A stretch of 64,000 nt of DNA from Candidatus Bathyarchaeota archaeon (GTDB lineage: Archaea; Thermoproteota; Bathyarchaeia; Bathyarchaeales; Bathycorpusculaceae): positions 128,001 to 192,000 of the forward strand of contig CAWDYC010000011.1 of the NCBI GenBank assembly GCA_963806535.1, written 5' to 3'. A model generated the notes under the pieces. The model did not search any database, was not told the origin of the DNA, and saw nothing but the letters and a program-made list of their open reading frames with translations. Each line of letters starts with the position of its first letter. Position 1 is the first letter of the stretch. The translations under genes were made by a program, and so were the position numbers. Shown here one piece after another: positions 1 to 64,000 of this stretch.

Positions 1-964
1 AGTGACAAATTCTTTTTATGTCATCGCGGATTGAGCAGATGCCGCAGACTAAGATCAGAACTTTTTGGTGGACCAGTAAAGGATTTTGTGGCTATTTCCA
101 TTTCAGCTTTGTCCATTGTTTGTCTGTACTTCATAATTTCAACTGCGGCAGCGACATCTTTTGAGAAGAAGGCTTCAATTCCTTTAATGTAAAGCTCCAA
201 AACCTCTCTTCCAGTAGAAATCATAATCGACAAAACTTCATCCGGAATCTTCTGTTTTGCACCATTAAGCATAATAATGTGACGCGCAATGTCGGCAGCA
301 TAATCTCCTGCATACTCCATACGGTAAACAAGAATTTGATGATCCATACAATCTAACGGATCAACATGTAACTCGTTGGCTAAGATTGGATCTTGGGCGG
401 CGTTACGGAGAATTCTGAGGATAAAGAAGCCAAAGTGGTCAACATCGTCGTCCAAGGACATTACTGATTTTGCTAGTTCGATATCGTTGCTTTTTAGTGA
501 GTTGATGGCTCCTTCAATCATTGAACGACGAGATAAGGTGCATACGTTGTATCGCTTGCTCCAAAGAAGCCTTCGACTCATCCATGAGGCTTTGAATGTA
601 AACGCATTTTGAGTCAGCTTCCATAACTCTCATGTAGAGCCTGCCCGCCATGCGGCGAATCGCTTTCGTTTGCGGTACTGTAAAAATTTTTTCGGACGTT
701 AGCATGATGCCTGAATAGCCATTTAGGAAGGCCCCAAGGATTTTCTGTGATTATGAGTAGTTCTTCTTCGTTTTGTCCAACGCTAAGTGTTATTTCTTTT
801 GGTTCCGATTTTTTGAGGGCGCCGGGGTAAACGACTAAGGAGCGGTCTCGTTGGATGTTGAATGAAACTGTGTCGCCTTTTTTTAGGTCATTTAGTTGCA
901 TCCATTCTTTCGGAAGAGATATAACTAGTGATGATTTGCCTAACGACATGATTTTTCGTTCCAT
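1..964 (-). CDS. phoU: Phosphate uptake regulator, AbrB-PhoU fusion (frameshifted, runs off left edge)
   Basis: N-terminal RKIMSLGKSSLVISLPKEW AbrB motif and PhoU helices (LDDDVDHF, RMEYAGDYA). ORFs 614-985, 514-705 and 21-581 are consecutive pieces in different frames. Confidence 0.85.
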
Positions 965-1091
965 AAGCGTTTCTCCAATTAACATTGCAAAGTATTAACA
1001 GTACATACGTTACCTATTCAATATATATTATACCGCTAAAATCATGAGAAGGAAAACGCCAAATCAGGGGTAAATATTAAAAGAATAGCGA

Positions 1092-2126
1092 TTATGCCTC
1101 AATGATCTTAGCATCTTTGAGTACGTTAACGTTTCCACTGCCCTTTGCCACATAACCAACTTCAAAATGCCTAACTTTACGCTTATCCAACTCACTCAAC
1201 AAATCATCCGCATCCTGTTTAGATACAGCAATAAGCATGCCACCTGCAGTTTCCTTCGCTTCACCCTGCAACAAGGGGTAACCGAAAATTTCCGTCAACA
1301 CGGGTGTCCCTCGAATCACCGGCAGCTGGTCTATAACGATGTCAACTTTGCTCAGCATAGCCATGTTGGCGGCATGACCTTTCAATCCAAAGCCTGTGAC
1401 GTCTGTGGCTGCATGCACGGAGACTTTCTGCATAGCTTCAGCGACAGGTTTGTTGGAAGTTATCATTCCTTTGATGGCTTCATCAACTGCAGTGTCAATT
1501 AAATCCTCAGGTACGTCATTGAGAAGTTCCTTGCCCTCTTCTTCCTTTCGCAAACGGTAAGCAGCCATTGCGGGCGCAATCCCAAGTGGCTTAGTCAAAA
1601 ACAAACGGTCACCCACCTTCGCGCCACGGGTGTAAACTATTTTTTCGGGATCGCTGATGCCTGTTGCTGCTCCTCCAATAATTGGCCAAGGATTCCGAAT
1701 TGTGTGTCCACCAACCACAGGGGCACCCATCTCACGGCAAAAATCACCAAATCCTTTCAGCATCCCCACAGCCAATTCGTCAGGCATATTCTCGGGAAAA
1801 GCCATAATCGACAACACGCTGACAATGTTTGTAACTGCTAAAGCATAGATATCGCTGGTAACGTTGCTTCCTGCAATTCTGCCTTGAATTTCTGGTTCAT
1901 CAACCATGGGAGTGAAAAAATCAAGCGTATTTAGGACAGCAAGGTGGTCTGCGATTTTGACAACGCTGGAATTTTCCCATGGACCAGCCAACACTTCCTC
2001 ACTGAACCCCTCTGACAAACCAGCCTTATCTAACAAACCGCCCAGCTGATACTGCGGAAGCTTGCAGCTACAGCCGTGAACGGGAACGACCTTAGTTAAT
2101 CGGTAATCCAATTTCGTTGCCTTCAA
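1092..2126 (-). CDS. selD: Selenide, water dikinase (SelD family, Cys form)
   Basis: HGCSCKL N-terminal motif, LDFFTP, GGHT, LTKPLG, TDVTGFGLKGH, ETAGGML. Both Cys codons are TGT/TGC, not TGA. Confidence 0.9.
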   Translation of the reverse strand: MKATKLDYRLTKVVPVHGCSCKLPQYQLGGLLDKAGLSEGFSEEVLAGPWENSSVVKIADHLAVLNTLDFFTPMVDEPEIQGRIAGSNVTSDIYALAVTNIVSVLSIMAFPENMPDELAVGMLKGFGDFCREMGAPVVGGHTIRNPWPIIGGAATGISDPEKIVYTRGAKVGDRLFLTKPLGIAPAMAAYRLRKEEEGKELLNDVPEDLIDTAVDEAIKGMITSNKPVAEAMQKVSVHAATDVTGFGLKGHAANMAMLSKVDIVIDQLPVIRGTPVLTEIFGYPLLQGEAKETAGGMLIAVSKQDADDLLSELDKRKVRHFEVGYVAKGSGNVNVLKDAKIIEA

Positions 2127-2195
2127 ATTTATTCATTATTACTCTAGGAACTCTAAAGATAAAAATATTCAATCCCAAAAAAATGGAGACGTGGT

Positions 2196-3488
2196 TTACG
2201 TCTGCTTTTTCCCTTGGATGATTTCGAGGAAGGCTTCGATTCTTGTTTTTATCTGCTCGGAATCGCCCATAGCATAATCCGTTTCAATCTTAAGCATAGG
2301 TAAATCTTGAGCTTTCAAAGCTCGCTCAACTTTTACTCCTTCAACATTGTAGTCATGACAGTTCTGAAGTGTGTAATATATTACACCTTCTGCTTTGAAT
2401 TGCTTAGCAAGCTTAGTTACGCTTTCTAGTCTTTTATCGTTAGGTGTGAAGCAAGCGCAGGGAATCTGGCTGTATTTCTCTACTATAGCCCAAAGCAAAT
2501 CCTCTAAGCTTTCACCTTTCGGCTCAACCAAATCTGTAAAGTACCGTGTGCCTATGCAACTTTCTTCAACAACCACTGAAGCACCAGCGGTTTGAGCTAT
2601 GCTGTGGACTTTCCAATTGGGAATTGCCATAGGGCAGCCTGAAATCATTAGTCTTGGAGCATCTTTGTTTGTAACGCCTTCACCTTTCCGCACACGCTCG
2701 TCGAGTTCATCACAGAGCTCATTCACTTTTGCTGTGAACCGTTTTACGTCATCGTTGAAGCTGATTTGGAAAATAAGCAATGCATCTAAGCCGCTTATTG
2801 GTGATGGATTATTTTCCCGTAAATCAGACAAACGCTTCAGCGCTCTGCGTTTGCTGTTTATTAATTCAATGGATTCTTTTAGTTTTTCAGCAGTTATCTT
2901 GTTCCCTGTAAGCTCTTCTAATTTAGCTTGAAAATCCTCCAGCTCTTTAAACCAGAAAGCTTTGCCCTTTGCAGTGTATGGCTTGTGGGGAATTTCTAAG
3001 ACGTAAGTTGGGATAAGCTCGTTGAGGAGTTCATAAACTTTCTTTTTGCCGTCGCATGTTGTTTCTCCAACCACCAAATCACTAGACTGGAAATATGGGC
3101 ATGTCCGGTTTAGTTTGAAGCCGTAGAATGATTTAACCAAGGGACATAGGTTTCGGGGTAAAACTGCTTCTGCGTCTGGAACGGAAAAGTCTGCGCCGCC
3201 GCATAAACCCACCATTGTAGCATTTGCAGCGTAAGCAAGTTCCTCTGGTGCGTAAATGCAGAAAGCTCCAACGACCTTGTTTCCTGCTGCTCTTTGATCG
3301 TTGAGTTCTTTGATTCTTAAGCCGTGGATTTCTGAGACGACGAAGTCAAAGTAACCCATGCCTTTTGGCCTATTTTTTTGGGATAAAAATACAGCGGTGT
3401 AGTATTGACCTAGAATGTTTAAGAGTTGGTTATGTTTTTCGAGGTCCATTCCGAGGTTTTTCCACATTGGGACATATTTTTCTGCCAT
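2196..3488 (-). CDS. Double-cubane-cluster anaerobic reductase (2-hydroxyacyl-CoA dehydratase D family)
   Basis: Motifs GAFCIYAPEEL, GLCGG, PRNLCPLVKS, CPYF, ETTCDGKKK, SGCP, EESCIG, IPCACFTPN, QNCH, KIETDY...TRIEAF, plus N-terminal W--LGMDLEKH and YFDFVVSEIHG. Confidence 0.85.
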   Translation of the reverse strand: MAEKYVPMWKNLGMDLEKHNQLLNILGQYYTAVFLSQKNRPKGMGYFDFVVSEIHGLRIKELNDQRAAGNKVVGAFCIYAPEELAYAANATMVGLCGGADFSVPDAEAVLPRNLCPLVKSFYGFKLNRTCPYFQSSDLVVGETTCDGKKKVYELLNELIPTYVLEIPHKPYTAKGKAFWFKELEDFQAKLEELTGNKITAEKLKESIELINSKRRALKRLSDLRENNPSPISGLDALLIFQISFNDDVKRFTAKVNELCDELDERVRKGEGVTNKDAPRLMISGCPMAIPNWKVHSIAQTAGASVVVEESCIGTRYFTDLVEPKGESLEDLLWAIVEKYSQIPCACFTPNDKRLESVTKLAKQFKAEGVIYYTLQNCHDYNVEGVKVERALKAQDLPMLKIETDYAMGDSEQIKTRIEAFLEIIQGKKQT

Positions 3489-3570
3489 TACATCACATGC
3501 CGATAAGAAGCGTATTACACATCATATTTATTAGAATTTCTGATAAGTATTATTAGAAAAGTTGATTTGA

Positions 3571-3795
3571 TCAACGCTTTTTAATTAAAACCCTAAATTC
3601 TGCACCAGACTTGGAGGCTTCAACAACCTCGTGACCATTATTCTTAACCCAACGCTGAACATTATCAAACTCCAACTCTCCCTCACCAACAACCTCTAGT
3701 AGATGACCAGAAGCCATGCTTTCCAGCTTACGCTTCGTAAAGGCAACAGGCATAGGACACATTTTTCCTTTAACATCTAACTTTTCAAATGCCAA
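3571..3795 (-). CDS. TusA/SirA/YedF family sulfur (selenium) carrier
   Basis: LDVKGKMCPMP (CPxP) motif, 74 aa. Confidence 0.9.
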   Translation of the reverse strand: MAFEKLDVKGKMCPMPVAFTKRKLESMASGHLLEVVGEGELEFDNVQRWVKNNGHEVVEASKSGAEFRVLIKKR

Positions 3796-3804
3796 AATAT
3801 CCGC

Positions 3805-4156
3805 CTAAAACACAATCACTTTCTCGCTGTTAATTGTCCACTCAACAAGTTCATGTACCGTTGCAATTTTTACTCCATCAAGTAAGTCTGCTTGAGCTAA
3901 GCCGCGAGCATCCGCGCAAACGATGCAGGCTTTGACTTCAGCGCCTCCTTTCATTAGGTCTTCCAGCATTTGGCCGTAATTGGTTAAACCTTGAGAGGGG
4001 TTCTGTCCTTTCTTTGCTAAGTAGACGCCGTTTTCAAACAGCCAAATTCTTACTTTGTGCCCTTCTATATCGCAGGTCCATGCAAATCGTAAGTGCTGAT
4101 AGTGCACGTTCTTTTGCGTACGGTGCTTCATAAATTATTATTGTGAAAGTTACCAA
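3805..4156 (-). CDS. DsrE/TusD family protein (one frameshift near 4090)
   Basis: TTG start at 4156 after a GAGG RBS gives MVTFTIIIYEAPYAKERALSAL, which joins RFAWT...ENGVYLAKKGQ...ACIVCADARG. Confidence 0.85.
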
Positions 4157-4286
4157 GTCTTCAACCTCAATTTTACTGAATATCCCTTATTAAAAAAACT
4201 AATATAATTCTTTCTATCAAAACAAATAACATATAAACATTATACAGAAACTAAATACAAAACAAAAAGGGGTTCTAACAAAGCAC

Positions 4287-5220
4287 ATGGAAACCATAAG
4301 ATTCGATTACCTCAAAACATTCCTCACAGTCGCAAGAACTCGCAGCTTTTCAATTGCGGCAAAAGAGCTTGCAACAAGTCAAGGCACAGTAAGCCACCAC
4401 ATAGCAGCACTAGAAGCATATTTCGATGCAGAACTGTTCAAACGCACAGCCAACGGCGTAGAGGTCACCGCAGCAGGAGCAACGCTCAAAGAAACCGCAG
4501 AAAAAGTATTGCGAGAAGCTCAAAATGCAAAAGCCCAAATTTCCTTAGCTAAACAAAACCTATCTGGAACCATAAGCATAGCTGCAAGTACCATACCAGA
4601 AGAGCACATAATTCCCAGTCTAATTTCTGAGTTCCAAAATCAGTATCCTCATGTGAAATTTAAAATTAAAGCACAAGACAGCCTCAATAGTCTAAGCAGT
4701 TTGCAAGCTAATAGTGTTGATTTTGCAGTAGTTGGCACTTTGAAGGGTTTTGAAGAAGAATTTGGGTTTATTCAAGTTGGGCAAGATGACCTTGTTCTTA
4801 TTGTACCCTGCAATCATGAATTAGCCAAGCAAAAGTCAGTTGCGCTTAATGAAATCGTCAAGTTTCAATTTATTGATAGAGAAGAAACTTCTGGAACTAA
4901 GAAAAGAACTCGAGTGCTTGCTAGAAAACAACAAGCTGAGCTTAGAAAAATTGAAGGTAGCTTTGGAGCTTGGGAGCACTGAATCAGTAATAACGGCTGT
5001 TTCAGAAGGAAGAGGCGTAAGCATAATCTCATCTATTGCGGCAAAAAAAGCCTACGCAGCAGGCTTAATTAAAATTGTTAAAATAAAGGAAGCCAAAAGC
5101 CCAAGAAAACTTTGTATTGTAAGACCTAAAAGACCACTTGTAAAAACATCCGAGGTTTTTTGGGAATTTTGTAAGGGCTATAAATTCAAAAATGAAGCTA
5201 TAACATGCAATGCCGATTAA
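4287..5220 (+). CDS. LysR family regulator, CysL/selenium-metabolism-like (frameshift near 4900)
   Basis: HTH SFSIAAKELATSQGTVSHHIAALE, REETSGT, LELGSTESVITAVSEGRGVSIIS. Two overlapping ORFs. Confidence 0.88.
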
Positions 5221-5234
5221 ACACCTTTTTTTAT

Positions 5235-5564
5235 TTATTCGTCTTCGTCGTCGACCTTCACCAATATTTTTCCTGACTTAATTTTCCACTCGTAGCTTTT
5301 TAGCTTCATCGACGGGTCATCCTCGTATTCGCCGGTTTTGAGGTTAAAGCGCCAATCATGACAAGGACAAATAATTACAGGTCCGTCAAGAGATCCCCCA
5401 GAGAATCCACAAGCCATGTGTGGACAACGATTATCAATAGCGTAAATTTGACCTAACTGTTTAATCAGTAAAACAGGCAACCCTTCAACTCTTATCAGCT
5501 TCATTGTGCCTTCCTGCAATTCTTTTTCTTCTAAAACAGAAATAAAATTGTCTGATTCAGCCAT
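5235..5564 (-). CDS. Rieske [2Fe-2S] ferredoxin
   Basis: CPH...CPCH motifs. Confidence 0.9.
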   Translation of the reverse strand: MAESDNFISVLEEKELQEGTMKLIRVEGLPVLLIKQLGQIYAIDNRCPHMACGFSGGSLDGPVIICPCHDWRFNLKTGEYEDDPSMKLKSYEWKIKSGKILVKVDDEDE

Positions 5565-5695
5565 AAATTTGTCTCCTCAAAATGTTATTCATAATTATCA
5601 AATAAATTTTGTCTTTTCTTCGTTTAGCAATGGAGCGCTGATTCTCAATTTTAATATTTAAATGCTTAATTCCTAGTGGTTCTAGTGTATTTTTC

Positions 5696-6535
5696 ATGTT
5701 TCATGTGAAGCAAATGAGCCCTTCCGATTTTCAGTTTGCGACTAGGTTAGCGAACACTATGGACTGGAATATGGCGCCTGAGGATTTCGAGTTTAATTCT
5801 TCACTTGAACCGGAAGGCTGCCTGGTTGCTTTCGAGGGCTCCAAACGCATTGGTGTAGCAACGAGCATTAGTTTCGACAAGGTAGGTTGGTTTGGCAACC
5901 TAATCGTTAAAGAAAAATACCGAAGAAAAGGCGTAGGCAGACTCCTAGTGAGACATGCAGTAAACTACTTGCAAAGCAAAGGTGTAAAAACCGTTGGGCT
6001 CTATGCCTACCCGAACCTTGTCAGTTTCTACGGCAGCTTGGGTTTCAAAAATAACATGGATTATTCTCTTCTGCATACAGAATGCCTTCAAAATGTTATT
6101 GCTGAAAACTTGCCGAAAGTGGAAAAACAGCAAATAGGTGCAATAGAAGAGTTCGATGCCGGATTTTTTGGAGGTAACAGAAAAAGATTGCTTGAATCTA
6201 TAATTCTTGAAAAAGGCAACTTAAGCTATTACTACTCTGAAAATAATCATGTTGTTGGGTATGTAGCTGCTACTGTTTACGAGTCAATGGCTTGGGTTGG
6301 ACCTTTAATATGTGAAGCAGGCAACGTTAAAGCTGCCATTGCACTGGTTAAATTGGCTCTTGCAAAATTGACTGGCAAAAATGTTTTCTTGGTGTTGCCC
6401 AAAAAGGAAACTGCGCTTTTGGACATGCTTTTCAGCGTAGGGTTTAAGGAAGATTTTTCTGTTTCGAGAATGTTTCTAGGGGAAGTTACCGTAAAAAATT
6501 GTATATATTTGGCTGAATCTTTGGAACGAGGTTAA
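5696..6535 (+). CDS. GNAT N-acetyltransferase (two-domain)
   Basis: VKEKYRRKGVG acetyl-CoA motif, FYGSLGF, second domain with VGPL. Confidence 0.85.
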   Translation: MFHVKQMSPSDFQFATRLANTMDWNMAPEDFEFNSSLEPEGCLVAFEGSKRIGVATSISFDKVGWFGNLIVKEKYRRKGVGRLLVRHAVNYLQSKGVKTVGLYAYPNLVSFYGSLGFKNNMDYSLLHTECLQNVIAENLPKVEKQQIGAIEEFDAGFFGGNRKRLLESIILEKGNLSYYYSENNHVVGYVAATVYESMAWVGPLICEAGNVKAAIALVKLALAKLTGKNVFLVLPKKETALLDMLFSVGFKEDFSVSRMFLGEVTVKNCIYLAESLERG

Positions 6536-6538
6536 GTT

Positions 6539-7903
6539 ATGAGTGAAGATTACTGTAAGTTTTTGCTTGAAGATTTTTTGAAGACTTCATTTTCAACAGT
6601 AAAGGTGCTAGTTGAAGGCGCCGCGTCTTCAAAGGGCCAAAACAGCAACCGTAAAGTTACGTTATTCCGTTATGTCAACAGCAAAAAGGTCTCTTTTTCA
6701 TTCTCTGATGAACGTTTCTATTTGCGGGGCTCAGTTGAGTATACGAATCCGCAGTTGACAGTTGAGGAAGTTCAAGGTATTGTCGGGACCCGCCTGCTTG
6801 AAACTTGTGGCAACTATTTTTATGAGCATGGTTTACATCAACCTGATAATGGCGACGTTTCTGCGCTCTTAGAGTTGCTTAAGAAACCTACACAAGGTTA
6901 TATCGTGCCTTTCTTGCTTAATACTGATGATGTGGAAGCTGACCGTTATTCGATGAATCCGCTCAAAGAGTCAATCGTGGATAGTGGTCAAAGTGCTTTT
7001 CCAGCAGCGAACGTTAAAACGGATGAGTTGAAAATCGATGAAGCATATCTCAAAAAATACGATGGCTCATTAATCTCTCAAAAAGAAGCAGTACTTATCG
7101 AAGAAATGCTTCATGCTAGCAATGGCTCTTATCTTGATTTGGTGGATTCAATAAAATATTCGCAGCTAAAGGAGCTGTCGGCGTTTTTTGGGATGGATCT
7201 CTCGCTTTACACATTGCGTATGCCACTTTCTACCTTGCAGTCTGAGAACAAAGACGGCTTGCTCCATTACATAATCCGAGAAAGCAACCAAGATTATGCA
7301 TCAATTGAGGAATCATACACTTGTATGGGTCGCAGTATGAAAAACCGAACAACGCTTTTGACAGTGCCGCATTCCACGAAAGGTTTCGGTTCCAAACGCG
7401 CAGCCAGAGGCAAATTGCACTTTGAAAACAACAAATTAATTGATGCAACAGTCAAATACAAAACTACTCCACTATATCCTAACGCCATGGACCCAGAAGA
7501 CATAGCGGTCGCCATTTGTGAGGACAGTTTCAGCGTTCCAGGCGAAAAACTTGCTGATTACAGTTTTGCCGAAACCCCTTCTTCACCACAGTTTTTCCTC
7601 TATTCAATTGGTTCTCCTGAAGACGCAACTGTTTGGCACGGCGTGGGCGCCTTCGCGGCACCACAACTATTACAGAGTTATCGTTCTGGCCGAATAGCCT
7701 GCAGAGAAGGAAAACTCGTTAAGAATTTAAGCCAAAAGTTCAATATCAAAGTGGATGTTCCCTTGCAATTTAACCTTGCACCCGAAGGCATATGGAGTCA
7801 CCCAATCCACCGCAATATCGACGCGAGCATAGGCAGCGTAGATGATCTTCCAGATTTGGCTCATCGAGGAATGAAACTTGAATACCTCGCATCTTTCAAA
7901 TAG
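6539..7903 (+). CDS. Hypothetical protein, 454 aa
   Basis: Long ORF tightly coupled to the GNAT gene; no family recognised. Confidence 0.7.
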   Translation: MSEDYCKFLLEDFLKTSFSTVKVLVEGAASSKGQNSNRKVTLFRYVNSKKVSFSFSDERFYLRGSVEYTNPQLTVEEVQGIVGTRLLETCGNYFYEHGLHQPDNGDVSALLELLKKPTQGYIVPFLLNTDDVEADRYSMNPLKESIVDSGQSAFPAANVKTDELKIDEAYLKKYDGSLISQKEAVLIEEMLHASNGSYLDLVDSIKYSQLKELSAFFGMDLSLYTLRMPLSTLQSENKDGLLHYIIRESNQDYASIEESYTCMGRSMKNRTTLLTVPHSTKGFGSKRAARGKLHFENNKLIDATVKYKTTPLYPNAMDPEDIAVAICEDSFSVPGEKLADYSFAETPSSPQFFLYSIGSPEDATVWHGVGAFAAPQLLQSYRSGRIACREGKLVKNLSQKFNIKVDVPLQFNLAPEGIWSHPIHRNIDASIGSVDDLPDLAHRGMKLEYLASFK

Positions 7904-7919
7904 GAGCAACTGTTAAGAT

Positions 7920-8447
7920 TTGACTGCGATAGAATATATAGGATTTAGGATACTGCGATTGCTAAGAAAATTACCATTTAACATACTAGGCGTTGGAAAC
8001 CGTAAATTAATTTTCGCTGAGTTCTTCAAGGATTTCGAAAATGTTGAGGCGGTAAAAGGCATTTTCGGCGAAAAAACAAATGAAGTCTTAAATCATCTTA
8101 CAGTAGAACTTAGCTGGATTTTCGGCTACATGTACGTGGATGGCTCCGATGGGCACCTTGTTATAAGCAAAAACTACCTCAACAACGGCGACAAAACAGA
8201 CATTTACCTTGACTTAATCCATGAACTTTGCCATGTTAAGCAATACATGGAAGGAAAAGAGCTCTTTGATGCAAGATATGACTATGTGGAACGACCCACC
8301 GAGATTGAAGCTTACCGTTATTGTGTTCAAGAAGCAAAACGCCTGGGTCTGAGTGATGAAAGAATCAGATGCTATCTCAGGACTGAATGGATGAGCGATA
8401 ACGACTTCAAAAAACTGGTTAAATCAGTTAACATTTCAATTTCCTAA
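7920..8447 (+). CDS. Hypothetical protein with HExxH zinc-binding motif
   Basis: LIHELCHVKQ followed by PTEIEAY, zincin-like. Confidence 0.65.
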   Translation: MTAIEYIGFRILRLLRKLPFNILGVGNRKLIFAEFFKDFENVEAVKGIFGEKTNEVLNHLTVELSWIFGYMYVDGSDGHLVISKNYLNNGDKTDIYLDLIHELCHVKQYMEGKELFDARYDYVERPTEIEAYRYCVQEAKRLGLSDERIRCYLRTEWMSDNDFKKLVKSVNISIS

Positions 8448-9626
8448 TGCTTCATAATAGACTTTGAGCATTTTTTGAGCGCAAACATCCCACGTAAAGT
8501 TTTCCAAAACGAATCTGCGTCCATTGGCGCCCATTTTTTCCTGCAAACTCTTGTTCGAAATAACCTTCAACACTGCATCTGCAAACTCGGTAGTGTTGCC
8601 CAGCTTAACAAGTAAACCTGTTTCCCCATTTCGGACAGCTTCGTTTACTCCACCAATGTTAAAAGCCACAATCGGCTTAGCACAGGCTTGTGCTTCTAAC
8701 AGTACAATTCCTTGCCCCTCCTGAATTGATGGCAACGCGAAAACATCTGCGCAATTGTACACATTTGAGAGCTGGTCATCTTTTAGGTTGCCTAAAAACT
8801 TGAAATTACCTGATAGATTCGTCTTCTTAAGAGAATTATCCAATTGGTTTCTTAACGGTCCTTCTCCTACAATCAGAAATTTTGTATCGCTTTTTTCTTT
8901 AACTACTTGCCTGGCCGCTTCAACCAGAAAAGGCAGCCCTTTCCGAGGAATCAAACTACCAACAAAAAGCACACATGGCTCATCGCTTAATCCAAACCGT
9001 CGTTTAGCTGCTTCCCTATCCTCAAAGGGCCGGAATTTTGCAATGTCAACGCCATTTGGAACAATTCGCACCTTGGCCGCATCAACTTTGTAAAATTGCT
9101 TGATTTTCTCACACGAATAATTGCTGATCGTCACAATCAAAGTTGCATTTTGAGCTGTTTCAGACTCCAGCTTGCCAAGCCTACTCATGAAATAATTAGC
9201 AATCTTGCCTCTGAAAGACTGATAACCATTCTTCTTTGCCTGTTCATACTCGTCTGAGAGGACGCCATGAATCGTATGAATGAACGGCTTTTTGATGCCC
9301 TCTTTGTCTAACTTTTTGAGGAGTCCGTAACCGCTCACTGCATGAGCTTCAAAAACATCAGCATCAATGTTTGTGGCTTTTTTGGCGATGCTTCTGTTAA
9401 AGAACCAGTTGTCTAAAGGAAAAATTCTATCCGTTGAATAGAATGGAATAAAATTTACGCCGTTGAGGGTGGAAGGTTCGGTGAAGCCCGCTTTTGTGCC
9501 ACTGTAGACTGTAATGTCTGCTTGGTCTTGAAGTCGTTTGGTAGTTTCGATTATTCGCCTTTCTACCCCTCCAACATAGAGGTGAGGGGGTTGAGTATTG
9601 AAGACGGCTAACCGAAACTTTCCCAT
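8436..9626 (-). CDS. Glycosyltransferase family 4
   Basis: GGVE, HTIHG, VPNGVD, RKG, EGQGIVLLEA motifs. Confidence 0.92.
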   Translation of the reverse strand: MGKFRLAVFNTQPPHLYVGGVERRIIETTKRLQDQADITVYSGTKAGFTEPSTLNGVNFIPFYSTDRIFPLDNWFFNRSIAKKATNIDADVFEAHAVSGYGLLKKLDKEGIKKPFIHTIHGVLSDEYEQAKKNGYQSFRGKIANYFMSRLGKLESETAQNATLIVTISNYSCEKIKQFYKVDAAKVRIVPNGVDIAKFRPFEDREAAKRRFGLSDEPCVLFVGSLIPRKGLPFLVEAARQVVKEKSDTKFLIVGEGPLRNQLDNSLKKTNLSGNFKFLGNLKDDQLSNVYNCADVFALPSIQEGQGIVLLEAQACAKPIVAFNIGGVNEAVRNGETGLLVKLGNTTEFADAVLKVISNKSLQEKMGANGRRFVLENFTWDVCAQKMLKVYYEALGN

Positions 9627-9793
9627 TCTGTTCACTTCTCTTTGACGAAATTCTTGTTTGACTAGTTAATGTTAGCTTATTTTTTACATATAAGTAGATT
9701 GTTTGAGATGTTAGGATTAAATGCAAATTTTAATAATCAAAAGTTCCTTATCTTGGTCATGTGGTTAAACCTTAACCCTGGCGGTATAAGGAC

Positions 9794-10564
9794 ATGAAAT
9801 TAGGCTACGTGATTACAATAATTTTTGCTGTTGTTCTATCTTCGCTCATTCTTTCCGTCGCTTTTTATTCTTATTATCTTTCCAATATTGTTGAGACTCA
9901 ACCGAAAGCAGACATAAGTGTTAAACTTGTTTATGCCTACATTGGTCATCCAACAGTTAACAACAAAATAGAAGGTCTATACTATAACAACACACAAACA
10001 AAGAGCGATATGAACTATAATTTAGCGTCATATGTTATAGTGTTGAGGGTAACTAATAATGCGGAAGCCAACCGGCACCAACAATTTGTCAGTATCACTC
10101 AAATTAGGGTCGCTGTTGCGCCACTCATTGTTGAGTATAAGCAATTTTTGAACGATTCAAATGGCCAACCTGCGCCTGGTGGACTTGGGGGACCAGCATA
10201 TGGAATAAGTAACGCTGTAATTTCTGAAGATCGGAAAGCGCTGCAAGGTGAGGTGGCGGGTTGGAGTGACTACTTAGACGCAGGAAGCTCAACACTTGTT
10301 GCTTTAACTGGTATGACGACAACCGATAAGTTTTCACAACAATATATTCAGAATGGTACTCTGTACGTTTGGTCACACATAATAGCTCAACCTGGTTATC
10401 CAGATGCTAAAAGCATAATCACACCTCAGGACCAATCAGCTAATGATCTTGAGCAAGTAAAATTCCAAAATATTGGCGGTGATTATCTTTTTAATGATTT
10501 ACTTGCTCAAAATCAAACACTGGTAATTGATGGGCTGAGGGCTCAAGTTTTGCCAAGCTCATAG
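9794..10564 (+). CDS. Membrane-anchored or secreted hypothetical protein
   Basis: N-terminal hydrophobic segment, 256 aa. Confidence 0.65.
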   Translation: MKLGYVITIIFAVVLSSLILSVAFYSYYLSNIVETQPKADISVKLVYAYIGHPTVNNKIEGLYYNNTQTKSDMNYNLASYVIVLRVTNNAEANRHQQFVSITQIRVAVAPLIVEYKQFLNDSNGQPAPGGLGGPAYGISNAVISEDRKALQGEVAGWSDYLDAGSSTLVALTGMTTTDKFSQQYIQNGTLYVWSHIIAQPGYPDAKSIITPQDQSANDLEQVKFQNIGGDYLFNDLLAQNQTLVIDGLRAQVLPSS

Positions 10565-10688
10565 TTTAGACGCCTTCAGACGAATTATGAGTTTAACTTG
10601 AGCACAGTTTCTTGGTTCAAACTTGCAGGTTCAAAACGCGGTCACTTTATACTTTTATATACTCTTTTATCCTATTTTGCGGAAGGGA

Positions 10689-13600
10689 ATGAAATTGACT
10701 GCCACCGAAGAAGCCGACTCAAACATAGGTTTACCAACTAATTATACTCCACTTGCATTAGAAAAAGAAATGCGGGAATTCTGGGCTAAAAACCAGATTA
10801 GAGAAAAACTCGAGCTTTTAGAAAAAAACGCTAAAGGATATTTAGGCTACGTTGAAGGACCACCCACGCTAAATGGTATTCCACACATCGGTCATGCACG
10901 AGGTCGCATAATGAAAGACATTCGTTACCGATGGAAAACCATGGAAGGCTATTACATGCCATTTTGGGCTGGATGGGACTGCCAAGGCTTACCCGTAGAG
11001 TTAGAAGTTGAGAAGCTTTTGGGAGTGCGTAACAAGCGGGAATCCATCGAAAAGTATGGAATGGAACGTTTCATCGAAGAATGCAAGAAAGCCATATTGC
11101 GTTACCATCAGATGTGGCTCGAAGCCGATGGGAACTTGGGAGTTTTCATTAATCAAGAGAAAGCTTATTGGACGTACAAGGACAGCTATATCGAGCGGGA
11201 ATGGCAAATCCTCAAACGGGCATGGGATCAAAGTCTTCTCGAAGAAGGACACTATGTTGTAGCCTATTGCCCAGGATGCCAAACATCACTCAGCAGCGCT
11301 GAAGTCGGCTACGAAGGTAGCTACAAAGAGGTGGAAGACCCGTCTGTCTATTTTAAATTCAAGGTTTCAGGAAGCAAAAACGAGTTTTTCCTCGTTTGGA
11401 CAACAATGCCATTCACCATAATAACTGACACAATGCTCGCTGTCAAGCCAGATGCCGAATATGTGAAAGTGAAAGTCGGCGATGAAATATGGATCATGAT
11501 GAAGCAGCGCGCCGACCCTGTTATGCAAGAACTTGATATAATAAAATATCAAGTTACCGAAACTATGCTGGGCAAAACCCTAGAGGGAACAGCATACGAT
11601 TACCCGCTAAAGGATTTGATTCCGAAACAAGCAGAACTTGAAACCAAACATCCCTTGGTGCATAAAGTCGTCGGAGAAGACTTCGTTGACGTTGAAACTG
11701 CCACTGGAGTGGTGCATCTTTCGCCTGGAAACGGAGAAGACGATTTTTGGGCAGCGCAACGAAGAGGAGTCCCCATATTTGCTCCATTCGATGATGAGGT
11801 AAAATTTACCAAAGATGCAGGAATATTTGTAGGCGTTTTTGCCCGAGAAGCAGACATGTTAGTTGTTGAGGAACTGCGCAACCACAATGCCTTTGTAAAA
11901 GTAACAAAAATCAAACATGAATATCCAACATGCTGGCGTTCCCATCACAAACTTGTTTGGCTCGCAAGAAAAGAATATTTCTTGCGCACCGACAAATTAA
12001 ACAGCAAAGTTTTGGAGGCAGCTGAAAAAGTTGAGTACTTCTTTGAAGAACCCAAAAACCGTTTCCTTGCCTTTCTTAAAGAAGGAAAACCATGGTGCGT
12101 AAGCAGAGAACGGATCTGGGGTACACCGCTCCCGATTTGGGCATGCGAAAAATGCGGCAATAAACGTATTGTAGGAAGCAAAAAAGAACTTCTCGAAAAT
12201 GCTCAGGAACAGATTCCAGAAAACTTTGAGTTACATAAGCCTTGGGTTGACCGAATTACTTTCAAATGTGACAAATGCAGCGGTTCAATGAAACGAGAGG
12301 ACTTTGTTCTGGACACCTGGCATAATAGTGGCGCTTCACCCTACGCAAGATTTACTGACGAAGAAGTTGAGAAGTTTGTGCCAACATCCTTCTTAACCGA
12401 GGGCATTGACCAAACCAGAGGCTGGGCAAACTCGTTACTGCTTGAACACGTAATTTTGACAGGCAAACCAGAGGCACCCTATAAAGCATTTCTGTTTCAA
12501 GGCTTAACACAAGACGCTAAAGGCAGAAAAATGAGCAAAAGCTTAGGAAACGTAGTTGAAACCAACAAACTGCTTGAAAAGAATTCAGCTGACCTCTGCC
12601 GTTTCTATATGATGCGAAAGTGCTCGTCGATCGACTTCATGAATTTTGACATGCAAGAACTCAACCGCCGCCCATACCAAGTCCTGTCAACACTTTATCA
12701 TTTAAGCAGGTTCTTTATGCAAAACGCATCATTCGACGAGTTTGACGCTAAAAAGTACACTTTAGATTGGGCTTTAAAATCAAATAAGCTTCAAGAAGCT
12801 GACTTCTGGCTTCTCTCCAAATTACAAGAAAAAATCGAGCAATATACAGGTGATTTGGAACGATGCGAATTCAATGCTGCAGTATCCGTTTTAGATGACT
12901 TCGTAATTGAAACCTTAAGCAGGCTGTACGTGCCTATGATTCGGAAGGAACTTTGGACTGATGAACCTGAGACTTTTGAAAGACGACAAACAATCTACGC
13001 ACTCCTGCATCACACATTAAAGACGGTTACATTGCTCTTTAATCCAGTCACGCCTTACCTTAGCGAGGCACTTTACCAGAAAATTTACAGACAACTGGAA
13101 CCTACGCTGCCCGAATCAGTTAATCTTGCCTCTTGGCCAACGCCAAAAAAGGAAATCCGCAACAAAAAACTTGAGGAACAATTTGACATTCTACTTAAAA
13201 CAGTTTCAATAGCCTACGCAGCAAGACAAACAGGGAAACTGAAACGCCGATGGCCTCTCAGCAAAGCAATCGTAGTTGCGCCACAAAAAACATTAGATGC
13301 TATAAAATGTCTTGAGGCGTTGTTTTTGGAACAAGTAAATGTGAAAGCTGCAGAATATGCCGCTAAGGTTCCTGAGTACGTTGGAGGCGAAAACTGGGTT
13401 TCAAGCGCAGAAGACGACATATCTGTATTTGTAAGCGGGCAACGCGATGACACATTGCTGGGAGAAGGCATCATGCGCGATTTAGCACGCCGTGTCCAAG
13501 CGCTCCGCAAAGAAATGGGGTTCACGCCGACTGACGTTTTAGAATCCGTTCATATTGCTGAGTTAGACGCAGAAAGCATGACGCTTTTGGAGCCATATTT

Positions 13601-13727
13601 AAAGGAGATGGCTGGACTAGTGAGGACTAGAAAAGTGTATATGCATGGCAACCGCAGCGAAGAACACGACGCAGAATGGCACGAATCCGAATTGGATGGC
13701 AAAAAAATATTCATAAACATCCACTAG
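10689..13727 (+). CDS. ileS: Isoleucine--tRNA ligase (archaeal/eukaryal type)
   Basis: GPP...HIGH, GWDCQGLP, WTTMP, TGVVH, WCVSRERIWGTP, EGIDQTRGW, KMSKS. Confidence 0.96.
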   Translation: MKLTATEEADSNIGLPTNYTPLALEKEMREFWAKNQIREKLELLEKNAKGYLGYVEGPPTLNGIPHIGHARGRIMKDIRYRWKTMEGYYMPFWAGWDCQGLPVELEVEKLLGVRNKRESIEKYGMERFIEECKKAILRYHQMWLEADGNLGVFINQEKAYWTYKDSYIEREWQILKRAWDQSLLEEGHYVVAYCPGCQTSLSSAEVGYEGSYKEVEDPSVYFKFKVSGSKNEFFLVWTTMPFTIITDTMLAVKPDAEYVKVKVGDEIWIMMKQRADPVMQELDIIKYQVTETMLGKTLEGTAYDYPLKDLIPKQAELETKHPLVHKVVGEDFVDVETATGVVHLSPGNGEDDFWAAQRRGVPIFAPFDDEVKFTKDAGIFVGVFAREADMLVVEELRNHNAFVKVTKIKHEYPTCWRSHHKLVWLARKEYFLRTDKLNSKVLEAAEKVEYFFEEPKNRFLAFLKEGKPWCVSRERIWGTPLPIWACEKCGNKRIVGSKKELLENAQEQIPENFELHKPWVDRITFKCDKCSGSMKREDFVLDTWHNSGASPYARFTDEEVEKFVPTSFLTEGIDQTRGWANSLLLEHVILTGKPEAPYKAFLFQGLTQDAKGRKMSKSLGNVVETNKLLEKNSADLCRFYMMRKCSSIDFMNFDMQELNRRPYQVLSTLYHLSRFFMQNASFDEFDAKKYTLDWALKSNKLQEADFWLLSKLQEKIEQYTGDLERCEFNAAVSVLDDFVIETLSRLYVPMIRKELWTDEPETFERRQTIYALLHHTLKTVTLLFNPVTPYLSEALYQKIYRQLEPTLPESVNLASWPTPKKEIRNKKLEEQFDILLKTVSIAYAARQTGKLKRRWPLSKAIVVAPQKTLDAIKCLEALFLEQVNVKAAEYAAKVPEYVGGENWVSSAEDDISVFVSGQRDDTLLGEGIMRDLARRVQALRKEMGFTPTDVLESVHIAELDAESMTLLEPYLKEMAGLVRTRKVYMHGNRSEEHDAEWHESELDGKKIFINIH

Positions 13728-13821
13728 TATGACTTTTTTTCATGTCTTTCTTTTTAATTGATTGAAGCCAACTCTCCGGCTTTCACTTAACAACTTCATT
13801 ATTAAACAAAAATAAGAGAGA

Positions 13822-14499
13822 TTAAACTCTGACACGAACATTTTCTGTATATTTGTTTATTATTTGTGCAAATTCGCCGATAATCTCAGGTCCATAAGGC
13901 TTGAGCGTTTGAAATTTCTTGTCTAATGTATCCTCTGCAATGTATTGCTGTAGTGCATGAATTTTTGAGCCTTTCACCATTTCGCCGATGCATGTGGCGT
14001 CTTGCGCTGTGACTATTTGTGGCACTACGGTTGTCCTGAATTCGTAAGGCACCTTACCTGTCTTCAAAATTTCGATTGTTTGCATGAGTCCAGCTGTGTC
14101 TTTTGCGCCTAGCAGATTGTATTTTTCTCTGCAGGTTTTCACATCCATAGCTACATAATCAACGCTGCCTAAACATTCCTCAAGAACTTCTGGGAAAAAG
14201 CCGTTTGTGTCCAGTTTAACCATGAAGCCTCGTTCCTTAAGTTTAGCTAAAAATTTAGGCAATTCCTTATGCATGCAAGGTTCGCCGCCTGTTATAACTA
14301 CTGCATCAATGTATTTTTTGCGGCTTTCCAAAATTTCTAAGGCAGCGCCTTCCTGCAAAAAAGGTGGTTGAGGGTTTACAGCAATACGCCAATTGTGGCA
14401 GAAGGGACAACGTAAGTTACAGCCTGGCGTAAATAGGACACTGGCTACTTTATCTGGATAGTCAAGCAAGCTTGTTTTTTGTAATCCGCTAAATTTCAT
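13822..14499 (-). CDS. nrdG: Anaerobic ribonucleotide reductase activase (radical SAM)
   Basis: GCNLRCPFCHN, TGGEP, KLDTNG; adjacent to nrdD. Confidence 0.93.
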   Translation of the reverse strand: MKFSGLQKTSLLDYPDKVASVLFTPGCNLRCPFCHNWRIAVNPQPPFLQEGAALEILESRKKYIDAVVITGGEPCMHKELPKFLAKLKERGFMVKLDTNGFFPEVLEECLGSVDYVAMDVKTCREKYNLLGAKDTAGLMQTIEILKTGKVPYEFRTTVVPQIVTAQDATCIGEMVKGSKIHALQQYIAEDTLDKKFQTLKPYGPEIIGEFAQIINKYTENVRVRV

Positions 14500-14514
14500 G
14501 TCAGGTTTTTCCTC

Positions 14515-16641
14515 TCAAGTTGTTAAGGGTGATGTGATGATCATAGTAGATCGATCGAAGGTTTTGCGCATAGCAAATTCTGCTTGTTTTCCATCATTCC
14601 ATTGGTCCACTGGTCTTAAGTAGCCCACTACTCTTGAGTAAATTTCGCAGTTTGCTCCGCAGGAAGGACAAGTCTTGTGTTCTCCAGTTGTATAGCCATG
14701 AGTTGGACAAATGCTAAATGTTGGCGTCAGAGTGAAGTAAGGCAACTTTGAGTTCCATGATACTTTTTTAATTAATTCGGCAGCCGCTTTCCAGGAGCTT
14801 AACCGTTCCCCTAAGAAAATGTGGAAAACTGTTCCTCCAGTGTATTGTGTTTGCATTGTTTCCTGATGCTCTAAGGCGTCAAATAAGTCACCGTTGAAGT
14901 CAACTGGTAACTGGGATGAGTTGGTGTAGAAAGGTTCAGCGTGGTCGGCTACAACTTGTTTTTGGTTAGCGAATATTATGTCTTTGTAGCGTTTCTTGTC
15001 TATTCGAGCAAGTCGATAAGAAGTTCCCTCGGCGGGAGTTGCTTCAAGATTATATATGCTGTCAGTTTGTTCTTGATAATCTGCGAGACGGTTTCGCATG
15101 AAAGTTAACATTTTAACTGCGAATGCTTGTCCGTCGCGTGATGCTATGTTTTGTCCTAGCAAGTTTATGATTGCTTCGTTTACTCCTACTATGCCTATGG
15201 TGGAGAAGTGGTTCTTCCAGTATTTGCCGTAGCCTTCTTTCACATGTCGTAGGTAACGCCGTGAATACGGGTATAAACCGTTATCTGTGAATGCTTCAAG
15301 CACTTTACGTTTTATTTCCAAACTGGATTTTGCAGTTTCCATCAGTATATCTAATCGCTCAAAGAATTCGTCTTCATCTTTAGATAAGTAGCCAATGCGT
15401 GGAATGTTTAATGTTACAACGCCTATGCTGCCTGTTAACGGGTTAGCTCCGAAGAATCCGCCTCCTCGCTTGCGGAGTTCGCGGTTGTCTATTCTTAGGC
15501 GGCAGCACATGCTGCGTACATCTTCAGGTTTCATATCGCTGTTAACAAAGTTCGAGAAATAAGGCACACCATACTTTGCAGTAACTTCAAAGATAGCTTG
15601 TGATACAGGTGAATCCCAATCGAAATCTTTGGTGATGTTGTAGGTTGGAATTGGGAATGTGAACACTCTTCCCTTTGAATCGCCTTGTCGCATGACCTCT
15701 GCGAAGGCTAAGTTGAACATTTCCATTTCTTTGGTCATGTCGCCGTAGATGTCTTGTGTTACTTTTCCATTGAAGAGAACTGCTTCGTTTTTCATGAAGT
15801 CTGGGACGACCAAATCAAGAGTCAAGTTTGTGAACGGCGTTTGGAAACCTACACGGGTCGGTACGTTCATGTTGAAGAAGAATTCTTGAAGTGCTTGCAA
15901 TACTTCTTGCTGATTAAGATGGTCATATTTTATGAATGGGGCAAGATAGGTGTCAAAGTTACTGAATGCTTGCGCTCCTGCTGCTTCACCCTGTAATGTA
16001 TAGAAGAAGTTTACGACTTGACCTAGTGCCGTTCGGAAGTGTTTAGCTGGTTTGCTCTCTATTTTTCCTGAAACGCCTCCGAAGCCTGCAAGTAATAGTT
16101 CACTTATGTCCCAACCGACACAATAAGCACCTAAAACTCCTAGATCATGAATGTGGAGATCACCTGAAAAGTGGGCGTCAGCAATATTTTGGGGATAGAT
16201 TCTTGATATCCAATATTTTGCTATCACGGTTGAGGATAGGTAATTGTTCAATCCCTGTAGAGAGTAGCTCATGTTGCTGTTTTCTTTAACGCGCCAATCC
16301 TCAACTTCAAGATATTGATCTACCATGTCTGATGAGCTTAGCAAAGCGGCTAATTCACGCATGTCGGTATGCTGCTTTCTATAGAGAATGTACGCTTTCG
16401 CAGTCTGTGCATGTCCATTTTCAATTAAGCGTTTTTCAACGACATCTTGAACTTCCTCAACAGTGGGGACTCCATCGTCACCGTAAGTTTTTTGCAGTTC
16501 AGCAACTACTTCATCACTTACGCGTTTGGCTTGATCTTTATTTGTTCCACCTACTGCTTTTGCCGCTTTCCAAATGGCGGTTGTTATACGTTCTTGATCG
16601 AAGGGTTCTAATTTACTATCACGTTTTAATACAAACCTCAT
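14515..16641 (-). CDS. nrdD: Class III ribonucleoside-triphosphate reductase with ATP cone
   Basis: N-terminal ATP cone, HIHDL, SMCCRL, EATPAE, Zn site CPTH...CPSC, glycyl radical loop SRVVGY. Confidence 0.96.
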   Translation of the reverse strand: MRFVLKRDSKLEPFDQERITTAIWKAAKAVGGTNKDQAKRVSDEVVAELQKTYGDDGVPTVEEVQDVVEKRLIENGHAQTAKAYILYRKQHTDMRELAALLSSSDMVDQYLEVEDWRVKENSNMSYSLQGLNNYLSSTVIAKYWISRIYPQNIADAHFSGDLHIHDLGVLGAYCVGWDISELLLAGFGGVSGKIESKPAKHFRTALGQVVNFFYTLQGEAAGAQAFSNFDTYLAPFIKYDHLNQQEVLQALQEFFFNMNVPTRVGFQTPFTNLTLDLVVPDFMKNEAVLFNGKVTQDIYGDMTKEMEMFNLAFAEVMRQGDSKGRVFTFPIPTYNITKDFDWDSPVSQAIFEVTAKYGVPYFSNFVNSDMKPEDVRSMCCRLRIDNRELRKRGGGFFGANPLTGSIGVVTLNIPRIGYLSKDEDEFFERLDILMETAKSSLEIKRKVLEAFTDNGLYPYSRRYLRHVKEGYGKYWKNHFSTIGIVGVNEAIINLLGQNIASRDGQAFAVKMLTFMRNRLADYQEQTDSIYNLEATPAEGTSYRLARIDKKRYKDIIFANQKQVVADHAEPFYTNSSQLPVDFNGDLFDALEHQETMQTQYTGGTVFHIFLGERLSSWKAAAELIKKVSWNSKLPYFTLTPTFSICPTHGYTTGEHKTCPSCGANCEIYSRVVGYLRPVDQWNDGKQAEFAMRKTFDRSTMIITSPLTT

Positions 16642-17084
16642 TTTTTCACCTCAAGGAGTACTCGCCTGAAATCTTCAGGCTCTTCAAACTGCTTGTAAAC
16701 TGAAGCAAAGCGAATGTAGGCAATGCGATCCAAATTTTTCAGATGCTTCATAATTAGATCCCCGATTTCTTGGGACGCAACTTCTTCAGTATCTTTTAGC
16801 ATCAGATCTTGCCTTACTTTACCTGCTAACTCGTTGATTTGGCTCATTGTTACAGGTCTTTTTTCGCATGCTTTCTGTAAACCTCGTATTATTTTGTTAA
16901 CGTCAAAGCGTTCAAGTTCGCCGTCTTTTTTTCGGACCATAAGCTCTACTGTTTCCAGATATTCGTAGGTTGTGTAACGTTTTCCGCAGTTAATGCACTC
17001 TCTACGTCTACGTGTAGTGTTCTCTGGAGAATCGCGTGTTTCCAATGTTTTAGAGTTTTCCGAATTGCAGTATGGGCATCTCAT
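16638..17084 (-). CDS. nrdR: Transcriptional repressor NrdR
   Basis: MRCPYC...RRRRECINCGKRYTTYE zinc ribbon, ATP cone, AYIRFASVY. Confidence 0.96.
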   Translation of the reverse strand: MRCPYCNSENSKTLETRDSPENTTRRRRECINCGKRYTTYEYLETVELMVRKKDGELERFDVNKIIRGLQKACEKRPVTMSQINELAGKVRQDLMLKDTEEVASQEIGDLIMKHLKNLDRIAYIRFASVYKQFEEPEDFRRVLLEVKK

Positions 17085-17105
17085 AGGTTAACATTCTCAT
17101 GCTTT

Positions 17106-17162
17106 ATTGTATATGTAGTGTTATACAACCTTACTCACACACTACAGTTAGCGCATATATAA
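17106..17162 (-). promoter_or_regulatory. Tandem NrdR-box-like operators plus TATA box of the nrdRDG operon
   Basis: ATTGTATATGTAGTGT (17106-17121, 12/16) and ACACTACAGTTAGCGC (17139-17154, 11/16) versus the ideal palindrome ACACTATATATAGTGT. TTATATAT on the minus strand at 17155-17162. Confidence 0.65.
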
Positions 17163-17384
17163 GGTATTTTAACATTAAACTTGAAATATTACGTATTAAG
17201 ATAAAGATCGCTCCATCAAAAATAAACAAAAAACACAAAATAAAAAAGTGAGAAACAGTCCTTTTTGCGCAAAAAACCGCCTTTTCTCGAAGATAATGGT
17301 TTGATTAAAGCTTGCGAAAGAAATATAATAAAAACAGAGCTCTACTTAGTTACATTTATCTTGATAAACACGAAAAGGTATGTT

Positions 17385-17774
17385 ATGGACCCAGAAATGA
17401 AGGCGAAAATTGTAAAAGATGGCTCCTTAGAAGAGTATTTAACTCCTGAACAATGCTTTGTAGTTGAGAACTACAGCGATGGACTAGTTTCAATTGCAAG
17501 AGCCCGGGTTAAACCTGGAGTTACAACCATTGCCCATCACCTCAACGGTGCAACTGAAATTTACCTTATTGCTTGTGGAAAAGGCATAGTAACTGTTGGC
17601 AGTCTCCAACCAACAGAAGTTGCTGCTGGAGATGTCGTAGTTATTCCAGCCGGTGTCTCCCAAAAAATAACGAACATTGGAAAAACCGATTTAGTTTTCC
17701 ACTGCATATACACCCCAAGATTCACCCAAGAATGTTACTTTAGTGAAGAAGAAACAAAAACAAAGCCGAAGTAA
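17385..17774 (+). CDS. Cupin domain protein
   Basis: PGVTTIAHHL...EIYLI...GDVVVIPAG. Confidence 0.85.
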   Translation: MDPEMKAKIVKDGSLEEYLTPEQCFVVENYSDGLVSIARARVKPGVTTIAHHLNGATEIYLIACGKGIVTVGSLQPTEVAAGDVVVIPAGVSQKITNIGKTDLVFHCIYTPRFTQECYFSEEETKTKPK

Positions 17775-17899
17775 TTTTTGTGGATATATATCGATTATTG
17801 TAGTAGCGCTTTATTAGTATATTTTTACTCTTTAAGGAATTGAGAAGGAAAACAAGGAGAAAGGAAGGCTTTTTACGCCTCTTTATGAGGCAGTTTTTT

Positions 17900-20780
<2,881 letters not shown>

Positions 20781-20816
20781 TTTTCTTCACGTTAAATAAT
20801 TTTTTTGATCGACGGC

Positions 20817-20954
20817 TTAGCCGCCGCCGGCTGCTTTATCTATGCCTATACAGCAAGTGCATTTTGCTGTTTCTCCGCAATATGGGCATACGCAATTACA
20901 ATTGTCAATGAAATTTCCGCAATTTATGCAACGAGGCAAATCTTTTCTGCTCAT
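20817..20954 (-). CDS. Small cysteine-rich protein (45 aa, 9 Cys, C-terminal GGG)
   Basis: Hand-translated as MSRKDLPRCINCGNFIDNCNCVCPYCGETAKCTCCIGIDKAAGGG. GAGG upstream, co-oriented with neighbours, below the ORF track cutoff. Confidence 0.75.
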   Translation of the reverse strand: MSRKDLPRCINCGNFIDNCNCVCPYCGETAKCTCCIGIDKAAGGG

Positions 20955-21057
20955 TTCTTCGCCTCTGCCATATCTAGTGTTGCATTGTGTTCGGAATTAA
21001 GTTTTCGGAAATACTTCTAACTTAAAGCTTAACAAAAAAAAGAAAGAATAGTTGATT

Positions 21058-22038
21058 CTATCGTACAAAGTCGTCAAATGTCCAGAAGTGATCTTCTTCT
21101 TGAATTATTATGTCTTCGAACATGCGTCTTGTTTTGGTGTCACTGCGTTTGAGTGCTTCAGCGATGATTTGACGGTAAAGTGATATCGCGCTACTTTCTA
21201 ATGCATGATCCAACTTCAGAAAATCCTGTGCTGTGTCACCGACTACTGGGAGTGGATCTGGTTTGTATGTGGCTTCGCCTTCGAGTAGATAAATGCGTTC
21301 ACTGATTTTTTCAAGGTGATCCATTTCCTGCATGAAAACTTCTTTCAGAATCTTGCTTACTACACCGGCCTTGTTAGTTTCAGTGATAGCTTCTAACGGT
21401 GTGTTCTTCATTCGGAGTTCAAGAAAAGCCATTTTTTCGTGTTGATTAGTATATTGAATAATGCCGGTGATTTCTGCTGATACAGCTTTGTTTAGCAGGG
21501 TAAAGTAATCGTCTGTGTATATTTTTCTCCATTCGGGCAATGGGACTTTGCTTGGTCCTTCTTTCTCGTCTTGGAATTTTGAATATTCTTGGAATTTGAA
21601 TAAGTGTCCTTCTTCTTCGCCGTAGATTTTCTCGAAAACTTCACGTGTTTCCCAATCGCCAATTTTTCCAGCTGTTTCGATAATTTGGCGATAAAGTGTT
21701 AGGGCTTCTTCTTCAGCTTTTACGCCTAGTTTAGCAAATTCGCTTATACTGTCGCCAACGTTAACTTTGCTTGACTTAGTAGTTGCTAGTCCGCCCAGGT
21801 AATAAATGCGCTCCATAATAGTTGCTGCATGTTTCATTTCTTGAATAGCGATTTCACGTAAGAACTTTCCAACTGCGTCGTATGTTGTTTTGTCTAACAG
21901 GATGTTTTCTGGAATAGTTCTGCGTACAAGTTTCTCCATTTTTGCGTGTTGAAGAATATATTGCAGTGAAACGCCAATTTCACGTTCAACTGCTTTGTTT
22001 AGTAAATCCACATAATCGGGGGTTGTTTTAACTGCCAT
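21058..22038 (-). CDS. Tandem ferritin/bacterioferritin-like protein
   Basis: Two repeats of E...QY..QH / QEMxH..ERIY / E...Y / EExH. Confidence 0.88.
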   Translation of the reverse strand: MAVKTTPDYVDLLNKAVEREIGVSLQYILQHAKMEKLVRRTIPENILLDKTTYDAVGKFLREIAIQEMKHAATIMERIYYLGGLATTKSSKVNVGDSISEFAKLGVKAEEEALTLYRQIIETAGKIGDWETREVFEKIYGEEEGHLFKFQEYSKFQDEKEGPSKVPLPEWRKIYTDDYFTLLNKAVSAEITGIIQYTNQHEKMAFLELRMKNTPLEAITETNKAGVVSKILKEVFMQEMDHLEKISERIYLLEGEATYKPDPLPVVGDTAQDFLKLDHALESSAISLYRQIIAEALKRSDTKTRRMFEDIIIQEEDHFWTFDDFVR

Positions 22039-22164
22039 AGAATCACAACTTCTACCAAAGAGGAGCAATCTCTTAGATATAAGATTTTTTGTGATTAACA
22101 AAATTAAGGGAAAAATTTAGGTTTAAAAAGCAAAAAGCAGACGATTGCTTGCTGACTTATTGCT

Positions 22165-22938
22165 TCATTGCAGTTGTTTACCGCAGTTTTTGCAGTATGC
22201 GGCGTCAATATTGTTTGATGTTCCACAGTATGGGCAGTATTTGTTTTGCATTGTGGTTGGAGGCGCTGCTGGGACAGTGTAGTAAGTAGAAGAACTTTCA
22301 GGTGATTTGGCCTTAAGCGAGTTAAATCCAGACAATGCAAAAATCCAGCCGACCCAAGAAACAACTGGTATTATCACACCAATCAAAATTAGTAAGCCAG
22401 CAGTGTCAAAACTGTGAACACCAGATTTCTCTCCAAGCTTGTCGAATGCACGTTTGCAAAAGAAAGTACCCAATACTACAACAACAAAAAATATGCCAAA
22501 TACACCTAAAAATCCAAAGAGGAGCAAACCTGTTTGTGGCGTAGTTGTGGTTGCTCTGGAATTTGCTGCTGCCGATATTAGGGAGGCAATCAATACTGCT
22601 GCATAAGTAGCTACTCCTGCAGCGATTACGATTAAGGCATATACAATATTTTTGAAAATACCTGGTTCATTATAGTAATGGCTTAACTGGTACATAGATA
22701 CAATAAACATGATTAATCCAAGCAAACTTGCCAGTCCGATCGCTACTAGTGTAACCCAAATTACTCCGATGGAAAGAATAGGGGTTCCAACGGTTGTTGC
22801 TCCATTTGAAATAGTCCTGGAAAAAGCGGAGATTAATGAAAAAAACAAAAACCCATCTAGAACCACCGCAACAACTGGGGCTATAACAAATATTAAGCTG
22901 GATAACAAACCAAGTTTTCTGCCCGATTCAAACGACAT
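22165..22938 (-). CDS. DUF996-like membrane protein with C-terminal zinc ribbon
   Basis: Multiple TM segments, LSHYYNEPGIF, LGEKSGV..FDTAG, CPYCG...CKNCG. Confidence 0.75.
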   Translation of the reverse strand: MSFESGRKLGLLSSLIFVIAPVVAVVLDGFLFFSLISAFSRTISNGATTVGTPILSIGVIWVTLVAIGLASLLGLIMFIVSMYQLSHYYNEPGIFKNIVYALIVIAAGVATYAAVLIASLISAAANSRATTTTPQTGLLLFGFLGVFGIFFVVVVLGTFFCKRAFDKLGEKSGVHSFDTAGLLILIGVIIPVVSWVGWIFALSGFNSLKAKSPESSSTYYTVPAAPPTTMQNKYCPYCGTSNNIDAAYCKNCGKQLQ

Positions 22939-23011
22939 TTTGAACCTCAGATGTTATTCTAGCGAGTTAAGGATAAGCTTTTTGCAAGTAATGATTATTG
23001 ATATTTGAGCC

Positions 23012-23797
23012 TTAATTAATTGGTGATGAGGGTTTTTCAGTGTTTATTCTTACGCGTTTAGTTGCATACCAAGCTACCAATACGGAGACCACAGACAACG
23101 TAAAAACTATCGCTTCAAAAACTATTATGTCGTTTGGTAAGGTGAACGGAACTAGAAAATCAACAAACCCCATAGGTAATGCAATCAGAAACAGTCTTTT
23201 CTTATGGTAAACTACAGCCATGACACAGAGATATCCCCATGCAAAATGAAATAGAATCGAAGAAATTCGCTCAATTGTCCCTATGGCAACTGACCTTAAT
23301 GCTTGAGACGCAGGCTCAAAAAGGCTAGGCGCATTAGTGTATAACTGGTTATAGAGCGTCTGAGCAAGCGGGGTATTTGTCTGAAGGATGCTCCAGTAGG
23401 CAATTAGGTTAATGAGGGAGAGAACTCCTAACAAGCCAGCGTTTTCCCAAAAAGCCAGTCCTGAACCGTAAGCTTCCGCATCTTTTCTTCCAATTTTGCC
23501 ACGCGAAAAGGAGTACCAAGCAACTACAAATGCTAAGCCTACTTCGAAAAATACTGTTTGAAGGCCATAATAGACGCCCAATTCGATGCTGTGGGATCCA
23601 AAATTGTCGATGACTAAGTTTATTGTTGGGATTTGTACGGCATATTTTAGAGCGATTGCTGCAGCGTAAGCCACGAGTGAATATATAAGAACCATTAGGT
23701 GAAAGCGTCGCTTAAAGTACCAATAAATCAATAGCGCTGAGGAGAGAATAATTACGATAACAGGTTGCAGAATAAAGATGAGGTCGATATTTTGCAT
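23012..23797 (-). CDS. YhfC/PrsW-like intramembrane metalloprotease
   Basis: FFEVG, YGSGLAFWE, ERISSILFH and multiple TM segments. Confidence 0.65.
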   Translation of the reverse strand: MQNIDLIFILQPVIVIILSSALLIYWYFKRRFHLMVLIYSLVAYAAAIALKYAVQIPTINLVIDNFGSHSIELGVYYGLQTVFFEVGLAFVVAWYSFSRGKIGRKDAEAYGSGLAFWENAGLLGVLSLINLIAYWSILQTNTPLAQTLYNQLYTNAPSLFEPASQALRSVAIGTIERISSILFHFAWGYLCVMAVVYHKKRLFLIALPMGFVDFLVPFTLPNDIIVFEAIVFTLSVVSVLVAWYATKRVRINTEKPSSPIN

Positions 23798-24016
23798 ATC
23801 TACCGTTAATATGTTTAGTCTTAAAAATTTTAGTGTATACAACTATTATGGGTCATTAATGCATTCGGATTCTGCTTAGGCAAGTTTAAATCCGCCTGCA
23901 AGAGTTGTGTGTAATTCTCGATTAAAGTTTTTTTCATTTTTTTGACGAATCTCCTCGTTTGTGTCGACCAATATGAATAAATTATTCAATACTGTGTGAA
24001 TTAATTTCATAGAAGT

Positions 24017-24721
24017 ATGCGCATGAAGAAGAAAACGAAGCTAATGACGCTGACAATTGCAATAATCATTCTCGTCTCGCCTCTTGCAATTTTTAAAATA
24101 ACTAATTTACAAAACTCAAAGGCGCCCCCAATCTCCACAAGTAGTCCTACTCGGGTCGCATGCGTAGGCGACAGCATCACCGAAATCACCGGATATCCCT
24201 CAGCCCTTCAATCGATGCTCGGAAAAAACTACACCGTAGGAAACTTCGGTGCCACCGGATCAACCGTACTGCTTAACTCCTGGAAACCTTACATGAATCA
24301 ACCCCAGTTTGAAAACGCTGAAGCCTTCGAACCTAATATTATCGTCATTATGCTTGGAACAAACGATGACCTTAAGGAGCTTGAACAGTACAATGATACT
24401 TTTGAGGATGATTACACCAAACTAGTTTCCTCCTTCCAACAGCTTCAAACGAATCCACAGATTCTAATTGCAAATTCTCCTCCGATTTTCAGTAACAGTT
24501 CAGACTTAAACTCTTCATATTTGGCGGACACTATTATTCCACAAACTGCTAACTTGGCAGACAAAATGAGTTTGCCATTAATTGATGTGTACGATTCATT
24601 TGAGAACCACACTGATTACTTTGTAGATGGAGTGCATCCTAACAGTGAAGGAGCGGCGCTTATTGCAGCTGATGTATGCGACACAATAGATCCTTCTTGG
24701 AACGTAACTCAATCACCTTAG
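24017..24721 (+). CDS. SGNH/GDSL esterase-lipase, membrane anchored
   Basis: GDSIT, LGTND, DGVHP. Confidence 0.92.
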   Translation: MRMKKKTKLMTLTIAIIILVSPLAIFKITNLQNSKAPPISTSSPTRVACVGDSITEITGYPSALQSMLGKNYTVGNFGATGSTVLLNSWKPYMNQPQFENAEAFEPNIIVIMLGTNDDLKELEQYNDTFEDDYTKLVSSFQQLQTNPQILIANSPPIFSNSSDLNSSYLADTIIPQTANLADKMSLPLIDVYDSFENHTDYFVDGVHPNSEGAALIAADVCDTIDPSWNVTQSP

Positions 24722-24779
24722 CGAAAACGTAACTAGTTTTTTATAAGTCTGCTACTGAATTATTGAATGGTGACAAGTG

Positions 24780-25545
24780 ATGGCTAAGCTGGCAAATCAA
24801 GTAGCGGATTATGGTAACTGGGTTTCGAAACGATTGATCTATACATTTGGCATATTGGGTGGGCTGTTTTTAGCATTTGGTTTCCTCCTTTGGATTCTGA
24901 CATTTCCTGCCCTAATATGCTTCGCAATAGCAGCTTACTTTGCTTATGCACGCTACCTATTCTCTCCTAAAGGAGGAAACGTCCAGAACAAAATTTGGGA
25001 TTTAGTTATTTCAAATTTAGATTGGAACGGCGAAGGAAAAGCATTAGATATAGGTTGTGGCAACGGCGCCTTATCTATAAGACTTGCAAAGAAGTTTTCC
25101 GCTGCCACGAGTAATTGGGATTGATTTTTGGGGAGAAAGATGGGAGTACTCAAAGAGCACTTGTGAGGCAAATGCAAAAGCTGAGGGGATAGATGAACGA
25201 GTGGGGTTTCAGAAAGCAAGTGCTTCGAAATTGCCGTTTGAGGATGAATATTTTGATGCGGCGGTAAGCAATTTGTGTTTTCATGAGGTTAGCGATTCAA
25301 AAGACAAACGCGAAGTTATCCGTGAGGCTTTGCGTGTTGTTAAGAAAGGCGGCAAATTCGCCTTTCAAGATCTTTTTATGCTCAAAAAAGTCTACGGAGA
25401 ACCTGAAGAGTTGGTTGCTACCATAAAAAGCTGGGGAATCTCTAAGGCGGAATTCGTGGAAACAAGAAATTCACTCTTTATCCCTAGGGCTTTAAAGTTG
25501 CCGTTTATGACTGGACCAATTGGGATAATTAGAGGAGAAAAATAA
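24780..25545 (+). CDS. Class I SAM-dependent methyltransferase with N-terminal TM segments (frameshift near 25100)
   Basis: LDIGCGNG, then GIDFW...LPFEDEYFDAAVSN...RVVKKGG in the next frame. Confidence 0.88.
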
Positions 25546-25562
25546 ACCTTAAAAAAAATTAC

Positions 25563-27038
25563 TTAACTAACATTTGGAAAAGTTTGGTTCCAATAGTAAA
25601 CTTGCTGATATCGCCCAGCTACTTGAAAGGCAGAATCGTCGTAAACTATATCCAATTTAGAACCATATTTCTGAAGACACGCCTGAAGTGCAGTCCAAAC
25701 TTCCGGAGAGGCGGAGTCTGGCTGCCAAATCCCCCAAATGTTATCTTGCAAAGAGCGCATACCCCAGCCATAATTCTTAGGTAAAACCAAAACTGCCTCG
25801 GCTTTGACTCCGCCGTTAATCACCGTTTTATTTTGAACTGTGTTATTCCAGAATCTCTGCAGAGCAGAGAAATGTTCATCTTGCAAAATGCCATATTGAT
25901 TGTTATCTGGGTAGGTTGGGTAATTGAAAACAACAATGTATTTTGCTCCAGCCTCGTAAGCTGAACGCATCTGATCGTACATTTCCGTTCCATTTTCCAA
26001 GTATGGTTGATGATCGTATTTCCAAGTGATAATTGCACCCCAATCTTTGCCTTGTAAGTCGGCAGCCCCGCGTGCTAGGGCAATGTCCTGCGTTTCAGTG
26101 TGATTCCAACCGATTTGCGCAAAAACAACATCGTAGCCTCCCAAGTAATCATACCAGTAAAGCGCATAATCTGAAGTGAAAACTTTAACACTTGTTTGGC
26201 TACGTAACCAACCGGTAGTATTTCGGCAAGTATCAACTAAACTGTTTGCTACTTCATCGTAAGTTTGGAATGGTCGTTGAGCAATAATTTGGTTATACAG
26301 CTCTATTTTAGGCAGTTTGTTTGTATCGATAACTTGAGAAATTATTTTATCGTTATCATCTAAAAGGTAAGCCGTGCCATTAGCTTCGATTAAGTAGCTG
26401 CTTCTACTGGGAAGTGTGGCATTCACTGTTAACTGAATGGTTCCATCTGGCTTGTAGTAAATTGAAGTATCTGAAGTTTCTACGGATATAGAACCATTTT
26501 GTTCGTAATTGATCCGTGTCCCGTCTGGTTTGATAACTGTTGTCACACTAGAAACTTTGCTGATGATATAGCCAGTTTTTGAATCCAATAAGTTCAAGTT
26601 TGAGGAATCTAGCGTTTTTCCGCCTGGCTCATCGTCGTAATAAATGCCTAAAAGGTTGTTTCCCAACTTCTCATTGCTTAAAAAATTGGTTATGTTTTCT
26701 CTGTTATATTCCACTGAACCAAAGTAAACAATTACATGTAAACTCTTTGCAACTGCATAGTTGCATATCTCATTTATGGCAGAGAAATTCTTTTGCAGTG
26801 AACCCGACTGAATAACAAAAAGATTCGTGTAATTTTCAACTCTATCAATGAGTAATTCGGCTGCTGTAACATTATCACCGCAATATGTTACTCCAACATA
26901 AAACGGAGCATTCGGCAATGCAGTTGTTGCTTTTGATGAATTTTGATTTAAGAATTGATAGTTGTCGGCAATCAGAAAAGAGGTAGATAAAACTATGGCA
27001 ACAATAACTACGGCTGCAATAACTAGCCTTTTCCTCAT
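25563..27038 (-). CDS. Secreted or membrane-anchored hypothetical protein (possible TIM-barrel glycoside-hydrolase-like)
   Basis: Signal anchor, GIYYDDEPG motif, aromatic-rich. Confidence 0.6.
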   Translation of the reverse strand: MRKRLVIAAVVIVAIVLSTSFLIADNYQFLNQNSSKATTALPNAPFYVGVTYCGDNVTAAELLIDRVENYTNLFVIQSGSLQKNFSAINEICNYAVAKSLHVIVYFGSVEYNRENITNFLSNEKLGNNLLGIYYDDEPGGKTLDSSNLNLLDSKTGYIISKVSSVTTVIKPDGTRINYEQNGSISVETSDTSIYYKPDGTIQLTVNATLPSRSSYLIEANGTAYLLDDNDKIISQVIDTNKLPKIELYNQIIAQRPFQTYDEVANSLVDTCRNTTGWLRSQTSVKVFTSDYALYWYDYLGGYDVVFAQIGWNHTETQDIALARGAADLQGKDWGAIITWKYDHQPYLENGTEMYDQMRSAYEAGAKYIVVFNYPTYPDNNQYGILQDEHFSALQRFWNNTVQNKTVINGGVKAEAVLVLPKNYGWGMRSLQDNIWGIWQPDSASPEVWTALQACLQKYGSKLDIVYDDSAFQVAGRYQQVYYWNQTFPNVS

Positions 27039-27140
27039 TTGCTAATCCTGCTTCCACCTATCGATATACTGTTATAAATATTGGGTCAAATCAGATAAAA
27101 TTATTAAATTCCTAAAAAAAACTGTTTAATGAAAATGCAG

Positions 27141-27572
27141 TTATTTTGTCCATTTGCCTTGTGCCCATGTGTTGAAGGATGTTGGCGTCACTTTGATTAT
27201 AGGTATGTCGCCTTCTTTCCAACTGCCTGCTTCAGAACGATATTCGGGGTATTTTTCTTTGAGAAGGTCATGGGCATAACGATATTCTTTGCCATTCAAC
27301 ATGATAGTTGCTTCTCCCTGAACACGTATGCCCTTGATGATTGACCAGTTGTCTCTATCGTAATCATCAAACACTAAAGATACCTCTGGGTTAGCTTCAA
27401 TTTGCTCTAGCTTTGGAGTGTCAGGGTCAGATGCAATGTAAATGTTTAAGCCGTCGAAAACCGGCCAAACAGGCCTCACTATAGGCTCACATTCTTCAGT
27501 TGCTGTAGCTAATCGACACACGGGTAATTGCTGCATAAACGCAACATCTTTTTTGGATAGTTTTTGTACCAT
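27141..27572 (-). CDS. Pyridoxamine 5'-phosphate oxidase-like flavin-binding protein
   Basis: RLAT...P.VRPVW...K...I.ANP.VSL.FD pattern. Confidence 0.85.
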   Translation of the reverse strand: MVQKLSKKDVAFMQQLPVCRLATATEECEPIVRPVWPVFDGLNIYIASDPDTPKLEQIEANPEVSLVFDDYDRDNWSIIKGIRVQGEATIMLNGKEYRYAHDLLKEKYPEYRSEAGSWKEGDIPIIKVTPTSFNTWAQGKWTK

Positions 27573-27714
27573 TCCCAGAACCTACCAGAAACACCTATCT
27601 TTAATGTTTGTATCGGGGATATTTCTCTATTTCCCTTCAGTATCTCATCTTCGGCGAATATTGTTAGGTTATGCCAAGGAAGCGGAATAAGATTTCGACG
27701 TTTCTCAAGTCGAG

Positions 27715-27812
27715 TGCTGAATTGAGTTATTGAAGATTTTTTGTGCAGTTTTATTCTTTGTGTTTTGGTTTTCTTTCTTGTTTCAAAGCTTAAATCCTTT
27801 GCAGGTTGCGTC
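27715..27812 (+). repeat. Dispersed ~100-bp non-coding repeat, copy 1
   Basis: TGCTGAATTGAGTTA...TTTGTGTTTTGGTTT..TTTCTTGTTTCAAAGCTTAAATCCTTTGCAGGTTGCGTC, shared with 35765 and (inverted) 49473. Confidence 0.85.
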
Positions 27813-28296
27813 TTTATCTGTAAGAATCCGTAAACATGTGTAAGACTTTGTATGAAAAGTGAAAGAAAGGGAATGATCGAAGGCTTCCAATCTTTGGAAT
27901 TTTTTGTTCATTGTTTTTTAACTTGCTTCTTTAGATCAGATTTGGTTCGTTTTTAAGTTGCTTCTCCTCGCGTCCCCAAAAAAGTTAATGCCTCCAAAAT
28001 TTGAGACCACCAAACCCTGTCTGATCGATCTTAAGCAGGATCTATAGGTATTACTACTTATGAATTGAATAGAATGAAGTGATTATAGGTGGGAGCAGAT
28101 TCGTTCCTCTCAAAGAATTGAATAATATACCAAGTTACAACAGACTTTAGTGAAGTCTCTCGGGGCTACATTTCCTAGCGTACACTTTCAATATGGGACC
28201 GGTTGTATCCCTGCGCAAAAATCTTTCAATAATATGCTTCTTAGTGGTTTGTTCAAGCTTGTATCGGTTCGAGTTAGATGTTTGACTTTCTAACTT

Positions 28297-29451
28297 TTAG
28301 GTCGACTTGTTTTCTTGTTCTGTTTCCTTGGCCGACGTCTCGTTTGTTAATTCCTGCTTATCAATTGGCGAGTTTCGGTCGATCGATAGCTCACTTGATG
28401 TGCCGACAATTGGTCTGTTAGAAGTTTCAGGGAAAATATTTTTTCGTCTTTTTCGCAAATCCAGAATCAAGATTATTATGCTTGACGTGGCTCCTACTGC
28501 GACAGCGCCATAGGCTACTTCATGAGCCGCGTTATAACTCAATATAAAAAACATGGAGAATATGCTAGACCCAAAAAAGTTAGTTGCAATACCCAGAGCG
28601 TAAAATATTAAACCAAATGCTACAATCAATGCAATTAGCGATTTTCGTCTCTGATGCATAGCCTCAAATAGAGGGCGCTTTCTAGAGGCGGTTTTCAGGG
28701 GCTGGTCGCCTATGGTCTGTCTTACGCTTTTGTTGTCCGTGAACGCTTTCTGGCGGGGGCTGAACGCTTTCTTGTTATTGTGCTCCTTGATTATCATGCC
28801 ATCCCGCATCTCAAACACTCTACTAGCCATGCTTGCAATTGATGGGTCATGAGTAACAACAATGACTGTTGCGCCCTCATGGTTCGATAGGTCTCGGAGC
28901 GCGTGCACAACTTCTTTGCCTGTTTTAGAGTCTAAGTCGCCTGTAGGCTCATCTGCCAAAACTATGGAAGGCTTATTTGCGAGGGCTCTGACAATGGCTA
29001 CGCGTTGCTGTTCTCCACCGCTTAGTTCATCAGGTCTATGATGCAGGCGGTCGCCTAACCCAACCATTTTCAGCAGCTCTCGTGCCCTGTTTTCCCGCTC
29101 TTTTGTTGGCACCCCCGCTATTAGCATGGGTAATTCAACGTTTTCAAACGCTGACAAGACAGGAATCAAATTATAAAATTGAAAGATGAAGCCGATGGTG
29201 CTTCGTCGAAGCTTGGTTAGATCCTTCTCTTTTAGAAGGGTGAGGTCTATTCCGTCAACGTAGATTTTGCCTTTGCTTGGTTTATCTAAAACACCGATTA
29301 AGTTAAGCAGGGTTGTTTTGCCTGACCCTGAAGGACCCATAAAAGCCACAAACTCGCCCTTCTTTAACTCCAAGTTGACTCCTTTTAAGGCATGAACCTT
29401 GTTTTCTCCAAGCCTGTAAGTTTTTTCAACTTCAACAACTTTAACGGACAA
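28297..29451 (-). CDS. ABC transporter ATP-binding protein (LolD/MacB type) with C-terminal TM extension
   Basis: GPSGSGKT, LSGGEQQR, ADEPTGDLD, VTH. Confidence 0.9.
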   Translation of the reverse strand: MSVKVVEVEKTYRLGENKVHALKGVNLELKKGEFVAFMGPSGSGKTTLLNLIGVLDKPSKGKIYVDGIDLTLLKEKDLTKLRRSTIGFIFQFYNLIPVLSAFENVELPMLIAGVPTKERENRARELLKMVGLGDRLHHRPDELSGGEQQRVAIVRALANKPSIVLADEPTGDLDSKTGKEVVHALRDLSNHEGATVIVVTHDPSIASMASRVFEMRDGMIIKEHNNKKAFSPRQKAFTDNKSVRQTIGDQPLKTASRKRPLFEAMHQRRKSLIALIVAFGLIFYALGIATNFFGSSIFSMFFILSYNAAHEVAYGAVAVGATSSIIILILDLRKRRKNIFPETSNRPIVGTSSELSIDRNSPIDKQELTNETSAKETEQENKST

Positions 29452-29570
29452 TTTTCTCTCCTCAAAAACCGTTAATTAAGAAATTACGTGTAACAAATAA
29501 TCTTTAGGTTGTTTGCATTAAAAAAGGTTAGGGAAGCAAGACAAAATGAAGGCATTGAACGCTCAAGACT

Positions 29571-29879
29571 GTGGAAGCATTGTTCATTTTAGTATTCGGA
29601 GTCTTCCATTTTGCCATACCGTTCATTTTTCCCCCAAACTCCAATGATACCAATCTTTTTGGATCTTTGCGTATTGCGGATTTTGTGCTTCCAGGATGCT
29701 TCACTTTAGCAATCGTAAGCATCATTTTTTACGTAACAAATAACCGTTATCCAGCAGCGTTACTTGCATTCCTGTACAGCGGCGGCATCATTTTCCATAC
29801 GTTATATCTTTTAGGACTGTTTCCATCGGTAATTATTGTTCCAACCAAGCTTAATTTTGGTTGCAGGCATCGTGGTTGA
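29571..29879 (+). CDS. Small membrane protein (ends probably frameshifted)
   Basis: Three to four hydrophobic segments. Confidence 0.5.
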   Translation: MEALFILVFGVFHFAIPFIFPPNSNDTNLFGSLRIADFVLPGCFTLAIVSIIFYVTNNRYPAALLAFLYSGGIIFHTLYLLGLFPSVIIVPTKLNFGCRHRG

Positions 29880-29939
29880 TGCGCTTGTCGATTGTGGCAA
29901 TTTACGATTATTACCGTCGAGTTCACTTCAATCGCTCGA

Positions 29940-32670
29940 TTATTGCCTAATTGAGTCAACAATGTTTTGTTTTGAAGCTCTGTTAGCGGGGTAAACTGCG
30001 CTAATCACTGCGGTTAAAAGTGCAAGGAACAAGCGTAATTGCCATAGCGTCGAAGGGTATTATGAATGCCATTGGGAAACCTGCCACACGCATGTAGCTG
30101 ACTGTGACTCTGTGGAACATTAAGCCAACAGTTATGCCCATGGCGAAACCGACGACTCCGAGAAATGTTGCTTCACCGATTATTGACGTTACCACTTGGG
30201 ATTTGCTCATGCCTTGAGACCTGTATATTCCAATTTCTCGTCGGCGCTCAGCAACGTTCATTATCATTATTGCAGCTACGCCTATTCCAGCGTTTAAAAC
30301 TGCAAAGGCAACAACTGGAGTATAGAATGTAGAATATTTGGTCAATTGAGCTTTTTACACGTTGGACCGCGTCATTGTAGGTTGTTATGCTTAGCTTGTA
30401 CTCGTTTCCGTAGGAATCTTGTATGCTATTTTTGGTTTGGTCAATGTTTGTGTTCGCGTCAACTTTTACGAAGAACAGGTTAGCTTTGTCGTTGTAGTCG
30501 TTTGATGAGTTGGGAATGTCTCGTTGAGGTTGTTGTAAGAAATGTATGATGCTTCAGAGAGCATAAAGTTGCCAAACGACATTATGTCAAGCCAAGCACC
30601 CTGTGCTATGCCAACGACGGTGAAGTTTTTCCAAGCTAAAACTGGGACAGTGTAATTGTATGGAATGCGTGCCATATTGGGTTTGGTATTGTCCTGTGCG
30701 GTTTTCGTAGTTAAGTAGCGGATTTTGACTTCATCCCCGACCGACGACGTTAAGCGATTTAGCCAGACGGCGAAGTCAAGATAATTGTGTCAGAATCGTT
30801 TAACTTTCTCAAAAACGTTTGATGGTGTGTCGTCGCTAAAAGTCATAGACATAACTTTGGGGTAAGAGGCTGGGTCAATCGCAAGCACTGTTGAGGAGGA
30901 ATTTATCGGCGAAGAAGACGCGTCATTTTGGATTATGGTTTGGTCAGGAACCACAAGAAGCGGCGTGGTAGCGTTTACTGCGCAATATTTGTGATGTTAT
31001 CGGTGAAGGATTTTGGAATCATGTTGTCAGACATAACTGTCAAATCTGAGCTTGAAAAAGAACGAATTACATTCTCTAACTCCGGCGACTGTGCCAATCT
31101 GTGCTCCACTCATAACAACGACTAAACTCAACGACATGCCAATGAGCGCAAAACAAATGGTGCTTCTAAGCAAGTTGCGCTCGACGTTTCGGGAAATGAT
31201 TTTTCTGGTTTTGCCAAAACCAAACAGGCTTCGTTCTATTACTGGACCGCCACTTCTTAGCAAGCCAGCCGCAAGCAATGTCACGCCAAGCATAGCTATT
31301 GGGGCAAGCGCTGATACCACGTACAAGCCAATGCCGTACTGCGAGAATATAGTCATACCATACAAAGATGAAGGCGCCAAAAATTGTCAGCGGCAACCCG
31401 ACGAGGATAAGTTTTAGGGCGGTTCTCTGTTTGCCTGGCTTTCTCATCGATGGACGTAGCGCGTTGATTATGTCTGTTCTGCATGCTGACAGCGATGGGA
31501 AAAGTCCGCCAATCATTACCGTTAACAAGCCAGCTGCCGCACCCAAAATCAGATGCTGTATGGTTGTTGGAGGAAAAGAAAACTTGAAGGTGATGCCCGG
31601 CGAGAAGGGCTGGAAAATTTTTGAAGTTAAATAACGGAAAATGTCTGTTACAAATAATCCTGAAACAAGCCCTATGGCTACGCCGATTAATCCAAGAATT
31701 AGGCTTTCTGAGAAGAATATCCAAAAAACCTGTCGTGTAGAAGCACCTTGTGAGCGTAATATGCCGATTTCATGTGTGCGTTCGCCAATGTTCATGTACA
31801 TGGTGTTTAAAACGATAACTATGGCAACGCAAAGCGCCATTACTGACATGATTTGCAAGCCGCTCTGTAAGCCTGACGGTTGCTCTGCTTACAATGTTGA
31901 GCAGGCTTTCTTTTACTGGGTTAACGATGTAGTCGCTGCCTAACCTGCTGTTAAGGTCGTTTACTACGTGTGCTTGTTTGCTTTGAATCTGTGAGCTTTA
32001 TGCTTATTGAGTTAATTTGGTCTGTGTAGTTTAGCATTGTTTGAGCTTTTGTTAAGTCAACGTAGATTCTGTATCCAGTGTAGCCTTGGCCAAATACGCC
32101 GCCGTATTGGTTTTCAAACTGGCTGGAATGGTAAAGGCCTACAACTTTTAAGGGTGTAATTTTCTGATTCGAAAGTTGGGAAGGAGCCGGTTTCAACATT
32201 GACTATTCAGTCTTTGGCCTATGGTAAAGTTTAGTCTATCATCTACTACCGCATCTGAACTGTTAATTGGCAGCTGTATTTGCCCAGTGATGTTTGTGGC
32301 TGAAGAATCGACGTAATCAAAATCTGAAGGTGGTGTTAACACCAACTAACTGTAGTGCTAACCCAATCCGAACGGCTTCAGAAATGTTGACTTGACCACT
32401 TAATCTTCCATAATAATCTGCAACACCGCTAGTTTGGTTTACTGTGATAAGAATGGTTTGGTTGAAAGGCAAATTCAAGCCTGACCTGATGCTTACATCA
32501 ACGTTTCCTATTGCCTGATTAACTGTAACTCCAAATTGGTCATAGACGCTGTCAAAGGCAATGTTTACTCCAACAATAAGTGTAACACCTAAGATGACGG
32601 CAAGAATGGTTAAGGAATTGCGGAGTTTTCGCTTAGGTATATTCCTAAACGCTATTGAAGTAAAAGACAA
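29940..32670 (-). CDS. FtsX/MacB-like ABC permease, two-repeat (heavily frameshifted)
   Basis: RNIPKRKLRNSLT, ERTHEIGILRSQGAS, ERRREIGIYRSQGMS and C-terminal YPANRASKQNIVDSIRQ, spread over many ORF pieces. Confidence 0.85.
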
Positions 32671-32872
32671 AAATATACCTCTTTTCCGCCTAAAAATTAG
32701 TACTTTAGCGATAATATAAAAGGAGGTTTTGTGTATATAAAAGTTAATTACTAAGTTTGTGCATAATATAAAATGCTAAAGTAAGCAAATAACTTAGCCC
32801 CTTTTAGCTGGCAATTCACCATGAAAGGAGAGATTTTTAGGAAAATGTTTACGAATTTAAAAATTAGAACGT

Positions 32873-33843
32873 ATGACTTTTTGGGAAAACAAGAATTTTC
32901 TAAAAAACGGTATCTAAGAAAACAATGGGCGTTCAATGGCTCTTATCGGCGAAGATGGAGACGCTGTTGAAACTGTAAGTCGTTGTCCAACATGGTTTTC
33001 TTCTCTTGATTTCAGGAGCAACAACATTATTTTCTTAAAGGGCAAGGCGTTGCAGGAATGAATGATTTAGCTTATCCAATGGCGAACCCAATGTTTGGTG
33101 ATTTATTTGTTAATCAATTTAAAATTGGAAAAGTTGATGCTGAATTGGTACCAAGTTTTGTGCCGCTTGCAATTACAGAGGTTAAACCGCTTGAAAAAAG
33201 CGTTGTAGTCTCGTACAAGGGTATAGGAGGTGGACCTGACTTAATTCGTTTATTGTCAAGCGGCGCAATACGATGCACCGAGCGACCTCTAAACCCACAT
33301 GGCAAAGCATTTGACACGGAATATAAACTTTACAGCAAAGTTGTTATAGGCGTTGATGATACTGACTCAGCGACTAAAGGTGCAACGTTTAACACGGCAT
33401 TGCAGTTAGCTTCAGTTCTAAACAGCTCATCAAAAGATTATCGTTTTCTTCGGTTAACGTTATCGCTGAATTGGCCTGCTAATCCTGTAAAGACAACGAA
33501 TAACGCGTCTTCAGGGTTGGTTTTTGCTGTTACCCCTGGAAAAGAAGAGGCGTTAGTGCGTGATTTTGAGCGGTTGATTAGGAAATACTCGATTTCTAAG
33601 GAAACGGGAATGGTTGTGATGACTAAGGTTCGGGCGCCAGAAGTGCTCAAAACTTACGCTCGGAAGGTTAAGCGAGAGCAGGTTACGGTTTCTGAAGCGT
33701 TAAAAGCAGCAGAGCAGGCGGGAGTAAAAACTATACCAATAACGGGTGAACGAGGCTTAATCGGTGCATTAGCAGTCGTAGGCTTGGTTGATGACGCTGA
33801 AGAAGCAGTTACTCCTGTAGTACAAAGTGAGTCGGCTGGGTAG
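32873..33843 (+). CDS. TiaS-N-terminal-domain / methanogenesis marker 11-like protein (5' part frameshifted, start approximate)
   Basis: VVIGVDDTDS..KGAT, NPVKTTNN, GERGLIGALA, preceded by VSYKGIGGG. Confidence 0.65.
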
Positions 33844-33853
33844 TGGTGGCCAG

Positions 33854-34498
33854 ATGAGGTTCCCAAGGGGCAAATGGATCCGTTTCGCCATTATTTACCT
33901 ATCATGGCAAGTTGCTTTTTCAGTCGCCGTTTCCCCTCTGGGCTTTAGAATCTTATCAGCAAAACAAATGGGTTTCACGCTGGAAACATTTTGGTTTGGT
34001 CTTCTTGTTGCTTCAGTGGTATTAACTTTAACAACATTGCTTGCTAGAACATCAATAGCTTACGGTTTATACTCTAAAGGTTTAAGCTACATTAAAACAA
34101 GAGAGGATTTCGAAAAGTTCTGGAGCACTTCACTGAGAGGATGCGACGACGGCTTAATAGCTGAGACACATTGGAGCGGGGCAATTTTGCCTCTGTTTAT
34201 GTTAGGCTTCGCAGCCATAGGCATTCCCTTCCCTTTTAACGCTATTCCAGCAATGTTCGCACGATGGGCAACGCATGTTGGTGCACATATGCTTTTTCCT
34301 AAGGAGAAGTCTGGAGAGCGAATGTTTGGCGGCATGAACTTTATCGCTAAAGGCCTTGCTTACGAGGACACGGTGGCTTCAATTAGTTTTCTGTTGTCGG
34401 GAAACATTATTGCGCCAGTTTTACTGCATCATTTAGGCGCTTACATTTCAACTTTTGCGGGAAATAAGGAGAGAATCGCCAAACACTTGGGTGTGTAG
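33854..34498 (+). CDS. Integral membrane protein, possibly CPBP/Abi metalloprotease-like
   Basis: Multiple TM segments with IAETHW, HVGAH and SGNIIAPVLLHH. Confidence 0.5.
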   Translation: MRFPRGKWIRFAIIYLSWQVAFSVAVSPLGFRILSAKQMGFTLETFWFGLLVASVVLTLTTLLARTSIAYGLYSKGLSYIKTREDFEKFWSTSLRGCDDGLIAETHWSGAILPLFMLGFAAIGIPFPFNAIPAMFARWATHVGAHMLFPKEKSGERMFGGMNFIAKGLAYEDTVASISFLLSGNIIAPVLLHHLGAYISTFAGNKERIAKHLGV

Positions 34499-34534
34499 AA
34501 ATTGGGAGGCTTAAAAAATAAAACTAAACTGACC

Positions 34535-35751
34535 ATGTTCTTGATTATTCTCTTTGTCAGTAGCCTTCTTTGCACAAACCCACCGAACATTAAGGCTCAA
34601 GCTACGCCAAACATAGTGAACACTCCGTTGACTTTTCATAATTACTCAAGTGATTCTTAATGATCCAAATGGTTCCTTCTGTGTTTACAATGGAGCAGAC
34701 GGCGCAACCATATCAGCCAACCCAACGCAAACCAATTTGATCTCGGAAATTACGGGGCAACAAGTTGTCTACGGTATGTCTTTTTCCTACTGGTCAGCTG
34801 TTATTATTTGGGCTGTTAAGTTGCCAATTGATTTGCATGTTAGATGGTTCCGTAAACATTAGAGCCTTCATCAGCAGCAACTTTAAGATCAGCGGACTTT
34901 TCAGCGGCGGCGGATACGGAATGGGTCTAGTAGACATTGACCAGAACAACAATGAAGTGCAACAATTCATTACTCAAGCTCCTTACACCCAGGGTGGCAA
35001 CCCATTTACAGCTTCGCCGACTCAATACAGCGTCAGCACTAACGTTGACTACACGTTCAAGGCGGGGCATTCGATCGGTTTCGCAGTCGGCTTAGGAGCA
35101 ACAACGCAAGGCTTCACTGCCACAGTTTATTTTGATTCAAATTCGTACAATTCAGGCGCCACGTTACCCGTTGAAGAGACAACACAGTGCCAAAGCTTCA
35201 ACGCGAACGGACAAAATATCGGGGTTGTCAGCAACTCAGCGATCTCAGGTTGTCAATTCAATTCCGCGGCAAACACCCTTCAGTTCCAAGCACAACTAAT
35301 CAGTTATACTACCGGATACTGCAACGTCAGCATCCCAAAAACGCTCTTGCAATCACCTTTTACAGTCTCCTCAGCCCAACAAACAATCCCATCAACATTA
35401 ACTGAAAACGCAACCCACTACCAAATCTATTTTACTCATACAAGAAACAGTAACCCAATTCAAATAACTGGAGCAGCAGTATCCTCTTCGCCTTCGTCAT
35501 CAACTGCTCCCACTGGCGCAATTTCGTCTTCTACACTTCCTCCCTCATCTAACTCTCCGTCGTCATCTACATCTCCAACACAAACATCCCCAAAGGCAAC
35601 GTCTTCCCCAGCAACAACAACTACACCGCCAACAGTCCCGGAAACGCAACTTCAAGATATCCTTGCAATATTCGTGTTATCAGCCATTTTCTTAATGCTT
35701 GCAGTGGTGTTTTGGAGAAGACGTTTAGCAAAAGGTAGCCTTTCGGATTGA
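34535..35751 (+). CDS. Secreted surface protein with Ser/Thr linker and PEF-CTERM-like anchor (frameshifted)
   Basis: Signal peptide, S/T/P-rich linker, VPET followed by TM and RRR tail. ORFs 34650 and 34765 are pieces. Confidence 0.7.
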
Positions 35752-35764
35752 TTTTTGAATTCAA

Positions 35765-35864
35765 TGCTGAATTGAGTTACCGACGGTTTTTGTGCGTTTT
35801 TTGTGTGCTTTGTGTTTTGGTTTGCTTTCTTGTTTCAAAGCTTCAATCCTTTGCAAGTTGCGTC
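35765..35864 (+). repeat. Dispersed ~100-bp non-coding repeat, copy 2
   Basis: Aligns end to end with 27715-27812. Confidence 0.85.
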
Positions 35865-36110
35865 AAAATTCGTCAAAAAAAGTCATGAAGACTTATTGTG
35901 CATTTTTCAAACAGTTCTAAGCAGCAAACAGAGTTCAGGTTCTACGATAATTAGATGGGCGGTAAAGAACAGAATCAACACAGGTCCTAAGAGGGTCACA
36001 ACTTTTGTTCTTTGGTTTGATTGTAGTTTTTAGGATACAGAAAGCAAAAATATACGAGCTGTTACACTCTACACTGTAACTCAGACTTGGTATGTTTAAA
36101 AAATTGTTGT

Positions 36111-36197
36111 GCGGGATTGCCCTAGCCTGGTAGGGGGCAGGCCTGCTAAGTCTGTGGTCGAAAGGCCGCGTGGGTTCAAATCCCACATCCCGCGCCA
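36111..36197 (+). tRNA. tRNA-Ser(GCT), encoded CCA
   Basis: Acceptor GCGGGAT/ATCCCGC, D-loop AGCCTGGTA, anticodon stem CAGGC/GTCTG with loop CT-GCT-AA, long variable arm, T arm GTGGG-TTCAAAT-CCCAC, discriminator G. TTTAAAAA box upstream. Confidence 0.93.
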
Positions 36198-36421
36198 TTT
36201 CCAAATTCAGCTGACTATTACCGTTAATTTTAGAAAATGAGCCTAAATTTTTGCCCGAAATAATGCTGTACCCCCTACGAGCTACGGTTTGAAGCCACGC
36301 TAACCCGTTCACAGACTTTTGGGGCTGAGCCCGGTTCAGGAATTGAACAACCGCAATTTAGTCTTAAATATAAGAACGAGCAACATGGAAACTATCAGCA
36401 ACCTGGCCCTGTGATCCAGAA

Positions 36422-37422
36422 ATGACCAACAACGAAAACTTGACGGCAAAAGCTGGAAATCCCAATTCAGCCAACGAGCCGATAGGCCGAAAGAGCATTG
36501 TGACAGTGAATCATCTTCGCAAGCAATATGGCACAACAGTCGCAGTCGACGACGTCTCGTTCTCCATTACCGAAGGCGAGGTTTTTGGCATCATAGGACC
36601 TAACGGAGCTGGTAAGACAACCACGGTTGAATGTATTTCAGGGCTTCGTGTTCCAGACTCGGGTTCCGCAACTGTTTATGACCTTAATCCCAGAGACGAC
36701 CGTGAGGAACTGCGTAAATGCGTTGGAGTCCAACTCCAAGAAAGCTCATTACCTCCACGTATCAAGGTCGGGGAGGCTCTTGAACTCTTTGCATCTTTCT
36801 ATCCAGATCCTGTTAATCCAAAGGATTTACTTGAGTCGCTTGGAATTGCTCAAAAACGTAATGCCAAATTCAAACAACTGTCCGGAGGTCAAAAACAGCG
36901 ACTTTCAATCGCGCTAGCACTTATTGGAAATCCAAAGATTGCCATTTTAGATGAACTTACCACTGGGCTTGACCCGGAAGCAAGACGTGAGACTTGGGAA
37001 CTTATAGAGCGCATTAGGGATCGAGGCGTGACAGTGATTCTTGTAACGCATTACATGGATGAAGCCGAAAGACTGTGTGACCGAGTCGCTTTGATTAATC
37101 ATGGGAAAGTAATTGCACTTGACACCCCGCAGCTCTTGCCGCAAACGAAGGTGGCGGCGTGCGGATGCAGTTTGTGCCTTCAGGACCTGTGGATGACAAG
37201 GTTCTGACTGCCTTGCCAGGTGTAACTTCGGTTGAACACAGGGGAAATCGGATCATTGTTGCCGGCTCCGGCGACTTGACTACCCGCGTGCTTTATGCGT
37301 TACTCAAGATGGGAGTGAATGCGTCAGATGTTCAGGTGAAAAGCGGCAATCTGGAGGACGCGTTCGTCAAACTCACTCAAACCGACGATAAAACCATAAA
37401 AGACGAGGTGGGGAAGCAATGA
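36422..37422 (+). CDS. ABC-2 (DrrA-like) exporter ATP-binding protein (frameshift near 37130)
   Basis: GPNGAGKT, LSGGQ, LDELTTGLD; C-terminal NLEDAFV in ORF 37159. Confidence 0.9.
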
Positions 37423-38195
37423 GTACACAAGATTCTGAAGTCACAGTTCAAAGATCCCGCAAGGCTTTCTGGGAACTTGTCAAGGTTGAGGGAAAACTCG
37501 CTTTGAGAGAGCCAGTTGGCGTAATATTCGGCATAGGGCTTCCTGTTTTCTTGCTGATTATATTTGGTAGCATTCCTGCATTCAGAAATACTGTTCCGGG
37601 CACGACGTTATCCGCTTTCGAAGTTTACATCCCGATTCTTATGGTAACTGTGCTGATATTTATCGGACTATTTGGCTTACCCATTCCAATCGTTCGTGAC
37701 CGTGAGATTGGTTGGCTAAGGCGAATCTCCACCACACCCGTGTCACCGACCAAGCTATTGGCTGCGCAGGTGACAATCAATCTTATTCTTGCGGGGATAG
37801 CATTCACAATACTTACGGTTGGAAGTGTCTTTTTCTTCGGAGTGAAGGGGTCGTTTGAGATTCCTGGATTCGTTCTTTCGATCGTGCTGGCAACGATTGC
37901 ACTGTTTTCTTTGGGAGTGCTTATTGCTGCGGTCGCGCCGTCCCAGGGGGTTGGTACAGGTATAGCGCAGGGGCTTCTATATCCGCTGTTATTCTTCGCA
38001 GGAATTTACGTTCCCATGCAGTTCCTTCCAGGCTACCTGCAAACAATAAGCAATTTCACTCCAGTCGGAGCTGCAGTTCAGGCTCTAGGAAGCTCAATGC
38101 AGGGGACATTTCCTTCTCCCATATCATTGCTCGTGATGGCCGCTTACTCAGTTTTCTTCGGCTTCATCGCGGTTCGCTACTTCAAGTGGGAGTAA
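37419..38195 (+). CDS. ABC-2 exporter permease
   Basis: Six TM segments, REIGWLRR..TTP, ends FKWE. Confidence 0.9.
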   Translation: MSTQDSEVTVQRSRKAFWELVKVEGKLALREPVGVIFGIGLPVFLLIIFGSIPAFRNTVPGTTLSAFEVYIPILMVTVLIFIGLFGLPIPIVRDREIGWLRRISTTPVSPTKLLAAQVTINLILAGIAFTILTVGSVFFFGVKGSFEIPGFVLSIVLATIALFSLGVLIAAVAPSQGVGTGIAQGLLYPLLFFAGIYVPMQFLPGYLQTISNFTPVGAAVQALGSSMQGTFPSPISLLVMAAYSVFFGFIAVRYFKWE

Positions 38196-38270
38196 CGCGA
38201 TGTCCCTCAGGCAGGAGTCGCAACCCGCAGAAAGATTCAAGCTTAAACCGAAAAGCAACTAACTTTTTCG

Positions 38271-38312
38271 TGTGGAATTTAAACGTGGGTGTAAATCTAA
38301 CATCCCGCGCTA
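38271..38312 (+). repeat. att-like site: arm motif plus degenerate tRNA 3' end
   Basis: TGTGGAATTTAAAC-GTGGGTGTAAATCTAACATCCCGCGCTA versus tRNA GTGGGTTCAAATCCCACATCCCGCGCCA. Confidence 0.85.
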
Positions 38313-38322
38313 CAAAATATTC

Positions 38323-39189
38323 TCAATTTAATCGTTGCTTATGCACTGACATGTACCTTTTGATAAAATAGGTTACAAAGCCTTCTTCTGGTCTTTGCAG
38401 GGCTTTATAATAGGATTTTCTGTTCCTATATTCTATTATAAGCATGGGATAACTGTTCTTCCATAAGATATAATTCATCAGTAGCCTACCAATCCTGCCA
38501 TTTCCATCTCCGAAAGGATGAATCTTCTCAAAAATGTAGTGTGCTCTAGCAGCAACCTCGACCGAGTTTAGTTTTGACTCGTTTATGAACAAGTTGAGTT
38601 GTCTTATGAGGTATTCTACTTTTTTCCAATCTGGCGCAACGTAAGGTCCTACCCTGACTGAATAATTCCTAAATTGCCCTGCAATGTCAGGTTTTGTTTC
38701 TCTGAATATATTTGCGTGCCATTTCAAGAGAAGATGCTCTGACAAATTCTCGTCAGTCTTAAGCATTTGCAAAAAAACTGCTGCATGAGATTCAGTTTCC
38801 CGAATGTCTCGGATTGACTTACTAGGTGCTATTTTATCCTCTAGTATTTGCCTTGCTTCTTCAAGAGTTATAGTTGAGCCTTCGATGGCGTTCGTGTTAT
38901 AGGTAAAAGCTATCGCTATTTCCTGCAACTCTTTTTCTTTAGCTGACTGGGGAACTTTTGTCCATTCTGTTTGAAAATTGTTTTTGATTTTTTCAAGTTT
39001 TGCATTTAACTCTTTATGAGGTTCATGCATGAGTTTGGCTTTGATTTCTTCAATGTTTTCAGGGATTTTTTTGCCAAGATAGAGTTCTTTTGTGACGACC
39101 TTTCCGTCTTTTCTAAAAGAATGCTGCAGATAGAAATACTCGGATTTTCCTTTTCTGCGTTTGATTGTTCGCATAAGTATTTTTACCAT
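38323..39189 (-). CDS. Fic family protein
   Basis: HPFGDGNGRIGR catalytic motif; TNAIEG inhibitory-type motif. Confidence 0.93.
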   Translation of the reverse strand: MVKILMRTIKRRKGKSEYFYLQHSFRKDGKVVTKELYLGKKIPENIEEIKAKLMHEPHKELNAKLEKIKNNFQTEWTKVPQSAKEKELQEIAIAFTYNTNAIEGSTITLEEARQILEDKIAPSKSIRDIRETESHAAVFLQMLKTDENLSEHLLLKWHANIFRETKPDIAGQFRNYSVRVGPYVAPDWKKVEYLIRQLNLFINESKLNSVEVAARAHYIFEKIHPFGDGNGRIGRLLMNYILWKNSYPMLIIEYRNRKSYYKALQRPEEGFVTYFIKRYMSVHKQRLN

Positions 39190-39257
39190 TACAAACAATA
39201 TAAATATTTCATTTTTACTTGTATTGTAATGGTAATTACGTGGCAATTTGCCATCAA

Positions 39258-39340
39258 GTGCTATTCCAAGCCTGGTAGTCGGCAGCATGCTAAGTCTGTG
39301 GTCAAAAAGCCGCATGGGTTCAAATCTCACACCCCACGCT
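39258..39340 (+). pseudogene. Degenerate near-full-length copy of tRNA-Ser(GCT)
   Basis: AGCCTGGTAG..GGCAG-CATGCTAAGTCTGTGGTCAAAAAGCCGCATGGGTTCAAATCTCACACCCCACGC aligns with 36111-36197; acceptor and anticodon stems are disrupted. Confidence 0.88.
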
Positions 39341-39566
39341 TTGCTCTTTTTGGGAAATCAGGCTTGGTCATTAGCTATTTTAGCAAAATAAGCCAGAAAA
39401 ACATCGATTCATAATTCAGCTCGCGCAATAATTAAGATGATGCCGCCGTAACCTCCAAACATTCCAAACCGCGCGCGCTGTATAGGGATTATCTCTATAT
39501 TTTGTTTATTCTTAAAAAAAGAAAAAGTATCGTTGCTAGTTAAGATGAGGGCTTAGTTGTAAAGTC

Positions 39567-39848
39567 TTATCCGAATTTCGCTAGCACTTGCCTTCCGAAG
39601 TCGGTTATTTCGACGGTGTTGAAATCGTAGGGGCCATATCTTTTTGTCGGCTCAGGTATGTCGATGAGCTTGGATTTTGATAGGTGCCGCACTGCGTCGT
39701 TTAGGGCTTCAGGCATCAAACCTGTTTTTTTGTGTAAGAGGTCTACCGTCACCAAGAGACCTTTCTCAAATTGAGAAAGGGCTACAAGAACTCTTTTGGC
39801 TGACGGGTCAATCATGTCGAAATCTTCTTTTTCAAAATCTTCATCCAT
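39567..39848 (-). CDS. Small winged-helix-like hypothetical protein
   Basis: LHKKTGLMPEALNDAVRHL..SKLI...VEITDFGR pattern. Confidence 0.6.
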   Translation of the reverse strand: MDEDFEKEDFDMIDPSAKRVLVALSQFEKGLLVTVDLLHKKTGLMPEALNDAVRHLSKSKLIDIPEPTKRYGPYDFNTVEITDFGRQVLAKFG

Positions 39849-40007
39849 TCCAAAACACCACTCGTAACTAGGACAGTCTCGCATAAAAACAATTTGAAAA
39901 AACCAAATGGAAAATAGCCCACAAAAAATGGGCTTTGTTGAGCGAAAAATGTAAGTATTTATTCAAGCCATCCATACTTAGCTCCTCGAAGAGGGTGTTT
40001 TCTCTTG

Positions 40008-40155
40008 CGTGAAATTTAAACGTGAATGTAAATCCAACACCCCGCGCCATCTCCAAATTCAGCCTACTTCTTAACCTATTTTCAATTAACAAGATCAAAT
40101 TATCGTACGAAATTATGCTTTACCGCCTAAGGTATAGTGTTTAAATTCCACATGA
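40008..40155 (+). repeat. Complete attP-like junction: arm motif, tRNA-3' core, ~100-bp arm ending in the inverted motif
   Basis: CGTGAAATTTAAAC-GTGAATGTAAATCCAACACCCCGCGCCA-TCTCCAAATTCAGC...GTTTAAATTCCACATGA; the downstream part aligns with 36198-36300. Confidence 0.85.
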
Positions 40156-40307
40156 ACTAATTGGGATACAGGATTAGAAATGGAATGTGCGTTCAGTATT
40201 TTAAGTGAAATGGGATTTGTAGCTGTAATTGTGTAACCACATACCTTGAAATATCGAGCCATCGGTAACAATCAATTACTGTTTAGTAGCGATAAAACGA
40301 TGATAAA

Positions 40308-40905
40308 ATGAGAAAATTAGCTGTACTGACTTTCGTAACCCTCGACGGTATCATGCAGGCTCCAGGAGGACCAAAAGAGGATTACCGGAGATTTCAAATA
40401 CGGTGGATGGTCGGTTGGTTACTGGGACGAATTTTTGGGAAGGGTTATGGAGAAACAAATGGCAAACCCATTTGATCTCTTGCTTGGTCGCAAAGCCTAT
40501 GAGCTATTCGCGGCTTACTGGCCAAATGCAAAAGAACCAGGAGCCTATAGATTAAATGCAGCCAAAAAATATGTTATCTCCACAACCCTTAGCAAACTCT
40601 CTTGGAATAATTCTACTCTAATCACAGGCGACGCTGTGGACGAAATTGAGAAACTCAAGGACCAGGACGGCCCTGAGATACAGGTTCATGGAAGTTCCAA
40701 CCTTATCCAAACACTCCTAAAAAACGATCTAATTGACGAATTCCGTCTAAAGATATTTCCAATTACGATTGGAGCAGGAAAACGCCTTTTTGGAGATGGC
40801 ACTATACCATCCTCATTCCGACTCCTCGAAAGCCAAACTTCTACTACTGGCGTAATAGTGGTCACATTCACAAGAGACGGAAGCATAAAAACGGGTTCCT
40901 TTTAG
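40308..40905 (+). CDS. Dihydrofolate reductase / RibD C-terminal family protein (frameshift near 40385)
   Basis: MRKLAVLTFVTLDGIMQAPGGP, LLGRKAY, HGS..L...LIDE, GAGKRLF. Confidence 0.88.
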
Positions 40906-41045
40906 CCTCCATGCAATGAGACAATTCTAATAGATCAAAGAAATGACGTTAAAAACGCCTAAATATTTTAATTTTCAACCAAGGGATGCGGCGCGAAAAG
41001 TTTTTAGGAAAAGCTCGGCAAATATTCTTTTGTTGTTTTTGGTTT

Positions 41046-41426
41046 ATGAAAAAGGATTTTGAGTCGATTGATGAGTACATCTGTTCTTTTCCTAAGAACG
41101 TTCAAACTGTTTTAGAACAAATAAGGCAAGCAATCAAGGTCGCTGCACCCAAAGCAGAAGAAGCAATTAGTTACAATATGCCAATATTCAAGCTGAATGG
41201 CAATTTGGTCTGGTTTGGAGCATTCAAGAATCATATAGGTTTCTATCCGCGGAAGTCGGCTATCGAGGAATTCAAAGAAAAACTGTCAGGTTATGAAGTA
41301 AGCAAAGTCCAGGGTACCGTCAAATTTCCATTGGACAAGCCAATGCCATTAGATTTGATAAAGGAAATGGTAAAGTTCAGAGTAAAGGAAAACCTGAAAG
41401 AAAAGAGCAGTTTCAGATATTCATAA
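41046..41426 (+). CDS. DUF1801/YdhG family protein
   Basis: IDEYI..FP, AP.AEEAISYNMP, HIGFYP. Confidence 0.85.
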   Translation: MKKDFESIDEYICSFPKNVQTVLEQIRQAIKVAAPKAEEAISYNMPIFKLNGNLVWFGAFKNHIGFYPRKSAIEEFKEKLSGYEVSKVQGTVKFPLDKPMPLDLIKEMVKFRVKENLKEKSSFRYS

Positions 41427-41548
41427 TTTCAAATTAGGAGTACCCGAACGTAGTTCGGGAGCCTTTGCCGAATGCGTGCGCTCTTGGAATCATGGAGCCT
41501 GATCGAATCCAAGTGTACATGATGACGAACAGCCGCAGTAGATTTTCC

Positions 41549-41977
41549 TCAGCCACCTGAGGACGTGTTAAGGGCCACGGCGGCGCGAATGAGGGTCTTG
41601 AAAGCGCCCTCGTCAATCTTGTCGCCTTCATGGATGTCGATGGCGCGCCTGACGGTCCCGGGCTGGTTGAAAAGGTGAGATGGGTCCTTTAGCGAAGCGC
41701 CCTTGAAGAAAGTGAGCTTAACGTGATCTTTGTATGTCTCGTCTGTGCAAATGCCGCCGTTGTGGGACCAGACGGGCGTCCCAGGATTGGTTGGCTTTAC
41801 CCACTTCCACTCTTCAACAATCTCCGGATCAGCTTCTTTGATGAGCCGGCGCACTTCGGCTAACGTTTCTCCACGCCAGTCGCCTAGCTCCTTGATTCTT
41901 GCATCTATCATTCGAGATGCAGATTCGAATCCTTGGGAACCACTTTTTCCCTTTGAATCTTGCTTCTTGGTCATCAT
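41549..41977 (-). CDS. DUF1801 family protein
   Basis: LGDWRGETL..VR.LI.EADP.IVEEWKW, KLTFFKGASL.DP; visibly GC-richer than its flanks. Confidence 0.85.
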   Translation of the reverse strand: MMTKKQDSKGKSGSQGFESASRMIDARIKELGDWRGETLAEVRRLIKEADPEIVEEWKWVKPTNPGTPVWSHNGGICTDETYKDHVKLTFFKGASLKDPSHLFNQPGTVRRAIDIHEGDKIDEGAFKTLIRAAVALNTSSGG

Positions 41978-41987
41978 ATCACAGCTT

Positions 41988-42359
41988 CTATGATTGTAGA
42001 ATGTTCCAGACGTTGCCATCAGGATCGTTGACGCTGAAGAATCTGCCTCCGGGCGGATATGGCATGATCTCGCTGTTTGGCTTGATGCCCTTTGCTTTAA
42101 TTGCCTTGTATGCTGCCTCAACATCCGGTGTTGAAAGATTGAAAGTTCTTTTTGTATCAAAATTTTTTTCTTCGGATATAAAATCAAGTGCAACATATGT
42201 GCCGCCACCAGGAGGAACAACAAAGACTCCGCGGTTTCCTTTTCCCCACATGGTGTCTTGAGTTGCTTCAAAACCTAATACATCAGTATAGAACGCTTTA
42301 GCTTTATCCATATCGCGTATAAGCAAATGGGTCAGAATTATTTTATCTACAATTTTCAT
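41988..42359 (-). CDS. VOC/glyoxalase family protein
   Basis: DMDKAKAFYTDVLGF...DPDGN. Confidence 0.9.
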   Translation of the reverse strand: MKIVDKIILTHLLIRDMDKAKAFYTDVLGFEATQDTMWGKGNRGVFVVPPGGGTYVALDFISEEKNFDTKRTFNLSTPDVEAAYKAIKAKGIKPNSEIMPYPPGGRFFSVNDPDGNVWNILQS

Positions 42360-42907
42360 AAAAATCGCCTTGTTATAAAATCTAGCATAGCCTGGCATAA
42401 ATTTTTTTCGCCCTAATAGTCTCCGTGCTTTTGGGCAATTACACCAAATATACTCGCAATTTTCTTCAGTCCGAAACCTTTCAGTTATGCTGTGGGCTAT
42501 CCGCATGAACCAATGATTGACTCGAAGCGATAACAGGTTTTGAACCCATTTGAGACTGAGTAAAAACTAATTTCAACTCCAGAAAATTGCTAGTTTTGTA
42601 CAAATAATGTTGGCCTAAAAAACGATAGAATACATATTTAAAGCAATTTTCTGAGCTCGATTTGAGTTTTTACAGAGTCTGATTTCGATCTGGGGACTCA
42701 ACGGCTCCAAATCATGGTATAGTTCAAGGATTATTGTAGTGTTCCTAGGTCGCATTCTTAAAACAAAATACTATTTTACTTTTGAACGACCAATGTGTAT
42801 TACAGATTTTATCGCAACACTTATGTCTATAAATTATGGATGAACACTAAACTTCAATAATTTTCTCGTTTAGAAGAACTTATAGTATCCACAATCAAAC
42901 TCGTATC

Positions 42908-43010
42908 TCATGTGGAATTTAAACGTGGGTGTAAACCTAACATCTCACGTAAAATTCTCATTTTGCCAATTCAGTCTCAATTAGTGTTTATTTCAGCAAA
43001 TGATGCTCAG
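42908..43010 (+). repeat. att-like site: arm motif, degenerate tRNA 3' end and partial downstream arm
   Basis: TCATGTGGAATTTAAAC-GTGGGTGTAAACCTAACATCTCACG, then CCAATTCAG...TATTTCAGCAAATGA resembling 36201-36242. Confidence 0.82.
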
Positions 43011-43089
43011 GAAAACGCTCAAAGCCTTTGACCTCTATGAGCGCGCTTGTTCAAAACACAGAGATTAGTGAAATAACTATCAATAAATG

Positions 43090-45360
43090 TCAAGATTGAA
43101 CTAGGTAGTTGACATCGCCATTTTTTCTCGTCTTTGGAATTGTTATCACGAATTTAACACCTTTTCCAGATTCACCAATTTCCTCAATTTCCCATCCGTA
43201 GACTTCAATCATTTTCTTGGATAAGAACAAGCCAAATCCTGTGCTGCCTTCGGTGCTGAAGCCTTCTTTGAAAAGCTGTGTTTTATTCTCAGCCGATATT
43301 CCGACACCGTCATCTTCATAGAACAATTTCAAGTGGGACTCATCTTCTTCAAAGTGCACTTTTATCTTTGTTGCAGTCTTTCCGTATTTGGCAGTGTTGT
43401 CAATGAAATTATAAAACATTTGTCGCAGGAAAGAATCTGATACAACATTAAGACTATGGCAACCGTTAATAATGGTGGGAAGCGAGCATGAAAAGAGATT
43501 TTTGGCTTCATCAAATACACTCCCCACGTTAACAAAAACTAGTTTTTCAACACCTAACTGCTCATATACCCTGGCAGAATCTAAAATTCTCACGATCTGA
43601 TTAACGGATAAACTAATCTTGTCAAGATCATTAGCTATGTCCGTTTGGTCTTTGTGTTTCTTCTTCATCAAATACGAGTATCCATTTATCGCGCTTAGTT
43701 TATTGCGAACATCATGCCTCGTTAACTCTCCAACAAACTTGAGTTTTTCATTCATCATTTCCAAGTGCTTGTGATTTTGCTGTAAGCGTTCTTCAATCTT
43801 TTTTAAAGCAGATATATCAACAAAGTTTTCAACAAGCAAAGTTCTTCCATTGTGTTTTGTTTTCACAACGCTTTTGATTACTGGGTGTCTTTCACCATTC
43901 GCAGTAATAATCACTCTTTCTGCTTTATCTATAGTCTGCGCCAAATCCGTGATTGGGCACTTTCCAATTTCTGCTGGGCAAATGAATTTGTGACAAACTT
44001 TGCCTACAACTTCCTCTTTAGTTGCATCGATTAAACCTAATGCAGCTGGGTTTGTGTCAATGATTTCGTGAGTTTCGCTATCCACTACAATAATTCCTGA
44101 AAGTACAGAATTCAGCAGTGTTTCGAAGTATATCTTTATGTTCTCAAGATCTTTTCTGGCTTCTTTTCGTTCAGTTATGTCGATTACTGATCCTTCCAAA
44201 ATTTGCTGTTCTGGACAAACCTTAATCGACCCAATGCAAGTTCTAATCTCGCCCTGCTTGTTTAACAACTTGCATTCAAAACCACTCAACCGACCATTGC
44301 TTTGAAGCAAGCCTAGCATTTCTTGTCTCTGAAGAGGGTCTGCCCAATGAAACACCGAAGGGTTACCCTGCATCTCTTCCCGAGTATGACCAAAAATCTT
44401 GAGAAACTGCTCATTGCAGTCAAGAATCTCCGACCCATCTATCTTTGAAACAAACATTCCAGCTTCGGCATTGTCAAATATGCTCCGATATTTTGACTCA
44501 CTTTCAATCAGTTTCATTTCAATGCTTTTGCGTTGTGTAATATCAAGGAAAACGCCTTGTACGACTTTCTGCCCGTTATACTCGACGAGGCTACTACAAA
44601 CTTCTATCCAAGTCACTGAGCCATTCTTTCTTACTCCCTTAAATTCATAAGCTGATTCCTGTTTTACCCCTGCTAATCGCTGACTTAACCGGTGAAGGAA
44701 AGCCTCTCTATCATCAGGATGGATCAAATTTGCAATTTCAGCTGGTGAAAAAGAGAGCAGTTCTTGACTTGAAAAGCCAGTCATTCTTTCCATTGCATTG
44801 TTGGCAAAAACAATATGCGGTGGAGGACCCTGAACAATAATTACTCCTTGAGACATGTCTTCTATCAGTCTGCGGTACTTTTGTTCGGAATCAAAAAGTA
44901 ACTTCTTCGCACGTTTGTGGTCTAGTGTTTTGTGAAGAGCATCTGACAACTCGCCGTAAACTGTTTCCGGGTCGCCGTTCTTGTTGATGTAAGCGTCTGA
45001 ACCAAGATTTAGAGCTTTTATCGCCACCTCTTCTCTGCCTTTTCCAGTGAATAAGATAAATGGAATTTCATTCTTCGCTTCTCTCAGTTCTTTTAAGAAT
45101 TCTAACCCGCTCTTTTGGGGCATCTCATAATCAGAAATAATCACATCATAATTGCAAGATTTCAGTTTCTTGAAGGCGTCTTGAACACAGCTGGAATGGT
45201 CAATTTCGAAATTGCCCATATCAATTAAAATCTTCTTTGTAATCTCCTGAATAGAGACGTCATCATCAACATGTAAAATATGAATAAGATCAGACTTACC
45301 TGAAGAAACTAAATCTGTTAAGGTAACCGTAATTTGCTGTGCTTGATTTTTCGTTTGCAT
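43090..45360 (-). CDS. Hybrid sensor histidine kinase (REC-PAS-PAS-PAS-HisKA-HATPase)
   Basis: HVDDD/SDYEMP receiver, three PAS repeats, RHDVRN, EDDGVG, GFGL. Confidence 0.93.
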   Translation of the reverse strand: MQTKNQAQQITVTLTDLVSSGKSDLIHILHVDDDVSIQEITKKILIDMGNFEIDHSSCVQDAFKKLKSCNYDVIISDYEMPQKSGLEFLKELREAKNEIPFILFTGKGREEVAIKALNLGSDAYINKNGDPETVYGELSDALHKTLDHKRAKKLLFDSEQKYRRLIEDMSQGVIIVQGPPPHIVFANNAMERMTGFSSQELLSFSPAEIANLIHPDDREAFLHRLSQRLAGVKQESAYEFKGVRKNGSVTWIEVCSSLVEYNGQKVVQGVFLDITQRKSIEMKLIESESKYRSIFDNAEAGMFVSKIDGSEILDCNEQFLKIFGHTREEMQGNPSVFHWADPLQRQEMLGLLQSNGRLSGFECKLLNKQGEIRTCIGSIKVCPEQQILEGSVIDITERKEARKDLENIKIYFETLLNSVLSGIIVVDSETHEIIDTNPAALGLIDATKEEVVGKVCHKFICPAEIGKCPITDLAQTIDKAERVIITANGERHPVIKSVVKTKHNGRTLLVENFVDISALKKIEERLQQNHKHLEMMNEKLKFVGELTRHDVRNKLSAINGYSYLMKKKHKDQTDIANDLDKISLSVNQIVRILDSARVYEQLGVEKLVFVNVGSVFDEAKNLFSCSLPTIINGCHSLNVVSDSFLRQMFYNFIDNTAKYGKTATKIKVHFEEDESHLKLFYEDDGVGISAENKTQLFKEGFSTEGSTGFGLFLSKKMIEVYGWEIEEIGESGKGVKFVITIPKTRKNGDVNYLVQS

Positions 45361-45964
45361 TGATTTGTTCTCAGATTCACATCTCTCTCTAATGAATTCG
45401 TTATAAAGGCGTTATGAATCCAAAATATTGAGCGATAGATTCTTTGTCAAAATGTATGATACGGTTATATTTGAAGTGCCAGGTCAAAAAACTTCTCTCT
45501 TTCATCTATTCCTTGAAATGATATCGATTTGAAAAAACAATTGCCCTTTTTTGTTCCGTAACCTGGTGCTTCAAGTTCTCTTGTTTTATCTCTGCTTCCA
45601 TTCTTTTTTTCCTTTGTTCTTCGTTTGGTTTGTTTTTTTTGTTTCGCTTTTCAGTTTGTTTTTGGCTTTAGCTTTCATTTTGATAATCCTCCTTCAATAT
45701 CAAATTGTATTGCATCCTTATTCGGTTTGCCTTCCTTATACTCAGTTTATTCACGGCATAAGTCCATACTCTTAAGAAATTTGGTCTTTCAAGCCAAAAC
45801 GGGTAATAAACCATGGCATTTACGCACTTAAATACATATACTTATAAGTGTCTATGCACATATATGTTTATATAAATAAGTGAACTGAAAGCGAAAAAAT
45901 GATGCAACAGCACACAAGCATTCGTAACTCACTTATTTTCAAAAACAAAAACAAGTGAATAAAA

Positions 45965-46105
45965 TTGGGCCGCATAAACGTTGACATCTCAGACGAATTA
46001 GAAAAACAGTTAAGATTGAAAACTGTGGAGCAATTTGGCGGCAAAAAAGGCGACTTATCGAAAGCTGTCCAAGAAGCAGTAAAAACATGGATCAATACAA
46101 AATAG
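45965..46105 (+). CDS. Ribbon-helix-helix (CopG-like) protein, 46 aa
   Basis: Hand-translated from TTG as MGRINVDISDELEKQLRLKTVEQFGGKKGDLSKAVQEAVKTWINTK; not in ORF track. Confidence 0.8.
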   Translation: MGRINVDISDELEKQLRLKTVEQFGGKKGDLSKAVQEAVKTWINTK

Positions 46106-46341
46106 TAAAGTCGCCTCCTCAAAATACTGATAACTACCTTGTATGAAGCCTAAGTAAAGGCAGGGCAAGCCAGTTAGCCTGGAACATCCTTGTATGAGGG
46201 TTAAGGGCAATCTAGCTGGAAAAATCCCTTTTGCAAAATAGACAGAAGTAAAGTTGCAGCTTTAACTTTATTACTTGCCCGCTCAGAAAAAAAATTCGAG
46301 ATTGTCTCGCAAATTAATAATAAGTAAATGGAGTCAAAAAA

Positions 46342-47313
46342 ATGAGTATAACCCAAATAATAACTGAAAAGGTACCAAAAATTGATCAGCACTTAGCTGA
46401 TAAATGCCCTGAATGTACAGGCAAAAATTTAGTTCATGATTATGATTCAGGTGAAACAATTTGTGGTGACTGTGGTCTTGTTTTGTATGAGCAGATGATG
46501 GATAAAGGACCCGAATGGCGCGCTTTCACTCACGAAGAAAAAGCCTCAAGAAGCCGCGTCGGAATGCCCACATCATATTCAATTTCTGACAAGGGATTAT
46601 CAACAACCATTAGCCAAGTTGATAGAGACGCATTCGGAAGAAAACTGCCGATCTCCACTAGATTACAAATGTGGCGCCTCAGAAAATGGCAAATACGCAG
46701 CCGAGTACACTCATCCACCGACCGAAACCTTGCCCAAGCGATGGCTGAAATTGAACGTTTATCAAGCAAAGTCTCCATCTCTCCACCAATAAAAGAGAAA
46801 GCCGCCGTTGCCTACAGAAAAGCACTAGACAAAGGTTTAGTCCGAGGAAGATCAATCAACTCAATCGCCGCAGCAGCTCTTTATGTTGCTTGCCGCAAAA
46901 GCGGATCACCTAGAACACTTAACGAAATTGCCGAGGCAAGTCTTGTTGATAAAAAGGATGTTGCCAGATGCTATAGACTGTTGCTGCAAGAACTCGATTT
47001 TCACATGCCAATTTCTGACCCACTAACTTATGTTTCAAAAATTGCCGAAAAAACTGGAATATCAGGCAAAACACAGGGCACTGCCATAGGTATACTCAGA
47101 GAAGCTAGACAAAAGCGGGTCTCTTCGGGAAAAGACCCCATGGGCTTAGCAGCCGCCGCACTCTACATTGCATGCTTAAAAAACGCCGAAAAAGCAACAC
47201 AAAAAGACATCGCAGAAGCAGCCGGAGTCACAGAAGTCACAGTCAGAAACAGATACAAGGACCTACAGAGGCGGCTGAACCTCGAAGTACCTGATCGAAA
47301 AGAAGCTTTTTAG
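46342..47313 (+). CDS. tfb: Transcription initiation factor IIB
   Basis: CPEC...CGDCG zinc ribbon, GPEWRAF B-reader, two cyclin repeats, GVTEVTVRNRY. Confidence 0.96.
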   Translation: MSITQIITEKVPKIDQHLADKCPECTGKNLVHDYDSGETICGDCGLVLYEQMMDKGPEWRAFTHEEKASRSRVGMPTSYSISDKGLSTTISQVDRDAFGRKLPISTRLQMWRLRKWQIRSRVHSSTDRNLAQAMAEIERLSSKVSISPPIKEKAAVAYRKALDKGLVRGRSINSIAAAALYVACRKSGSPRTLNEIAEASLVDKKDVARCYRLLLQELDFHMPISDPLTYVSKIAEKTGISGKTQGTAIGILREARQKRVSSGKDPMGLAAAALYIACLKNAEKATQKDIAEAAGVTEVTVRNRYKDLQRRLNLEVPDRKEAF

Positions 47314-47366
47314 TTTTCCTTGCTTAGTATTTTCTTTTTTTATTTTAGAGATGAGATATTTAACTC

Positions 47367-48017
47367 ATGCCCAATTATTCCAAACAACCATTCTTGGCGG
47401 CAACTGACGAAGAATATACCATGCTAATCGAGGTCAGTGAAGAATTTGAGAAACAAAAAATCGACAAAACAGCTCGCGAAAAATCTGGAAAGCCAACGGA
47501 AATAGTCCTACGCAATCACCTCCTAAAGAAAAGCCTTAACCTTTCAATGATCCCAGAAGTCACAATTCAAGGATCTAAGATCAAAAATGATCTGCTTCTC
47601 TTAAGGAGCGGCGTGGACCCAAACCAAAAAAACTTTCCGTCTAATAACGTGAAGATGGTAATAGAGATTAAAAACAACGCAGTCGCCGGCAAAACAATGG
47701 AAAACGGAAAACGAGAAGACCAAAACAAGGTCCTACGCGCCAAATTCAATGAACTCGAAGGAACTACCAATGTTAGGAATTTTGCCCTTATCGTTCTTTC
47801 AGAAAGTCTACTCCCGCCAAAAACTCCTCACAAATGGCGATTCAAAGAAGAAGTGATAGACAAAGAAAACTGCAAAGTCTTTACCCTAGTTGCTCGTCAG
47901 CTCTACCCTCCTGGCGGACTCTATATTAAGTCCAACATAGTAGAAATGCTTCAAAATAATCAAATGAAAAAAACCGGAGAATTTCAACAGCTGATAAATT
48001 ACCTTAAATACTTGTAA
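47367..48017 (+). CDS. Hypothetical protein, PD-(D/E)xK nuclease-like
   Basis: SGKPTE...NDLLLL...VIEIK arrangement. Confidence 0.55.
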   Translation: MPNYSKQPFLAATDEEYTMLIEVSEEFEKQKIDKTAREKSGKPTEIVLRNHLLKKSLNLSMIPEVTIQGSKIKNDLLLLRSGVDPNQKNFPSNNVKMVIEIKNNAVAGKTMENGKREDQNKVLRAKFNELEGTTNVRNFALIVLSESLLPPKTPHKWRFKEEVIDKENCKVFTLVARQLYPPGGLYIKSNIVEMLQNNQMKKTGEFQQLINYLKYL

Positions 48018-48192
48018 CCCTAAAAGGAACGTTTGTGGTCGCTTGGTTCTTTTTCGTTTGGAACTTAAGCGTGTGTGTACTCCTAGTATCCGGTGTCATA
48101 TCTAAATTCGGCTTATTTTTCAGTTATTTTAGTAATAATACTGATATTGTTGCAAAAATTTGTTAATTAGCCTCATCAAACTTTTTTTAATT

Positions 48193-48531
48193 TCAGGCTA
48201 ATTTGAAGATGGCGTTAAAGTTGTTTATCACGACCGCCGAAAGCATGAGTAAAGATGTGAGGTAGCCGGCGTTTAGGAATTTCTTTGCAAAAGGCGAAAT
48301 TTTATTGGTAAGTCTTGTTTGGGTTTCAGCCTTGTAGAAAATAAGTCCAGTCAACGTGACAGCTATGAGCTTTACCACACTGAATAAGACCATGTTTGAT
48401 TGGGTTAAGTTCGCGAGCAGAGGGTTGGTTTCTGATGCTCCAAAAAACACAATCCCGACCAAAGTTGTTAACCAATCTATAGTTCCAATTAGAATGATGG
48501 TTGTGCAAAACAAGACTTCTTTTTTAACCAA
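48193..48531 (-). CDS. DUF5658-like membrane protein
   Basis: DWLTT..G...GASETNP...K...N motif. Confidence 0.7.
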   Translation of the reverse strand: MVKKEVLFCTTIILIGTIDWLTTLVGIVFFGASETNPLLANLTQSNMVLFSVVKLIAVTLTGLIFYKAETQTRLTNKISPFAKKFLNAGYLTSLLMLSAVVINNFNAIFKLA

Positions 48532-49123
48532 ACCTACTCCATACCCCTATCGATTCTCTTACACTAAAGTAGCAAGCGATCGAGTTATGTCTTCACAATG
48601 GTGACCTGTAATTGCAGATATGCAGCTGTACATGAACATTCACATAACCAATTCAAAAATGCGACATTTCTCATCATATTTTTGCTACCTATGTTTCAAA
48701 GCTTGCAGCACATGCGTTGAACAACAAGGACAACAAAAGAAATCATAAGTTTAGTGTATCAATAAACATTATTGCTGCTGAAAACACAAAACATTCGTAG
48801 CCCACAAAAACAAAGAAGAAAACCGCCCGACCCTAGCTCCGCTAACCCGCAATTTAACTGACAAAAATAGAGAAAAAGAAAGAAAAAAGACTTAGCTTTT
48901 AAGAAGCAGTAGGCGCTGCAGGACCTGAAGCTGCTAAAGTTGAAGACTGCTGTGCGGATGTTTGATTCCCGACCGGTATTTGTTTTGCCGACTTCAGTGA
49001 CAATGCCTTCTATTTGGGATAGCAGTTGGGTTGGGGCTTCTTTGATGTAATTTAGTGCTTTGCTGAATAGTAATTCTGTTAGGGCTGATGCGAAGGGGTT
49101 GACTGCAACATTTGTCCACCGCT

Positions 49124-49402
49124 TTATGCGGGTTCAAGGGTGACTTCTAAAGGAAAGCCTACAATGCTTGGTTCGTTGCGTCTTAGTTGGGCTAGTGGTA
49201 CCTTGGGTACGAGTATTCGTCCATCAGGGTACATTTTTGCAAAAAAGTTCTCTTTAGCACCCAGAATACCCACGACGTTTACTGTTACTTTTAAGGTCTC
49301 AGTCGTCTCCAGTTTAAATTGTTGCCTTACTATCTTGGGAACTTGTAGTTGATTGTTTTTTGTTAAGATTGCTTTGAAAGTGACTCTCTGGGTTAATGGC
49401 AC
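49124..49402 (-). CDS. Double AbrB-like DNA-binding protein
   Basis: GTG start; FKAIL.KNNQLQVPK and FFAKM..DGRILVPK repeats. Confidence 0.7.
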   Translation of the reverse strand: MPLTQRVTFKAILTKNNQLQVPKIVRQQFKLETTETLKVTVNVVGILGAKENFFAKMYPDGRILVPKVPLAQLRRNEPSIVGFPLEVTLEPA

Positions 49403-49472
49403 CTTGTATCTTCCTTTTTCTTCCGTTTTCTCACATTTTTTTCCTTTTTTTTCCTGATTCTTCCGAATTAAT

Positions 49473-49565
49473 ACGCATCCTGCAAAAGATTTAAGCTTTG
49501 CTTCAAAAAAGCAACCCAAAACAGAAAGAACAAACCCTGCCAAAAAAATCGTCAATAACTCAAAC
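49473..49565 (-). repeat. Dispersed ~100-bp repeat, copy 3 (inverted), upstream of the AbrB-like gene
   Basis: Reverse complement reads TTGAGTTATTGACGATTTTTT...TGTTTTGGGTTGCTTT...CAAAGCTTAAATCTTTTGCAGGATGCGT. Confidence 0.78.
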
Positions 49566-49581
49566 TAATCTGATATAGCAC

Positions 49582-50806
49582 TCACGAAGTTTTTTGTTCA
49601 GAGTTCTTTCTGAAACTCAAAATAAGCGGCACAGTTGCAACCGAAATAACCGCTGAAACTGCAAACGCTAACCCGTTAAAACCAACTGAAACGCCAAAAG
49701 AAAACGCGGTAGCAGCAAAAACGGCGCTATTGTTTGTGCGAGACCTGCTATTGCCCAAGCAACTCCTAAGCTTCCTCCTTGAGCATCTTTAGGAGTATTC
49801 AAAGAAATCAATGTGTTAAGCGTAACAATCTGGACGCCGAAACCAAAGGAAATCAAAGCCGCAAATACAAAGAGAAGCGCCAAATTTCCCACTGCAGCCA
49901 AAGCCACAAGACCAAGGGTCAAAACTCCAACGCTATATCAAGGTCAGAGTTGTCCGGTCCAATTTCTTGCTTAGAATCGGTAATAAGACGGCTTGCGTAA
50001 ACACGCTTACGCCGCCAACAAAAAAGAAAACCAAGCCTGTCTCCAATGGACCAAACCCAAAAACCACTTTGCAACCAAGGAGAAAGAGCAGCTTGAAGAA
50101 AAACGAAAGCTACAAAAAACAAAAAGTAAATACTCAAAAGCAAGGCTATTTTCTGTTTTCTGAGAACAGATAACAAAGCTCGGAAAGAAAGCACTGTCCT
50201 CTTAATGTTGAAACTTGAAGGTTCAGGCAGCCGAAAATACGCTAAAACCAAATTCGTAAAAGCCAAAGCAGACGCCAGAAAAGACGGCAGCCCATAACCA
50301 AACAGGCTACTGAGCGTTCCACCAATCGCTGGACCTAAAATGAAGGCGACACCTGCCGCTGCTCCAAGCAGCCCCAAGTACTTTAGCCTTTGATTTGGAG
50401 TTGTAACGTCTGCAACGTAAGCTTGTGCAACGGGAACGGTAGCTGCAGTGGTTCCGGAAAGCATCCTGCCCAAAAATAGAAGCCAAATCGCCTGTGCTGA
50501 GCCGAATAAGAAGTAGGCTAAACTGGATACTGCCAATGCTATGAGGAGGATTTTTCTTCTTCCGAATCGGTCACTGAATCTTGCAACGATCGGGGTGAAA
50601 ACAAAAGACATTGCGCTGTACGAAGCTAAAAGCACACCGTATAAAATGGCTGAGCCTCCTAAGGAAACCACGTAAAAGTACAGGTATGGAACTACAATGG
50701 CGAAGCCTAAGTTATCAAGAAAAACAACAAGAAAAAGAACACTGAAAGCCGATTTGCTGGCAGAAACGTCGCCTTTCTCTTGAGATTCATTAACCAAAAA
50801 TTCCAC
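49582..50806 (-). CDS. MFS efflux transporter, TetA/DHA1-like (frameshifted)
   Basis: FLDNLGF, SDRFGRR motif A, AYVADVT, FILGPAIGG motif C. Confidence 0.88.
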
Positions 50807-50913
50807 AGTAAAACTTTAACAAGATTAAACAAATAAGCATTTTTGAGAAAATCAAAATAGAGTTTGGCGGCTCTCAGGCCAAGATTTGCTATTTGAAACT
50901 TACGATTAGATGA

Positions 50914-51417
50914 TTATTGATGTTGCCTGATGAATTTTGCAAGATTTACGATTTCAAGATCGCCTTTGCATCTAGGACAAGTGTTTTGGATTTCAGGTGC
51001 CTTTGCCCCGATTTTAATTGGAGCTCCACAGTGGCAACAATAGTAAGTGAGGGTTTTTCCTTTCTCTGAAAGGGTTTTAGCCAGCTTGACTGCTTCTTTT
51101 TGTTTTTCAGTTAATTCCTTTTCTTTCTTTTTTGAGGTTTCTTTTTTCTCAGTGGAAAAATTTTTGCAGGTTTCTGCCTCAACAAAATAGTTAGAATATC
51201 CAATCTTCGCAGATGCCAGATTTTTTCCAGTTTTCTTGCAGGATTCTTCGTCGAAGTAACCGCAGTCTTCGCAGGTCTTCTTCTGACCATATTCTTTTTG
51301 AAGTTTCCAATAGCAGTCAGCACAATACATTTGTTCCTTACTGTTTATATTCACAGTTAAACCTGAGCCAGAAAAGGATTTCTTGCAACCGCCACATTCA
51401 AACCGCATAGCATTCAC
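50914..51417 (-). CDS. Multi-Cys zinc-finger hypothetical protein
   Basis: Five CxxC pairs plus further Cys. Confidence 0.65.
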   Translation of the reverse strand: MNAMRFECGGCKKSFSGSGLTVNINSKEQMYCADCYWKLQKEYGQKKTCEDCGYFDEESCKKTGKNLASAKIGYSNYFVEAETCKNFSTEKKETSKKKEKELTEKQKEAVKLAKTLSEKGKTLTYYCCHCGAPIKIGAKAPEIQNTCPRCKGDLEIVNLAKFIRQHQ

Positions 51418-51544
51418 GTTAGAAAATATTATTCGGCAGGGTTTTATTTATTGTTTGATTAAGAATCAATTGTTTTTTAGGGGATTGTGGCGTTGTTTGG
51501 GTAACCCTCTGCTTTCTCAATAACTCAAGTACCTCGTATTATCG

Positions 51545-51781
51545 CTAAACTAAAACGCCGACGATTTTCATCTTTTCTAACACGTCTTGGTCATGGGGTG
51601 CAATATCCATGGATTCTGTCAAATCTTGGCCAGCAACATGACCTAAATGGTCTCCTTCAAGCCATTGAGTAGATTCAGTGACATCGTATACTTTGCCTTT
51701 GAAACCTACATAGGCAGGCTTCCCATTTTTGCCATTAAAAGTAGCAAGGTCTTGAAGACTAAAGTTTCGAGTTTCTTCCAT
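51545..51781 (-). CDS. Cytochrome b5-like heme/steroid-binding protein
   Basis: FNGKNG.PAY...GKVYDVT...H.AGQDLT...APH. Confidence 0.9.
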   Translation of the reverse strand: MEETRNFSLQDLATFNGKNGKPAYVGFKGKVYDVTESTQWLEGDHLGHVAGQDLTESMDIAPHDQDVLEKMKIVGVLV

Positions 51782-52052
51782 AAACTTCGCTTCAATGTTT
51801 TTTGAATGAAGCTTAAGATAAAGTTTGCGTTTGAATCTGGTTCATCTTTTCTTTTTCCTATACGTCATAATTAGTATTCTTGATTTGTCAAGGCTCTGCC
51901 AGAAAATCTGGCTAATATGATGTCAGTTTTAAGAAAACGGGTTACCACTGCATTTGAACACAAAATTTTTGAACCCCTAAATGTTGATTCTGGAATATCC
52001 TTATAAATAGCTGAGGAATAAACCTTTATTACAAACTTAAGGAGAATAGAAA

Positions 52053-54707
52053 ATGCAAAAAACTAGTTTTAAGATTGCAACTTTAGTGCTTTCAATGCTT
52101 ATGATCGTTTCAATAGGCGCTTCAATAATGATGATGCCAAATGCTAATGCACACATTCCAGCATACACAATTCCAACACTTTCGTTCATCAACGTCGCAC
52201 CTAACCCAATAGGTATAGGACAAACAACAACCGTTGACTTTTGGCTTGCAGTACCAACACAAACCAGTGAACGCGCAGTAAACATGACAGTTATAGAAAC
52301 AGACCCAAGCGGAACTAAAACAACGCTAGGACCATTCACTTCAGACATTACCGGCGGAACAACAACCTTGATTACACCCAGCGTAGTTGGCAACTATACA
52401 TTCCAAATGTTCTATGGCGGCCAAACACTTACAGTAGGTAACACTACAACCAGTTTTGCTGGCGACATATTAACAGCCAGCCACAGCAACGTAGTGACAT
52501 TAACCGTGCAACAAAACCCGATAAGCGGTATTCCATTTACTCCGCTTCCAACACAATGGTGGCAGACTCCAATTAACGCAGAAAACGTTCAAAACTGGTA
52601 CGCAATTTCGGGACCATGGCTCGGATTAGCCTCAAATGCTTTTGGAAATACTGGAGCATACAATGCAACTGGAAACTATAATCCATACACCTTAGGACCA
52701 ATGACTGGTCACCTTCTCTGGACAAGGCCTTGGGCAGTCGGAGGAGTTGCAGGCGGAGACGCAGGTGGAAGCGAAACAAGCGGCTACTGGGGAACATCTC
52801 AATATGAACCAAAATGGAATCCAGTCGTAATTGACGGAATTGAATATGCTACACATTATACAACAACAACAGGGTACAATGACGGAATTGTTGCAACAGA
52901 CCTATTCACCGGAAAAGATCTTTGGACAATAAACACAACTAACCCACTGAAATGCGGCATGCAAATTGCTTGGGAGTCACCTAACCAATACGGCGTTGTT
53001 GGACCATACCTAATAACTTCCGGTAGTCTTCCTGCACAAGACACAGGCGGAGCAAGCTACGCGAATCTCTACAACGCTTCTGGAACCCAATACAACATAT
53101 ATGATGCCCTAACTGGACAGTACATCAAGAGCATTATAAACGGAACTGCACTAAGTTTTCTCACAGCAGATGCAAATGGTAATTTGATAGGCTACTACGT
53201 TAACGCAACAGCAGGCACAGAAATCGTTCATCCACAACCAGGAGTAAACGTTGTCCAAACAACACCCGTTGGAGCTCGTGCACTGACAGCATGGAACATG
53301 ACAATGGCTCTAGGACAAAACAGTGGACAATGGAGTCTATCGTTAAACAGTGTCTCTAATTTTAGAGACGGAATAATGTACAATAACCCATCGATACCTA
53401 CCAACATTTCAGGCGTTCCAATAACACTCAATGGCGGTGGATTAACACAGAGCGAAATCGGCAGCAACGTTATAGTGATGACTTATGGCGGTAGCGTCGG
53501 CGGTTCTCCAGGAGAAACAGCTGGCTGGATAGTTCAAGCAGGATTCGATCAAACCACCGGAAACTTCCTATGGATGTATAATTACACAGAAACACCATTT
53601 ACGCGGCTAAGTCAAAACTTCTATTTCCTATCAGGCAACGGCGTCTGGGTTGACATAAACGAAAACACCTTTGTAGCTACAGGTTACTCACTATTTACAG
53701 GCAAACAGGTTTGGCAAACTACGCTTACAATTAATGGATCTACTCCAAACACTTACGACACATACGGCATACAAGAGATAGTGGACTCTGGACACGGCAT
53801 AATGTACATGTGGGGCTTAGGCGGAGACGTATGGGCTGTCAATATGGGCGATGGCAAAATCCTATGGACGTACAGTACAGGCGACAGCGGATTTGAAACA
53901 CCCTATGGCGTTTGGCCCCTGTGGGTTCAGTACGGAGGCGTACTAGGCGGCGGTCAATTATATCTCTCTGAAGGTCACGAATACAGTCCACCTCTATTCC
54001 ACGGAGCTCAAGTAATAGACTTAAACGCAACAACAGGACAATTAATCTGGCAAGAATTAGGATATGCTGACACAGGCGGAGCAATTGCCTATGGCATTTA
54101 TACAACATTCAACTCTTATGACAACCAAATTTACGCTTACGGCCAAGGACCAAGCAAAACAACAGTTACCGCACCAGATATTGCAGTTACAGTAGGAACA
54201 CCAGTAGTAATTAGAGGAACCGTGACAGACGTTTCAGCTGGAGCATCGCAATCAGCAGTGGCAAAGAACTTCCCCAACGGCTTACCAGCAGTATCTGACG
54301 CGAGCATGAGCCACTGGATGGAATACGTTTACATGCAGCAAGTATACCCAACAGGCACAACAGGTGTTCCAGTTACTATTAGCGTTATCGACTCGAACAA
54401 CAACTTTAGAACAGTCGGCGCAACGACATCTGACGCAAGCGGCTTATTCAGTTTAGATTGGAAACCAGATATACCAGGTAACTACACAATCATCGCAACA
54501 TTCCCAGGTTCAGGCGGATACTACGGATCGAGCGCAGAAACAGCACTTTATGCTATGTCACCAGCATCATCGCCAACACCAACTGCAACAACAGCAACTA
54601 ACTTAGCATCAGAAACATATGTACTAAGCATAGGCATCGCCATAATTGTCGTAATAATCATTATTGGCGCTGTATTAGCAGTGCTGATGATGAGAAAAAG
54701 AGCATAA
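52053..54707 (+). CDS. Large secreted PQQ-like beta-propeller surface protein with C-terminal anchor
   Basis: Signal peptide, repeated D/N..TG...W motifs, Ig-like ends, S/T linker, TM and RKR tail. Confidence 0.82.
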   Translation: MQKTSFKIATLVLSMLMIVSIGASIMMMPNANAHIPAYTIPTLSFINVAPNPIGIGQTTTVDFWLAVPTQTSERAVNMTVIETDPSGTKTTLGPFTSDITGGTTTLITPSVVGNYTFQMFYGGQTLTVGNTTTSFAGDILTASHSNVVTLTVQQNPISGIPFTPLPTQWWQTPINAENVQNWYAISGPWLGLASNAFGNTGAYNATGNYNPYTLGPMTGHLLWTRPWAVGGVAGGDAGGSETSGYWGTSQYEPKWNPVVIDGIEYATHYTTTTGYNDGIVATDLFTGKDLWTINTTNPLKCGMQIAWESPNQYGVVGPYLITSGSLPAQDTGGASYANLYNASGTQYNIYDALTGQYIKSIINGTALSFLTADANGNLIGYYVNATAGTEIVHPQPGVNVVQTTPVGARALTAWNMTMALGQNSGQWSLSLNSVSNFRDGIMYNNPSIPTNISGVPITLNGGGLTQSEIGSNVIVMTYGGSVGGSPGETAGWIVQAGFDQTTGNFLWMYNYTETPFTRLSQNFYFLSGNGVWVDINENTFVATGYSLFTGKQVWQTTLTINGSTPNTYDTYGIQEIVDSGHGIMYMWGLGGDVWAVNMGDGKILWTYSTGDSGFETPYGVWPLWVQYGGVLGGGQLYLSEGHEYSPPLFHGAQVIDLNATTGQLIWQELGYADTGGAIAYGIYTTFNSYDNQIYAYGQGPSKTTVTAPDIAVTVGTPVVIRGTVTDVSAGASQSAVAKNFPNGLPAVSDASMSHWMEYVYMQQVYPTGTTGVPVTISVIDSNNNFRTVGATTSDASGLFSLDWKPDIPGNYTIIATFPGSGGYYGSSAETALYAMSPASSPTPTATTATNLASETYVLSIGIAIIVVIIIIGAVLAVLMMRKRA

Positions 54708-54867
54708 GAACAACACAGCAAACAATAAACTATATTTCCTTTTTTTATTTTTTTTAAATTAATCAAAACAAAAATAATCCATATACTGAAAACTACAATT
54801 ATCTTAATTTTATATTAATATCAAATTAATCATTTTTCAAAGTTAGGCTAGCTTTTATGCTTTTCTT

Positions 54868-55515
54868 TTAGGCAAAATTCTTACTTAGAAAAACCAAATG
54901 AGATATCATAGTGAAATGTGTAACTCCGGTTAGAATATACTGAACTGCAATAGCAGCAATAAGTAATGCCATGACTCTGGCGATAACTAACGAACCTGTT
55001 TTGCCAAGTATCTTGTAAACGCCGTTAATAAACCTAAGAATAGTCCATGTCAACGACAATACGACGACCACAGCCAAAATCGCAATTAAAGTTGCTACTA
55101 AAGCGCCATATGGCATTGTATAAACTTGAAGATTAAATATTGTTGTCGTTATGGCTCCAGGTCCAACAAGAAGTGGAATAGCAATCGGAACTACTCCAAT
55201 CGTTTCAGGGACGATTCAGTGCTCTCTCGAGTTCCAGAAATTAGGATTCTAATTGCAATAATCAAGAGTAATATGCCTCCTGCGACTTCAAAGCTGTAAA
55301 TTGACAAGCCAAAAATGTTCAGAATTTCTTGTCCTGTGAATGCAAACACCAGAAGTAGAACAAATCCGACAAGCACAGCAGTGTTGTAAACTTCTTTTTC
55401 TTTGATTTTCTGGAACATTTTGAGTTAAGCCAATAAAAATGGGAATGTTGCCAAATGGATCGACGATTATGAATAGAGCAATGATTGCTTTAACCAAGTC
55501 TGAAATGAAATCCAC
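54868..55515 (-). CDS. MarC family membrane protein (frameshifted)
   Basis: IVDPFGNIPIF, AGGILL, VPIAIPLLVGPGAITT (read in intervening frame), RVMALL. Confidence 0.88.
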
Positions 55516-55623
55516 ACAAACATTCTCCAGAGCTTAATATTACTCTGTTGCTGATTCGATAAAAACGTAACGGATACAAAGTAGCCAGAAAAGCATAATA
55601 ACCAATTTTTTTGTTAAAAATTG

Positions 55624-56532
55624 TTAGACTGGTTTCTTGCCAGCTTGCAACAAAATCAAGGAATTCCTGCACTGGTTTACGACCATAATTTCTTAATTTC
55701 TCTCTTAGTTCAACCTGTTCTAACGCCGCTTTCTGGAAGGCTTGAATTTGACTGGCTCCCTCAGTAAGGTATAGGAAGCCGTCGGCTCCTGCTCTTGCAC
55801 ATCGTACACTTACTGTCAGCAGTTCTGAGGTTGATGGCACATCTTTTGGATTGTCGCCTGGACCGAAAACGTAAAAGCTAATGTAGAATGGTTTTTTAAG
55901 TAGCTTCTTGAAGCCACGTGCAAGCGTTTCCCAATACCATGGAGTAGCGTAGTTTTTGCTAAACATTACAACATTGAAGGCGTCAGCATACTTAGCTAAG
56001 TCGTCAAAGTCAACACCATACCGCTCGTAAGAGGTTACAGGGTCAGGTTGAATACACAAAACCAGTTCTTTCTTGACTACTTCTCGCACTTGAGCCATGT
56101 AGTCAGATGATTTCTTTTCTTCGCCATTCAAGCCAGCCCAAGCCGCTTTTCTTCCACAGACTCGTTGCATCTTGGACATGTGCAATGTCCATGATCGGCA
56201 AAGTATTGGCTATTTAACCATATGCCAGCCGATTGTTGGTCAACATTAGTTATGTACTGTAATTGTTCAGCTCTATGCTGCGGCTGTGTCGCGCAGACGA
56301 CGTCCCAATATATGTTGTAGTTGGGGTTTCCCATTTTTGCGGGTCCCAAAGGTGACTGAGATATCCATTCTGGATGATTACGGACAGCAACGTTGTCGGC
56401 GAAAACTGCAATGTTGCTGCACATATCTTGTACTGGAGTTAATCTTATGCCTGTTTCTGGTTTAACACGTAAAACATGAAAATCAAAGCCTTCTGCCTTT
56501 TGTGGCTGGAACGTGTATGTGCCAAATTTCAT
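55624..56532 (-). CDS. Hypothetical protein with HCTCPRC motif (frameshifted; 3' end approximate)
   Basis: ORFs 56128-56607 and 55490-56185 join. HPEW, VCAT and GHCTCPRC recall glycoside-hydrolase-like TIM barrels. Confidence 0.55.
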
Positions 56533-56963
56533 TCTGTTACGCCTTTTCAGCCGCAAAGAAGCGGTTGTTGTGTAATAAGGTTTTTGTGTAAAGCACGATT
56601 TGATCAATTATAGCTGAAAAACAATTGACTGAATTCTATATTTCTAAATTTTAGTTAGTGGTTACGTTTTTTCCATAATTTTAACTTAAATCTGTAAATT
56701 TGTGCAAAGGTTGAAAGAATACTCTTTTTTCTAAGGAATTAACTCCTTCAATTTCAGGCTTAGTTTTGAACGTTCTTTTAATATGTGGCTTATATTTGGT
56801 TAAATAATTGGATGAATGCTGTTGAATAGCTTAATATTGTAAACAATCACACAATAATAAGCAAATATGTGTTTCATATGAGCATATTTTAAATATAAGT
56901 CCGTGTAGTTGTATAGTAAAAAATTATTCAACTAAACAAATGTCAAAAAGGAATAGATGAAAA

Positions 56964-58254
56964 ATGGCGGCAGGAGACATAGCGTGGGTAATAACTGCAA
57001 CAGCATTAGTCATGCTCATGACACCAGCACTAGGATTCTTCTACGGAGGCCTAGTGCGAAAGAAAAACCTAGTATCAACAATCGTTCAATGCTTCATAAT
57101 ATTCGCAGTCATAAGCATCATCTGGGCGCTTTGGGGCTATGCCCTTGTGTTTGGCAACAGCATCAACGGGTTAATCGGCTTTAAAACAAGCCTGATAGGA
57201 TTAAACGGCTTAGACATACATGCCGTTAACACGGCAATTGCGCCACAGGTTCCCGAACTACTTTACTTTGCATTCCAACTAAAATTCGCAGCAATCACGC
57301 CAGCTCTCATTATAGGTGCATGTGCAGAAAGAATCAGATTCAAATCCCTTCTTATCTTCATGATTCTTTGGTCAACACTCATCTACATGCCAATCGCACA
57401 TTGGGTATGGAACCCAAACGGATGGCTTCACAACTATCGGCGCTATCGACTTTGCTGGAGGGATAGTTGTACACATTTCAGCAGGCATTTCAGCATTAGC
57501 TGCAGCATTAGTGGTGGGCAGACGAAAAGGATGCGCAGTTCCATGGCAAAACCACATGAAATCATTAGATAAAAAAGATCACTCAGCAGAATTCAAACCA
57601 ACCAACATCCCTTATGTACTCTTAGGTGCAGCATTACTCTGGTTCGGATGGTTCGGCTTCAACGCCGGCAGCGCAGTAGCCGCAAACGACTTAGCAGTCT
57701 CAGCACTTGTGACTACAAACTTGGCAGCAGCAGCAGCAGCTGTAAGCTGGATGCTTGCAGACTGGGCAATCAAGGGAAAACCATCGGCAACGGGTATTGC
57801 GGTTGGGGCAGTGGTTGGATTAGTGGCGATTACGCCTGCAGCAGGATATGTCAGTGCATCATCTGCTTTAATTATTGGTTTAGCGGCAGGAGTTATTTCA
57901 AACTTGGTAGCTAACTGGAGGTCAGGTAGATCACGAATTGATGATTCATTGGATGTTTTTGCATGCCATGGTGTTGGCGGAATGTGGGGGTCAATCGCAA
58001 CAGGCCTCTTCGCTTCAGCAGCAATCAGTGCATCGGCGGGCGTTCCTGGCTTTAACGGTGCCCTTTTTGGAAACCCAGGCCAACTCGTTGCTCAGTTAAT
58101 TGCAGTTGGGGTAGTGGTACCATTTGCATTCTTCGGTTCCTATTTACTGCTTAGACTCGTGAATATATTCTCACCTTTGAGGGTGAGCGAACAAGCAGAA
58201 GATGCAGGTTTAGACCTTAGCGAACACGGCGAAGAAGCATACCAACTTGACTAA
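56964..58254 (+). CDS. amt: Ammonium transporter (frameshift near 57435)
   Basis: LMTPALGFFYGG, FQLKFA, DFAGGIVVH, WFGWFGFN, DDSLDVFACHG. Confidence 0.94.
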
Positions 58255-58526
58255 GCTGAGAACAGAGCAAGAACTCTAATTCTTTTTTTATTTAATTTTG
58301 AAATAAGCTTTTAGACATTTAACACTTTAAACTTTGTTTTTTGAACGGTTTTCCATAAAAATGTTTAGCTATCCAATAAGCGTTGAAAGAATGCAAATAT
58401 TATGAGAAATTTTTTGAGCATTTATCCATAATTACTGCTTTAATCAATGCGAATGTATAGTTTAAATATTAGTTTTGCCAACTTGCAAGAACAAACAAAC
58501 AGTATTGACGCTGAGAGGGGACAAAT

Positions 58527-59816
58527 ATGGGAGCAGCTGACATCGCGTGGGTTCTGACATCGACAGCCCTAGTTATGTTAATGGTTCCAGCCTTGGCTTT
58601 CTTCTATGGTGGGTTAGTGCGGAGAAAAAATCTTGTCTCCACGCTTGTTCAATGTATCATTATTTTTGCTGTGGTAAGTCTTGTATGGTTTTTTTGGGGC
58701 TATAATTTCGTTTATGGAAAAAGCATCGGCGGATTTATAGGGTTTAGCCCAAACTTATTTGGATTAAACGGACTAACAATAAACACCGTTAATCCCACAT
58801 ACGCAAAAGATATCCCAGAAATTCTATTTTTCGCGTTCCAACTAAAGTTTGCCGCTATCACTCCTGCCCTAATCATAGGTGCATGTGCAGAAAGAATCAA
58901 ATTCAAATCGCTACTTATCTTTGTCATTTTGTGGTCAACTCTCATTTACTCTCCTATTGCGCATTGGGTATGGAACGCCAACGGTTGGCTTCACGTATTG
59001 GGCGCTTATGATTTTGCTGGTGGCATAGTAGTGCATATAGCTGCTGGGTTATCGGCATTGGCGGCAGCGCTTGTAGTCGGTAGACGAAGGGGCTGCGTTT
59101 ACTGGAAAGACCAGCTCAAAGCATTAGATCAAAAAGGCGCAGGCAAACCAGCATCTTTGGCAACAGAGTTCAAGCCAACAAACATTCCATATGTAATTTT
59201 AGGCGCAGGCTTACTTTGGTTCGGGTGGTTCGGTTTCAATGGTGGCAGCGCATTGGCAGCTGACAATCTTGCTGCATCAGCTGTCGTAGTTACTAATTTG
59301 GCAGCCGCCGCAGCTGCAGTTAGCTGGATGCTAATGGATTGGGTATTCAAAGGAAAGCCTTCAGCAATTGGAATTGCAGTTGGTGCTGTATGCGGTTTGG
59401 CTGCAATTACAGCCGCTTCAGGTTACGTTAGTTTTATGTCGGCAGTTATAATAGGTTTGGTTGCTGGCGTAGTTTCCAATTTGGTGGCTAACTGGCGAGC
59501 TGGCAGATCAAGAATAGACGATACGCTCGACGTTTTTTCCTGCCATGGAATCGGCGGTATAATCGGTGCCCTTGCGGTAGGTTTGTTCGCAACAGGTTTG
59601 GTTAATCAAGGCGTTAACGGTCTTTTCTATGGTCATCCTGCTCTGCTTGGTATCCAAGCTCTTGCTGTACTAGTTGTGTCTGTCTTCGCGTTTGTGGGCT
59701 CCTATTTGCTTTTGAGATTGGTGGATCTGTTTTCTCCTCTGCGCGTTAGTCCTCAAGAAGAAGAGGATGGCTTGGACCTTAGTCAACATGGAGAAGAAGC
59801 ATATCACCTCGAATAA
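58527..59816 (+). CDS. amt: Ammonium transporter
   Basis: Same motifs, intact, both pore His residues present. Confidence 0.96.
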   Translation: MGAADIAWVLTSTALVMLMVPALAFFYGGLVRRKNLVSTLVQCIIIFAVVSLVWFFWGYNFVYGKSIGGFIGFSPNLFGLNGLTINTVNPTYAKDIPEILFFAFQLKFAAITPALIIGACAERIKFKSLLIFVILWSTLIYSPIAHWVWNANGWLHVLGAYDFAGGIVVHIAAGLSALAAALVVGRRRGCVYWKDQLKALDQKGAGKPASLATEFKPTNIPYVILGAGLLWFGWFGFNGGSALAADNLAASAVVVTNLAAAAAAVSWMLMDWVFKGKPSAIGIAVGAVCGLAAITAASGYVSFMSAVIIGLVAGVVSNLVANWRAGRSRIDDTLDVFSCHGIGGIIGALAVGLFATGLVNQGVNGLFYGHPALLGIQALAVLVVSVFAFVGSYLLLRLVDLFSPLRVSPQEEEDGLDLSQHGEEAYHLE

Positions 59817-59918
59817 CAAACCTTGACCACCGTATTTCCTTAAGTCCGACTACTTAGCGATAATTTGCAAAAGTATATGAGCCGATTAACCAATATGGTC
59901 ATCGCAGGGTGAGGGTGT

Positions 59919-61541
59919 ATTAAACAGCGAACTGTTCTCTGCTTAATCATTGCACTAGTAGTTGCTGTTTATTTTATCAATGTAGGTTTTATTCAATCTG
60001 TTGGTTCCTGTTATGGTCCATGCATAACCGCCGACATAGACAAAACACAAGTTAACATTAATGGAACTGTCACAGTCACTGGGCAAGTGTGTCCTCCGGA
60101 ACAAAATCTAACGATAAGAGTGGATTTTACAAGACCTGATTACAGCTATATAGAACAATACGTGTTAACTGATCCACAAACAGGAAATTTTTGTGTTACT
60201 CAAAAACTTGACATGCCTGGCTATTGGAATATATTTGCAGTAAACGGAGCCCTCTCCGATAGACTATACGCTCAGGTAAATGACCCATCCAATCCAAATT
60301 TCACGGCGCCCCCTCCAGCTATACCGTTAACTTACAAGCCAAACTACACAGTCTTTGTTGTGGCAACTACCTTGATAGCAATAGCTATTGTGGCGGTATC
60401 GTTAGGCTTAAAAAACAAAACAATAAAAATAAGTTCACTCAGATTAGCGGTTCAAATCGGCTTATTGTTTCTAATTTTCTTTGGTATATTCGTTGACCAC
60501 CAGTACCTGTCGGTGCCAGCAGGTGAGATTTCACCTCATTCAAATTCATTTACAACTAATGTGTTTGGTGTATCGATGCCTGATGGACTTCCCGCACCGT
60601 TTTTCGCGTGCTTTTATCCATGTGGAGGAACCGTAACTTGCGCGTTGTGGCAAATTCAAACTTATATTTATCCGTTCTTTAACGTCGGAGGCGGCTGGGG
60701 TGTACATTATGACTCCACGGGTATCGAAAGATTAGCAGTAGTTTTTGGAATTGTGATTGTTGCTGCAGTGATTCTTGGTAGGTTCTTCTGCGGTTGGGTT
60801 TGTCCTTTCGGTTTATATTTAGATTTAATGACTTATCTTAGAAAAATCTTAAAAATCAAACGAAGACTCTTTTCTGACAAGTTTAACAAGCAGCTTCATC
60901 AATTGAGCTATGTAATCTTAGCGGCTATAATCATAATCTCTGTAATTTTTGGTTCACAAGCAATCGCAGGATTCCAAATAGTTCCTGGAACCCAAAAAGG
61001 AGGACCTGTATGGGATTATTATTCATCGCCATTTTGCCAAGTTTGCCCAATGAAGCCATTTTGCATTTTAGCATGGACAGGCCTAGGCTTAATGAAGCCC
61101 GCTTGGACAATTCAAACCACAACTGGCCAATTTTATCAACTTGGATTCTACTTAACATCCATAAACCTCATAATTTTGGGAATAGTGACCGTTGCAGCGT
61201 TCTTCTTCAGGCGCTCATGGTGCAGAATCTGCCCTCTAGGCGGCTTAATAGCTTTATTCAATAGATTCCCTCCATTCAAGTGGATTTCAGGAGTACGTTT
61301 AAACAAAAATGAGGAGAAATGCAGCAAATGCGGCATATGCAAACGGGTTTGCCCAAGCCAAGAGAAAAATGTCTACGAGCAGAATAAAGGTGATGTAGCC
61401 TCTTCACAATGTATTTGGTGTTTGCGTTGCGTTGAGATGTGCCCGAATGAGGATTGTTTACAATTCAAATTTGCAGGAAAGACAGTTTGCAAGTCAAGGA
61501 ACTGGCTTAACAATTCAAATAAGGAAGTAGTAACAGACTAG
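59919..61541 (+). CDS. NapH/YccM-like membrane 4Fe-4S protein with extracellular N-terminal domain
   Basis: FFCGWVCP, WCRICP and two CxxCxxCxxxCP motifs. The frame is open back to ATT at 59919 and encodes a signal peptide. Confidence 0.85.
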   Translation: MKQRTVLCLIIALVVAVYFINVGFIQSVGSCYGPCITADIDKTQVNINGTVTVTGQVCPPEQNLTIRVDFTRPDYSYIEQYVLTDPQTGNFCVTQKLDMPGYWNIFAVNGALSDRLYAQVNDPSNPNFTAPPPAIPLTYKPNYTVFVVATTLIAIAIVAVSLGLKNKTIKISSLRLAVQIGLLFLIFFGIFVDHQYLSVPAGEISPHSNSFTTNVFGVSMPDGLPAPFFACFYPCGGTVTCALWQIQTYIYPFFNVGGGWGVHYDSTGIERLAVVFGIVIVAAVILGRFFCGWVCPFGLYLDLMTYLRKILKIKRRLFSDKFNKQLHQLSYVILAAIIIISVIFGSQAIAGFQIVPGTQKGGPVWDYYSSPFCQVCPMKPFCILAWTGLGLMKPAWTIQTTTGQFYQLGFYLTSINLIILGIVTVAAFFFRRSWCRICPLGGLIALFNRFPPFKWISGVRLNKNEEKCSKCGICKRVCPSQEKNVYEQNKGDVASSQCIWCLRCVEMCPNEDCLQFKFAGKTVCKSRNWLNNSNKEVVTD

Positions 61542-61559
61542 AATTAGTGACAAACTACA

Positions 61560-62513
61560 ATGGGAGCAAAATTGTCGGTTAAGAAAGGTTTTTTTGCGTT
61601 TCTTTTACTGCTAACACTGTCATCCTTAATCTTTATAAGCACAGTGCGTTCGCAGACTTCACCTACAACCATTTTCATCCAGTCAGACGGCAATATTAAT
61701 CCACAAAACATTCCCATACAACGTAACGGAGATACTTACACTTTCACTGGTAACATTAATGACCCAATCCTTGTACAAAAAAGCAACATCATGCTCGATG
61801 GCGCTGGCTATTCCTTAATGGGAACTTTGAGCGAAGAGCAAAAAAATTCTGAACCAATTTTAGGTCTAGGTCCAAACACCACATTTTCAGTATTGTACGT
61901 AATCGGTATCGATCTTGATAAGAACGTTAGTGGTGTAACAATCAAGAACTTAAACGTTGGCAACTTCAGCGTTGGAATATATGTCCGAACAACCCACAAC
62001 ACTCTGATTGACAACAGAATTTCAGACAATATAGTTGGCATACTACTTTCAGGCTCATCAGACACTTTAAGCAAAAACTACATTGACAACAATAAGCAGG
62101 GTCTCTTTTTCGGCTTCCAACAAATAAATGGAAGTGCAAATAACATACCTTCAGACATAAAAGTTAGCCAAAACAGCTTTGTCAACAATAGCCAGCAACT
62201 TAGCGGTTGTGTGTGCAAGCAATACAATTTTAGTGAACTCAAACATTCTTGGGATGATGGCAAGCAAGGAAACTTTTGGAGCAATTACAACGGAACCGAC
62301 AGTGATCACGATGGCATTGGCGATACCCCATACATAATTGATGTTTTAAATCAAGATCGCTACCCATTAATACAGAGTCTTGCTTCGCCACCTATACCAT
62401 CGCATTCTACGCAAATTCCAACTGAGCTTATTATCATCGGGATTACTGTACCCTTAATCGTAGTTATAGCGGTGGTTTTTCTATTGAAAAGAAGAAAGAA
62501 TGTTAAGATTTAG
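61560..62513 (+). CDS. NosD/CASH beta-helix surface protein
   Basis: N..GI repeats, GNFWSNY.G.D...DGIGDTPY, C-terminal TM. Confidence 0.85.
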   Translation: MGAKLSVKKGFFAFLLLLTLSSLIFISTVRSQTSPTTIFIQSDGNINPQNIPIQRNGDTYTFTGNINDPILVQKSNIMLDGAGYSLMGTLSEEQKNSEPILGLGPNTTFSVLYVIGIDLDKNVSGVTIKNLNVGNFSVGIYVRTTHNTLIDNRISDNIVGILLSGSSDTLSKNYIDNNKQGLFFGFQQINGSANNIPSDIKVSQNSFVNNSQQLSGCVCKQYNFSELKHSWDDGKQGNFWSNYNGTDSDHDGIGDTPYIIDVLNQDRYPLIQSLASPPIPSHSTQIPTELIIIGITVPLIVVIAVVFLLKRRKNVKI

Positions 62514-62566
62514 CTTTCCGCTATCTTTTTAATATAAATGCTGATTACGGATAAGCGGTAATTGAA

Positions 62567-63142
62567 ATGAAGGTTGTTGCTTTTAATGGGAGCGCGCGGA
62601 AAGATGGAAATACAGCAATTTTGATTCGCCACGTTCTTGAAGTACTTGAGAAAGAAGGAATAGAAACTGAATTAATACAGCTGTCTGGCGAGCAGATTCA
62701 CGGTTGCATGGCATGTGGAACCTGCCGCAAAATTAAAAACAAAGAATGCAAGATTGTAAACGATAACGTTAACTTATACATTCAGAAAATTGCTGAATCA
62801 GATGGGTTAATACTTGGGTCACCTACATATTTTTCAATGATGTCTCCTGAGTTGAAAGCCCTTATTGATCGTGCAGGATTTGTTGCAAGATCAAATGGTG
62901 ACTTGTTCAAACAAAAAGTTGGTGCTGCAATTGTTGCAGTTCGAAGAGCTGGCGGAATTCCAACCTTTGATGCCATAAACCACTTTTTCCTCATCAATCA
63001 AATGATAGTTCCAGGTTCATCATACTGGAATGTCGGTTTCGGCTTAAACATGGGTGACGTTGAAAAAGATGATGAAGGCATAAAAACTATGGAAGATTTG
63101 GGCAGAAACATGGCGTGGTTACTCAAAAAACTAAAACCTTAA
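62567..63142 (+). CDS. Iron-sulfur flavoprotein (flavodoxin family)
   Basis: GSARKDGNT, CMACGTC...C, GSPTY. Confidence 0.9.
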   Translation: MKVVAFNGSARKDGNTAILIRHVLEVLEKEGIETELIQLSGEQIHGCMACGTCRKIKNKECKIVNDNVNLYIQKIAESDGLILGSPTYFSMMSPELKALIDRAGFVARSNGDLFKQKVGAAIVAVRRAGGIPTFDAINHFFLINQMIVPGSSYWNVGFGLNMGDVEKDDEGIKTMEDLGRNMAWLLKKLKP

Positions 63143-63258
63143 CTAAGCAGCTTTGACAACTATTTAGATTTTCTGTAGAATCATATTTCGACCTTTCATC
63201 AAGCCAAGAAGGTAGAATGTGGAGAAGAAGAAAGGATGAAAAGAATTGAGAACATTTC

Positions 63259-64000
63259 TTATTTCATTATTGCTTTAAGATCTTCATCAGCAGTTTTGAT
63301 AGGCATTATATTGAACTTTTCCACTAACACATTTAGAATGTTAGGTGTTATGAATGCTGGTAAGCTTGGTCCTATTCGTATGTCTTTTATTCCAAGATAC
63401 AGCAATGAAAGCAGTATGGCAACGGCTTTTTGTTCATACCATGACAGCACCAGTGAAAGCGGTAAATCGTTAACTTCTACACCAAAAGCATCCGCTAAGG
63501 CTTGAGCAATTTTAACAGCTGAGTAAGCGTCATTGCATTGTCCGATGTCTAGCAGTCTTGGGATGTCATCAATTGTTCCAAGTTCTTTGTCGAAGAATCT
63601 GAATTTTCCACAGGCCAATGTTAGGATAATCGTGTTTTTTGGTGCTTTTTCAACTAATTCTGAGTAGTAGCTTCTGCCTGGTTTAGCGCCATCACATCCG
63701 CCAACTAAAATGAATCGTTTGATATGGCCGTTTTTGACTGATGCTATGACTTTATCGGCTACATTTAAAACAGCGTTTCTGCCAAAACCTACCAATACCG
63801 TTTTACCATCCACGTCTTCTGCAAATCCAGACAATTCCAAAGCTTTCCCAATGACAGGAGAGAAGTCATTACCATTTAGGTGAGGCACTTTTGGATATGC
63901 GACAGGTCCCGAAGTGAAAATTTTGCCGCTGTAACTTTCTAGGGGTTTTTGGATACAATTCGTTGTCATCAATATGGCTCCAGGGAATTGTGCAAATTCC
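63259..64000 (-). CDS. hcp: Hydroxylamine reductase / hybrid cluster protein, C-terminal part
   Basis: [30 protein letters not shown]; truncated at window edge. Confidence 0.95.

Follow-up and report, generated by a model that had tools for sequence, protein, structure and literature searches.

CIMEs, known from streptococci and other bacteria, are described as att-bounded elements without integrase or transfer genes of their own, which accumulate as tandem arrays at tRNA 3' ends as newcomers arrive and move only with the integrase of a related element (PMC5704250). Tycheposon islands of Prochlorococcus, as reported in bioRxiv 10.1101/2020.12.28.424599, are tRNA-anchored and formed by repeated tyrosine-recombinase integration, with partial tRNA copies as separators, niche cargo, and decayed remnants and additional partial tRNAs across the island. 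Archaeal tyrosine integrases target tRNA genes, and SSV-type elements have their att site within the integrase gene (PMC6563490, PMC7253208, PMC8371274); tandem integration at one locus and loss of the integrase after integration have also been described in Archaea (PMC8371274). Within these accounts of archaeal elements, we found no description of arrays of many kb-sized, integrase-less modules that share one conserved site.

Here we analyse a 64,000-nt stretch of DNA (the window) from a peat-soil archaeon of Candidatus Bathyarchaeota, in which a tRNA-Ser(GCT) gene is followed by repeated copies of its own 3' end. The array is best read as modules that are bounded by att sites, lack an integrase and have accreted at a hot spot formed by the tRNA, in the manner of CIMEs and tycheposon islands; with these as close precedents, the idea of such an array is not new in kind. 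At a probability of about 0.6, we take the repeats to be att junctions of one integrative-element family that targets the 3' end of tRNA-Ser(GCT), with accreted, mostly integrase-less modules inserted by a tyrosine integrase. Like CIMEs as described, the units are att-bounded, integrase-less and in tandem at a tRNA 3' end. Unlike CIMEs, they reside in an archaeal host, are much smaller (median 1.6 kb) and occur many to an array; their element-borne arm is one 49-nt sequence kept genus-wide in versions for two tRNAs; and where CIMEs move with a related integrase, mobilisation here is putative. The tRNA-anchored variable island, the partial tRNA copies that separate its elements, the niche cargo and the decayed remnants all recall tycheposon islands. 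However, the tycheposons counted in that study carry an integrase, whereas 90 of 93 units here do not, and the separators here are, in place of plain tRNA fragments, copies of a derived site that has an arm and two 13-mers.

The array behind tRNA-Ser(GCT)

The sole tRNA gene found by ARAGORN in the window is tRNA-Ser(GCT) (36111-36197, + strand; Rfam tRNA 54.9 bits), which encodes its CCA and forms the attB/attL anchor of the array. A first-pass annotation had described four further copies of its 3' end in the same orientation, and the repeat search bears out both the copies and the block spacing: all are co-directional, at spacings of 2115, ~1030, ~710 and 2903 nt, and direct repeat family D1 comprises 36153-36194, 38268-38309, 40005-40046 and 42908-42949. 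The departures from the tRNA that it described as shared (TGTAAA for TTCAAA, AACA for CACA) are directly legible in the sequence, as is the motif (T/C)GTG(G/A)AATTTAAAC upstream. Three of the copies are conserved sites, all on the + strand. Site c1 (38260-38312; G-type, nhmmer 64.8 bits) reads TTTTTCGT GTGGAATTTAAAC GTGGGTGTAAATC TAAC ATCCCGCGC; c3 (39997-40051; A-type, 56.4 bits) reads GTGAAATTTAAAC GTGAATGTAAATC; and c4 (42900-42952; G-type, 51.9 bits) has a partly decayed tail, ATCTCACG. The copy c2 (39266-39339, +) is of a different kind, a near-whole tRNA-Ser pseudo-copy spanning tRNA positions ~11-85 at 85-87% identity (repeat search, blastn) and devoid of the 13-mer arm. A search of the window with Rfam gave no tRNA match for any of the tRNA-like copies. 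Two further features escaped the earlier annotation: a perfect 17-mer at 40139-40155, the inverted partner of 42908-42924, and a degenerate site c5 (48049-48102, +; 15.1 bits with nhmmer, E 7e-4), behind which lies an arm resembling type 1 (described below).

Throughout the 2.95-Mb genome, the 13-mer GTGGAATTTAAAC occurs six times with at most one mismatch, four of them at the array, and the 25-nt core occurs four times with at most four mismatches, all at the array. Because the matches concentrate at this locus, the copies are beyond chance. Nor are they an assembly artefact, an objection raised beforehand, since the same architecture recurs in many independent assemblies, including single-contig genomes. 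Metagenome contigs match 38265-38310 only, that is, site c1, and diverge on either side.

Block 1 (36422-38195, +) contains a frameshifted ABC ATPase gene (36422-37207 and 37159-37422) and an ABC-2 permease gene (37419-38195). Block 2 is a Fic-domain gene (38323-39174, - strand; Pfam Fic 77.8 bits) whose ORF is open to 39330 and whose start is likely the ATG at 39174; it also holds a 25-nt palindrome at 39183-39235, detected by the repeat search. Block 3 (39340-39930, -) consists of an arm designated P-prime type 2 and a 105-aa wHTH-like gene (39567-39884). Block 4 (40309-42506, both strands) carries a RibD_C gene that, like the ABC ATPase gene, is frameshifted (ATG at 40309, ORF from 40435 to 40905, +), two DUF1801 genes (40986-41426, +; 41549-41980, -) and a VOC/glyoxalase gene (41988-42506, -). 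A PAS/response-regulator histidine kinase gene (43090-45360, -), a TFB gene (46342-47313, +) and a 216-aa gene (47367-48017, +), the last with homologues near sites in relatives, follow (Pfam); 43090-48017 is probably the last block or blocks of the array. Pfam thus recovers the cargo listed in the first pass (ABC_tran, ABC2_membrane, Fic, RibD_C, two DUF1801, Glyoxalase/VOC) except for the wHTH assignment, for which the 105-aa product has only a sub-threshold MarR_2 match (E 0.02).

Many blocks start with a 90-110-nt arm that terminates in an inverted copy of the site's 13-mer. An inverted 13-mer lies 83-112 nt past the core in 18 of 83 windows around cores, versus 0-1 of 83 in three controls. 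Next to the tRNA, a degenerate arm of P-prime type 1 (36198-36300, +) extends from TTTCCAAATTCAGC to GGTTTGAAGCCAC, a decayed inverted 13-mer, and resembles, at 76-89%, the arms that follow the tRNA in genomes G029, G001 and G135. The type-1 arm at 40052-40155 (+) ends in an inverted 13-mer, at the perfect 17-nt inverted partner of 42908-42924 found by the repeat search, and is 77-84% alike to G029 arms.

A genus-wide site tied to tRNA tails

The site is ~49 nt long and consists of the 13-mer GTGRAATTTAAAC, a second 13-mer, GTGRRTGTAAAYC, that mimics the tRNA T-arm, and 11 nt that copy the 3' strand of the tRNA acceptor together with CCA. Across 61 distinct copies, conservation extends from -8 to +40. 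When 120 genomes of the genus were searched with a 31-nt pattern allowing up to three mismatches, 50 of them yielded a total of 100 matches; the reversed pattern, used as control, gave none. The copies therefore belong to a true site family, as first proposed. When one genome from each of 185,579 species was searched, exact matches were found in 34 stretches, 32 of them labelled Bathyarchaeota/Bathyarchaeia.

Sites are mostly arranged as same-direction arrays behind tRNA-Ser(GCT). In a first set of 18 relatives, nine have at least one site there and four more have plain partial tRNA copies; a variant with a tRNA-Leu(GAG) tail occurs behind tRNA-Leu(GAG). The suggested association with tRNA loci extends to the identity of the tail. 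For 44 of the 116 strong sites, the examined locus includes an upstream tRNA on the same strand, and the tail agrees with that tRNA in 43: Ser-tailed sites lie behind tRNA-Ser(GCT) in 35 cases and behind tRNA-Leu(GAG) in one, and all eight Leu-tailed sites lie behind tRNA-Leu(GAG). This acceptor strand with CCA, matched to the upstream tRNA, is a CIME-like trait.

Alternatively, the site could be primarily regulatory or self-spreading (an archaeal promoter, a MITE-like unit of site plus arm with a length of ~150 nt and 13-17-nt inverted ends, or a small RNA), and its tRNA likeness secondary. The 13-mer contains TTTAAA after purines, which would fit an archaeal BRE/TATA consensus; the site-plus-arm unit is bounded by inverted 13-mers; and on the metagenome contig L179 an inverted 13-mer lies ~90 nt upstream of the integrase start. 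Nevertheless, we consider this explanation very improbable. A self-spreading element would scatter, so the placement of sites almost solely behind, and co-directional with, the tRNA whose tail they copy (43/44) counts against it. An inverted partner accompanies only 18 of 83 cores, the first ORF (>=90 aa) after a site is co-directional with it in 25 cases and opposed to it in 28, and no Rfam family matches. Three of four stretches (c1 on both strands, c3 with its arm) fold as single-stranded DNA no better than shuffles (z -0.81, +0.57 and +1.83); c4 does so (z -4.18) only through a short T-arm-like stem. A MITE or transposon was rejected in particular: inverted 13-17-mers are present, but neither 40139 nor 42924 shows a target-site duplication, and the sites are confined to tRNA-linked arrays.

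A true integron, in which an IntI-type integrase captures attC-hairpin cassettes, or a CALIN, an attC cluster without an integrase, would also give small cargo blocks separated by one repeated site, and both are reported from archaeal MAGs in bioRxiv 10.1101/2022.02.06.479319. The likeness lies in arrays of small, promoter-independent cargo units with one kind of site each, many without an adjacent integrase. Yet we regard this possibility as negligible. IntI is absent (TIGR02249 scores at most 24 bits in the genome, on another contig, against a cut-off of 265), as is attI; the sites fold unlike attC hairpins and copy a tRNA tail, with a tRNA gene as anchor; and the blocks are not co-oriented (25 same, 28 opposite). 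The earlier suggestion of tRNA-derived sites in place of attC is thus sustained, but its integron-like analogy fails on orientation.

Block turnover and the integrase clade

Behind the tRNA, block content ranges from none in some species to ~11 kb in others, and shared blocks reappear in a different order. In G008, the tRNA is directly followed by the homologue of 47367-48017 with no block between; in G012, a single block with the wHTH gene separates the tRNA from the homologue of the 216-aa gene; in the window's genome (G000), 11.2 kb intervene; and in G003, an additional ABC-like block precedes the same ABC pair and Fic. Blocks have therefore been gained, lost and reshuffled between species, and the identical gene order that would have spoken against the first-pass interpretation is not observed. 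The ABC pair recurs in G003 (88% nt identity) and in G090 (84%), behind other blocks in both. Homologues of the Fic block occur in seven relatives (67-80% nt identity), in each of which a tRNA-Ser fragment precedes the start of the gene, and sequence to the left of the site preceding Fic is unrelated in five genomes. Block 3 shares 88-91% nt identity with blocks in G012, G135, G116 and G106, and the left edge of homology coincides with the core in four genomes. The 216-aa gene, adjacent to the tRNA in G008, is flanked by sites in G010 and followed by one in G023.

Several observations on turnover count against our main reading. Among 110 loci compared, no pair at least 93% identical differs by one block, and neither recent block gain or loss nor an excision product was found in these loci and in relatives' contigs. 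In favour of the main reading, a single metagenome contig gives an excision-like signal, the only one: it joins 38305 to 39348 and so lacks the Fic block (the junction search covered assembled contigs of relatives, with no run above 0.12 of sampled words). Against it, the arm that accompanies the ABC pair is of type 1 in G000 but of type 2 in G003 and G090, and in the ABC and wHTH blocks of G000 homology ends ~65 nt short of the right-hand site. Arms are thus not always inherited with their genes, which simple cassette excision and insertion does not predict.

As first noted, no recombinase is recognisable in the window; the genome's PF00589, PF16795 and PF00239 matches lie on other contigs or outside the window. 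In 95 non-redundant loci, we counted 93 core-to-core intervals (median 1594 nt), of which three hold an integrase gene (five were flagged, two of which merely touch the gene's edge) and 90, nearly all, do not; a relaxed search adds short stumps in three further loci. The description 'integrase-free' is accurate for the array and its genome and wrong for the family, rare members of which carry a tyrosine integrase abutting the core. In G101, tRNA-Ser is followed by a 7.2-kb element and, beyond it, by an integrase overlapping at its start with a tRNA-identical fragment of 24 nt; in G129, by an integrase, 5.4 kb and a site; and in G002, by a broken integrase, 3 kb and a decayed site with arm. Contig L179 has integrase, core, arm and site together. 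These integrases are 56-71% identical to each other, and the three intact ones exceed the Pfam Phage_integrase cut-off. They point to one tyrosine-integrase clade abutting the tRNA tail, the co-occurring recombinase that the first pass had proposed to look for, and their use of the same site is again CIME-like. With SSV-type and pNOB8-type elements as described, the family shares an archaeal tyrosine integrase, a tRNA target, tandem integration and integrase loss. It may represent at most a marginal SSV form: in L179 and G101, the integrase overlaps the core, on the opposite strand, by no more than its start codon and ~8 codons, and in G129, G002 and G016, the integrase gene begins just past the tRNA and is left unsplit.

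Three features of the integrases also weigh against the main reading: a close (>=56%) homologue of the clade exists in only 4 of 120 genomes, the two sites that close integrase-bearing elements are the most decayed (24 and 29 bits), and the integrase lies on either side of the core depending on the member (L179, G129). The integrases of the window's genome are either remote (26% identity) or mere stumps of the clade, so no enzyme is currently demonstrable as acting there.

These data raise the alternative that the blocks are pure fossils, stumps of integrase elements whose integrase was deleted, with sites as passive scars, shared blocks explained by common descent and homologous recombination, and no mobilisation in trans. 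The absence of a cognate integrase from G000, the frameshifted array genes, the decay of some sites and arms, the stumps in three further loci and the lack of any recent gain or loss found all agree with it, and archaeal elements are known for tandem integration and post-integration integrase loss, as described in PMC8371274. On balance we think it rather unlikely. Integrase genes are missing from 90 of 93 intervals, and the relaxed search added stumps in just three loci; the best-kept sites (60-69 bits) flank integrase-less blocks, whereas those of integrase-bearing elements are the worst. Site columns have a mean pairwise identity of 84%, versus 72-76% for the adjoining Fic coding sequence, and the wHTH block, including its non-coding part, is 88-91% identical, versus 80-84% for flanking genes.

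Proposed accretion at a tRNA gene and its meaning

In the accretion of att-bounded modules that we favour, the constant part of the site, the 13-mer GTGRAATTTAAAC with the T-arm-mimicking 13-mer, would be borne by the element, and strand exchange would take place within the 11-nt acceptor-strand/CCA part; the 13-mers are candidate binding sites for the integrase or a regulator. A tyrosine integrase of one clade would insert elements repeatedly at the tRNA, each new arrival displacing older elements outward and so producing a same-direction array. Nearly all units would be small, CIME-like cargo modules without integrase, which would move and reshuffle only when a rare integrase-bearing relative supplies the enzyme. 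Mobilisation of the modules in trans is plausible. The first-pass view of mini-elements that accumulate here and are mobilised in trans is partly supported: site-bounded blocks turn over between species; mobilisation in trans was not observed, and no pair at least 93% identical differs by a block. Given the lack of an intact clade integrase in the assembly, the two broken cargo genes and the decay of some sites, the array in this genome is mostly a fossil record of such traffic.

A bolder reading, which we advance tentatively and consider rather unlikely, is that the genus runs a tRNA-anchored gene-capture platform. Its kb-sized, integrase-less modules, each with a 49-nt site and a ~100-nt arm (three copies of one 13-mer), would be captured, excised and reshuffled by a tyrosine integrase on rare helper elements, with site versions tuned to tRNA-Ser(GCT) and tRNA-Leu(GAG) and two co-varying 13-mer types (G and A). 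If this is true, the platform would correspond in function to the integron while being archaeal and independently derived from tRNA-targeting integrases.

The repeated tRNA tail behind tRNA-Ser(GCT)

The window comes from contig C11 of a 12-contig archaeal genome (G000; 2.95 Mb, 41% G+C). Its sole tRNA gene, called by ARAGORN at 36111-36197, is a tRNA-Ser(GCT) with an encoded CCA, and the genes for TFB and TiaS adjoin the locus. A repeat search recovered the copies of the tRNA's 3' end that the first-pass annotation had described, all in the same direction as the gene. Three of them, c1 (38260-38312), c3 (39997-40051) and c4 (42900-42952), share one derived sequence, and c2 (39266-39339) is a nearly whole tRNA pseudo-copy, 85-87% identical to tRNA positions about 11-85. 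That first description had overlooked an inverted, perfect 17-nucleotide copy of the upstream motif at 40139-40155, found by the same search and pairing with 42908-42924 (I7), a further, decayed site (c5, 48049-48102) behind a gene for 216 amino acids, and frameshifts in two cargo genes of the array. At one mismatch or fewer, six copies of the 13-mer are present in the genome and four of them lie at this locus, a concentration that argues against a chance motif. Pfam bore out the gene content of the blocks, and no tyrosine or serine recombinase domain was found within the window, as the annotation had stated.

Several other features accompany the locus. A 25-nucleotide palindrome (39183-39235) immediately precedes the probable start of Fic, and in every relative seen the gene of the Fic block is preceded by a long fragment of tRNA-Ser (here 39266-39339). 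Between the VOC gene and c4 there is a 39-nucleotide inverted repeat (I1; 42553-42591 and 42642-42680), 77% complementary, with a 50-nucleotide loop. Upstream of the locus, two separate FtsX-permease pieces (30001-30345, and 31166-31858 on the minus strand), which may represent a split or duplicated gene, are found with an ABC ATPase (28297-29451, minus strand). Outside the window, ARAGORN calls a 75-nucleotide "tRNA-Ser(gct)" without a long variable arm on contig C4 (66291-66365), which is probably a different tRNA called out of register.

A conserved site family matched to tRNA tails

To follow the sites across the genus, we built a 31-nucleotide pattern from c1, c3 and c4 and allowed up to three mismatches. 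It matched 100 times, in 50 of 120 same-genus genomes, and the reversed control gave no match in the same 120 genomes. Across 61 distinct copies the conserved stretch reads TTTYTCGY GTGRAATTTAAAC GTGRRTGTAAAYC TAAC ATCCCGCGCCA, arranged as two tandem 13-mers, of which the second mimics the tRNA T-arm; the acceptor 3' strand comes next, with the discriminator base and CCA. Covariation separates two types, GTGG with GTGGG and GTGA with GTGAA, which are concordant in 96 of 116 strong sites. An exact-pattern scan of 185,579 species (one genome each) returned 34 stretches, 32 of them titled Candidatus Bathyarchaeota or Bathyarchaeia; 69 contigs of the JGI metagenomes match the site, and IMG/VR gave no exact match. 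The same architecture recurs in many independent assemblies, so the repeats are not assembly artefacts. A second short motif, GGTCCGGCTCAC, recurs 20-60 nucleotides upstream of about ten sites in different genomes (loci L059, L062, L064, L071, L080, L082, L041 and L054 of relatives).

In the stretches fetched for comparison, the sites form same-direction arrays behind tRNA-Ser(GCT). Of the first 18 relatives compared, nine carry one or more sites at this position, and another four show plain partial tRNA copies. A site variant ending in CCTCCGCACCA carries the tail of tRNA-Leu(GAG) and is located behind tRNA-Leu(GAG). Overall, tail and tRNA agree in 43 of the 44 strong sites that have an upstream same-strand tRNA in the fetched locus. 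Because the constant and tRNA-specific parts of the site meet at the junction of T-stem and acceptor, we infer that strand exchange would occur within the 11-nucleotide tail.

Many blocks start with an arm of 90-110 nucleotides that follows the tRNA-tail core and is of two sequence types, one starting TTTCCAAATTCAGC (type 1) and the other CTCCTTTTGCCAAAT (type 2); both end in an inverted 13-mer. Such an arm stands directly behind the tRNA in six relatives (G029, G010, G104, G089, G107 and G003) and behind c3 in the window. With up to two mismatches, the inverted 13-mer is present in 18 of 83 stretches taken after a core, at positions clustered at 83-89, 98-100 and 108-112, compared with 0-1 of 83 in three controls. 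Three copies of a short word around the crossover are the pattern expected of binding sites for an integrase or accessory protein in attP, and may serve as such. When the 13-mers of the arms were compared with the sites (n = 10), the own block matched better in four cases, the preceding one in one, with five ties, too few to use.

Two readings of the site as a functional element of its own found no support. For a small RNA or tRNA-like gene, Rfam matches only the true tRNA and folding is weak; gene orientation (25 same, 28 opposite) does not support a role of the site as promoter of the block that follows.

Turnover of blocks and integrase-bearing members

Comparison by tblastn, blastn and locus maps showed that gene content behind the tRNA varies between species, blocks differing in both presence and order. 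The gene at 47367-48017 is separated from the tRNA by 11.2 kb in G000; its homologue directly follows the tRNA in G008 and is separated from it by the wHTH block alone in G012. In G003 another ABC-like block precedes the same ABC pair (88% nucleotide identity) and Fic, and this extra block takes second place in G105. The Fic block was found again in seven relatives, and in five genomes the sequences left of the site that precedes Fic are unrelated. Four genomes share the wHTH block at 88-91% identity, its non-coding parts included, with flanking genes at 80-84%; the left edge of the block coincides with the core in all four, and four different sequences lie to the left. Among the cargo found in relatives are flavodoxin, Zn-dependent dehydrogenase and Kelch proteins. 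Counting core to core over 100-12,000 nucleotides, 95 non-redundant loci contain 93 intervals, with a median of 1594 nucleotides.

The read test drew on assembled contigs of relatives only, at most 0.12 of the sampled words per run, and stretches left uncovered carry no meaning in it. One metagenome contig omits the Fic block exactly between c1 and the c2 end, with 13 other letters instead, and many match 38265-38310 only. Two more contig joints (38304 back to 36146, and 38086 to 40003) contain unknown letters and were not used.

Several observations are at odds with a simple cassette model. The arms of one and the same ABC pair differ from genome to genome, and in two blocks of G000 homology ends about 65 nucleotides before the right-hand site. 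No one-block difference was found between fetched loci at ≥93% identity. The blocks are not co-oriented. Finally, members differ in the side of the core on which the integrase stands: in G129, G002 and G016 its gene follows the tRNA in the same direction, and in G101 and metagenome contig L179 it is on the other strand, with a start codon that is the reverse complement of the CCA end.

An integrase-like match was flagged in five of the 93 intervals, but two of these touch only the edge of a neighbouring gene, leaving three that hold an integrase; a relaxed search added short integrase stumps in three further loci. In G101, a 7.2-kb element made up of small ORFs stands behind tRNA-Ser. An integrase gene closes it, and the start of this gene overlaps a 24-nucleotide fragment on the opposite strand that is identical to that genome's own tRNA tail; integrase-less blocks and a site lie downstream of this element. 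In G129 the integrase gene begins immediately behind the tRNA, and a decayed site closes the element of 5.4 kb; G002 has the same layout with a broken integrase, a decayed site and a type-1 arm. L179 brings together integrase, core, type-1 arm with 13-mer, site and a wHTH homologue, and an integrase of 61% identity adjoins a fragment of tRNA-Arg(CCT) in G016. The integrases of these cases (L179 2185-3077; L242 of G101, 11131-12018; L243 of G129, 9860-10796; L211/L095 of G016, contig C6) are 56-71% identical among themselves; with scores of 55, 54 and 31 bits, the three that are intact exceed the Pfam Phage_integrase cut-off of 27.

One query detects the wider integrase family (cluster 11) in 104 of 120 genomes and a second query in 96 of 120, and with the family in most genomes its co-occurrence with the sites is unusable as a link. 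Its members on predicted viral (IMG/VR) contigs, 35-42% identical, carry no site; one of these contigs (L246, 328-1351) encodes an integrase 37% identical to that of L179, directly followed by a tRNA-Ser(GCT) gene.

Rare members in relatives carry a tyrosine integrase. G000 itself holds only remote integrase relatives (26% identity) and stumps of the tRNA-targeting clade. Two such stumps and one of a serine recombinase lie outside the window, at C3:472533-472667, C5:51948-52079 and C11:229733-229969. Of the two clade stumps, one is 69% identical over 45 amino acids; the other, 48-54% identical over 39-44 amino acids, has tRNA-Arg(CCT) at a distance of 3.7 kb.

Known relatives of the array and its meaning

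Published work describes comparable processes: repeated tandem integration of tyrosine-recombinase elements at one tRNA site, with later integrase loss, in archaea (PMC8371274, PMC6563490); bacterial CIMEs, decayed elements that retain attL and attR and accrete with newcomers (PMC5704250); and tycheposon islands, in which partial tRNAs separate elements and remnants are also present (bioRxiv 10.1101/2020.12.28.424599). Archaeal MAGs are likewise reported to contain integrons, mostly CALINs (bioRxiv 10.1101/2022.02.06.479319). The locus is likened to the first three kinds. The defining integron features fail here, attC-like folding, IntI and block orientation having been tested. The original interpretation is partly supported: it stands for the site family, its tie to tRNA tails and block turnover, but not for its likeness to an integron. 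We found no description of such arrays in Bathyarchaeia in the literature searched, supplements aside, nor in the available sections of a virus paper (PMC10848311) and a MAG paper (PMC11697101) on this group. What is new is the form: in an archaeon, a large number of very small modules without an integrase stand in one array and share a single conserved tRNA-derived site; tRNA-site accretion, integrase loss, CIMEs and tycheposon islands were already known.

We favor, with a probability of roughly 0.6, the reading that these are accreted, att-bounded, integrase-less modules of a tRNA-Ser-targeting integrative-element family, largely fossil in this genome. An active capture platform served in trans appears unlikely.

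To our knowledge, almost nothing is known about gene exchange in the abundant, uncultured Bathyarchaeia. The 49-nucleotide site provides a defined sequence tag that picks out variable DNA within one genus, in no fewer than 50 of its species, and the locus yields a candidate integrase clade together with its target. It also gives a catalogue of accessory genes that travel in this way, among them ABC exporters, Fic, flavodoxin, Zn-dependent dehydrogenase, Kelch, DUF1801, VOC and RibD_C-type reductase genes. How an integrase family is retargeted between tRNAs can be seen from the paired Ser and Leu site versions. If the arrays are fossils, they are still a record of past integration order at one tRNA; if the modules are moved in trans, an economy of small cassettes like that of integrons would have been reached a second time, independently, in Archaea.

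Follow-up and report, generated by a model that had tools for sequence, protein, structure and literature searches.

How the abundant, uncultured Bathyarchaeia acquire accessory genes is poorly understood. In the MAG of one of these archaea, which derives from soil, the window analyzed here (64,000 nucleotides; contig CAWDYC010000011.1 of assembly GCA_963806535.1, positions 128,001 to 192,000) holds a hot spot of such gain behind a tRNA-Ser gene. There, two sequences of 17 bp form a perfect inverted repeat and stretches of about 100 bp recur after tRNA-like cores, which raises the question what these repeats and arms are. We regard them as probable attachment-site arms of genus-specific integrative elements inserting at the 3′ end of tRNA-Ser(GCT) in Bathyarchaeia. 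The locus as such is a known kind of genomic island, grown by ordinary tandem accretion at a tRNA gene; the anatomy of its sites is unusually well defined. All coordinates refer to the window.

The array is anchored by an intact tRNA-Ser(GCT) gene at 36111–36197 (+; ARAGORN; 54.9 bits with the Rfam tRNA model), which holds the chromosomal tRNA body and the core and corresponds to attL. Behind it follow at least five integrase-less gene blocks, and their junctions are units of about 48 nt or, once, a pseudo-tRNA. A unit is composed of a T-tract, a box (TCGYGTGGAATTTAAAC), a degenerate T-arm and the acceptor 3′ strand. After every junction there is an arm of about 100–125 bp belonging to family T1 or T2, and many arms terminate in an inverted box. 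Units 1–3 (from about 38268, 40005 and 42908) and the pseudo-tRNA (from 39262) are direct repeats of the tRNA 3′ end in the same orientation; compared with that end, their T-arm has diverged, while unit 1 is identical to it in ACATCCCGCG(C). The Rfam scan returned tRNA and nothing else.

Directly after the CCA of the tRNA lies a T1a arm (36198–36300, +) with a variant box at its end (36287–36300, +90). Block A (36422–38195, +) carries, according to Pfam, an ABC transporter ATPase frameshifted into two ORFs (36422–37207 and 37159–37422) and an ABC-2 permease (37419–38195). It is followed by unit 1 (38265–38313, +; repeat family D1, nhmmer E 2.5e-18), in which the T-tract precedes the box (38272–38284), the degenerate T-arm (38285–38301) and the acceptor 3′ strand (38302–38310). 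Block B holds a Fic/DOC-domain gene (38323–39174, −; Pfam, NCBIfam), whose listed ORF extends to 39330 and whose 283-aa form matches relatives; such a gene adjoins a unit also in the loci L011, L021, L025, L030, L059, L064, L066, L067 and L086. Blocks B and C are joined by the pseudo-tRNA (39262–39339, +; family D2), a degenerate near-full copy of tRNA-Ser with 87% identity over 55 nt that was called by neither ARAGORN nor Rfam, and a T2 arm of the subtype without a good box (39340–39460, +), recognized by alignment to T2 arms of relatives. Block C encodes a protein of 105 aa (39567–39884, −) with no significant family match, which we would guess, judging by its sequence alone, to be a winged-helix regulator.

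Unit 2 (40001–40049, +; nhmmer E 6.6e-12) comprises a box variant (GTGAAATTTAAAC, 40009–40021), the degenerate T-arm (40022–40038) and the acceptor strand with CCA (40039–40049). In the T1b arm behind it (40050–40155, +), the terminal inverted box at 40139–40155 is the left copy of the 17-bp repeat. Block D (40308–42357, both strands) starts with a RibD_C-domain gene (40308–40905, +), which is frameshifted near 40385–40435 and had been taken for a DHFR gene, and further contains two DUF1801 genes (40986–41426, +; 41549–41977, −) and a VOC/glyoxalase gene (41988–42357, −), followed by a non-coding stretch (42358–42903). The right copy of the repeat is the box (42908–42924) of unit 3 (42904–42950, +; nhmmer E 1.7e-13), whose degenerate T-arm (42925–42941) and decayed acceptor (42942–42950) lead into a T2 arm identified by arm alignment (42951–43070, +). 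In block E (43090–48017, both strands), Pfam assigned a response-regulator/PAS histidine kinase (43090–45360, −) and a TFIIB-family gene (46342–47313, +), next to a 216-aa ORF (47367–48017, +). The array ends with a decayed unit 4 (48050–48098, +), which agrees with the unit consensus at 37 of 49 positions but is weak alone (nhmmer E 0.13), and a T1-like arm from 48099 to about 48200.

A sequence-only reading of this DNA had described the two 17-mers as exact reverse complements bracketing the cargo block. Pairwise repeat comparison and direct reading gave the same result, with 17 of 17 positions complementary between 40139–40155 (GTTTAAATTCCACATGA) and 42908–42924 (TCATGTGGAATTTAAAC), the only two sites of the 17-mer in the whole genome of 2,948,905 bp. 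The 13-mer core GTGGAATTTAAAC occurs at exactly three genome sites (window positions 38272, 40139 on the minus strand, and 42912), all in the tRNA-Ser locus, and at six sites, four of them in this locus, if up to one mismatch is allowed; with three copies in 2.95 Mb, all at this locus, it is not a generic motif. The spacing given earlier for the left copy, 90 bp past the CCA of the core at 40022, is correct (CCA at 40047–40049, box from 40139). For the weaker copy at 36287 the position holds, as the tRNA ends at 36197 and GTTTGAAGCCACGC begins at 36287 (+90), but it is a conserved variant, T1a, and not merely weaker. Within the attachment-site explanation as a whole, which we rate as the probable one, the 17-bp repeat would consist of two oppositely oriented copies of a single conserved end-box with the consensus TTCGYGTGGAATTTAAAC.

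The arms were compared in the same manner. Between 36198–36297 and 40050–40149 we found 63 identities over 100 ungapped positions, and the next best of 5,895,434 genome positions reached 50 of 100; the gapless alignment proposed for this intervening DNA is thus real and unique genome-wide. Partial similarity of the same arm had also been reported after 39340 and 42950, where both stretches turned out to be T2, a second, distantly related family recurring in other genomes. Among the aligned T1 arms, 8 of 16 carry the T1a box variant, and in all six T1b arms listed, the inverted box is found at +92, counted from GCGC. Conservation within T1 is highest in the box and in the 16 nt that open the arm. 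Also, the inverted box occurs at matching positions in T1 and T2, families that are otherwise only about half alike.

The same anatomy recurs within the genus. The unit 30-mer (up to 3 mismatches) was present in 35 of 101 genomes of the genus, with none for the reversed control, and in 4 of 201 genomes of an order sample, all four from the same genus; it was missing from all 183 genomes representing 78 other genera of the order, and the viral contigs searched contained no exact unit. In 33 of the 49 unit sites listed there was at most one mismatch, though core genes are only 77–83% identical. An inverted box (up to 3 mismatches) was located at +80 to +120 in 21 of 78 distinct junctions of relatives (0.96 on average and 4 at most in 200 shuffles of the flanks) and in 11 of 32 loci on independent metagenome contigs. 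A good inverted box is limited to about a quarter of the junctions, and the T1a variant departs from the consensus. In G105, a unit with a tRNA-Leu acceptor sits behind tRNA-Leu(GAG), so the acceptor follows the target and the box does not.

The cargo is more similar between species than the core genes. Cargo DNA is 88–93% identical to that of relatives whose core genes are 77–83% identical: block A is 88% identical to G003 (core genes 81%), and block C has 88–93% identical DNA in G012, G021, G011, G002, G023 and G001, where the core-gene baseline of 77–81% applies to G012, G021 and G001 and, separately, to G003, while G011, G002 and G023 have no baseline. The boxes and arms might resemble each other only because all copies go back to a small number of recent insertions, which spread within the genus by descent and homologous recombination, and might now be functionless and decaying. 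The array does contain decayed copies (the pseudo-tRNA, unit 4 with 37/49 and the acceptor of unit 3), several of its genes are frameshifted, its distribution is confined to one genus, and this genome has no integrase. Nevertheless, units with 0–1 mismatches in species differing by about 20% in core genes, the box at matching positions in arm families only half alike, and its conservation together with the first 16 nt as the best-kept parts of T1 make this reading quite unlikely.

No recombinase was found among the 48 ORFs of the window, and 299 ORFs from 30 loci around the arrays of relatives yielded one DDE transposase and no integrase. This genome (G000) has no close integrase homologue (best E 1.2e-20) and no PF00589 match at 1e-9. 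The genes 5′ of the tRNA belong to no recombinase family, and these upstream neighbors vary between species; a hidden recombinase was sought in the upstream ORF 34765–35751 (328 aa), which has no Pfam, NCBIfam or PDB-sequence match, and this candidate was dropped. Integrases adjoining arrays were likewise rejected, since PF00589 matches across the genus are located away from tRNA-Ser, with an exception about 7.5 kb past a unit of G023; no integrase was among the submitted ORFs of that stretch, and the match there (G023:C12:103772-104233) straddles the boundary between the two loci scanned. The integrase relatives on viral contigs reach 35–42% identity at most and are mostly placed at contig ends.

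Intact integrase copies at tRNA-Ser exist but are rare: G077 is the single case among the 101 genus genomes, joined by the metagenome contig L087 from outside that set. G077 contains a complete element of 7.2 kb between tRNA-Ser and an identical repeat of 24 nt that overlaps the start of the integrase gene, and L087 encodes a PF00589 protein of 296 aa that begins with codons reverse-complementary to the tRNA 3′ end. In both, the reading frame of the integrase includes the att core, in its N-terminal codons. In the integrated element of G077 the 295-aa integrase ORF is whole, not split in two, and only its upstream DNA changes. The integrase of 295–296 aa has a single Pfam match (PF00589, residues about 100–253), and its length suggests that it has no separate arm-binding domain. 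In G002 the order is tRNA, a broken integrase gene, CorA, a decayed unit and a T1b arm with inverted box. Right of unit 1 in our genome, the 12 nt at 38312–38323 are identical to the leader between tRNA and integrase in G002, and this leader occurs in these two genomes only among the 101. The intact copies of G077 and L087 have no box in their own arms.

From these data we propose that at least five integrase-less blocks accumulated behind the tRNA by successive insertion. Each junction would read, in order, as a P arm (T-tract, box, degenerate T-arm), the acceptor 3′ strand, and a P′ arm (about 100–125 bp, T1 or T2, often with the inverted box last). The right copy of the 17-bp repeat would then be the P-arm box of the block ending at 42950 and the left copy the far end of that block's P′ arm, so that both bracket its cargo. 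The crossover presumably occurs in or just after the acceptor strand ACATCCCGCGCCA, because the tRNA and the units are identical there and the similarity of the junctions ends there. A crossover at the dyad centre (CGTGGGT) was considered and rejected, as the hybrid sites sought (box plus perfect T-arm, or tRNA body plus unit T-arm) were seen in no locus. A Xer/dif-like module was dropped as well, after a scan of G000 for half-site dyads with 2–11-bp spacers returned only two unrelated matches. The recombinase is likely a tyrosine recombinase of about 296 aa with a gene abutting the core, present in relatives; since it is absent from this genome, the blocks here would be remnants that can be moved only in trans.

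A bolder reading sees in units and arms a live, integron-like capture system at tRNA-Ser (and tRNA-Leu), in which small integrase-less blocks with a T-arm-mimic box at either end are excised, swapped between species and re-inserted, and boxes serve as loading sites for a rare integrase of the G077/G002 type supplied in trans; we hold this to be unlikely.

The role of the box is a matter of interpretation; the anatomy, conservation and geometry of the sites and the existence of the integrase family are observations. The sequence-only reading had assigned arm-type recombinase or accessory-factor binding sites with fixed geometry around a crossover core. Recombination-site arms around a tRNA-derived core, a conserved geometry and a cognate integrase family in relatives are in line with this. 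The arm-type character is less so: 11 of the 13 box positions agree with the reverse complement of the tRNA T-arm, so the box looks core-like, unlike a distinct arm-type sequence, the integrase of 295–296 aa has no evident arm-binding domain, and a promoter role is a live rival.

In that rival, the box would act as a promoter (a TATA-like TTTAAA and flanking recognition) and not as a recombination signal; it might activate the integrase across the core in the circular form, only after excision, or its P′-arm copy might drive the first cargo gene. Indeed, tRNA genes of this genome have TTTAAAT-like boxes about 30–45 nt upstream (tRNA-Ser promoter GGTATGTTTAAAAAA; T1b arm GGTATAGTGTTTAAATTCC). 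The integrase of G002 starts 11 nt past the CCA, so that a unit-like box would sit about 40 nt upstream, the integrase ATG of L087 is preceded by the inverted box at a distance of about 90 nt, and 13 of 15 first ORFs past a P′ box run in the direction of the tRNA. On the other hand, the box lacks the A-rich stretch that precedes the TATA-like boxes of the tRNA genes, the conserved T1a variant breaks TTTAAA, and the distance from box to cargo start codon is mostly 107–475 nt. Of the 32 ORFs that come last before a unit, 21 point at the box, and hence the unit box is not an inward promoter; no RNA run contained the locus. We regard a promoter role as improbable and favor the box as a putative recognition element of a recombinase or accessory factor.

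Two further systems with inverted ends were weighed. Terminal inverted repeats of a transposon-like cassette, with the transposase encoded elsewhere, would fit boxes that are inverted at the two inner cargo ends and blocks without recombinase, yet in all units found the right box is continuous with a tRNA-derived core, and the blocks occur only behind tRNA genes. Neither a target-site duplication nor a linked transposase was found, the exact genome copies all lie in this tRNA locus, and the sites are accounted for by an integrase whose own gene contains the core, which renders the transposon very unlikely. Still more remote is a folded single-strand site of the integron attC type, formed by the junction of about 150 nt (box, core, arm, inverted box). 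Each junction has inverted ends of 13–17 nt about 130–150 nt apart, in arrays of mostly co-oriented, integrase-less small cassettes. However, the ssDNA fold of 40000–40160 (−4.9 kcal/mol against a shuffle mean of −8.3, z +1.5) has no extra stability, the differences in 11 cassettes with both end boxes were not compensatory as judged by eye (only block D is perfect), and no integron-type integrase adjoins the arrays. This hairpin was ruled out by the fold and the absence of compensatory changes.

Metagenome contigs of other populations are consistent with the proposed insertion sites, as they break exactly at unit and tRNA edges. Loose contig ends pile up at 38264–38266 and 38310, the edges of unit 1, and one contig lacks block B, with unit 1 joined directly to the T2 arm of block C. 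The runs matching the locus carry at most 0.14 of its words, and the lack of cover over block B and the RibD_C gene has no evidential value. Neither excision nor a circular form was observed, and the contigs of these populations contain no circle junction. Behind 37125, in the ATPase gene of block A, an extra G was present in contigs of three of four metagenome runs. Two odd joints, 38304->36146, which goes back, and 38086->40003, occurred in one contig each, with unknown letters between the sides.

The cargo comprises transporters, redox and detoxification enzymes, Fic proteins, regulators and a TFIIB paralogue. Site anatomy at the nucleotide level, together with a candidate integrase in relatives, provides a recombination system that can be tested in vitro in a lineage without genetics, and the 48-nt unit is a simple island-border marker for annotators of these genomes.

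In attachment sites of the phage-lambda attP type, conserved elements flank the crossover core on either side at fixed distances, and the attP-like junctions of about 150 bp described here resemble them in this respect. Different from lambda, in which arm sites are read by a second integrase domain (PMC8371274, in the part of the text consulted), the integrase of 295–296 aa has no evident extra domain and the boxes are core-like (T-arm) and not a separate arm-type sequence. Integron arrays, including archaeal integrons as far as the consulted part of 10.1101/2022.02.06.479319 describes them, share small, mostly co-oriented recombinase-less blocks and sites with inverted ends. Unlike those, the sites here derive from a tRNA 3′ end, neither fold nor covary, and belong to an array without an adjoining integron integrase, while the blocks are often multi-gene and in both orientations.

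Prochlorococcus tycheposon islands are, in the excerpt of 10.1101/2020.12.28.424599, tRNA-seeded by repeated integration with newer elements pushing older ones outward, and they show scattered partial tRNAs, degenerate remnants, adaptive cargo and intact integrase-bearing elements much rarer than islands. The tRNA-seeded stacking, the degenerate remnants and the scarcity of intact elements are common to both, but our host is an archaeon and not a cyanobacterium, the integrase family is another one, the blocks are small, and the unit is a diverged T-arm mimic plus a box conserved as such, not a plain partial tRNA as in that excerpt.

The closest likeness is to archaeal tRNA-gene elements, for which the relevant passages of PMC8371274 describe a tyrosine recombinase that integrates into the 3′ part of the gene, repeats of the tRNA end in direct orientation, and several elements in tandem at one tRNA locus with the integrase lost after integration. 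The recombinase type, the tRNA 3′ target, the end repeats, the tandem stacking and the integrase loss all agree with that account. In SSV-type integrases the attachment site lies inside the integrase gene (parts of PMC8371274 and PMC7253208). The att core overlaps the integrase reading frame in G077 and L087 as well; different from SSV, the overlap is confined to about the first 8 codons of the integrase of relatives, and integration therefore leaves the gene in one piece. Set against archaeal elements as the consulted text of PMC8371274 describes them, this locus stands out by its Bathyarchaeia lineage and by integrase-less blocks with a conserved non-tRNA box and arms of about 100 bp.

The only tRNA gene of the window, tRNA-Ser(GCT) at 36111-36197, is followed downstream by three units of about 48 nt, all in direct orientation (unit 1, 38265-38313; unit 2, 40001-40049; unit 3, 42904-42950). 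A T-tract comes first in each unit, then the box TCGYGTGGAATTTAAAC, then a degenerate T-arm (GTGGGTGTAAATCTAAC, where the tRNA has GTGGGTTCAAATCCCAC), and last the acceptor 3′ strand. Compared with the reverse-complemented T-arm of the tRNA, the box agrees at 11 of its 13 positions, and box and degenerate T-arm within one unit form a 10/13 dyad, as counted from the sequence. Also, repeat comparison revealed a near-full pseudo-tRNA (39262-39339), for which neither ARAGORN nor Rfam gave a call. A decayed unit 4 (48050-48098; E 0.13, which is weak alone) emerged with a profile of 44 units taken from relatives; it is followed by an arm resembling T1, one of two families (T1, T2) of arms behind such junctions.

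The 17-bp inverted repeat noticed in the sequence-only reading is real: the 17-mers at 40139-40155 and 42908-42924 are exact reverse complements, and they are found at just these two places, both in this locus, in the entire 2.95-Mb assembly (12 contigs). Of these copies, the one on the right is unit 3's box and the one on the left forms the far end of the arm of ~100 bp behind unit 2; both carry a CAT variant that is present elsewhere too. The 13-nt core GTGGAATTTAAAC has exactly three sites in the genome (window 38272, 40139 on the minus strand, and 42912) and six if one mismatch is allowed, four of them in this locus. Both distances of 90 bp claimed between core or tRNA end and box were correct. 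The proposed ungapped arm match was confirmed as well, with 63 of 100 nt agreeing between the flanks of the tRNA and of the core at 40022; the runner-up across 5.9 million genome positions has 50. Because the 13-mer and the 17-mer are confined to few sites and the arm match outranks all other genome positions, the repeat is not a motif common genome-wide, the outcome named beforehand as speaking against the proposal.

T1 arms begin with TTTCCAAATTCAGC. In subtype T1b they end in GTTTAAATTCCACGC at +92; subtype T1a, comprising 8 of 16 aligned T1 arms, has the conserved variant end GTTTGAAGCCACGCCAAC in the same column as the T1b box. T2 arms begin with CTCCTTTTGCCAAATAG and bear a box-like GTTTAAaTTgCACAT at +111 to +115, and in a third arm type the 3′ end of a Fic gene abuts the core. 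In the window, the arm at 36198 is T1a and that at 40050 is T1b. The flanks at 39340 and 42951 align as T2, thus the partial arm similarity noted after 39340 and 42950 exists and belongs to a second arm family, not to the same one. For a broader comparison, 78 distinct junctions from extracted loci were pooled; 35 of them have a true T-arm, the other 43 a unit. An inverted box (up to 3 mismatches) was present at +80 to +120 in 21 of the 78 (10 with a true T-arm, 11 with a unit), while 200 shuffles of the flanks gave 0.96 on average and never more than 4; reversed-motif controls gave 7 and 9 scattered matches. The same layout occurred in 11 of 32 loci on JGI metagenome contigs, some of which overlap on one contig. 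The earlier description, sites whose geometry around a crossover core is fixed, was largely right.

The Fic-domain gene of ~283 aa is recurrent: in the window (38323-39339) and in relatives (loci L011, L021, L025, L030, L059, L061, L064, L066, L067 and L086), a unit or tRNA core directly adjoins its 3′ end, and in several genomes its 5′ side bears a second tRNA-Ser-like copy. This is a conserved module, which may have a role such as addiction. In L061 (G051:C1:1637408-1640114), four perfect tRNA-Ser 3′ ends lie within 2.7 kb with a Fic gene between two of them; this array is made of true tRNA ends instead of units.

Behind the tRNA are stacked block A (frameshifted ABC ATPase and ABC-2 permease), block B (Fic-domain gene, minus strand), block C (a 105-aa protein of unknown family, minus strand), block D (frameshifted RibD_C-domain gene, two DUF1801 genes, VOC gene) and block E (PAS histidine kinase, TFIIB paralogue, 216-aa ORF). 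TFIIB, TiaS, NrdD and PFOR genes are present, and the host is an anaerobic archaeon. Inside the array, the stretch from unit 3 to decayed unit 4 holds the TFIIB paralogue and the PAS/response-regulator histidine kinase (43090-48017), and the TFIIB segment has very many DNA matches of 72-84% throughout the genus. A 39-nt inverted repeat (42553-42680; 77% complementary, 50-nt loop) sits in the 550-bp non-coding stretch from the VOC gene to unit 3. Frameshifts interrupt the ABC ATPase (36422-37422), the RibD_C-domain gene (40308-40905) and an ammonium transporter (56964-58254). As an extra G follows 37125 in contigs from three of four metagenome runs, at least the ABC ATPase frameshift is either a mutation or a misassembly in this record.

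Of 101 genomes sampled from the genus, 35 contain a match to a unit 30-mer (up to 3 mismatches; reversed control, 0). At most one mismatch was seen in 33 of 49 listed unit sites, while core genes are only 77-83% identical to this genome. In an order-wide sample the unit was restricted to the genus (3 of 17 genomes, plus this one), with none in 183 genomes from 78 other genera of the order, and no exact copy was found in viral contigs. All but two of 28 public records with the same repeat are labelled Candidatus Bathyarchaeota or Bathyarchaeia MAGs. The cargo exceeds core genes in between-species identity in five cargo/relative pairs: 88% versus 81% for the ABC block (G003), 89% versus 77% (G012), 93% versus 80% (G021) and 88% versus 77% (G001) for block C, and 89% versus 80-83% for VOC (G016). 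The ABC block is associated with a T1a arm here and a T2 arm in G003, and block C is preceded by a tRNA-like core, a unit or a pseudo-tRNA, depending on the genome. Such varied arms and block C junctions fit exchange at the junctions, past or present.

Similarity between junctions begins at the T-tract and ends right after CCCGCGC(CA). Contigs of four unrelated metagenomes, compared at a likeness of at least 90% and thus as other populations, diverge at the same points (36109/36110, 36197/36198, 38264-38266 and 38310); in one contig, unit 1 leads into block C's T2 arm, 13 letters being replaced and block B and the pseudo-tRNA missing. Hybrid junctions (box with perfect T-arm, or tRNA body with unit T-arm) were found in none of the loci examined, so that the dyad centre is excluded as the place of any recent exchange. 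Behind tRNA-Leu(GAG) in another genome (L018, G105:C1), this box and degenerate T-arm are found again, but with a Leu-type acceptor, and this genome has two more decayed units with a non-Ser acceptor (C6:108065-108113 and C4:372578-372615); therefore, the site family serves more than one tRNA target. As hybrids are lacking and the acceptor segment changes along with the target tRNA, we infer that the crossover probably lies in or just after ACATCCCGCGCCA.

For the function of the box, two readings remain, a putative recognition site for the recombinase or an accessory factor, and a promoter. TTTAAAT-like boxes do lie 30-45 nt upstream of this genome's tRNA genes, but the A-rich stretch of tRNA promoters is missing from the box; the tRNA-Ser promoter is similar to the region around the T1b box, although TTTAAA is lost in the T1a variant. 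The first ORF past the inverted box of the arm is co-directional with the tRNA in 13 of 15 cases, whereas the distance from box to start codon is mostly 107-475 nt and the last ORF ahead of the unit is directed at the box in 21 of 32. Counted for a recognition site were the T-arm-like box, its pairing with the core inside the unit, and matching box positions kept across two arm families. A folded-strand site was rejected: the 161-nt junction was no more stable than shuffles (z +1.5), and differences between end boxes, compared by eye, were non-compensatory in 11 cassettes with both boxes readable, the 17/17 pair of the window being the exception.

No recombinase family matched any of the 48 window ORFs scanned, and 299 ORFs from 30 loci in the arrays of relatives contained no integrase and one DDE transposase, located upstream of a tRNA. 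One of the scans behind this count covered 51 proteins, 37 from arrays and 14 from this genome's own weak loci for PF00589 (tyrosine recombinases); the PF00589 matches of this genome are weak only, with none on the window's contig. The metagenome scan covered 49 ORFs from 25 of 32 loci (seven left out as duplicates or overlaps) and yielded one 296-aa tyrosine recombinase (L087; PF00589 at 8.5e-15), whose reading frame begins M-A-R-D-V-G-L-E, codons that correspond to GGTTCAAGTCCCACATCCCGCGCCA plus T in reverse complement. Past the core follow a T1b arm, which bears the inverted box at +90, then 530 bp and a unit. The closest relative of the L087 integrase (in G077, 71% identity) closes a complete 7.2-kb element with tRNA-Ser as left end and, as right end, an identical 24-nt repeat overlapping the integrase start; among the cargo are an AbiV-like HEPN protein and an HNH nuclease, and beyond the element lie a T2 arm, an ADH/DUF6326 block and then a unit. 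This genome's best match to the tRNA-Ser integrase has E 1.2e-20. A broken integrase copy (56-66% identity) in G002 runs in sense direction and starts 11 nt past CCA; behind it lie CorA, a decayed unit and a T1b arm that bears the inverted box. The unit is here the far-end site of an integrase-bearing element. The 12 nt behind window unit 1 equal the tRNA-to-integrase leader of G002, these being the sole two matching sites among 101 genomes. The system in the genome holding the window is a stack of remnants.

Elsewhere, a 61%-identical integrase (L119; G016:C6, 8044-8931) starts in sense direction directly after the 3′ end of a 5′-truncated tRNA-like sequence of other specificity, which suggests that the family uses several tRNA targets and both gene orientations. 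IMG/VR loci L121-L127 are viral contigs of 14-44 kb that carry, at their ends or close by, integrases 35-42% identical to the tRNA-Ser integrase, a placement as expected for proviruses cut at attachment sites. ARAGORN called a second tRNA-Ser(gct) in the window's genome (C4:66291-66365), 75 nt without a long variable arm and ~4 kb from a weak PF00589 match (C4:61549-62019), possibly another integration relic.

A literature search, supplements aside, found no published description of this Bathyarchaeia element family, and the available part of a virus survey mentions integrases, not attachment sites. The system is a new family whose general kind is already known. For archaeal tRNA genes, the accessible portions of two papers describe tandem integration, elements that lose their integrase once integrated, and integrase genes that contain the attachment site (PMC8371274; PMC7253208), and the tandem integration described there is a likeness to this family. 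Tycheposons, in the part of the source available, are islands built by repeated integration at tRNAs with intact elements being rare (10.1101/2020.12.28.424599), and in both respects they resemble the family found here.
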